Source: Thermococcus kodakarensis KOD1 (GTDB taxonomy: Archaea > Methanobacteriota_B > Thermococci > Thermococcales > Thermococcaceae). Taken from it: a stretch of DNA of 32,000 nucleotides. Location: positions 1,950,001 to 1,982,000 of the forward strand of contig NC_006624.1 of NCBI RefSeq assembly GCF_000009965.1. The letters are read 5' to 3'. Under the pieces are notes generated by a model. The model was not told the origin of the DNA. It worked only from the letters and a program-made list of their open reading frames with translations, and searched no databases. How positions within the stretch are numbered: the stretch's first letter is position 1; every line of letters begins with the position of its first letter. Positions 1-32,000 of this stretch are shown here, in pieces. Both the position numbers and the translations under genes were made by a program.

Positions 1-1084
1 TTTCCTTGGACGAGACGAGGCTTTCGGTCTGGTTTATGTAAGAGTTCACACTAGTCAGGAGGTTCGCAACGTCCTCCGGGCTCTCAACGCTGATGTACCA
101 GTCGACGTGCCTCAGGACTATTCTCGCCTGAAAGTTCTTGCTGAGGGCCGTGTAATACATTCCAGAGTCCAAGGCTTCTTTAGCGCCGTCGAGTATGACC
201 TTAGCCTGGTCCAGGGCCTCTTTGAGGACTGTATATGCCGTGTAGTCAACGTTGCTCTTTTTGAGCTTCTCCCTGACGCTCTCGTAGTAAGCGGTGGTGT
301 TCTGATAGTCCTTAACGGCATCGTCCTTGAGGAAGGAGGTGTCTATGAAGACGTTGGCTGGTGCCTTCGGCTTCGGGAGCGCGTGGCCGGTGAAGTAATA
401 GACGGCCTCGTATATGTCGCTTACTTCCTTAACCTCGAGGCCCCAGCGCTCCTTTGCGTATTCGACTACATCAACCTTTTCGCTCTTCGTCTGTACAACC
501 TGAACTATTCCACCTATGGTTTTCTGCTGGGTCTCTTGGATGACCTGAATCCTCTGGCCTTTGGGGATGAGGAAAAGCTTTGCCCCGACCGAAGCGGCCG
601 CTGAAGCCTTTTCAAGGATTCCACCGACGGGGCCTATCGTTCCGTCAGGGTTTATCATTCCAGTCATCATCACCTTGGGGTTTACCTCCCACCCCATGAG
701 AGCTGCGATTATACCCACTGTCATTGTTCCTCCTGCCGATGGCCCGCCTATGATCGGAGTGTCCGTTTTGACCTGTATGAAGACGTCGTACTTGCTCATG
801 TCCTTGCCAGTCACCTTTCCAGCTATTTGGGCCGCCAGCCTCGCGCTTGCCTGCATGTCAACCTCTGAGAGAGGCCAGGTCTCGACGTAAACGTGCCCGC
901 TACCAGGAGCGACGGTTATCACGAAGTCCGTTGCGACACCGACGAGCCGTCCATCCGGGGTTTTTGAGACTGCCGGCGCCTTCAGGACAACTGTGGTTCC
1001 CTCTGAGGGACACTGCGCCTTCACTGGGGTTAAGAACGACGCTATGAGGAACACTGCCAGCAGGATTGATAACGCTCGTTTCAT
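1..1084 (-). CDS. Exported Lon-type (S16-like) serine protease, N-terminal 361 codons; the 3' end lies beyond the window start
   Basis: Absent from the ORF track because it is open at the window edge. Reverse-strand ATG at 1084-1082 is preceded by CTGGTGGTGATT (GGTGAT SD). The translation starts MKRALSILLAVFLIASFLTPVKAQ (signal peptide). It continues ...DTPIIGGPSAGGTMTVGIIAAL...GPVGGILEKASAA, matching the Lon proteolytic-domain Ser (GPSAG, about 729-749) and Lys signature. No AAA+ module precedes it. Confidence 0.75.
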   Translation of the reverse strand, partial: MKRALSILLAVFLIASFLTPVKAQCPSEGTTVVLKAPAVSKTPDGRLVGVATDFVITVAPGSGHVYVETWPLSEVDMQASARLAAQIAGKVTGKDMSKYDVFIQVKTDTPIIGGPSAGGTMTVGIIAALMGWEVNPKVMMTGMINPDGTIGPVGGILEKASAAASVGAKLFLIPKGQRIQVIQETQQKTIGGIVQVVQTKSEKVDVVEYAKERWGLEVKEVSDIYEAVYYFTGHALPKPKAPANVFIDTSFLKDDAVKDYQNTTAYYESVREKLKKSNVDYTAYTVLKEALDQAKVILDGAKEALDSGMYYTALSKNFQARIVLRHVDWYISVESPEDVANLLTSVNSYINQTESLVSSKE

Positions 1085-1144
1085 AATCACCACCAGAACC
1101 TTGGTAGTTTTTAACCGTATAAGCTCTTCGGTTTTTAGGCTGGC

Positions 1145-1157
1145 AAAATGATATAAA
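1145..1157 (+). promoter_or_regulatory. Candidate BRE/TATA element for tldD (AAAATGATATAAA)
   Basis: AT-rich TATA-like box about 33 nt upstream of the ATG at 1190. AGGTGA SD at 1178-1183. The divergent S16 gene has its own TTAAAAA-type element on the other strand around 1105-1125. Confidence 0.35.
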
Positions 1158-1189
1158 CCCAGCTCCGGACTGCCTCCAGGTGAGACGAG

Positions 1190-2557
1190 ATGGAAGTTGA
1201 GAGACTCATCAGGTCTGCGGAAGAGCTGGCGAGAAAGCACGGTATTGGTTATTATGAAATCAGGATTTCAAGGGTGGTCATGACCGAGGTGTCCATGAGC
1301 AACGGTCAGCTCAGGGGGCTTTCCAGTAACTCCGAGACGGGAATAGGCGCGAGGGCCTTCAACGGAGCGTGGGGATTCTCAAGCGCAAACGACTTTGAAA
1401 GGTTTGAGAAAGCGATAGAAACAGCCATGAAAATAGCCAAGCTCTCCCGGGGAGAGTCAAAGATATACACTGGCGATCCCGTTGTTGATGATGCCGAGAT
1501 GCCCGTGAAAAGGCCCTTCTCCGATATAAACATTGAAGAAAAGGTTGCCCTTGTGAAGGAGACCGATTCCATGCTGACTGGCGAGAGAATAGTGAACAGG
1601 AACGTCTCTTACCGCGATACTGTTGTGGAAACCTTCTATTTCAACTCCCTGGGGAGCGAGATAAGGACGGTTGTTCCCAGGATACGCTTCGGGTTTTCCG
1701 TAACTGCGAAGGAGAACGGGGAGATGCAGCAGTACTGGAAGAGCTTCGGGGGAACGCTGGGCTGGGAGATGGTTGAGGGAATTGACATTTCTCACTGGAC
1801 TTCCCTGGTAGTTGAAAAAGCGAGGGCGCTGTTAAAAGCCAGTTCTCCCCCGTCGGGCGAGTTCCAGGTGATAGCCGACCCGGAGCTTACGGGCCTCTTC
1901 ATCCATGAGGCGCTTGGACACGCAGTCGAGGCAGACCTCGTGAAGAACGGGGACAGCATTTTGGCCGGAAAACTCGGACAGAAGATAGCGGTTGATGGGC
2001 TTACAGTCGTTGATGACCCAACCCTCCCGGGCAAGTTCGGCTCCTACATCTACGACGACGAGGGAATAAGGGCCAAGAGGGTTGAGATTATTCGCGACGG
2101 CGTCCTGGTGAACTACCTCAACGACCGCGAGACGGCCCAGTACTTCGGCCTTGAGCCGAACGGCCACGGGAGGGCGCAGAGCTATGCCCACCAGCCCCTC
2201 GTAAGGATGGGCAACACATACGTCGAAGCTGGCGACTGGTCGTTCGAGGAAATGCTTGAGGAGGTCAAATACGGGCTTTATATGATAGGCGACAAGGGAG
2301 GACAGGTGGATACCGCCAACGGAACCTTCACCTTCGGTGCGAGGGAAGGCTACATAATCGAGAACGGCGAGCTTAGGAAGATGGTGCGCGACGTTGCCCT
2401 CTCGGGAAAAATCCTTGACGTTCTCAAGAGCATCCGCGCCATTGGAAAGGACGTCAGGATTGAGTACCCTGGATACTGCGGCAAGGGGCAGTCGGTTCCC
2501 GTGGATGATGGCGGCCCGCACCTACTCACGAAGGCCCTTGTGGGGGGATTGAAATGA
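1190..2557 (+). CDS. tldD: TldD-family zinc metalloprotease
   Basis: 455 aa. HEALGHAVE (HExxxH) at 1904-1921. Typical TldD C-terminal GxxxGxC...GxP region. SD AGGTGA 7 nt upstream. The stop overlaps the next start by ATGA (2554-2557). Confidence 0.9.
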   Translation: MEVERLIRSAEELARKHGIGYYEIRISRVVMTEVSMSNGQLRGLSSNSETGIGARAFNGAWGFSSANDFERFEKAIETAMKIAKLSRGESKIYTGDPVVDDAEMPVKRPFSDINIEEKVALVKETDSMLTGERIVNRNVSYRDTVVETFYFNSLGSEIRTVVPRIRFGFSVTAKENGEMQQYWKSFGGTLGWEMVEGIDISHWTSLVVEKARALLKASSPPSGEFQVIADPELTGLFIHEALGHAVEADLVKNGDSILAGKLGQKIAVDGLTVVDDPTLPGKFGSYIYDDEGIRAKRVEIIRDGVLVNYLNDRETAQYFGLEPNGHGRAQSYAHQPLVRMGNTYVEAGDWSFEEMLEEVKYGLYMIGDKGGQVDTANGTFTFGAREGYIIENGELRKMVRDVALSGKILDVLKSIRAIGKDVRIEYPGYCGKGQSVPVDDGGPHLLTKALVGGLK

Positions 2558-3843
2558 TCGATGTCATTGAGAGCCTCGCTGAAATCCTGAACTCAAAGGA
2601 CGTTGAATGGGAAATCTACTGGGAGAGCGGGAGGAGCGGTTCCTTCAGGATAGAGCGTGAGACCCTCGACCGCTCTCAGAGGAAGTTCTACTCCGGCATT
2701 GGCCTAAGGGTGGGACTGAACGGAAAGCTCGGCTTCTCTTATATAACTGGCATCCACCACTCTCGTTCAGAGCTTGAAAAGTTCGTGGAGCGGACGATAA
2801 AGCTGGCCAAGGTAAGTGAGGTTCCTTTCAGGGGTTTCCCCGTTCCATCTAAAGTTCCCGAGGTCAAGGGAATATACGACAGAAAGATCGAAGAAATACC
2901 CTTTGAGGATGCCCACGCTCTCGCGCTCCAGTACGCTGAGAAAATGAGGGAGCTGAAGGAAAAAGAGACCCTTTCGGGCTCGATCTCCCTGGCCTTTGAG
3001 AGGTATGGTGTCGTGAACTCCAACGGAGTTGAGCTTGAAGCCTCTTCAACGTACATGGGGGTCTCTGCCTACGCGGTCAGGGAGGACACTCCAGGAAACG
3101 GGTCGTTCTACCAGAGCTACCGCTCCCTCCAGGGCATCGAAGCCCTTGAAGAGGCCATAATGAAAGCGAAGGAGGATGCAGAGCTAAGCGCCAGGGCGAA
3201 GAGGCTTGAACCCTACGAGGGAGAAGTAGTGCTGGAGCCAGAGGCCGTCCTGTCCATTGTGGAAGTCCTCCTTGAGAACTTCTACGGTGATGAGGTTTAC
3301 TACGGCAGGAGCAGGTTTTCCAGCTTCGGAGATAGGGTAGCTTCAGAGGACTTTACCCTCCTGGACGATTCAACGCTCGAAGGCCTTCCGGGAAGCTACC
3401 CCTTCGACGGCGAGGGCACTCCTGGGCAGAGAACCACACTGATTGAGAACGGTATTCTAAAGGGCTTTCTCCTCGACCATACTTACGCCTCCCTGCTCGG
3501 ACTTAAGAGTACTGGAAACGCAGTTAGAAGCTTCAGGACTGTTCCATCAATAGGATCGAGTAACCTCGTGGTCGAACCTGGGAAAGAAGGCCTGGAGGAC
3601 TTTGAAGGGATAATCATAAAGAACGTCTTCGGTGAGCACACCGCCAATCCGGTCAGCGGTGACTTTTCACTTCCAGTTGGTCTCGGCTACGTTGTCAGAG
3701 ATGGAGAGCTCGTTCCCTTCAAAGACAACATGCTCGTGGGCAACGTCTTTGATCTCCTAAAGACGGCCGAGCCTGGAAAGGCCATTAAAAGAATCTCCTC
3801 ATTTATGGCTCCGAGGGTTAAGGTTCACGCAAAGATTGTTTAA
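2554..3843 (+). CDS. pmbA: PmbA/TldE-family protein (non-catalytic partner of TldD)
   Basis: 429 aa and TldD-like in length and C-terminal Gly-rich region (HTANPVSGDFS, VGNVFDLL), but lacks HExxxH. Translationally coupled to tldD. Confidence 0.8.
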   Translation: MIDVIESLAEILNSKDVEWEIYWESGRSGSFRIERETLDRSQRKFYSGIGLRVGLNGKLGFSYITGIHHSRSELEKFVERTIKLAKVSEVPFRGFPVPSKVPEVKGIYDRKIEEIPFEDAHALALQYAEKMRELKEKETLSGSISLAFERYGVVNSNGVELEASSTYMGVSAYAVREDTPGNGSFYQSYRSLQGIEALEEAIMKAKEDAELSARAKRLEPYEGEVVLEPEAVLSIVEVLLENFYGDEVYYGRSRFSSFGDRVASEDFTLLDDSTLEGLPGSYPFDGEGTPGQRTTLIENGILKGFLLDHTYASLLGLKSTGNAVRSFRTVPSIGSSNLVVEPGKEGLEDFEGIIIKNVFGEHTANPVSGDFSLPVGLGYVVRDGELVPFKDNMLVGNVFDLLKTAEPGKAIKRISSFMAPRVKVHAKIV

Positions 3844-3873
3844 TTATTTGAACAATCTTCCGAGTTTCGATAC

Positions 3874-3879
3874 TTTTTT
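3874..3879 (+). terminator. Oligo-T tract after pmbA (TTTTTT); it overlaps a TTTTTATATT TATA-like box for the next gene
   Basis: A T6 run 31 nt after the stop. Archaeal termination typically uses oligo-T. Confidence 0.3.
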
Positions 3880-3904
3880 ATATTTCCTCGTTAAGTAACC
3901 ACAG

Positions 3905-4573
3905 GTGGTTGACGTGTCAGTGCTAAATCTCCGTGAGTTCTTGTCTGCCTTTTACCCCGGCGAGACAGTGATGATTGAGTACGACACGGTTTCAATGCCC
4001 GAAGTGCTGTTCTACCTCATATACCTGAACAGGGAAAACCGACCGGTGCTCATTGACGACGTTGCGGATACTCTCTGCGAGACTCTCACCAAACTTGAGT
4101 TCATGGGTTTTGACGTTTCCGGGTTCAACGATGTGCCCGTTATTAAAATAGGCGGTGGGGAAAGAAACTGCGGCAACGTCCTCGGCGAGGTTGACGTTGA
4201 CAGGTATTCTCTGGATATAAGCTACTACGGCAGGATAGTTGAGAAGGCGTCCTTCAATGACGTCGTTCTAAACCCAGTTCTCGGAGTCCACAAGCTCTTC
4301 CTGGCTCTCGAAAGGAGGGGGGCCCTCAGGCTCGTCAAGAACATAGCAACGTTTGAGGGCGACAAGAGGAGAATAGCCTTTTACTTCATCAACCGGGACG
4401 TGGTTGAGATGTCTTACCCCGAGCTTCTGCCTCTCCTAGAGGAGATTGCAAGCACGGTGATGAACTGGTCCTTTGAGGGTGAAGAATTCGTGCTTTACGT
4501 TTCAAAGTCCGCAAACCTGAATATTATGGGGAAAGGAATCTCTTTTACCCTCGATGAAATCTCTTCCCTTTAG
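3905..4573 (+). CDS. Hypothetical cytoplasmic protein, possibly a DUF257-type degenerate KaiC/RecA-like fold
   Basis: 222-aa ORF with GTG start (alternative GTG at 3914 after AGGTGG). No Walker motif, TM segment or signal peptide. The family assignment is from memory of Pyrococcus DUF257 proteins and is weak. Confidence 0.5.
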   Translation: MVDVSVLNLREFLSAFYPGETVMIEYDTVSMPEVLFYLIYLNRENRPVLIDDVADTLCETLTKLEFMGFDVSGFNDVPVIKIGGGERNCGNVLGEVDVDRYSLDISYYGRIVEKASFNDVVLNPVLGVHKLFLALERRGALRLVKNIATFEGDKRRIAFYFINRDVVEMSYPELLPLLEEIASTVMNWSFEGEEFVLYVSKSANLNIMGKGISFTLDEISSL

Positions 4574-4598
4574 CCCAAAGCTTTTAACTGCCCTCTCT

Positions 4599-4615
4599 TA
4601 TCACTTCTGGTGATA
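4599..4615. promoter_or_regulatory. Thermococcales glycolytic motif (TGM) operator: TATCAC-ttctg-GTGATA
   Basis: Perfect 6+6 inverted repeat with a 5-nt spacer. It lies 10 nt downstream of a TATA-like CTTTTAAC (4581-4588) and 2 nt upstream of the ATG at 4618. Confidence 0.7.
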
Positions 4616-4617
4616 CA

Positions 4618-6759
4618 ATGGGGAGACTGGTCTCGGTAGTGCTGATAGTCCTACTCCTTACTCCCATCGCCTCTGCCTGGGAAGTTCCCGAGCGGGGGAT
4701 AATATACCAGGTCATGGTGGATCGATTTTACGACGGCAACACCTCAAACAACGAACCGTTCTACGATCCGACTCACTCCAACTACCGCCTCTACTGGGGT
4801 GGAGATTTAGAGGGCCTCATTGAGAAGCTCGACTACATCAAGAGCCTTGGAGTCTCAATGATATGGGTCTCGCCGCTCAACGACAACATCAACTCCCTCG
4901 CCTACGGGAGCGCTCCCTATCACGGCTACTGGACGAGGGACTACAAGAGAATAGAGGAGCACTTTGGGGGCTGGGAGGACTTCAGGCGGCTCGTTAAGGA
5001 GGCCAAAAAGCGGGGAATCTGCATAATCGTTGACTACGTGCCCAACCACTCGAACCCGGTGAACTACGGTGAATATGGTGCCCTCTACGACAACGGCACC
5101 TTCCTGACGGACTACTTCAAGGACACGAAGAACGCTGAAGTGAACCCGATTACCGGAATCCGTGAGAACGTCTACCACCACAACGGCAACATCTACACCT
5201 GGAGCGGGATACCGCTTAAGTACGCAAACCTCTATGGCCTCGCCGATTTCAACCAGCTCAACCCGTGGGTGGATTCATACCTCACCGAGGGGGCCATGCT
5301 CTTCGTTGACTCGGGCGCCTGCGGCCTCAGAATAGACGCCGTAAAGCACATGGAGCTCGGCTGGCTCGAGACATTTTACCTCCGCCTCTACTCCAAGGGG
5401 CCGCTCTTCATCTACGGCGAGTACTTCACTCCCTCTCTCCAGAAGGGCGATGACCTCTACGAGTTCTACCGCTACTCGAACGTCTCCCCGGTTCTCAGTA
5501 TTCCAATCAGAGAGGACATTGTGAGGATCTTCGCCTTCTTCGGCGGTCTCGACAAGCTCTCCGAGGAGCTTGGAGATTATTACTCCCACTTCGTCTATCC
5601 AACAAAGGCTGTGAACTTTCTCGACAGCCACGACCTCGTCCGCTTTTTAAACGCTGGCGATAGAAAAGACGAAATTCAGCGCTTTCACATGGCTCTTGCA
5701 TTAACCCTAACTCTGCCGGGGATTCCTGTAATCTACTACGGCGACGAGAGCTACCTCGTTAGCAAGGACGGAAAGGGCGATCCCTACAACAGGCCGACGA
5801 TGGTCTTCGACAACACCACCGAAGCTTCCAGAATAATCCGCACTCTTGGGGGGCTGAGAAAGACCAACGACGCCCTTGTCTTCGGCGACTTCATGACTGT
5901 AACAGCATCCTACGAGACCTGGGCCTTTGAAAGAACCTTTGGGAACCACAGCCTTCTCGTGGTCATGAACAAGGGGCCTGCGGTCAACCTGACTTTCTCC
6001 GTAGACTGGCCCGATGGTAACTACCGCGACGCCCTCTACGGTGGAGAAATGGTCGTGTCGGGCGGGAAGGCTTCTGTTTATCTTCCACGGGACAGCGTCT
6101 ACGTCTTTCACATCGAGGGGGAACAGAAAAAGCCACTTATCGGCTCAATAACTCCCTATGCCGCCCGGCCTGGCCAGGAGATAGTAATCGGAGGTGCAGG
6201 GTTTGGAAAGGGTGGCAAGGTCATAATCGGCGGTAGGGAAGCAAAGGTTCTTTCCTGGGAAGACGGGAAGATAGTCGTTGAAGTCCCCAGGCTGGAGACC
6301 TCGGCGGCCTGGGTGAACGTTACGGTCGTTTCAGACGGAGGGAGAAGTCCCCCGAGGCCTCTCCGCTACTACTCAGGAAACGACGTTCCCGCGCTCATAG
6401 CCCTCAACGCCAGCCTCGTGGGGGAGGTCTCTGGGACGCTGTGGCTTAGCGGCGACCTTCCAGAGCTTGGAGAACCAAGGCCGCTCCTGAAGTCGTCAAT
6501 GGGCTACTACTTCACGGTTGCTCCACTACCAGAAGGCGTGCCGTTCTCAGTCAGGCTCTACGAGGGAAAAGCCTGGGGCGCTTTAAGGCCGCTGAACTTA
6601 ACCCTCTACGGCGTTGGGAACAGAACCGTTACCCTTACTGAGAAACCGCCCGGGGTTTCAGAGGGGCAAAAAGCTGGCCAGAAAGATGTTGCTCTCTATG
6701 CTCTCTCAGTGGTTATGATAGCGGCCTTGATTGCAGTAGTATGGAAACGAAAAGGGTGA
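4618..6759 (+). CDS. cgt: GH13 alpha-amylase-family enzyme, cyclomaltodextrin glucanotransferase-like, with signal peptide and C-terminal membrane anchor
   Basis: 713 aa. GH13 conserved regions are present: DYVPNH, GLRIDAVKHM, YGEYF and FLDSHD. These are followed by an IPT/TIG-like module (ITPYAARPGQEIVIGGAGFG...) and a CBM20-like module (LWLSGDLPELGEPRPL...). The C-terminus is a TM helix plus a KRKG tail. Length and architecture match my recollection of the Thermococcus CGTase. Confidence 0.88.
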   Translation: MGRLVSVVLIVLLLTPIASAWEVPERGIIYQVMVDRFYDGNTSNNEPFYDPTHSNYRLYWGGDLEGLIEKLDYIKSLGVSMIWVSPLNDNINSLAYGSAPYHGYWTRDYKRIEEHFGGWEDFRRLVKEAKKRGICIIVDYVPNHSNPVNYGEYGALYDNGTFLTDYFKDTKNAEVNPITGIRENVYHHNGNIYTWSGIPLKYANLYGLADFNQLNPWVDSYLTEGAMLFVDSGACGLRIDAVKHMELGWLETFYLRLYSKGPLFIYGEYFTPSLQKGDDLYEFYRYSNVSPVLSIPIREDIVRIFAFFGGLDKLSEELGDYYSHFVYPTKAVNFLDSHDLVRFLNAGDRKDEIQRFHMALALTLTLPGIPVIYYGDESYLVSKDGKGDPYNRPTMVFDNTTEASRIIRTLGGLRKTNDALVFGDFMTVTASYETWAFERTFGNHSLLVVMNKGPAVNLTFSVDWPDGNYRDALYGGEMVVSGGKASVYLPRDSVYVFHIEGEQKKPLIGSITPYAARPGQEIVIGGAGFGKGGKVIIGGREAKVLSWEDGKIVVEVPRLETSAAWVNVTVVSDGGRSPPRPLRYYSGNDVPALIALNASLVGEVSGTLWLSGDLPELGEPRPLLKSSMGYYFTVAPLPEGVPFSVRLYEGKAWGALRPLNLTLYGVGNRTVTLTEKPPGVSEGQKAGQKDVALYALSVVMIAALIAVVWKRKG

Positions 6760-6761
6760 AG

Positions 6762-7343
6762 TCAAATCTCCTCCAACAGCTTCTTTCTCTTTTCTTCGTA
6801 CTCCTCCTGGCTTATCACGCCCATGTCGTAGAGCTCCTTGAGCTTCTTCAGCTTTTCGAGCGGGTCTTCTTTCTCTTCCCGAACCTGGGCTGGCTGGTAA
6901 GCTGGCATAGTCCTCGTTACGAATTCCCTCGGCTTCTTCAGAACCCACGTCTCGCTGGTCAGCCCTTTGTTGACGTCTATTGAGACGGGTTCTACGGCTA
7001 TGGCGTTGAGGGCATCCTTTATGGCGTTTATCGCCTTTCTAGCTTCCTCCTTGTCCATCCAGCCAAGCTTGAGCGTTATGTTCTCCTCTCCCTCTATGAT
7101 AAATTCCGAGCTCATTATACCGAGCTTGACCACGACCTGCTCAAGCTTCTGGTATGGGATGGCCTTGAAGTCGTACCTTCCGAGAACTTTCTCGTCGAGG
7201 TATATTATCCTCCTGTCGGTAACGAGGAGCCACTTTGGCTTTTCGATGCTTATCTTCTTCTTTATGGCGAACAGAACCCTCTCATCCGGCTCAAGATGTC
7301 TTTGAACTGACTTTGGAAGTTTGGGGTTTTCCTCGACTCCCAT
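6762..7343 (-). CDS. Bacterial-type PH (bPH) domain protein with C-terminal SHOCT motif
   Basis: The track ORF 6762-7571 is trimmed to the ATG at 7343, which follows GGGTGATACGC (SD). The PH-like core is LEPDERVLFAIKKK...LLVTDRRIIYLDE. The C-terminal LEKLKKLKELYDMGVISQEEYEEKRKKLL is a SHOCT-type helix. The upstream 76 codons look non-coding. Confidence 0.7.
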   Translation of the reverse strand: MGVEENPKLPKSVQRHLEPDERVLFAIKKKISIEKPKWLLVTDRRIIYLDEKVLGRYDFKAIPYQKLEQVVVKLGIMSSEFIIEGEENITLKLGWMDKEEARKAINAIKDALNAIAVEPVSIDVNKGLTSETWVLKKPREFVTRTMPAYQPAQVREEKEDPLEKLKKLKELYDMGVISQEEYEEKRKKLLEEI

Positions 7344-7468
7344 GCGTATCACCCATGATGTCTCTGCGGTTATCGTATATGTACTTTGCTTCCATCCCCT
7401 CTTACAGTGCATCTTTGTTTCTATCTGTGGATTCCTCCAGTTAGGTAGCTCCCATACCAAGTGCACAC

Positions 7469-8415
7469 TTACCCGTCTAATTTCCTGAACCTTTCGGGCT
7501 TGATCTTTCCCAGGGGGTATATCCTCCAAACTCCCTCGACGCCTTTCCTGGGATTCACCCGGGCTGTCCACGCTTCAACTCTCTCCCTCTCTCGTGATTG
7601 AGAACTCAAAGCGAAGGGACCCTTGATATTACTCACGAGCTCCCCAGACTTCAGTTTTTGAACAATATCTTCCAACGGGACTTCTTCCAGCGTCCACGTT
7701 TTGTTGCTCGGGGCTTTTACTTTCGCCGTTGTTGAGACTGTAACATTGCCCGGGTAATGAGTGACCGCCCTAATCGTGCCGTTCTCTCCAGCTTATGAAC
7801 TCCAGTATTACATTCCTCTCAGGAACGCTCATGGGTGAAGGCAGGCGAAGCAAACCTCTGTATCCTAAGGGGGCCTCGTAGAATCCCGTGATCTCCCACT
7901 CTTCCCGTTATTTTGCCTGCTGATATTTCGCTGTCCTTGACGAGTACAAAGTTAACGTAGGTAGTGCTCTTCTTGGGGACTTTTTCAATCGATAGGTAGA
8001 TGCTCTCAATCTCCCCGTTCCTGTAAATTTTGCCCTTGTAGAGGAGTTCCCTGCAATTATCGCAGTTTTTGAAGTCCTTCAGCTTTTCTGGACTTGTTGC
8101 GAGGACTGAATAATTAAAGGGAGTCTTGCAGGTTATCTTGCTTCTCTTCATTCTCGGCCAGATCTTCAGAAACTTGTAAACCTTGAAAGTGTAAATACTG
8201 AGGGTCTTGTTTTCTGGATTGTAAAAAGCGAACTGGTACTTTCTGAACCCGTTAAAACCAGTTTGAGAGGAATAATAAGCGGTAAGAAGTTGCGAGTTTC
8301 CCCTAACTTGCTCCGGAATCTTTTGATAGAGATTGTCCATGCTCTCACTTGGGAGATAAAAATAGCTAAAGAAGAGAAAAACCAAAAAAGCGAGGACGAG
8401 CAACTTTCCCCTCAT
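7469..8415 (-). pseudogene. Fourth copy of the anchored-protein paralogue family, disrupted by two +1 frame changes
   Basis: ORF 7819-8415 (198 aa) aligns with the N-terminal half of the 324-aa paralogue. Examples: MRGKLLVLAFLVFLFF.. vs MKGKLLALAFLIFLFL.., and ..KITCKTPFNYS..KLKDFKNC.NCR.LLY. Similarity continues in a second frame (about 7778-7893, LLRLPSPMSVPERNVILEFI vs LLYLPGMMEDPMKGIILEIL). It then continues in the third frame (7469 to about 7790, KTWTLEEVPLE...VWRIYP vs ETWTLREVPWE...YWRIYP). Confidence 0.65.
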
Positions 8416-8424
8416 TTAACTTTA

Positions 8425-8748
8425 CCCCCAATCTACTAACCTCAACCTGCTCTCTGGCATGCATCCCCAATCATGGATCTCAGTATTGTTTTCATCCCAG
8501 AAGGCTTTAACCTGGCAGTACTGACTGCCGAAATACTTGCCGGAGGCATAACCTTCTGAAGTCACCATGATCTGCACGATTCCTGGCCCTTTTTCAATCT
8601 TCTCGAGTACTTCACGGATAATCTGACCATCTGTTTGCTTGTAAGCAGAGGCACTCCACTCAGGACTTTCTCCACTCCCTTTTAAGGTAATCCCTGGATA
8701 GTATGCGAGTACCTCAGAATTATACTGATCTACAGGCTTTTCCTTTAC
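8425..8748 (-). other. 108-codon stop-free continuation, in frame, directly after the TGA of the 8749-9345 gene
   Basis: Hand translation after TGA (8751-8749) gives VKEKPVDQYNSEVLAYYPGITLKGSGESPEWSASAYKQTDGQIIREVLEKIEKGPGIVQIMVTSEGYASGKYFGSQYCQVKAFWDENNTEIHDWGCMPESRLRLVDWG, then TAA at 8424-8422. There is no ATG near its 5' end. Confidence 0.6.
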
Positions 8749-9345
8749 TCAAAGGAGTTTTGTGTCCTTGTAGGAGGGAAAGACTAGTACGCCGTTCATT
8801 CCGATGCTCCCATAGCAAAGATAATCGTGAGCGAAAAGACTCCGCTTTTCACATACTTCTTTTGACCTTATCCATATTGCCTTGCTCGTTCCAAGCGCGT
8901 AAATCTGGTAAAACGTTTCATTCGGCTTTATAACCTCACTGAGATTCCACCAGTAAGAACCGTTAATCTCATCATCGTACTTCCATCCGAGGGTTTTGAA
9001 GAGGAGTGCCTTCTCGTGGGACTTATAATCCTTTAGAGCACCTAGGTCTAGTATTACCGGAGAGTAATTCACGAAAGCTCTTGCACTCTCTACCTTTTTC
9101 TTTTTTAGCCAGAATTGAGAGGATTGGCTAACAGTGTAGAGCTTGAGCACATTAGTCTCCTCGTTGTAAGTCGCGAACTGCCAGAGAGTGTCCTCGTGAT
9201 AAACTGCTATCAACCCTTCCCCTTTTGGAATTCCTGCGAGTTTGTACGCTCCTTCCGCCGTTGAGAGCTCGTGGTAAGTGTAGGCATTGTACGCGAAAAA
9301 AGAAAAGAGAAGGAGCAGGACTCCAGTAGCTAATGCCCTCTTCAT
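8749..9345 (-). CDS. Third copy of the anchored-protein paralogue family (198 aa as read, probably truncated by a nonsense codon)
   Basis: ATG at 9345 after GGGGTGATCTGGGG. N-terminal hydrophobic anchor MKRALATGVLLLLFSFFAY. Family signature GLIAVYHEDTLWQFATYNEE...LYTV...KKKK...FVNYS. Confidence 0.65.
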   Translation of the reverse strand: MKRALATGVLLLLFSFFAYNAYTYHELSTAEGAYKLAGIPKGEGLIAVYHEDTLWQFATYNEETNVLKLYTVSQSSQFWLKKKKVESARAFVNYSPVILDLGALKDYKSHEKALLFKTLGWKYDDEINGSYWWNLSEVIKPNETFYQIYALGTSKAIWIRSKEVCEKRSLFAHDYLCYGSIGMNGVLVFPSYKDTKLL

Positions 9346-9361
9346 CCCCAGATCACCCCAG

Positions 9362-10336
9362 TTAGCCGCAGTGGTATCCTAATATTCTATCAAAGTAGAT
9401 TTTCTGAATGCTATTGGATGGATAAATTCTCCAGTATGCGTGGAAATTGTTTTCAGTGTTAATCCAGTCTGAGAATACCTCTAGTTTTCCGTCGTATTTG
9501 AAGATCGAGATTGTAAATCTCAGGCTTCCTTTTATTGTCTGCTTGAATCTCTCAGGTTCAATTTTTTCAAACACCTGCTCCCATGGAACTTCCCTGAGAG
9601 TCCATGTTTCGTTTGTCAAAACTTTGAATTTAATGTTGTCCGTAAAGATGACCCCTCCGGGATATATGACCTTTCTCCTTGCGCTTTGATTATCTATCGG
9701 TAGAATTTCGAGAATAATCCCCTTCATTGGATCTTCCATCATACCGGGAAGGTACAGAAGGTCTGCGTACTCAAACGGATCTGAATATCTAATTGTATCC
9801 CCCGAAGATAACTCTAAGGATCCTATTGACAACTCGGAACTTTTGATAACAGCAAGTTCAATGTATTTACTATTATTTTTCTCTTGGTTGTTAACAATAT
9901 CCTGCATTGAAGGGTAAATGCTCTCAATTTCTCCATTCCTGTAAACCCTATCCCTGTAGAGGAGTTGTCTGCAGTTGTTGCAGTTTTTGAAGTCTTTCAG
10001 CTTTTCTGGGTTCGTTGAGAGGGTGGAGTAATTGAATGGTGTTTTGCAAGTGATTTTGCTTTTCTTCATCCTCGGCCAGATCTTCAAGAATTTGTAAGTC
10101 TTAAAAGTGTAAATGCTAATAGTCTTGTTTTCTGGATCGTACAAAGCGAACTGGTACTCTCTAAAACCATCAAAACCAGTTTGGGAGTAATAGTAAGCGG
10201 CAACAAGCTGCGAGTTTTCCCTAACTTGAGCTGGAATCCGATGATAGAGGTTGCTCATGCTCTCACTTGGGAGATAAAAGTAGCCAAAGAGGAAGAGAAA
10301 AATCAAAAAAGCAAGGGCAAGCAACTTTCCCTTCAT
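9362..10336 (-). CDS. Second copy of the anchored-protein paralogue family (324 aa, intact)
   Basis: The track ORF is trimmed to ATG 10336 (MKGKLLALAFLIFLFLFGYFYL), 8 nt after GGAGGTGA. N-terminal TM anchor. Conserved KTPFNYS sequon and a CxxC-like KNCNNC. Confidence 0.7.
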   Translation of the reverse strand: MKGKLLALAFLIFLFLFGYFYLPSESMSNLYHRIPAQVRENSQLVAAYYYSQTGFDGFREYQFALYDPENKTISIYTFKTYKFLKIWPRMKKSKITCKTPFNYSTLSTNPEKLKDFKNCNNCRQLLYRDRVYRNGEIESIYPSMQDIVNNQEKNNSKYIELAVIKSSELSIGSLELSSGDTIRYSDPFEYADLLYLPGMMEDPMKGIILEILPIDNQSARRKVIYPGGVIFTDNIKFKVLTNETWTLREVPWEQVFEKIEPERFKQTIKGSLRFTISIFKYDGKLEVFSDWINTENNFHAYWRIYPSNSIQKIYFDRILGYHCG

Positions 10337-10342
10337 CCATAG

Positions 10343-10365
10343 GTCACCTCCATGAAGTAGCCGAC
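10343..10365. repeat. Copy B of a 23-nt perfect direct repeat GTCACCTCCATGAAGTAGCCGAC (relic of the protease 3' end plus SD)
   Basis: Identical to 11286-11308. It lies in the spacer between paralogue 1 and paralogue 2. On the minus strand it encodes an orphan VGYFMEVTYG preceded by a stop. Confidence 0.85.
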
Positions 10366-10403
10366 TCATGTGTGTATCTTAGTTTCATCTCTTGAAGTAC
10401 TTA

Positions 10404-11279
10404 TTATCCTCCAGACACGACGCATTTTTTCGTGTAGTGGAGAGTTTTTGTAGTTCCATTGAAGTAAATTGTAGTTTTTTCCACCACTGGGCACCTTAAG
10501 TTGGATTCATCAAGCAATTTCGTTGGGAAAGGATTTATAATAATTTCAGAGGCGTTTATGAGAATTTCCTGGCCACTGCAGGGAATTGTGAGGTTCTCCG
10601 GGATTTTCGTCACGTTGATCGTTGGACCACTGAGGTTTCCCACTCTTCCTGACACGTTCCATGTTGGATATAATGCCAAAAGTGTATCATTTCCCCGATT
10701 TTCAAAGGCTACAACCCATGTTGAGTACGTGCACTTTGAGGGTGAGGGCATCACGAGGTAACCCCCAACGAGCGGATTGCCGTCTATAGAAGGCTCCTTT
10801 GCCCTGTCCACAAAGATGAACCTAACGCCGTTGAACTTTTTAAGAATGTCCCTGAAGTTCCAAGTTTGGTTAAGGATTTTCTTTATTTCCTCCCCTTTGA
10901 GGACTCTGACTTTCCCGTCGATTTTTATAATCATTGCCGTTTCGTCTTGGTGGGCAGGAATGTCGTCTATTGAGAAAGAAACCTGACTGTAGTTGAGCCC
11001 TGTTTTTACCTGTCTTTTTTCAACATTTATCCTCTTCACGATGAGGTTTCTTTTCAAAGTTGCAGTTATCTCTGAAAGGGCACCGTTTTCATAAGTTATG
11101 ACCCTCCATTCCCCTTCTTTGTGATATACTACTACTAAGCCCCTCTCCGCGTCCATGCGGTTAAGCATGCAGGATGGTGAACTAAAACAGGCATCTTTCC
11201 TGTAGTTATAGGTTAAAGCTAAAAGTGAAAGGAGAAGGATTGCTATAAACGCTAGAACTCTGAGGAATCTTCCTTTCAT
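10404..11279 (-). CDS. First copy of the anchored-protein paralogue family (291 aa, intact, divergent)
   Basis: The most likely start is ATG 11279 (MKGRFLRVLAFIAILLLSLLAL), 7 nt after GGAGGTGA; it overlaps the protease stop as ATGA (11276-11279). The track start at 11285 is a TTG. Family signature GLVVVYHKEGEWRVITYENG...KTGLNYS. Several NxS/T sequons. Confidence 0.7.
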   Translation of the reverse strand: MKGRFLRVLAFIAILLLSLLALTYNYRKDACFSSPSCMLNRMDAERGLVVVYHKEGEWRVITYENGALSEITATLKRNLIVKRINVEKRQVKTGLNYSQVSFSIDDIPAHQDETAMIIKIDGKVRVLKGEEIKKILNQTWNFRDILKKFNGVRFIFVDRAKEPSIDGNPLVGGYLVMPSPSKCTYSTWVVAFENRGNDTLLALYPTWNVSGRVGNLSGPTINVTKIPENLTIPCSGQEILINASEIIINPFPTKLLDESNLRCPVVEKTTIYFNGTTKTLHYTKKCVVSGG

Positions 11280-14200
11280 TTCCAAGTCACCTCCATGAAG
11301 TAGCCGACGCCTGTGTAAGGCCCAGTTACAGGGACATACATAGAACTGAAAGGCATGTCTGGGATTATACTAGGTTTATGGACTAAAAGATTGTCCGGCT
11401 GAATTGTGATATACCATTCTTCTCTGATAAACTTTGCAAATGCTTCCCAGCAACTTCTAGATACTTTCCATTGCTCTGTCACATGTTCCTCTACTGAATT
11501 TTTGAACATTTCTGTTAATGTCGAATTAAACCGAGCGTAGTCTTGTGGCCAACTTAGTTCGCTATATCTAAACTGCACGTTCATGACAGAATGGGGTGGT
11601 ACTTCTCCGAACCACATTTTGAGAGCATTCATTTTATAATCTTTGATACTATAGTAATTTCTGCCTTTTACATCAAGATACTCATCATAAAGCCAAAATA
11701 CGTAGTGTCCCAATTCGTGCCCTAATGTTTTTCCCCAGTCCACATCTCCAATAGAGATTACAATGTTTTGGTCTGAGAATGCAGAAGCCGCTGAGATTAT
11801 CTTCTTGGACATCATTATATGGAACTCGTGTTTCTGACTCTCAGTTGCATTAGAGAACCTTTTTATCCAATATCCTCCGATAGATGCTTTTGGCCATCCC
11901 TTGTACAAAAGTTCAGTTCTTGTTTGAGGGATTACCCACTTAGTCTTATGTACTCTCACGTCCGCATCATCCCACTGTCTCTTATCGTCCCATATCTGCA
12001 CGCTGGTTATCATCGCGTACCCGTCAGTGTAGTCGTAAACGAAGTCGCTCGCCTTTCTAATACTGTAAACCAAATTTCTCTTGTCTTCCTCACTCAAAGC
12101 CCACTCTGTGGAGACAGTGAGGCTAATCCCGAGAATGTCCCTCTTCGCAGGATCTTTTCCAATGAACAGTTCAACACTGTTCGGAACGCCATCACCGTCG
12201 TAGTCCCCGTTCATGTCGTCGGCTTTTCTGTCACTGGGATCAAAGCGCTCGGTAAATCCATTTGCCTCAAGCTCTTTGTTCAGCTCGATTTCACGGTAGA
12301 AGGGTATCCCGTCTGCGTCGTTGGTGGTTATGACGAACCAGATTTCGCCGTCAGGAGTGTCGTCAGCTGAGGAGTAAGAAACGACAAGGTCTGACTTCAG
12401 GGGCATTTCTCCTGAAGAAGTCACAACTTTGACATCACCTTTAAGTGTCTTTACGTCGTTGCTCATGCTCCCATTGCTCAGAATCTCAGCGGGACTAGAG
12501 GAGCTTGTCGTCGCGACGACCTCGTTTCCCGGTGAAGTCACATCAGTCCCGTAGGTGTTCACGAGGGTGACGTTGATCACCGTTCCATTCTCCAGCCGAA
12601 CCCGAGCAACTTTCAGATTTTTCGGTTTCACTATTGAGAATGCTGTAGTTCCATCTTTCACCGTAACGTCATTAACGCCTTCAATCGTTTTTATGTCGAT
12701 GATCTCACCATTAATTTTAGCCTTTTCAAGTATACTTTCGTATTTCACGTATACCTTGAGGTCTTTGTCCGGCTCTTTTGGCCCGACGTTACAGGAGCCG
12801 TCACCACATCCGCTCAAGTGACCATAGCCGAAATATTTTTCTTCATCCCCCTGATAATCGTCACCGCTCCACGTTCCGGTTTTAAGGTTGTAATGTATTA
12901 CAGCAACGGTTCCTTTGCTAGGGGAGACGTCCATTTCGGTTCTCTTCCCATTGTCATCTCTGTCGTAGAGGTGGAACCGTATGATGGCAACTTCCTTGTC
13001 GTCTGGAACATCAAAGGTAGTTAGTGCAATCGCATAGCTTTGGACGTTGACGAGTGGATTGGTGATTGGAATTATTTTCTTCTCGTAATCATCCTGATTA
13101 TCAGTTAGGAAAAGGGTTTTGGTTTGTCCATTTACGGTAAGCTCCAAACTCATATCCGCTGGATTGTGACCAGCAATTGAACTGTCAACATCGTCCAATG
13201 CCTTCGCTCTTAGGATGTAGACTGTAACCTTCACGTCCCTCAAGGGGTCAACGTCCTTTGAGTCAATCACCCCGTCACCATCCGTGTCATTACTGTAGGG
13301 ATTCATCCCGTACTCCCACTCTAAGGCATTGCACCAACCATCCTTATCGCTGTCCGTGAGAACCGGCACGACTTTCGTCACGGTCTCCCCCACTTTCCCA
13401 TACTCATCAACGGGCGTAAAGCGAATGGTCACGTTCTCGCGACAGTTAGTGTGGTTGTAGATCGGAGCGAGGGGGAACCTGTGCGGGTATCCCGGGTACA
13501 GGCCAGTCCTCCTAAAGCTGAAGCGCCCGACGACTTCCACACTCACGTTCACCCTGTCGCCTTCCGCATCGTTAACGACGATCGTGCCGTTGCTCCACTC
13601 GTTTGAGTACAGGAAAGGTGGAAGATCAACCCTCACAACTTCTGGGGGCGAGTTCTCTCTTACGTAAATGTTCCTCGCCCACGTGGAGTACACCACAGTA
13701 CCGTTGGCATTGTAGAGCTTTATCTCGACGTCGTGGAAGCCCCTGCCCGGCTTCTTCCACCAAAGGTCAAAGCTCCACCTCTTGTAAACGTAGCTGTTGA
13801 GCCTGCTGATTTCCACGCCATCAACGAAGAGCTTGAGGATTACGTCCTTCCTGTTGCCGGAGGGATTGACGACGTTGACGTGGAACCTAATCGGGTGCTT
13901 TTCAACGAGCATCGTGTGGGAAACCCCGGAGATGTACGGCCTGGACTCTGAAACTTTGAGCGTTGTTGAGCTTGAGGACGGGCTTCCCCCGTAGTCCGGG
14001 ACGAACCTCGCCGTGAGGACGTGGCTCCCGGGAGTCGCGCGCCACACGTTGTACATCTTATACTCCCACGTGTGATAAGCGTAGACCGTGACGGCGGATT
14101 TCTTGATAAGCACGCCGTCCAAGTAAAGCTCGATGTGCCCCTTTCCATTTACCGGCCCACTGTTGTCGAGGTTTATTGTGACATGGAGGTAATCGCCCTC

Positions 14201-15046
14201 CTTGGGGGGACTGGGTGAGTAGGAGATTCTCCTGACCGTTACCTTGGGCGCTCCGGTATAAGAGTAAATGTCCGCCAGGTTCCCCTTGTTATCGATCAGG
14301 TAGACCGTGTCCCCGGCATTGTTCAGGATTGCGGACGAGGAAGAACTGGCAACCAGTATTCTCCTGACCTCTCCCGGGCCGAGGCTTACCGAGAACTTGC
14401 GCACGTGGTCTCTCCCAAAAGAGTCGTAGCAGTGGTTCTTGGGGATTGAGGGGGTTTCGTTTACCCAGCAGCGCTCGTTGTTGTAGGCGTAGCTGTCCAT
14501 TAAGTACCATCCAGAGGCGGTGAACGTTGATGAGCCGCCGTTGTAGAGGACTACGTACTCTCCGTTATTGTCGTTTGTGAGGTAGTCCACGTCGATTATC
14601 TGAAGGCCGCGGGAAGTGCTCAGCGGCTCCACGGTGAAGGCTTTTGCAAGGGACTCTTCGGTGGTTTCCCCGGTTTTTGCTTTTCTCAGCGCTCCGAGGG
14701 CTCTCTCCGGGTTTTCCCACTTGTAGGTCTGCATTGCTATTGGCTGGTTGTTGTCGTACCACCATATTTGGAAGATGAGGCTGGTGCCGTTCCAGTGGAT
14801 GTTTCTGATTCTCATGGTGTCTGACACGATTATGTCCCCATTGAGGGTTTCGTTTAGGAGGGCTTCCATGAGTGCTATTAGGGCTTCTCTCTCACCGTCT
14901 TCTGCGGTGGAGAGTTCTTTTAGGGGGTTCTTGAAGAGGGGGTTTATCGTGCCTGCTTTCTCCTCTTGAGTTCCTGCGAGTGTCGTGCCCGGCACTCCGC
15001 TAAGGAGTATCAGCACCACCAGAACAAGGGCCGCTCTCCTCTTCAT
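11276..15046 (-). CDS. Large exported multidomain protein: LTD-like, two CARDB-like modules, Asp-rich Ca-loop linkers, and a C-terminal HExxH..DEY (M6/M64-like) metallopeptidase domain
   Basis: Start is probably ATG 15046 (MKRRAALVLVVLILLSGVPGTTLAG signal peptide) after GGTGGTGGGA. The LTD-like segment at about 14252-14608 reads GWYLMD...LNNAGDTVYLIDNKGNLADIYSY. CARDB-like modules lie at about 13994-14200 and 13700-13894. Asp-rich loops are DSDKDGW...DTDGDGVIDSKDVDP at about 13244-13354 and DYDGDGVPNS at about 12137-12220. HELGH is at 11705-11719, followed by YVFWLYDEY. Confidence 0.85.
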   Translation of the reverse strand: MKRRAALVLVVLILLSGVPGTTLAGTQEEKAGTINPLFKNPLKELSTAEDGEREALIALMEALLNETLNGDIIVSDTMRIRNIHWNGTSLIFQIWWYDNNQPIAMQTYKWENPERALGALRKAKTGETTEESLAKAFTVEPLSTSRGLQIIDVDYLTNDNNGEYVVLYNGGSSTFTASGWYLMDSYAYNNERCWVNETPSIPKNHCYDSFGRDHVRKFSVSLGPGEVRRILVASSSSSAILNNAGDTVYLIDNKGNLADIYSYTGAPKVTVRRISYSPSPPKEGDYLHVTINLDNSGPVNGKGHIELYLDGVLIKKSAVTVYAYHTWEYKMYNVWRATPGSHVLTARFVPDYGGSPSSSSTTLKVSESRPYISGVSHTMLVEKHPIRFHVNVVNPSGNRKDVILKLFVDGVEISRLNSYVYKRWSFDLWWKKPGRGFHDVEIKLYNANGTVVYSTWARNIYVRENSPPEVVRVDLPPFLYSNEWSNGTIVVNDAEGDRVNVSVEVVGRFSFRRTGLYPGYPHRFPLAPIYNHTNCRENVTIRFTPVDEYGKVGETVTKVVPVLTDSDKDGWCNALEWEYGMNPYSNDTDGDGVIDSKDVDPLRDVKVTVYILRAKALDDVDSSIAGHNPADMSLELTVNGQTKTLFLTDNQDDYEKKIIPITNPLVNVQSYAIALTTFDVPDDKEVAIIRFHLYDRDDNGKRTEMDVSPSKGTVAVIHYNLKTGTWSGDDYQGDEEKYFGYGHLSGCGDGSCNVGPKEPDKDLKVYVKYESILEKAKINGEIIDIKTIEGVNDVTVKDGTTAFSIVKPKNLKVARVRLENGTVINVTLVNTYGTDVTSPGNEVVATTSSSSPAEILSNGSMSNDVKTLKGDVKVVTSSGEMPLKSDLVVSYSSADDTPDGEIWFVITTNDADGIPFYREIELNKELEANGFTERFDPSDRKADDMNGDYDGDGVPNSVELFIGKDPAKRDILGISLTVSTEWALSEEDKRNLVYSIRKASDFVYDYTDGYAMITSVQIWDDKRQWDDADVRVHKTKWVIPQTRTELLYKGWPKASIGGYWIKRFSNATESQKHEFHIMMSKKIISAASAFSDQNIVISIGDVDWGKTLGHELGHYVFWLYDEYLDVKGRNYYSIKDYKMNALKMWFGEVPPHSVMNVQFRYSELSWPQDYARFNSTLTEMFKNSVEEHVTEQWKVSRSCWEAFAKFIREEWYITIQPDNLLVHKPSIIPDMPFSSMYVPVTGPYTGVGYFMEVTWK
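11286..11308. repeat. Copy A of the 23-nt perfect direct repeat (authentic 3' end of the protease ORF, codons VGYFMEVT, containing the SD of the next gene)
   Basis: Identical to 10343-10365, with 943 nt spacing, equal to one paralogue unit. Confidence 0.85.
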
Positions 15047-15237
15047 TCCCACCACCAGGAATTTAAAGACAATTACTAAACCACCAAGAACACATAAAAA
15101 TTTTTCGGCTTTCTCCTTTAGTACCTCCAGGGGAACGGAAGCAGCTGTTTATGGTGGAGGGCTCGGGACTTTAAACTGCCTTCAATTCACTCAACAGGTT
15201 TAATATACCCTCCACGAAATTCCACCGTGGTGATAAC

Positions 15238-16023
15238 ATGGACTTCGAGAGAAAGCCCCTCATCGGGATGGTTCACCTCAAGCCCCTCCCTGGTTCCTAC
15301 CTCTACAACGGGGACTTCGATTCAGTCATTGAGGCCGCACTAAGAGACGCCGTGACGCTTGAAGAAGCTGGTTTCGACGCGGTAATGGTGGAGAACTTTG
15401 GCGACGTTCCCTTCCCGAAGTACGCCGACAAAACCACGGTCGCTTCCCTCGCGGTTGTCGCAAAAGCGATACGAGATGAGGTCTCCCTCCCTCTTGGAGT
15501 TAATGTCCTCCGCAACGATGGGATAGCCGCCTACTCGATTGCCTACGCCGTGAAGGCCGACTTCATAAGGGTGAACGTGCTGAGTGGGGTTGCATACACC
15601 GACCAGGGAATAATAGAGGGCATTGCCCACGAGCTGGCGATGCTGAGGAAGAGGCTTCCCTCAGAGATAAAGGTCTTTGCCGATGTGCACGTCAAGCACG
15701 CCGTCCACTTCGGTGACTTTGAGGACGCCTTCCTCGACACAGTGGAGAGGGGTTTGGCCGATGCCGTCGTCGTCAGTGGAAAAGCAACCGGAAGGCCCGT
15801 GGACGTTGATAAACTCGCGCTCGCGAAGGAGATTTCCCCAGTCCCTGTCATAGTCGGCTCCGGGACGAGCTACGACAACCTTCCCGAGCTCTGGAAGTAC
15901 GCCGACGGCTTCATCGTGGGTACGTGGATAAAGCGCGATGGAAGGGTGGAGAACGAGGTCTCTCTGGAGAGGGCGAGGAAGCTGGTTGAGCTTGCGAAAG
16001 AACTTCGTCAAAGTTCCATTTGA
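15238..16023 (+). CDS. BtpA/SgcQ-family TIM-barrel protein
   Basis: 261 aa. The N-terminus KPLIGMVHLKPLPGSYLY and VMVENFGDVPF are typical of the BtpA family. SD GGTGGTGATAAC lies directly upstream, with a TATA-like GTTTAATATA at 15197-15206. Confidence 0.8.
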   Translation: MDFERKPLIGMVHLKPLPGSYLYNGDFDSVIEAALRDAVTLEEAGFDAVMVENFGDVPFPKYADKTTVASLAVVAKAIRDEVSLPLGVNVLRNDGIAAYSIAYAVKADFIRVNVLSGVAYTDQGIIEGIAHELAMLRKRLPSEIKVFADVHVKHAVHFGDFEDAFLDTVERGLADAVVVSGKATGRPVDVDKLALAKEISPVPVIVGSGTSYDNLPELWKYADGFIVGTWIKRDGRVENEVSLERARKLVELAKELRQSSI

Positions 16024-16040
16024 AGTTGCTCTTTGTCGAA

Positions 16041-16049
16041 TTTCTTTTT
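16041..16049 (+). terminator. T-rich tract (TTTCTTTTT) after the BtpA-family gene
   Basis: Oligo-T 18 nt after the stop codon. Confidence 0.3.
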
Positions 16050-16051
16050 GC

Positions 16052-16064
16052 GAAAGGTTTATTA
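16052..16064 (+). promoter_or_regulatory. Candidate BRE/TATA (GAAAGGTTTATTA) for the 16264-21760 cluster
   Basis: This is the only good TATA-like element in the 240-nt spacer. It lies about 200 nt upstream of the GTG start, implying a long leader. Confidence 0.3.
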
Positions 16065-16263
16065 CCCATGGCTGTGTAATATGTACAAAGGGAACCTGTC
16101 CCGCTTTTCTCTTCTGCGAGATGGTTCTCAGGGAAGTGAGAAAGTTGTCTTCATTGCTCATTGAATCCCTCATCTTTGGTCCAATTATTGGGACCGTGCA
16201 GTCCAGTTTATTGGGCATTTGGGACATTTTCGTTTTTTCCAGTATTGAACGGAGGAATGCCGT

Positions 16264-18768
16264 GTGAACGTGCGCGTTTTTGTGGGTGTAATGATTGTGA
16301 TTCTCTTCCTGGCCCCCTTCACCACCGGGGCGGTGAGTCCGCCAACGGGCGCGCTTCAGGGACTTGGAATAAACATCGTGCAAACTTCCAGCATTCAGGA
16401 GAACGGTGCTAACAGCGTAGTTCTGAGGGGCAGGATTGTTAAGGATGGCGTGAACTACACTGTCCTAGTAACGATAACCGAGTATCCAATTAGAACTAGT
16501 GAAGACCTTACCGCCGTGGAAATCGGAGACGTTCCAGAACCAGGAGTCAGCATCGCCCCAGCTCTGAGTAAAGTTCTTCAAAACTCTGGTGGCTCTGAAA
16601 ACGGTGGGGACGTGAGTTTCCTCCTGGGCTACAACGTTTATGAGGCTTCATTTTATCCCACGACTCTAGATGGAAAACCGGTTGAAGATAATGTCACCGT
16701 GAGCGTAAACACGGGCCTGACCTCTTTCTACGCCCTCGACTTCCCCTTCGGAGACCTCAGGATCTCGATTCAGCTTTTGGGAAAATACTTGAACTTCCAG
16801 CGTGATCCCGATTCTTTCCTTTCCACGGCCTGCAACCTCAACCAGAACAACCAGACGGAGTGCCACACGGAGTTCATGGAGGATGAATACAACTCCTACC
16901 TATCATCAATGCTCTCAATGAAGGCCTACGCCTACTCCCAGGCGAGCTCTCTGGGAAAAAGCGTGAGAAATGCCGTTTTGGCGTCCCTCAAGTCCCAGTC
17001 CTATCCCGCGAAGCTCCTTAGCGACTTCCAGCTCTGCGTTCCGGGCTCCGGATGCGTTAAGATTTCCCCCGGTTACCTCGGAACCCTGACGTTCAACGAG
17101 ACCGACGTAGAAAACGGCGCGAGACTTATGTTCACGACGGCCGTTTTCGACAGAAACAGCGACGTCTCGGGAATTCAAGCCTACTACATAGACCCGAGCG
17201 GACAGTACGGGGGAGAGGCGATAAAGCTCCACTCTGCCCAGGAGTTTTACACCTACATGGCAACCCCAAAGAACAGCACTGTGGCCTACGCTTGGATAAA
17301 CAGGTCGAGCACAACCATACCCGTTGTCCTCGATGTGGCGATAAAGCCCGGGCAGTTGAAGGAGGGAAAGGTAAGGGTGGTTTTCGTGGTCAGCGACGGC
17401 AGCGGGAGTCGTTCCAAGGAAATCTCCTGGGATTTTGTGTTCGCTGGAAACTTCACGGATTACTCCCTCGACGTACTCACGCCAAAGGACGGCGCCAGCC
17501 TCAAGCAGATAATTGACGGCCTCTTCTCCGTGCCTCTCTACGCGGAGGTCAGGGGGAGCGGTGCCAAGGATCTCTACGCTCTCGTCACCCTCCCCGATGG
17601 GAGCTCCAAGAGGCTGCCCGTTGAGGGCGGCGAGATACTTGACGTCCTCTACATTAGTGACCCGACCGTGAAGGAAGGGGCGCTCACCATAGGCCTCTAC
17701 GGGAAGGTGAAGGGCGAGGAGAAGCTCTTGGCAAAGAGAAGCGTCCACGTAACCCTTGCGAGTGTTGAAGTGCCCGGAGACGAGATAGACAACGACATGG
17801 ACGGCCTCGTTGATTGCGACGACCCGGACATAGCGACCTGCGACGCTTGTATCATGCAGAAGAAGCTCGAATGGGCTGAATCGCTGATGGAGAGGCATAT
17901 TGACTACATCAACAAGATGATAGAGACCGACCCGGGCATGAAGAGCGTTTACGACCTCTACATTGAACACCTTCGCGAGCTCCATGATCGGTACAAGGAC
18001 GATCCTGACAGAATGGCCAAGGAGATGAACGCCTACATGGAGGAGAAGGTCTACAGGAACCAGGAGATCAAGGGCTACATCTCCATATTTGCGGATGACC
18101 CTGAAAAGCGCCACCAGCTCAGGCAGATAGCCGAGAAATACCGGTACGATCCGATAATGAGGAGGATAAAGATGAGGAGCTTCATATACGAGAACTCCAA
18201 GAGCGAGGCCGAGAGAGAAGCCACGATGAACGCTATCCTCACCGGAATCCTTGAGCCGCCCAAGTGGCTCGTCGGCGGCCAGTACGGTTCTGGAGGGGCC
18301 CTCGACTGGGCCAACTTCGTGGCGAGCAACTTCGAGACCGTTGGAGACACCGTCAAGCTGAAGGGGACCTCGACCGTGAAGATGCTCAGGACGCCCGCAA
18401 ACATTTTTATCGTTGCACAGGACGCGAGGGCATTGATGAAGCAGGCTGAAGAGCTCAAGAAGATGAACCTGCCCGAGAGCACGAAGGTTTCCATAATAGT
18501 GCTCGATGGTGCCACCAAAATCGGAAAGCTCCTCGATCCGACGGGCTACTTCGGGAACATGGCAGATGCAACCATAGGTGCAGTGGTCAATCTCCGCAAG
18601 AAGATAGAGGAGAGGAACCAGGGCTGGTTCACGTGGAACGGCTACGTACTCCACGAGACGGCAAAGCCCGGCATCTACGAGGACTACGAGACGGGCAAGA
18701 AGTTCAAGCGGATTTCCGGCGGGTGGCTTAGTCCCCCAACCTTCGTGGAGGTGAAGGAAAATGAGTAA
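16264..18768 (+). CDS. Exported 834-aa protein of unknown function: beta-rich, sequon-rich N-terminal two thirds, a DNDxDGxxDCDDPD Cys/Asp motif, and a helical C-terminal third
   Basis: GTG start 8 nt after GGAGG (16251-16255). Signal peptide MNVRVFVGVMIVILFLAPFTTGAVSP. Many NxS/T sequons. DEIDNDMDGLVDCDDPDIATCDAC at 17779-17850. Its end overlaps the next gene by 8 nt. Confidence 0.75.
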   Translation: MNVRVFVGVMIVILFLAPFTTGAVSPPTGALQGLGINIVQTSSIQENGANSVVLRGRIVKDGVNYTVLVTITEYPIRTSEDLTAVEIGDVPEPGVSIAPALSKVLQNSGGSENGGDVSFLLGYNVYEASFYPTTLDGKPVEDNVTVSVNTGLTSFYALDFPFGDLRISIQLLGKYLNFQRDPDSFLSTACNLNQNNQTECHTEFMEDEYNSYLSSMLSMKAYAYSQASSLGKSVRNAVLASLKSQSYPAKLLSDFQLCVPGSGCVKISPGYLGTLTFNETDVENGARLMFTTAVFDRNSDVSGIQAYYIDPSGQYGGEAIKLHSAQEFYTYMATPKNSTVAYAWINRSSTTIPVVLDVAIKPGQLKEGKVRVVFVVSDGSGSRSKEISWDFVFAGNFTDYSLDVLTPKDGASLKQIIDGLFSVPLYAEVRGSGAKDLYALVTLPDGSSKRLPVEGGEILDVLYISDPTVKEGALTIGLYGKVKGEEKLLAKRSVHVTLASVEVPGDEIDNDMDGLVDCDDPDIATCDACIMQKKLEWAESLMERHIDYINKMIETDPGMKSVYDLYIEHLRELHDRYKDDPDRMAKEMNAYMEEKVYRNQEIKGYISIFADDPEKRHQLRQIAEKYRYDPIMRRIKMRSFIYENSKSEAEREATMNAILTGILEPPKWLVGGQYGSGGALDWANFVASNFETVGDTVKLKGTSTVKMLRTPANIFIVAQDARALMKQAEELKKMNLPESTKVSIIVLDGATKIGKLLDPTGYFGNMADATIGAVVNLRKKIEERNQGWFTWNGYVLHETAKPGIYEDYETGKKFKRISGGWLSPPTFVEVKENE

Positions 18769-20017
18769 GTTCACCGGCCTGCTCCTGATACTCATCCTAC
18801 TTGGTGCGGCTTACATCTATTACACGAATCCTCACATAATCGAAGACCTCACGAAGATGAAGGACAGCTTCCCCAACGGCTTCGATTCGGGTGGGACAAC
18901 TACCCATTCTTCGGGCGGGAGTGGTTTCTCTGAAACATCTTCTGGAAACCATAGCGAGTCCTTCCCCGGCGAGAAGGGGTGGGTTGATTCGGACAACGAT
19001 GGAAGGAAAGACGTTTACATCGGGGACGACTACGCCGAGGTTCCAACAACCAACGGCTCGGTACTCTTCGTTGATCGGAACAAGGACGGGAAGATAGATG
19101 CCATCTACCTCGACACGACCGGCGACGGGAGCTACGACACTGCCTACCTCGACGAGGACTACAATGGGAAGACCGACACGTGGAGAACGACTTTCAACGG
19201 GGTTGATAGCTACGCGTGGGACATCACCGGCGATGGGATTCCCGATGTCTATGACTCCAACGGGGACGGGAAGGTTGACGCCTGGGACACAAACTCCGAT
19301 GGAATAATAGACGAGCGCGACGTTGATTACGACGGAACCCCTGATCTACACGACTACGACTTCGACGGGGTCTTTGACGAGTTCGAGAGGAACGTTACTC
19401 TCTACCCTCCGGAGAGTGCGAACGGGACATCGGGGGCTTTCCTCTGCCCGGACAACAAGGACGACGCCTATCGGCTCTTCGTCCAGGCCTACAACAACGT
19501 CACTTCTCTTCAATCTTCGGGGGCGAGCGATGAGGAAATTCAGGAGGCCTACGCTAAGTATCAGAAGGCCAGGGCTTGCTACGAGTCCTTCCTGACCTCA
19601 ACGACCTCAGCCGCTTCCAGTTCAGGGATGAGGGAGATCAAGACCGTTACCCTCGATACGGAAGGAACGGCAGGTGTGAAGTTCTCCACGGGCGAGCTGA
19701 AGGGCTACAACGAGATAAGCGATAACGTGTGGGAGGACGTTGATCTCGTGGCAGAGCCGTGGTGCGTTGAGTATCCGGCTTTGCTAGGACACTGGATAGA
19801 CCTCGGTGAGGGGAACCTCGATACCTTAGACCCAAGCGAGATACCTACCTCAGGCTATCCAACGGGTGAGATTGCCGAAGAGATCAAGATGGGCCACGTC
19901 TACGTGAACCTCAACTCCGATGGAACACTTACAGCCTTCGAGCTCGTCTCCCACGAGAAGACCGGCGACTGCTCCCACAGGATAACGATACGGTACTCAA
20001 ACCTCGGGGGGAGCTGA
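18761..20017 (+). CDS. N-terminally anchored 418-aa protein with nine tandem DxDxDG-type calcium-loop repeats; the C-terminal anchor appears frameshifted off
   Basis: The TM start is MSKFTGLLLILILLGAAYIYY. The nine loops between 18986 and 19381 are DSDNDGRKD, DRNKDGKID, DTTGDGSYD, DEDYNGKTD, DITGDGIPD, DSNGDGKVD, DTNSDGIID, DVDYDGTPD and DYDFDGVFD. See the finding on the G6 run at 20006-20011. Confidence 0.75.
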   Translation: MSKFTGLLLILILLGAAYIYYTNPHIIEDLTKMKDSFPNGFDSGGTTTHSSGGSGFSETSSGNHSESFPGEKGWVDSDNDGRKDVYIGDDYAEVPTTNGSVLFVDRNKDGKIDAIYLDTTGDGSYDTAYLDEDYNGKTDTWRTTFNGVDSYAWDITGDGIPDVYDSNGDGKVDAWDTNSDGIIDERDVDYDGTPDLHDYDFDGVFDEFERNVTLYPPESANGTSGAFLCPDNKDDAYRLFVQAYNNVTSLQSSGASDEEIQEAYAKYQKARACYESFLTSTTSAASSSGMREIKTVTLDTEGTAGVKFSTGELKGYNEISDNVWEDVDLVAEPWCVEYPALLGHWIDLGEGNLDTLDPSEIPTSGYPTGEIAEEIKMGHVYVNLNSDGTLTAFELVSHEKTGDCSHRITIRYSNLGGS

Positions 20018-20177
20018 AACGGAACCCCCAACTGGATTCCACGTCCTTGGCCCGTTTCTGGGTCTTTTCCTGCTTTTGGTAGCGTTAGCTCTCCTTGTTT
20101 TGTTTGCAAAGCTGACCTTTAGGCTAATTCGGAGGCTTGTTTGATGAGACTGGAAAGAAAATTGGAAGGTGTTTGAG

Positions 20178-20627
20178 ATGGAGAAAGTCCTTTACGTAAT
20201 ACCAAACCTGGAGTACCACAAGGGCTTCTTCAAGAGCGCCCTTGTGAACCTGGTCGTCACAGACGAGAAGATAATTGTCGCCCACGTGAAGAAGGAGATG
20301 ATCCAGAAGGCAAGGGAAGAAGCGAAGGAGAGAGGAGACGGCTTCTTTAAGAGGCTTGCATCTGGCTGGACGATGCACGAGCGCTACTACGACATGTCCC
20401 CTGAGGATGTTCTCAAAGAATCCCCAGAGAACTTCTCAATTCCACTGAACGGAATAAAGGAGGTTAAGCTCAAGGGAGGCAACGTTGACGAGGGCAAAAA
20501 GGAGGAGATGGAGATAAGGTGGAAGGAGAAGAGCAAGTTCTCAGGGAGCATGAACCAGCGGGAGATAAAGAAAAAGCTCTCCGACCTCGGCGTTAAGGTC
20601 AAGGGAGGAGGTCTCTTCGGGTTTTAG
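20178..20627 (+). CDS. Hypothetical cytoplasmic 149-aa protein (possibly a PH-like fold)
   Basis: ATG 20178 follows GGAAGGTG. Lys/Glu-rich, with no TM segment. VNLVVTDEKIIVAHV resembles bPH-type strands. The function is not recognisable. Confidence 0.5.
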   Translation: MEKVLYVIPNLEYHKGFFKSALVNLVVTDEKIIVAHVKKEMIQKAREEAKERGDGFFKRLASGWTMHERYYDMSPEDVLKESPENFSIPLNGIKEVKLKGGNVDEGKKEEMEIRWKEKSKFSGSMNQREIKKKLSDLGVKVKGGGLFGF

Positions 20628-20647
20628 GGGTGATGGGGGTGAGAAGG

Positions 20648-21037
20648 ATGGGATTCTTTAAGAAACTGATCCTGGGGTTTTTCTTGCTGATAGTGCTCGG
20701 CATCGTGGCGGCGTTCGGCATGCAGTACTATTACGAGACCTTCTACGATAAGGTCCCCGTGGAAGTGAAGAGCGACACTGTGACTGGGGATGTTTTCTAT
20801 CTGTCGCACACCTTGGAACCTGGCACGTACAAGATAGAGGCCGGGGGAACTGGGGTCGTTAAGGGCATCAAGATACTCGATCCAGACACTAACGAGGTAG
20901 TCTCTTCCTACGAGGACAGTACGAGCATGATTTACGGCTCGGCAAAGCCCTTTGTGGTCAGAGTTGACTACGCGCCACCGAACCCCGACGAAAGCTACAC
21001 TGCAAAGGTTGGAATATACAGGCTCGTGAAGAAGTGA
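20648..21037 (+). CDS. Small N-terminally anchored protein (129 aa from ATG 20648; alternative starts at 20630 and 20633)
   Basis: MGFFKKLILGFFLLIVLGIVAAFG anchor after GGGGTGAG, then a beta-rich ectodomain. It begins 3-20 nt after the previous stop. Confidence 0.55.
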   Translation: MGFFKKLILGFFLLIVLGIVAAFGMQYYYETFYDKVPVEVKSDTVTGDVFYLSHTLEPGTYKIEAGGTGVVKGIKILDPDTNEVVSSYEDSTSMIYGSAKPFVVRVDYAPPNPDESYTAKVGIYRLVKK

Positions 21038-21046
21038 GGTGGGAGT

Positions 21047-21760
21047 ATGAGGAAGGTTTACGCGCTCTCGGCCCTGCTGCTCGTGGTGTTTGTGCTCACG
21101 AGCGGCTGTGTCGAGAGCCCGGACGTTAACGTCGAGAGTGAAAAAACCCTCAGTGTAAACGGGGTTACAGTCCACTATTCGGGAAAGGTATCCACGGATC
21201 AGGCAAAGGCGCTTATTAACCTCATAAACGCCGAACTGAACCCCAATGAGATAGACGTTTACGTAAAGAAGGATAACGGCTACGTTGTTGGATTGACAAG
21301 CACCTACACGAGCTCCAGCGAAATGGAGGATTCTCTGAAGTTTTACCTCATCTTTCTGGCGTCAAAGATGTCCCAGGACGTTTTCAGCGGCGAGAAGGTG
21401 CTTCTCCAGATTCTCGATGACGAAAAGAACGTACTCTACCAGGTGGAGAGCAAATACCGCTACGTTTCCTCGAGCGGTATCAACGTATGGTACAGAGTGG
21501 CGAGCGAGGAAGAGGCTCGGAAAGCTCTCGATTATCTTGTCGAATTCGCTGGTCAGGGGCCCTGGGATGTGATCCTTGAGAAGAGCGGTTCCACATACCA
21601 CGTCAGGGCTATGAGCTCCTTCACGACGGCTGACGAAGCGAACTCGGCCAAAGATGCTTATACGGAACTTGTCTCGGGCCTTGAGGAGAGGCTGAACGGA
21701 GACGTCGTTGTCCATGTCCTCGACCCGAACGGGATCGAGCTGACGACCTTTGGCCCGTGA
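21047..21760 (+). CDS. Putative lipoprotein (237 aa) with an internal two-fold domain duplication
   Basis: SD GAGGTGGGAG. The lipobox-like start is MRKVYALSALLLVVFVLTSGC. The two halves align: VTVHYSGKVSTDQAKALINLI... with INVWYRVASEEEARKALDYLV... Confidence 0.6.
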   Translation: MRKVYALSALLLVVFVLTSGCVESPDVNVESEKTLSVNGVTVHYSGKVSTDQAKALINLINAELNPNEIDVYVKKDNGYVVGLTSTYTSSSEMEDSLKFYLIFLASKMSQDVFSGEKVLLQILDDEKNVLYQVESKYRYVSSSGINVWYRVASEEEARKALDYLVEFAGQGPWDVILEKSGSTYHVRAMSSFTTADEANSAKDAYTELVSGLEERLNGDVVVHVLDPNGIELTTFGP

Positions 21761-21765
21761 TCCCG

Positions 21766-21784
21766 TTTTCTTTGTTCCTTTTCT
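21766..21784 (+). terminator. T-rich tract (GTTTTCTTTGTTCCTTTTC) after the lipoprotein gene
   Basis: Pyrimidine- and T-rich stretch directly after the stop at 21760. It is followed by a TATA-like GGTTATATTT (21813-21822) for the mutase gene. Confidence 0.3.
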
Positions 21785-21866
21785 CCCATTGGAATTGTTT
21801 AACCTGGGCGGAAAGGTTATATTTGAACCTAGGAACTTTCCCCCATAACTTTCATGGGTGATTATC

Positions 21867-23216
21867 ATGGGGAAGTACTTCGGAACCAGCGGAATCAGGG
21901 AAGTCTTTAATGAGAAGCTGACACCTGAGCTGGCTCTAAAGGTCGGCAAAGCCCTTGGAACGTACCTCGGCGGCGGAAAGGTTGTTATCGGGAAGGATAC
22001 CAGGACTAGCGGCGACGTTATAAAATCAGCAGTCATAAGCGGACTTCTCTCAACTGGTGTTGATGTGATTGACATAGGTTTAGCGCCAACGCCGCTCACG
22101 GGCTTTGCGATAAAGCTCTACGGTGCCGATGCTGGCGTTACCATCACAGCTTCTCACAACCCGCCGGAGTACAACGGCATAAAGGTGTGGCAGGCCAACG
22201 GAATGGCATACACCTCTGAGATGGAGCGTGAACTCGAGTCCATAATGGACTCAGGGAACTTCAAAAAAGCTCCCTGGAATGAGATCGGGACGCTTAGAAG
22301 GGCCGACCCCAGTGAGGAGTACATAAACGCGGCGCTAAAATTCGTCAAACTTGAGAACTCCTACACGGTCGTCCTCGATTCTGGAAACGGTGCGGGCTCG
22401 GTGGTCTCCCCCTACCTCCAGCGGGAGCTGGGCAATAGGGTTATCTCGCTCAACTCCCACCCGAGCGGCTTCTTCGTCAGGGAACTTGAGCCGAACGCGA
22501 AGAGCCTCTCCGCCCTAGCGAAGACCGTTAGAGTGATGAAAGCCGACGTCGGCATAGCCCACGACGGCGACGCAGATAGGATCGGCGTCGTTGATGATCA
22601 GGGCAACTTCGTTGAGTACGAGGTCATGCTCTCGCTCATAGCGGGCTACATGCTGAGGAAGTTCGGGAAGGGGAAAATAGTTACCACCGTTGATGCGGGC
22701 TTTGCTTTGGACGACTACCTCAGACCCCTTGGCGGAGAAGTCATAAGGACGCGCGTTGGTGATGTGGCCGTTGCCGACGAGCTCGCAAAACACGGCGGCG
22801 TCTTCGGCGGCGAGCCGAGTGGCACGTGGATAATCCCGCAGTGGAACCTCACCCCCGACGGAATCTTTGCTGGGGCCCTTGTTCTGGAGATGATTGACAG
22901 ACTCGGTCCGATAAGCGAGCTGGCCAAGGAAGTCCCGCGCTACGTGACGCTCCGCGCCAAAATCCCCTGTCCGAACGAGAAGAAGGCGAAAGCCATGGAG
23001 ATAATAGCGCGCGAGGCACTAAAGACGTTCGACTACGAGGGGCTGATAGACATAGATGGAATTAGGATAGAAAACGGTGACTGGTGGATCCTCTTCCGCC
23101 CGAGCGGAACCGAGCCGATAATGCGCATAACTTTGGAGGCCCACGAGGAAGAGAAGGCGAAGGAGCTGATGGGGAAGGCGGAGAGGCTGGTTAAGAAAGC
23201 CATCTCGGAGGCCTGA
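21867..23216 (+). CDS. Alpha-D-phosphohexomutase (phosphoglucosamine mutase / phosphomannomutase type)
   Basis: ATG 21867 after GGGTGAT. Active-site loop [13 protein letters not shown], metal loop AHDGDADR, sugar loop GGEPSG, and phosphate loop RPSGTEP. Substrate specificity cannot be decided from the sequence alone. Confidence 0.9.
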
Positions 23217-23218
23217 AC

Positions 23219-23641
23219 GTGAAAATCCCTCTCTACATCATCTACGCACTCCTCGCGGCGTTCTTCGCCGCCCTCGTCCCGATCTTTGGGAAACTCGGTC
23301 TCAGGAACGTTGATTCAACGGTGGCTACTGTGATCAGGGCGTTCATAATGTTCGCGTTTCTTCTCTTCGTCTCCCTCGCCACAGGAAAAACAAACACGGC
23401 CGGCTTCGATCATCGTGCCCTGCTCTTCGTTACTCTATCAGGCCTTGCGGGGGCTCTCTCCTGGCTTTTCTACTTCATGGCGATAAAAGGAGGGAGAACT
23501 ACCGCGGTGATAGCGATAGACAAGACCAGCGTTGCCCTCGCGGTACTCCTTACCTGGCTCGTCCTTGGAGAGAAGATAGACTTCAAAACGGCCGTTGGGG
23601 CGTTGCTGATAGTTCTGGGCGCGCTGCTGGTGTCGCTGTGA
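23219..23641 (+). CDS. Small EamA/DMT-like membrane protein (single EamA domain, 140 aa)
   Basis: GTG start 2 nt after the mutase stop. Four to five hydrophobic helices. The pattern LLAAFFAALVPIFGKLGL...AIDKTSVALAVLLTWLVLGEK is typical of EamA half-transporters. Confidence 0.6.
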   Translation: MKIPLYIIYALLAAFFAALVPIFGKLGLRNVDSTVATVIRAFIMFAFLLFVSLATGKTNTAGFDHRALLFVTLSGLAGALSWLFYFMAIKGGRTTAVIAIDKTSVALAVLLTWLVLGEKIDFKTAVGALLIVLGALLVSL

Positions 23642-23663
23642 TGCGTGTTTTTGGAGTCCCAAT

Positions 23664-24722
23664 TTAACTCAAAAGCCTGATTAAGAGGTTCCACTCCCTC
23701 TCGTTCCAAGCTCTGCTGTCTGTCACCACGATCACGCTTCCGTTGTTAAGGTATGCGATGTCTCGGATGGTGCTCAGCCATTTGGCCATCGCATCAAAGC
23801 CGTTGTACATGTGGATGTACTCGATGCCGTCAATGAGGACTATCCCTCCGCTTCCCGCTGCTCTGAGGTATCTGTTAATGATCTCTGTGATTTTAGGGAG
23901 GTTTGTGGGAGGTACAGTACGTTCGCGCTCCACCTGGCTTATGGTGTAAACAGTCCATTTTTCGGGGGGATCCCTTGAGTTCCGGACGAAGGCTAGGAGC
24001 GGGCGGTCTTGGAGCACAGGCAGGATCTTTCTATACTCCTCAGGGGACAATATGGTAAGCCCGGGCTTTACTTCCTTCAGCGGCTTTTGGGTCTCGGAGG
24101 GTGTCTTTAAGAACTCCTCATGGCCTGCGAACTTTACGAAGAAGTAGGCGATGAGAACGGTCAGTAAAGCGCTCAGAGAGAACCCTATGGGTGCGAACCA
24201 CTCAACAGGGCGAAGGAGGGGATAGTCCATCTCATGTGCCCCATACACAATCAGCAGGACCCCAAGGTACTTCATGCTGTTTCCATAGATGTTTCTCAAG
24301 CCTACGAGCAGAAAGCCAGAAAGGAGGACGAAGAGGCCAGAAACCGCGTACGCAACTCCAACCGTGGCGAGCCAGTTTGGATCGCTTGAGCGCTCGGCGG
24401 CGAGCATGTAAAGGGTGAGGATGATGGGGGTTATGGAGACGTAATAGCCGCGGCTGACGGTGAACGAGAGTCCCTCTTCATCAAGGAGTCTGAGACTCCC
24501 ATAGAAGAGAAGTGAGGCGAAGAGGGCTTCCATGGTTATGGCAAGTAATTCAATACCGATAAGGTCGCCGAGAACCTGTAGGGAGGCGGCGAGGAACGCA
24601 AGGGCAAAAATCAGGGCTGACTTTCTAAGTGACTTCTGGTAAGAGTACCACAGGTATATCACAGTGAAGAGCTTTGCACCGAGGCTTAGGGTCTGGCCGG
24701 CGATGAGTAGTGTGGGGTTCAT
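23664..24722 (-). CDS. Polytopic membrane protein with a C-terminal cytoplasmic DUF835-like domain
   Basis: About seven N-terminal TM helices. The C-terminus GGIVLIDGIEYIHMYNGFDAMAKWLSTIRDIAYLNNGSVIVVTD matches my recollection of the archaeal DUF835 (degenerate KaiC-like) domain. Confidence 0.65.
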   Translation of the reverse strand: MNPTLLIAGQTLSLGAKLFTVIYLWYSYQKSLRKSALIFALAFLAASLQVLGDLIGIELLAITMEALFASLLFYGSLRLLDEEGLSFTVSRGYYVSITPIILTLYMLAAERSSDPNWLATVGVAYAVSGLFVLLSGFLLVGLRNIYGNSMKYLGVLLIVYGAHEMDYPLLRPVEWFAPIGFSLSALLTVLIAYFFVKFAGHEEFLKTPSETQKPLKEVKPGLTILSPEEYRKILPVLQDRPLLAFVRNSRDPPEKWTVYTISQVERERTVPPTNLPKITEIINRYLRAAGSGGIVLIDGIEYIHMYNGFDAMAKWLSTIRDIAYLNNGSVIVVTDSRAWNEREWNLLIRLLS

Positions 24723-25068
24723 GAATGATTCCCGTCATAATTTAATGAGGTGCCCGTTAATAAGATTTGTGCATCTGTGCATCTATGTAGCAATAAGTCC
24801 TCTTTTGTGCAATATTCTTATCTCAAGACTCACCTTGTCCCCCTTGTTGTAATGTCTTTTCCGTCCGGGTGAATTCTGCGGTGGGGGAAGTGGATCACTC
24901 GAATTCATTGGCGCTTTTGTTTTCCTCCGTTTATCTTTAATTTTGTAAAGATTTTGGTGGGATTTCGGAAAACTCTTTTATTTTGGGGTCATACATTCAA
25001 TTTTAGGTGGACGTATGGAGAGATCGTCCAAGCTACACAACCGATTTTAAAATTGTGGGGTGAGCGAG

Positions 25069-26382
25069 ATGAAAGAAGCCCTCCAAAGGCTCCGGGAATA
25101 CTTTACCCGAACGACGGAAGGCAGGTATTTGGTAGTCGTTCTGGCCATGGCCCTTATCGTCTTCACCGCCGTGCTGGCCCTTCCCGTTAAGCTCATCGAG
25201 CCCGATGATGCGACCTACTACGCGGCGATGAAGGCCTTTGCCCAGGGAAAGCTCATAATAACCCGCTCTGAACTTATGGACTTCCAGAGGGAGATAATCG
25301 AGAAGGGGCTCGCCGTCGGGAACTTTAGAGCCATTCAGTACGTTAGCGTTGGCACAGGCTACGCCCTCGAAAAGGCTCCGGGGTATCCTTTCATCCTCGC
25401 CGCCTTCTACAGGCTCGGCATTGAAAGATTTGTGAACTTATTCTTCGGCCTCCTCGCGCTCATCGTGTTTTACCGGATGATGTCGAAGGCCTTCAGCCCG
25501 AGGACGGCCCTCTTTTCCTCGATAATCCTCCTCTCCAACGCCACCTTTTTGGCTATGTTCTACAGGATTTACATGTCCGACTTCGTCAGCATGGCCCTCG
25601 TGCTCATCGGCCTTGGCCTCTACTACCTCGGCCTTGAGGATGGGGACTGGAAAAAGGGAATCATCTCGAGCCTCTCGCTCGGGGCATCAGTGCTGGTCAG
25701 GTACACCAACGTCGTGGCATACGTTGCACTCGCCATCTACGTTCTCTGGCTTCTCCGGAAGGGCGAGAAGAGGGCGCTACGCTATTCCGCTATTGCCGTT
25801 GGAGCCTCCGTCCCGATGCTACTCGCTCTCATGGCATATAACTGGGCGGTTTTCGGGTCTCCGTTCACGGTTGGCTACTCAAAGACCATAGGCTACACGA
25901 ACTTCGCCTTCCAGTACATTTTAGCCGGTAAAGTCGGCGAAGGGCTGAGTCTAATATGGAGAAACCTCCTGACGCACCCGAAGCTCCTCTTCGAGGGCTT
26001 TCCGTCGCTCATACTTCTTCCTGCTGGAGCATACATCGCCAGGAGAAGTAAGATAACGCCGCTCCTGCTCCTCTGGTTCCTTGCTTACTTTGGCCTCTAC
26101 TTCCAGTACGAGTGGCTTAGAACGGGCCTCTACATCTTCATGACACGCTTCTACCTTCCGATGGCGCCGGCGGTGGCGGGCCTTGCGGGGATTGCAATAG
26201 AAAGGCTGATGGAGGGAGAAGATGGGAAGGCAGTTGCCCTGACTCTACTCGCCTTCATACTGCTCGTTGACATCTCCTCGCTCGCGGGCTTTTTCAGCTT
26301 CGCACTCTCGGGAGTAGGGGCCTTGGGAGGGAGGCCTACTTCAGTGCCAGGTAGAGGAGCACCGCCAGGGCCAGGGCGATGA
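25069..26382 (+). CDS. GT-C fold glycosyltransferase (PMT_2 / ArnT-like, family 39/83 type)
   Basis: ATG 25069 after GGGGTGAG (the track starts at GTG 25060). Ten or more TM helices. The first extracytoplasmic loop has IEPDDATYY (acidic DD/DE motif) and KAPGYPFILA. Confidence 0.6.
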   Translation: MKEALQRLREYFTRTTEGRYLVVVLAMALIVFTAVLALPVKLIEPDDATYYAAMKAFAQGKLIITRSELMDFQREIIEKGLAVGNFRAIQYVSVGTGYALEKAPGYPFILAAFYRLGIERFVNLFFGLLALIVFYRMMSKAFSPRTALFSSIILLSNATFLAMFYRIYMSDFVSMALVLIGLGLYYLGLEDGDWKKGIISSLSLGASVLVRYTNVVAYVALAIYVLWLLRKGEKRALRYSAIAVGASVPMLLALMAYNWAVFGSPFTVGYSKTIGYTNFAFQYILAGKVGEGLSLIWRNLLTHPKLLFEGFPSLILLPAGAYIARRSKITPLLLLWFLAYFGLYFQYEWLRTGLYIFMTRFYLPMAPAVAGLAGIAIERLMEGEDGKAVALTLLAFILLVDISSLAGFFSFALSGVGALGGRPTSVPGRGAPPGPGR

Positions 26383-26764
26383 AGAAGTCGGGAACCACGA
26401 GGACGGGCCCGGGGCCGATCGCCCTCGTGTGCCCCACCAGCCTGTGGAAGAGGGGGTTGGCAGTCACGGCGTACACGAGCAGGGCGGAGGTGGCCACCAT
26501 AAGGCCGAGAGTGAACTCTGAGCGGACCTTCCTGTAGAGGTTCCCGTATATCCAGAGGAGCACGATGCCGATCGCCGCACTCAAAGAAGTCAACCCCGCC
26601 TTTATGGCCGTGTAGAGCCTCGCGGTAGCAGGGTCAATCACGCAGGGGCTCTGGATTATCCTCTCCACCTCACCCGGGCCTGGAGGCCCAACGTACCTGT
26701 AGCCTAGAAAGGCCCCAATCAAACCTATGAGGATAACCGTGAGCACTATCAATACCTTTCTCAT
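26336..26764 (-). CDS. Four-TM membrane protein co-transcribed with the ArsR-type regulator
   Basis: 142 aa. Its start overlaps the regulator stop (ATGA at 26761-26764). No recognisable catalytic motif. Confidence 0.6.
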   Translation of the reverse strand: MRKVLIVLTVILIGLIGAFLGYRYVGPPGPGEVERIIQSPCVIDPATARLYTAIKAGLTSLSAAIGIVLLWIYGNLYRKVRSEFTLGLMVATSALLVYAVTANPLFHRLVGHTRAIGPGPVLVVPDFFIALALAVLLYLALK

Positions 26765-27069
26765 TTTTCTCCCTCCCCTATTTCCGTCTTAACTCTGCCC
26801 CAGATCTCCTCAAACTCCGAGTAATTATCGAGGAGAAGCTGGGAAAGGAAGTACATCCTTCCGTAGCGGTTCTCCGTAGAAGTGACAAGCCCGTTTTTCT
26901 GGAGGATATCGAGGTGATAGCGAACCGTGGTGTAGTTCAGACCGAGCCTTTTGGCGAGCTGTCTCGCGTTGGACGGCCTCTCCAGCAGTGCCGCAATTAT
27001 CCTCGCCCTGTTCAGTCCCCCTTCACTTCCCGCTATTAGCCACCAGAGCAGCTGCTTTACAGGGTTCAT
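26761..27069 (-). CDS. ArsR-family winged helix-turn-helix transcriptional regulator
   Basis: 102 aa. RARIIAALLERPSNARQLAKRLGLNYTTVRYHLDILQKNGLV is a canonical ArsR/SmtB HTH. A TATA-like CCTTTATATG (plus-strand 27093-27102) lies 24-33 nt upstream. Confidence 0.75.
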   Translation of the reverse strand: MNPVKQLLWWLIAGSEGGLNRARIIAALLERPSNARQLAKRLGLNYTTVRYHLDILQKNGLVTSTENRYGRMYFLSQLLLDNYSEFEEIWGRVKTEIGEGEK

Positions 27070-27183
27070 CTCAAAACCCCTTTGGCCGGGAGCATATAAA
27101 GGCTTTTCTAAGCCCAGAAAGACGTTAGATTTAGTATTATCTTGTAAATTCGGCCCTTAACCCCTGCGCGAACCTCTGCTCAT

Positions 27184-27765
27184 CTACCGAGTGGTGAAGA
27201 GAGCTTTCTCCAGCCTTTTGATACTTCCCTCAGCGTCGTCCTTATCGAACTCAATGTAAACCCACTCTGGAAACCTCGCCATCAGTATTTCGAAGAGTAT
27301 TCCGGGGAGAAGCTTCAGCTCGAAGTTCTGCTCTCTTACCAGCTCCTTTGAGCGCTTTAGCCTTTCCTCCTTGCTCAGGTAGAAAAACTCCTGCATTGCC
27401 CTGTAGGGATATTTATCCGGATTGCTGGAGCTGGTGTAGAAGACGCCGCAGGTGGGAGAGCCTTTAACGCCGACAAAGACTACCTTCTCCGGTTTTTCTT
27501 CAGTTAGAACGCGCCCAATGAAGTCCGCTATTATCTTAGCTCTTTCCCTCATGCCGAGCCTCTCGTAAACTTCCCTGCTGGCTGGAGCGCGCGGCCAGCC
27601 GACCAGCTCGTACTCGGGACAGGGATAAGCTAAAACCTGCCACTCGCCGCCGAGCCTTCCTATAAGCTCCCTCAGCCTTCTAGCCGTCTCGTACTCCTTC
27701 TCCTTCGGCCCGCGATAGACGTAGAAGGGGCTGAGCAGGCAGGGAGCTATGATGAGGAGTTTCAT
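27184..27765 (-). CDS. DUF523/TudS-like putative [4Fe-4S] protein (193 aa)
   Basis: Three Cys sit in DUF523-type contexts: IIAPCLLSP..YRG, AYPCPEYELVGWPRAP and VKGSPTCGV. Its start overlaps the upstream stop as ATGA (27762-27765). Confidence 0.55.
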   Translation of the reverse strand: MKLLIIAPCLLSPFYVYRGPKEKEYETARRLRELIGRLGGEWQVLAYPCPEYELVGWPRAPASREVYERLGMRERAKIIADFIGRVLTEEKPEKVVFVGVKGSPTCGVFYTSSSNPDKYPYRAMQEFFYLSKEERLKRSKELVREQNFELKLLPGILFEILMARFPEWVYIEFDKDDAEGSIKRLEKALFTTR

Positions 27766-28334
27766 CCCATTACCTCCGAAATTATCTCCTCAACCTTCTC
27801 CCTCAGCTCCTCCAGAGTCCCTTCGTTGACTATAACGTAGTCAGCGATATCCTTCAGTTTCGTCGTGTGGTACAGCTTTTCCTCTTCTTCGTCCATTTTC
27901 AAAAAGTCCTCAAAGCTCTGAATGACCCTGTCCTTCTCCGCTCTTCTTTTTCTTAATCTTTCGTACCTTATCTCTGGCCTTGCCTCCACGTAGATAACTT
28001 TTCCGCCGAGGCGTTTGATCGTTTCAACTTCTTCCCGCGAGCGAACGCCGTCGATGACGATGTTTTTGCAGTGTCTCTTCTTGTCAACCGCCAGGCGGAT
28101 GAGGATGTCTCCGCCGTACTTGTCCTTCAGGTACTTTCCAAACTCGATGAGCCTGTCGCGGGTTGGTTCGGCCTTCTTGGGCAGTTCGGGGATCCAGGAG
28201 TAGTCGGAGACGTTGTGAGTGAGCAGGTCTATCAGCGGGTCACTACAGGAAACCCTGCAGAAGCCCTTCTCCTCGAAGAACTTTGCAACAGTCGTTTTTC
28301 CGGCGGCTATCTTTCCAACGACGCCTATTATCAT
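27762..28334 (-). CDS. P-loop nucleoside/nucleotide kinase-like protein (CoaE/UPF0200-like, 190 aa)
   Basis: Start moved to ATG 28334, which forms an ATGA overlap with the upstream stop and follows GGAGGCGGGG. Walker A is GVVGKIAAGKTT. The lid-like region is RYERLRKRR. Confidence 0.7.
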   Translation of the reverse strand: MIIGVVGKIAAGKTTVAKFFEEKGFCRVSCSDPLIDLLTHNVSDYSWIPELPKKAEPTRDRLIEFGKYLKDKYGGDILIRLAVDKKRHCKNIVIDGVRSREEVETIKRLGGKVIYVEARPEIRYERLRKRRAEKDRVIQSFEDFLKMDEEEEKLYHTTKLKDIADYVIVNEGTLEELREKVEEIISEVMG

Positions 28335-29134
28335 CTTCCCCGCCTCCATGCGCGCCATATCAGGTTTGCACCATCCGTTGACTCCATGAGGCCCTCATAC
28401 GTTAGCCCGACAACAAAGTCAATAAGGGCGTTTTTGTCCACGATGGTCGGCCAGTCGAAGCCGAAGAGGTACTTCAGCTCGAAGAAGCCAATGTGGAGAA
28501 AGCGGAACGGGTTCAGGAGTGCTATATCACCCCTCCACGTGAGTCCGAACGGGAAGTCTGCAAGAACCAGCTCCGCTCCCTTCCCCTTGGCAATTTTAAC
28601 GAGCTTCTCTTCGTCTGGAAAGAACAATTCTCTGGGTTCTCCCTCAATGGGTTCATAGTTGAGCTTGGGAAACGCGTACTTCAGCCCAACGGCCTTGTAA
28701 GGTAATCCCAGCTTTTCGGCGAAACCAACAAGGGCCCTCGCGTTGAAGCTGAGGAATATGAGTGTGTTTAGTTCCCCCCTTACATCGGGCCACTCTCTCG
28801 GTGGAAACCTCTTTTCGGCCTCTATTATGGGTAGGAGGAACTCAAGCTTCGTTCCCTTAACGGCTTTTTCAGCCAGTTCCAGCTTTCTACGCTTTATTTC
28901 AAGGTCGAGGTTCGAATAGACCGTTACCTGTCCTACTCCCAGCCTCTCTCTCAGCTTCCCGATCACCAGGCTGTTGCCGATGATGACGCTCTTGTCCGTC
29001 CTGTCGTGGGCAATTATGAAGAGCTTGTCGTTTTTTTCGTCGTACCTTACCTCATCTATCCTGAACGGGCTGTCCGGAAGGCCATGTTCGCGCCTTATTT
29101 CTCTGACAAGCTTTTCAATGTCCTTAACTTCCAT
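28331..29134 (-). CDS. Conserved-looking hypothetical protein (267 aa), first gene of the three-gene operon
   Basis: Coding-like composition and ATGA coupling to the kinase-like gene. No motif I can assign. The central alpha/beta-like region (TLIFLSFNARALVGFAEKLGLPYKAVGL) lacks a PP-loop or P-loop. Confidence 0.55.
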   Translation of the reverse strand: MEVKDIEKLVREIRREHGLPDSPFRIDEVRYDEKNDKLFIIAHDRTDKSVIIGNSLVIGKLRERLGVGQVTVYSNLDLEIKRRKLELAEKAVKGTKLEFLLPIIEAEKRFPPREWPDVRGELNTLIFLSFNARALVGFAEKLGLPYKAVGLKYAFPKLNYEPIEGEPRELFFPDEEKLVKIAKGKGAELVLADFPFGLTWRGDIALLNPFRFLHIGFFELKYLFGFDWPTIVDKNALIDFVVGLTYEGLMESTDGANLIWRAWRRGR

Positions 29135-29186
29135 CGCACTTTGGTGGGACTCCTGGCTTATAAGCGGATTGTTCTATGTATGGAAC

Positions 29187-29202
29187 AAAAATTTAAAAAT
29201 TT
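29187..29202. promoter_or_regulatory. AT-rich element AAAAATTTAAAAATTT in a divergent spacer (candidate bidirectional TATA region)
   Basis: Lies 29 nt upstream of ATG 29231 (SD GGTGGTGGGGG) and 53 nt upstream of the minus-strand ATG at 29134. Confidence 0.35.
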
Positions 29203-29230
29203 GGGTACAAACTTGTAACGGTGGTGGGGG

Positions 29231-29854
29231 ATGAAAATCAGTTCAAAAGAAATCGCTATTATCGGTCTAATGCTGGCCCTTGCCCTCGCTCTGGACGTAA
29301 TGCCCGTCGAGATGCCGACAGTGTGGGGCATGAAAATAGACCTCGTTGCAGTTCCGATCATCGTTGCCTACTTCATCCTCGGCTTCTGGGGAGGATTGAT
29401 AGCCCTCGCCATGCTCTTCCTCGGTCTGAGCGTCGTATCCTCCGCGAGCTGGCTGGGTGCAATGATGAAGACCCTGGCGACGTTCGGTGTTCTCGTAGGC
29501 CTCGAAGTTGCCAGAAGGACACTGGGTTTCGATTATTCTGACAAGAAACGGCTCTTCGTGTTTGGGCTGGCTGCTTACATCGTTGGAATTCTCCTTAGAA
29601 TCCCACTGATGATAGCCCTCAACTACTACGTTGCACTCCCCATCTGGCTGGGTCTCCCCAGGGAGCAGGTTATCTCGGCGGTGGAAGACTGGACGGGTGT
29701 TCCCTTCTGGTTTGCAATAGCCCTTCCGAACGCCATCCAGAGTGTCATAGACGTCTTTATCAGCCTGCTGGTTACAGTACCAGTCCTCAAACGTGTTCCC
29801 CATGTGGTTGTGGAAACTTCTGAGCCGCAAAGAATAATAGAAAAAGAGCTATAG
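29231..29854 (+). CDS. Polytopic membrane protein, ECF-transporter S-component-like
   Basis: 207 aa with five to six TM helices. N-terminus SKEIAIIGLMLALALALDV.. resembles substrate-capture components of ECF transporters. The assignment is weak. Confidence 0.5.
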   Translation: MKISSKEIAIIGLMLALALALDVMPVEMPTVWGMKIDLVAVPIIVAYFILGFWGGLIALAMLFLGLSVVSSASWLGAMMKTLATFGVLVGLEVARRTLGFDYSDKKRLFVFGLAAYIVGILLRIPLMIALNYYVALPIWLGLPREQVISAVEDWTGVPFWFAIALPNAIQSVIDVFISLLVTVPVLKRVPHVVVETSEPQRIIEKEL

Positions 29855-30307
29855 GTTTTGGGCTATCTCGTCTTCATTTATCGTCCTCTCGCAGTAGTGG
29901 CAGCGGAGCTTGAGGGGTTCTCTGCTCTCTACGTGGAATCTCGGCGTAACGTACTCATGGTTGCTGACGCAGTTCGGGTTCGGGCACTTGAGGATTCCCG
30001 TTATCTCGTCGGGTATCTCGACGTTGAACTTCTCGATTATCTTGTAGTCCTTCACGATGTTCACAGTCGCCATCGGGGCTATGAGGGCTATTTTGTTCAC
30101 CTCTTCCTCGCTCAGGTACCTCCCCTCAACCTTGACGATGTCCTTTCTTCCGAGCTTCTTGCTGGGAACGTTCGATGCTATAAGGAGCGTTCCTCCGTTC
30201 GGCTTTGTCAGCCCGAGAATCTCGATGACCTTGAGCCACTTGCCCGCTGGAATGTGGTCTATAACGGTTCCCTCGGGGATTACCTCTATCTTAAGGTTCT
30301 CTGGCAT
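29849..30307 (-). CDS. pyrI: Aspartate carbamoyltransferase regulatory subunit
   Basis: 152 aa. GTVIDHIPAGK, and a C-terminal zinc domain CPNPNC...CHYC. Confidence 0.92.
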   Translation of the reverse strand: MPENLKIEVIPEGTVIDHIPAGKWLKVIEILGLTKPNGGTLLIASNVPSKKLGRKDIVKVEGRYLSEEEVNKIALIAPMATVNIVKDYKIIEKFNVEIPDEITGILKCPNPNCVSNHEYVTPRFHVESREPLKLRCHYCERTINEDEIAQNL

Positions 30308-30310
30308 TTT

Positions 30311-31276
<966 letters not shown>

Positions 31277-31311
31277 TTAAAGCTTTTTTGACATACACCT
31301 GACGACAATAA

Positions 31312-31321
31312 CGATTTAAAC
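31312..31321 (+). promoter_or_regulatory. TATA-like CGATTTAAAC for the HTH-ThiN gene
   Basis: Lies 38 nt upstream of ATG 31359. SD GGGTGAG at 31349-31355. Confidence 0.3.
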
Positions 31322-31358
31322 TTGATGCAGTTGAATAACCTGGTTGTAGGGTGAGAGC

Positions 31359-32000
31359 TATGAGGGTTCCAAGCGTCTATATAGCGGAGGAGCTTATGCC
31401 TTACCTTCGTGCGAGAGTTTCAAAAATCCTGTACTCTAAGGGCTTTACTCAGGCTCAGATAGCGGCCTGGCTTGGAACGACTCAGGCGATGGTGAGCAAG
31501 TACCTTTCTGGCAAAGTCAAAGCACCTCCGCGCGAAGTTGAAGAACTTCTCAATGTGCTTGCCGAGGAGATTGCCAGACTGATAGAGGAGGGTGCGGTGA
31601 AGGAGGAGCTTATCCTGTTCACAACGAGACGCATCATCGGCCTCTTCAGGGATAAAACGTTCTGCGAGCACTACTCCCGCTACGCTGGAGTCAGCACCGA
31701 AGTGTGCTCCCAGTTCTTCTCCTCAACGCCAGAAAAGGACGTCCTCTCCGAGCTGGGGATTGCATTGAGGGAGCTCCTTGCCCTTGAAGGGTTCGGCGAT
31801 CTCATCCCCGAAGTCAGGAGCAACTTTGCCTACGCCCTTCCTGGAGCTAAGAATCCCTCGGACGTCGCCTCAGTACCAGGGAGAATAACACTAGTCAAGG
31901 GCAGACCATTCGCTCTTCCACCCGAGTTTGGGGCGAGCAAGTTCACTGCAGGACTTCTCCTTGAGGTTATGAAGCGCAGACCTGGGATCAGGAGCGTTAT
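31359..32000 (+). CDS. N-terminal HTH (XRE-like) fused to a ThiN-type (thiamine-phosphate synthase-like) domain; partial, continues past the window end
   Basis: Absent from the track because it is open-ended. Translation: MRVPSVYIAEELMPYLRARVSKILYSKGFTQAQIAAWLGTTQAMVSKYLSGK (HTH), then ...IPEVRSNFAYALPGAKNPSDVASVPGRITLVKG, which matches my recollection of ThiN domains. Confidence 0.6.

Follow-up and report, generated by a model that had tools for sequence, protein, structure and literature searches.

Organization of the Locus

The analyzed window, a 32,000-nucleotide stretch of the Thermococcus kodakarensis KOD1 genome, carries on its minus strand a block of five genes, comprising one large gene, BIG (11276–15046), and four smaller partner paralogues, P1–P4; the single-strand arrangement proposed in an earlier sequence-only reading of this DNA is thus the one we observe. 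BIG codes for 1256 aa from an ATG start (1259 aa from an alternative GTG start at 15055) and is annotated as a 1256-aa gene in the T. kodakarensis assemblies, being 100% identical to the copies in the T. kodakarensis loci L002, L003 and L005. In one related strain assembly BIG is broken by a 1-nt gap. Its hydropathy profile displays a single hydrophobic segment at the N-terminus and no second one, and the sequence there reads as a predicted Sec signal peptide, MKRRAALVLVVLILLSGVPGTTLA (14975–15046, minus strand; Kyte-Doolittle maximum of 2.27 at residue 5).

The lamin-tail domain suspected in BIG from the letters alone is recovered by Pfam above the gathering score (PF00932, E 2.5e-11, 44.3 vs. 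34.3 bits) at 14255–14617 on the minus strand, i.e., residues 147–267 counted from the GTG start. Two modules had further been described as CARDB-like Ig domains, of which the Ig-like character stands while membership in CARDB (PF07705) does not: in profile searches the first module (13931–14248, minus strand) reaches only sub-threshold matches to CARDB (E 0.002, 18.8 vs. 22.7 bits) and Big_3_5 (E 3.8e-4), and the second has no CARDB match. Hence, "Ig-like" is the safe wording and CARDB a resemblance, with homologues carrying PF07705. The Asp-rich, Ca-binding-type repeats are likewise present (13250–13435, minus strand), and match thrombospondin-type-3-like models weakly (NCBIfam MtsD, E 2.2e-5), with homologues carrying PF18884.

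Right past these repeats, at about aa 600, lies a first compositional breakpoint at which GC3 falls from 0.72–0.82 to 0.43–0.55; the homology of a 798-aa T. profundus protein to BIG starts at aa 587. A second GC3 drop, between codon windows 991–1050 and 1021–1080, leads to values of 0.33–0.43 in the approximate exchangeable catalytic half of the protein (about aa 1020–1030 to the end; 11276–11990, minus strand), and its position corresponds to that of a recombination breakpoint between strains of T. nautili (see below). BIG is a compositional chimera, and the island has a low G+C fraction of 0.40–0.43 vs. 0.52 for the window.

The Partner Paralogues

The four partners, each with a single hydrophobic segment at the N-terminus in the hydropathy profile, were earlier held to include two intact and two decaying copies, which is what we find. 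P1 (10404–11279, minus strand; 291 aa, subfamily C) and P2 (9362–10336, minus strand; 324 aa, subfamily A) are intact and N-terminally anchored; a 335-aa ORF at P2 was rejected as an artefact of a fossil junction upstream of it. P3 (8422–9345, minus strand; subfamily B) is inactivated by an in-frame stop at codon 199 (8749–8751), which leaves an N-terminal 198-aa ORF (8749–9345) annotated as TK2175, and beyond the stop the similarity to the T. profundus orthologue (306 aa) runs on in-frame to 8440. P4 (7448–8415, minus strand; subfamily A) is a pseudogene with a 198-aa ORF (7819–8415) and at least two frame changes, read in three frames (8415–7867, about 7886–7587 and 7792–7448), its remnants extending to 7448.

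The similarity among the paralogues is significant but uneven: P2 and P4 share 67% identity (E 8e-82), P2–P3 and P3–P1 are linked at E 1e-5 and E 3e-6, respectively, and a direct pairwise comparison of P2 with P1 is not significant, while one family profile matches all four. All four contain the NYS sequon that had been reported for them, with the Y and S invariant and the N nearly so across 29 family members; the M-[KR]-G-[KR] start, also put forward as a shared feature, is not conserved across the wider family. This family has about 26–44 members, every named one from Thermococcus or Palaeococcus, and its subfamilies retain 50–74% identity between species. In T. profundus, up to about 10 partner paralogues lie beside one protease gene. 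Partner dN/dS is about 0.1–0.18 (0.105 for P2 against its orthologue in L006). Residues 21–140 of P2 are conserved and its C-terminal part is variable, the mean identity within subfamily A being 70% over these membrane-proximal residues vs. 32–37% in the distal part; a conserved segment just outside the membrane is found in all partners, among which no conserved candidate cleavage site was identified.

Although the AlphaFold model of P2 is confident (pLDDT 91.6), profile and structure searches return no match for the partner family in Pfam, PDB or a viral structure set, in keeping with the earlier statement that the small proteins match no known family, and the model resembles no known inhibitor in structure searches. 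A placement of the paralogues in a well-known unrelated family, which would have told against the proposed pairing, is thus not what the structure predictions give. A text search of the literature found no paper discussing TK2174–TK2178.

A Divergent Zinc-Protease-Like Domain

The C-terminal 324 aa of BIG (protC; 11276–12250, minus strand) belong to a family of about 53 proteins, the source-named ones nearly all from Thermococcus, in all 53 of which the HExxH..DEY domain is detected. Its putative zinc-binding motif HELGHYVFWLYDEY lies at 11678–11719 (minus strand), in the C-terminal region to which it had been assigned from sequence, and takes the form HExxH followed by six residues and D-x-Y. 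In an alignment of 15 homologues the residues H, E, H, D, E and Y never vary; their loss in orthologues, which would have spoken against the protease proposal, is not seen among these. The spacing of the motif is identical to that of the Thomasclavelia ramosa IgA protease (HELGHYVFWLYDEY vs. HEFGHGLLGLGDEY), and the motif of one protC homologue aligns residue for residue with the IgA protease segment AHEFGHGLLGLGDEY. The position four residues past the second His, a Gly in the HExxHxxxG form of the motif, is Trp in the window and most homologues, and Gly in one of the 15 (P0010). Further, 34 residues past the Asp, an invariant Met in PHSVM (11582–11584, minus strand; 15 homologues) is a candidate for the Met-turn, a role suggested by sequence in a part of the AlphaFold model that is of low confidence. 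The sequence-only reading had not recognized the igalysin/M64 character of the motif.

All database matches of protC are below threshold. The Pfam M64 profile (PF09471) does not match the protC of the window, and matches four of the 15 homologues at E 0.024 or weaker (the two scores listed are 12.8 and 14.3 bits, the cut-off being 26); the best match in PDB has E 0.47. Set against a metzincin fold of five-stranded sheet, backing helix, active-site helix and Met-turn, the AlphaFold model of protC has a mean pLDDT of 52.8, its confident parts being a beta-alpha-beta core and the active-site (HExxH) helix. A Foldseek search with this low-confidence model lists, among others, karilysin, MMP-11, fragilysin and ADAM33, none of them better than E 0.02. 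From the motif spacing, these sub-threshold matches and the low-confidence model, we infer that protC is a divergent igalysin-like (M64-like) metzincin, and predict that it is active as a peptidase; the Trp in place of the motif Gly, the sub-threshold standing of the matches and the low confidence of the model themselves argue against the metzincin assignment.

Signals for Translational Coupling of BIG and P1

The stop codon of BIG and the start codon of P1 overlap in an ATGA (11276–11279, minus strand), as originally noted, and a Shine-Dalgarno sequence, GGAGGTGA (11287–11294, minus strand), is written in the Met-Glu-Val codons of BIG, 7 nt 5′ of the P1 start codon. Among relatives, the ATGA overlap is present in 27 of 39 distinct junctions and GGAGGTG in 25 of the 39. 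The protC family typically ends in TGPYTGVGYFMEVxWG (…GYFMEVTWK in BIG), and this invariance of the peptide end is explained by its Met-Glu-Val codons doubling as the ribosome-binding site of the next gene. The final codons of one gene are conserved as a signal for another, an instance of dual coding. The overlap and the ribosome-binding site support the translational coupling implied in the earlier suggestion of "fixed stoichiometric co-expression", whereas the sequence supports no ratio, fixed or otherwise.

Conserved Linkage Across Relatives

A protC-type gene lies directly 5′ of a partner-family gene in every Thermococcales-type locus with enough flank. The arrangement is seen in T. profundus, T. 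nautili and Palaeococcus ferrophilus, as well as in two more genomes of Thermococcus and on numerous metagenome contigs, nearly always with the ATGA overlap. The synteny survey that had been called for thus finds homologues of the small proteins recurrently linked to such a protease rather than mostly unlinked to it, and this linkage, together with the recurrent overlap, supports a conserved, co-expressed module. The genes flanking the module differ species by species.

Of 40 protC C-termini that have 300 nt or more of sequence behind them, 21 are directly followed by a gene of the partner family (A3) when the profile threshold is left at its default. Those lacking one are almost all of a subtype ending in …GYYLRVxWG, behind which a protein of about 230 aa from an unrelated family with a signal peptide comes next in six of eight cases, as compared to the …GYFMEVxWG subtype, in which the A3-family gene is next in 21–23 of 24. 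At the level of sequence families, the protease subtype predicts the partner family. A finer test for co-divergence, on eight pairs, did not reach significance (Spearman 0.27, p 0.17).

Exchange of the Catalytic Half and Partner as a Cassette

The arrays of T. profundus and Thermococcus sp. Bubb.Bath (L001, L015) contain orphan catalytic halves, each about 209 aa long. They keep all motif residues and share 72% and 40% identity, respectively, with the main copy of their own genome. Behind each lies a partner gene with a start codon that overlaps the stop codon of the orphan half, via ATGA in T. profundus and GTGA in Bubb.Bath. Short fossils of the protC 3′ end occur in five loci (L008, L009, L012, L014 and L015). 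The window itself has no orphan half, just a 42-nt junction fossil upstream of P2, HT*VGYFMEVTYG* (10333–10374, minus strand), whose GGATGA overlaps the P2 start codon and which corresponds to a repeat (D2) 80% identical to 11263–11316.

Two T. nautili strains have the locus at the same site. Their DNA is 97% identical up to protease codon 292, and again past the partner gene, while the 1.8 kb in between have been replaced, the DNA being unalignable beyond codon 292. Within protC, residues 25–105 are 94% identical and aligned residues 201–324 only 45% identical, and the partners share 30% identity over 160 aa. The catalytic half and the partner have been replaced as one unit between these strains. 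Neither the chimeric make-up of BIG nor the exchangeable cassette had been recognized in the sequence-only reading.

A Proposed Role in Conflict or Recognition

The locus appears to be one of several that carry a surface module which moves horizontally and is nearly confined to Thermococcales, and its best reading, to which we assign a probability of about 0.45, is that of a polymorphic-toxin-like protease with cognate inhibitor or immunity cassettes. BIG would be exported via its signal peptide, with its N-terminal two thirds (the lamin-tail domain, Ig-like modules and Ca-binding repeats) serving as a presentation or adhesion stalk and its final ~330 residues as a divergent igalysin-like metzincin holding zinc on the His, His and Asp of HExxHx6DxY. 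Since the start and ribosome-binding site of the partner sit in the end of BIG, the two would be made together, the partner being membrane-anchored and predicted to face outward. Strains exchange the catalytic half and partner as a single cassette, and what is displaced, be it a catalytic half, a partner gene or the fossil of a junction, would accumulate downstream to give the paralogue array. We posit that each partner is the cognate binder of its catalytic-domain variant, most likely an inhibitor or immunity protein tethered to the producer, whose own surface it would protect, with extra paralogues giving cover against variants from neighbors. The whole would form a polymorphic-toxin-like conflict or recognition system based on a protease, in which physical binding, inhibition or immunity, and the nature of the target are our predictions.

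Several observations argue against such a toxin/immunity relationship: the C-terminal ends always belong to the same family, unlike in classical polymorphic toxins; the partner subfamilies are conserved across species and large for inhibitors (about 300–335 aa); the co-divergence test is not significant; P3 and P4, half of the T. kodakarensis set, are inactivated; and the P2 model is unlike any known inhibitor. The partners might instead hold the otherwise unanchored secreted protease at the membrane of the producing cell, or bring it its substrates, in a cell-surface proteolytic complex for peptide nutrition or surface remodeling with the paralogues as alternative docking or specificity subunits. 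This would suit a BIG with a signal peptide but no membrane anchor beside partners that each bear one N-terminal hydrophobic segment, the conserved membrane-proximal domain and variable distal part of subfamily A, the tight gene coupling, and a lineage that ferments peptides (PMC8416519); we nevertheless consider it unlikely, as the patchy, island-like distribution at varying genomic sites and the frequent pseudogenes are ill-suited to core nutrition, and joint strain-level replacement and orphan catalytic halves would be unexpected of a housekeeping complex. The exchangeability of the catalytic half with its partner also favors toxin/immunity or protease/inhibitor pairs over dedicated substrates, i.e., anchored pro-proteins from which metzincin cleavage would release or activate surface or secreted factors. 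We regard the latter as distinctly improbable: it leaves the joint replacement, the orphan halves and the unrelated family behind a different protease subtype unexplained, and is short of a conserved candidate cleavage site, even though the conserved co-expression, the several paralogues per protease gene (up to about 10 in T. profundus) and the conserved segment just outside the membrane of all partners would accord with it.

A kin-recognition lock and key, in which a polymorphic BIG C-terminus binds the matching partner on neighbors and catalysis is secondary, would draw on the restriction of within-species polymorphism to the catalytic half and partner, the predicted surface exposure of both proteins, the adhesion-type stalk, and a like hypothesis published for VARTIG, another Thermococcales module (PMC8416519). 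Yet the invariant HExxH..DEY and Met argue for selection on catalysis, and for a tethered partner made in the same cell as its ligand self-protection fits at least equally, so that we give this possibility little weight. We think it very improbable that in T. kodakarensis the locus is an acquired island that has lost its function and is decaying, with a junction conserved by common descent: the P3 and P4 pseudogenes, the low G+C and the 1-nt gap splitting BIG in one related strain assembly would fit, but BIG, P1 and P2 are intact, the catalytic residues are invariant family-wide, dN/dS is about 0.1, and the junction and ribosome-binding site are retained in 25–27 of 39 distinct junctions. Returning to the polymorphic-toxin-like protease, a bolder and more tentative version, which we regard as possible if somewhat doubtful, is an archaeal polymorphic effector system whose igalysin-like metzincin would attack the surface of competing Thermococcales, with the tethered cassette partner neutralizing it, cassettes of catalytic half and immunity gene being traded between strains, and extra immunity paralogues being hoarded; the same parts could instead form a lock-and-key allorecognition pair. 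If true, both protein families would be new, in a system housed by a genetically tractable model archaeon.

Archaeal conflict and self/non-self systems are barely characterized, with VARTIG being the sole published Thermococcales module of this style and lacking an assigned activity. In the BIG locus, by comparison, the catalytic motif can be recognized, the cognate partner is clear, and the exchange of cassettes is directly evidenced by comparing strains. By its sequence, protC may add a very divergent branch beside the igalysin metzincins, and the partner family a confident-looking predicted fold without a match in PDB or the viral structure set. Since the locus lies in T. kodakarensis, where deleting genes and competing strains against one another is routine work, the conflict-system hypothesis is directly testable.

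Comparison with Known Systems

The igalysins (MEROPS M64) considered here are the T. ramosa IgA protease and PDB entries 9ekk, 9qdh and 3P1V. In the solved IgA protease two His and an Asp bind zinc, a Tyr is the proposed switch and a Met-turn follows (PMC12237041). protC shares the unusual spacing of HExxH, six residues and Asp-x-Tyr, has an invariant Met 34 residues past the Asp, and, like the igalysins, is part of a large multidomain surface protein. It differs in having no significant sequence similarity, in the replacement of the motif Gly by Trp in the window, in its C-terminal rather than central placement with its own invariant C-terminal TGPYTGVGY segment, and in a fold modeled without confidence.

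The KLIKK peptidases of Tannerella forsythia are secreted and have adjoining genes for specific membrane-anchored inhibitors, the potempins (PMC9890683). As at the BIG-type loci, these are multidomain peptidases that include metzincins, the adjacent gene codes for a membrane-anchored surface protein, and there are several pairs per genome. However, potempins are lipoproteins of 98–132 residues encoded upstream of the peptidase, whereas the present partners have 290–335 aa, an N-terminal helix anchor and downstream genes with a start/stop overlap, and inhibition by them would be by analogy; sequence and structure searches found no sequence or fold relationship between the two.

VARTIG loci are variable, recently acquired islands with C-terminal recombination and a polymorphic-toxin-like organization (Makarova et al. 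2021, PMC8416519). They too belong to Thermococcales and have a large secreted Ig-domain protein 5′ in the operon, followed by small, mostly membrane proteins. We rejected the identification of the BIG module as VARTIG: the families are distinct, and the arCOG07710 proteins end in DNNxxxGG (D[ND]NxxxG[GD]) and lack HExxH, while BIG, with its …GYFMEVTWK end, lacks that C-terminal motif. Moreover, on the T. nautili chromosome VARTIG lies at 1.63 Mb and the BIG-type locus at about 1.836 Mb. The supplement of PMC8416519 contains no T. profundus locus tags, and T. kodakarensis only in its species list.

What defines a polymorphic toxin is that standalone cassettes serve to replace its C-terminal end, and classical systems of this kind are described as uncommon among archaea (Zhang et al. 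2012, PMC3482391). Unlike these (e.g., CDI and Rhs), the BIG-type system has an archaeal host and is known from sequence alone, its exchanged ends are of one HExxH family rather than many unrelated toxin folds, its partners are large, membrane-anchored and predicted to face outward where immunity proteins are small and cytoplasmic, and RHS, filamentous-haemagglutinin and known trafficking domains are absent. The likeness lies in the architecture: a secreted protein of several domains, with a C-terminal end that can be replaced on a trunk that stays conserved, directly followed by a cognate gene that varies together with that end; orphan C-terminal cassettes and partner genes gathering further downstream; strain-level replacement within conserved flanks; and island-like loci with signs of horizontal transfer.

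Organization of the gene block

The co-directional minus-strand block proposed in the sequence-only reading stands as a whole. It comprises BIG, the 1256-aa exported protein with a C-terminal zinc-protease motif (11276–15046), and four anchored paralogues on the same strand: P1 (10404–11279; 291 aa), P2 (9362–10336; 324 aa), P3 (8749–9345; the 198-aa protein TK2175) and P4 (7819–8415). The window is 100% identical over 12–19 kb to three public T. kodakarensis assemblies. Within BIG, Pfam firmly supports the lamin-tail domain, the Asp-rich loops are similar to thrombospondin-type-3 repeats of bacteria (PF18884 being detected in homologues), and the zinc motif HELGHYVFWLYDEY lies at 11678–11719. 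The two modules initially described as CARDB keep an Ig-like character at a sub-threshold level and lose the CARDB assignment. Each of the five proteins possesses exactly one strongly hydrophobic segment, located N-terminally. By eye, that of BIG resembles a Sec signal that would be cleaved (…TLA/GT). Since an obvious cleavage site is absent from P1–P4, they are probably N-terminally anchored with their bulk outside the cell.

The paralogy of the small proteins is real and graded: P2 and P4 share 67% identity, P2/P3 and P3/P1 are related with E-values of about 1e-5 to 1e-6, and P2 is linked to P1 only via P3 and the family profile. Two copies are indeed decaying: P3 has one in-frame stop, beyond which 110 codons still align with a 306-aa T. 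profundus ortholog, and P4 is frameshifted, with a C-terminal remnant extending to 7448 that explains where the left edge of the block had been drawn.

Directly 3′ of this remnant, on the same strand, lies a gene for a protein with bacterial-PH (bPH_3) and SHOCT domains (6762–7343, minus), which was not seen beside the module elsewhere. It falls in a tract nearly identical between the window and a related strain (L004, Logan assembly DRR723568). In that comparison (6500–15000), the flanks are about 2–3% different with a maximum of 52 mismatches per 500 bp, there is 1 mismatch in 7000–12500 and very few in 13500–15000, 12500–13500 is divergent, and in L004 BIG falls into two parts at a 1-nt gap (14204). 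This pattern may be a mosaic left by recent transfer or by a sweep of the island, or else a mixed assembly. On the other side of BIG, 16264–20017 (plus) holds two divergently transcribed genes, whose products are a signal-peptide protein of 834 aa and a second protein of 418 aa. Both show weak acidic-repeat and EF-hand-like matches and otherwise no family; they have genome-typical G+C and are absent beside the module in other species.

The C-terminal domain of BIG

About 53 proteins resemble the C-terminal domain of BIG in a search of 5.8 billion sequences, with named sources nearly all from Thermococcus. In an alignment of 15 homologues, HELGH and DEY are invariant, as are a Met located 34 residues after the Asp and the GPYTGV.Y segment at the terminus. 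No Pfam or NCBIfam model matches the domain in the window, and PF09471 (peptidase M64) matches 4 of the 15 homologues at E 0.024 or weaker. Sequence searches against solved structures gave no significant match, whether run with the profile of the catalytic domain, with that of the paralogues or with the entire protein. For one homologue the top PDB match by sequence, itself non-significant, is the T. ramosa IgA protease, with exact alignment of the motif (AHELGHYVFWLGDEY versus AHEFGHGLLGLGDEY). The structure of that enzyme places it in the igalysin family of metzincins; its zinc is bound by two histidines and an aspartate seven residues after the second of these, a nearby tyrosine is a proposed switch, and a Met-turn follows (PMC12237041). 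The zinc-motif spacing is identical in the BIG domain, in which the glycine of the motif is replaced by tryptophan. The AlphaFold model of the domain is poor overall (pLDDT 52.8), with a confident β-α-β-β core and HExxH helix; Foldseek searches with this low-confidence model ranked metzincin catalytic domains among the best matches, all below significance. Taken together, the results point to a metzincin-like domain that has diverged strongly, with the igalysins as its closest known relatives and its place in that family putative. The invariance of the catalytic residues suggests that it is an active enzyme.

Short protease forms of about 200 aa all start at a methionine conserved as the internal …I-M-M-P/S-K-x-F Met of the full-length proteins (columns about 386–395 of the protease-domain alignment A2; L001 9986–10612 and L015 9974–10624). 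This residue may mark a recombination boundary or serve as an internal start site.

The partner family

Searched exhaustively with a profile, 1.84 billion representatives yielded 26 proteins of the P1–P4 family; a word-indexed search yielded 44, every named source being Thermococcus or Palaeococcus; full-length members have 290–340 aa. As suspected, they fall outside known families, with no Pfam, NCBIfam, PHROG, PADLOC or PDB sequence match. P2 yields a confident AlphaFold model (pLDDT 91.6) consisting of one N-terminal helix followed by three mainly β sub-domains, for which Foldseek found nothing significant in the PDB or BFVD. The commonest subfamily, A, shows a mean identity of 70% at residues 21–140 and only 32–37% at 181–324. 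Its four near-invariant cysteines (C97, C119-x-x-C122 and C323; P2 numbering, partner alignment A3) may pair into two disulfides or bind a metal; in P1 and P3, which are divergent, the cysteines sit at other positions. Most members of the wider family lack the M-[KR]-G-[KR] start noted in three of the window paralogues, and a class III (pilin-like) signal peptide was rejected by inspection, the residues after the Gly/Ala being off the usual pattern. In the shared NYS sequence, Tyr and Ser are invariant across the family, with no case of Thr in place of Ser; this points to a structural role no less than to an N-glycosylation sequon.

Signals for translational coupling at the junction

The start of P1 does lie within the BIG stop codon as an ATGA overlap, and the junction is conserved at the nucleotide level as …TTC ATG GAG GTG xxx TGG GGA TGA, with the overlap in 27 of 39 distinct junctions and GGAGGTG in 25 of 39. 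Since the 3′ end of 16S rRNA has GGAGGTGA as its canonical complement, the Met-Glu-Val codons double as the ribosome-binding site of the partner. This arrangement supports translational coupling, not the fixed ratio initially envisaged. A bacterial promoter/terminator scan, not designed for archaea, performed at chance level.

Linkage and cassette exchange across genomes

A survey of synteny across Thermococcales found the catalytic-domain and partner families together in every isolate genome retrieved. These were T. profundus (with a BIG homologue of 798 aa, some 10 paralogues and one orphan catalytic half), T. nautili, Palaeococcus ferrophilus, a Thermococcus sp. with a split gene containing the lamin-tail domain, and Thermococcus sp. 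Bubb.Bath. The survey is based on exact-protein look-ups, three of them without a match, and a scan of genome contigs gave only 6 MAG loci and no isolate genomes; a profile scan of all retrieved loci shows the same linkage pattern. The flanking genes differ in each isolate genome and, therefore, the module moves.

The main new finding is that the catalytic half and its partner behave as a cassette. The arrays of T. profundus and Bubb.Bath contain intact catalytic halves of about 209 aa, which begin at a Met that is internal and conserved in the full-length proteins and each of which overlaps a partner gene immediately downstream. Against the main copy of the same genome their identities are 72% and 40%, and copies from other species are closer to them. 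At several loci, short fossils of the extreme 3′ end of the protease gene precede other partner genes. In the window, one such fossil (HT*VGYFMEVTYG*; 10333–10374, minus) has 80% DNA identity with the BIG/P1 junction, and its GGATGA overlaps the P2 start. Two T. nautili strains carry the module at the same chromosomal site, with 97% DNA identity as far as protease codon 292 and, on the other side, beginning just beyond the partner gene; the intervening 1.8 kb is replaced, such that the C-terminal parts of the catalytic domains (aligned residues 201–324) are 45% identical and the partners, which belong to different subfamilies, 30% identical over 160 aa. Third-position G+C in BIG descends from 0.72–0.82 (residues 1–590) through about 0.45–0.6 (600–1020) to 0.33–0.43 thereafter, the last step coinciding with the T. 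nautili breakpoint; the overall G+C fractions of P1 and P2 are 0.43 and 0.40.

The protease subtype also predicts the downstream family: ends of the form …GYFMEVxWG are followed by the partner family studied here in 21–23 of 24 cases (our own tally), and in 6 of 8 cases …GYYLRVxWG ends precede an unrelated family of signal-peptide proteins about 230 aa long. Examples of this second family (L017 4311–5033, L028 2948–3682, L026 5115–5780 and L029 9057–9788) have about 200–240 aa, no Pfam match, and a signal peptide that looks cleavable, with V-x-V/L-W after it.

In T. nautili, a short ORF (L012 9667–9987; L043 9525–10004) homologous to the signal peptide and first ~100 residues of BIG lies upstream of a 537-aa or 495-aa protease gene, which on account of this ORF looks like BIG minus its middle (the lamin-tail and Ig modules) or a frameshift-split version. 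A metagenome contig (Ga0190367_1001328; L030 1–14530; G+C fraction 0.41) carries a more distant version of the pairing, in five tandem overlapping gene pairs. The first member of each is a signal-peptide protein of about 570–760 aa with a variable N-terminal part and a conserved …RRGVLV C-terminus; the second is a 290–366-aa protein with HE(L/F)GH…(D/E)EY, its copies being only 30–39% identical to each other.

Possible functions of the partner

The earlier interpretation as a module of a protease with anchored partners is supported in part and sharpened. Because the partner is co-translated, surface-tethered and replaced together with the catalytic end, its most likely role would be that of a cognate tethered inhibitor or immunity protein, to which we give a probability of roughly 45%; the extra paralogues would then be an accumulated repertoire. 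Three observations speak against the inhibitor or immunity role: the exchanged ends all belong to one domain family, the partners are of considerable size and fairly well conserved between species, and a test of co-divergence between catalytic half and partner was not significant.

The partners might instead be docking or adaptor subunits of the protease, which we consider unlikely. It is more doubtful that they are its dedicated substrates, and marginally more so again that the catalytic end and partner form an allorecognition pair. The dN/dS of partners against orthologues is about 0.1, with dS near saturation, and the partner genes are therefore real and under constraint; that the module is a functionless relic, decaying copies notwithstanding, appears very improbable. 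A viral or defence origin was rejected: there are no PHROG or PADLOC matches, no IMG/VR relatives and no BFVD fold match, and neither a tRNA nor long flanking repeats occur at the locus.

Comparison with known systems

A full-text literature search returned no paper on TK2174–TK2178; a listing in a 2019 catalogue of archaeal toxin systems is possible. The module joins two protein families that are uncharacterised, and its host is a tractable model archaeon. Polymorphic toxins are recognized by a conserved trunk with an exchangeable C-terminal end, a cognate gene next to it and orphan cassettes (PMC3482391), and by analogy the features of this locus are those same hallmarks. VARTIG (PMC8416519) is analogous to the protease–partner module and distinct from it, the families, the terminal motif and the T. 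nautili chromosomal position all being different. A functional precedent for pairing a protease with a membrane-anchored inhibitor is offered by the KLIKK/potempin network, in which secreted peptidases are paired with adjacent, membrane-anchored specific inhibitors (PMC9890683).
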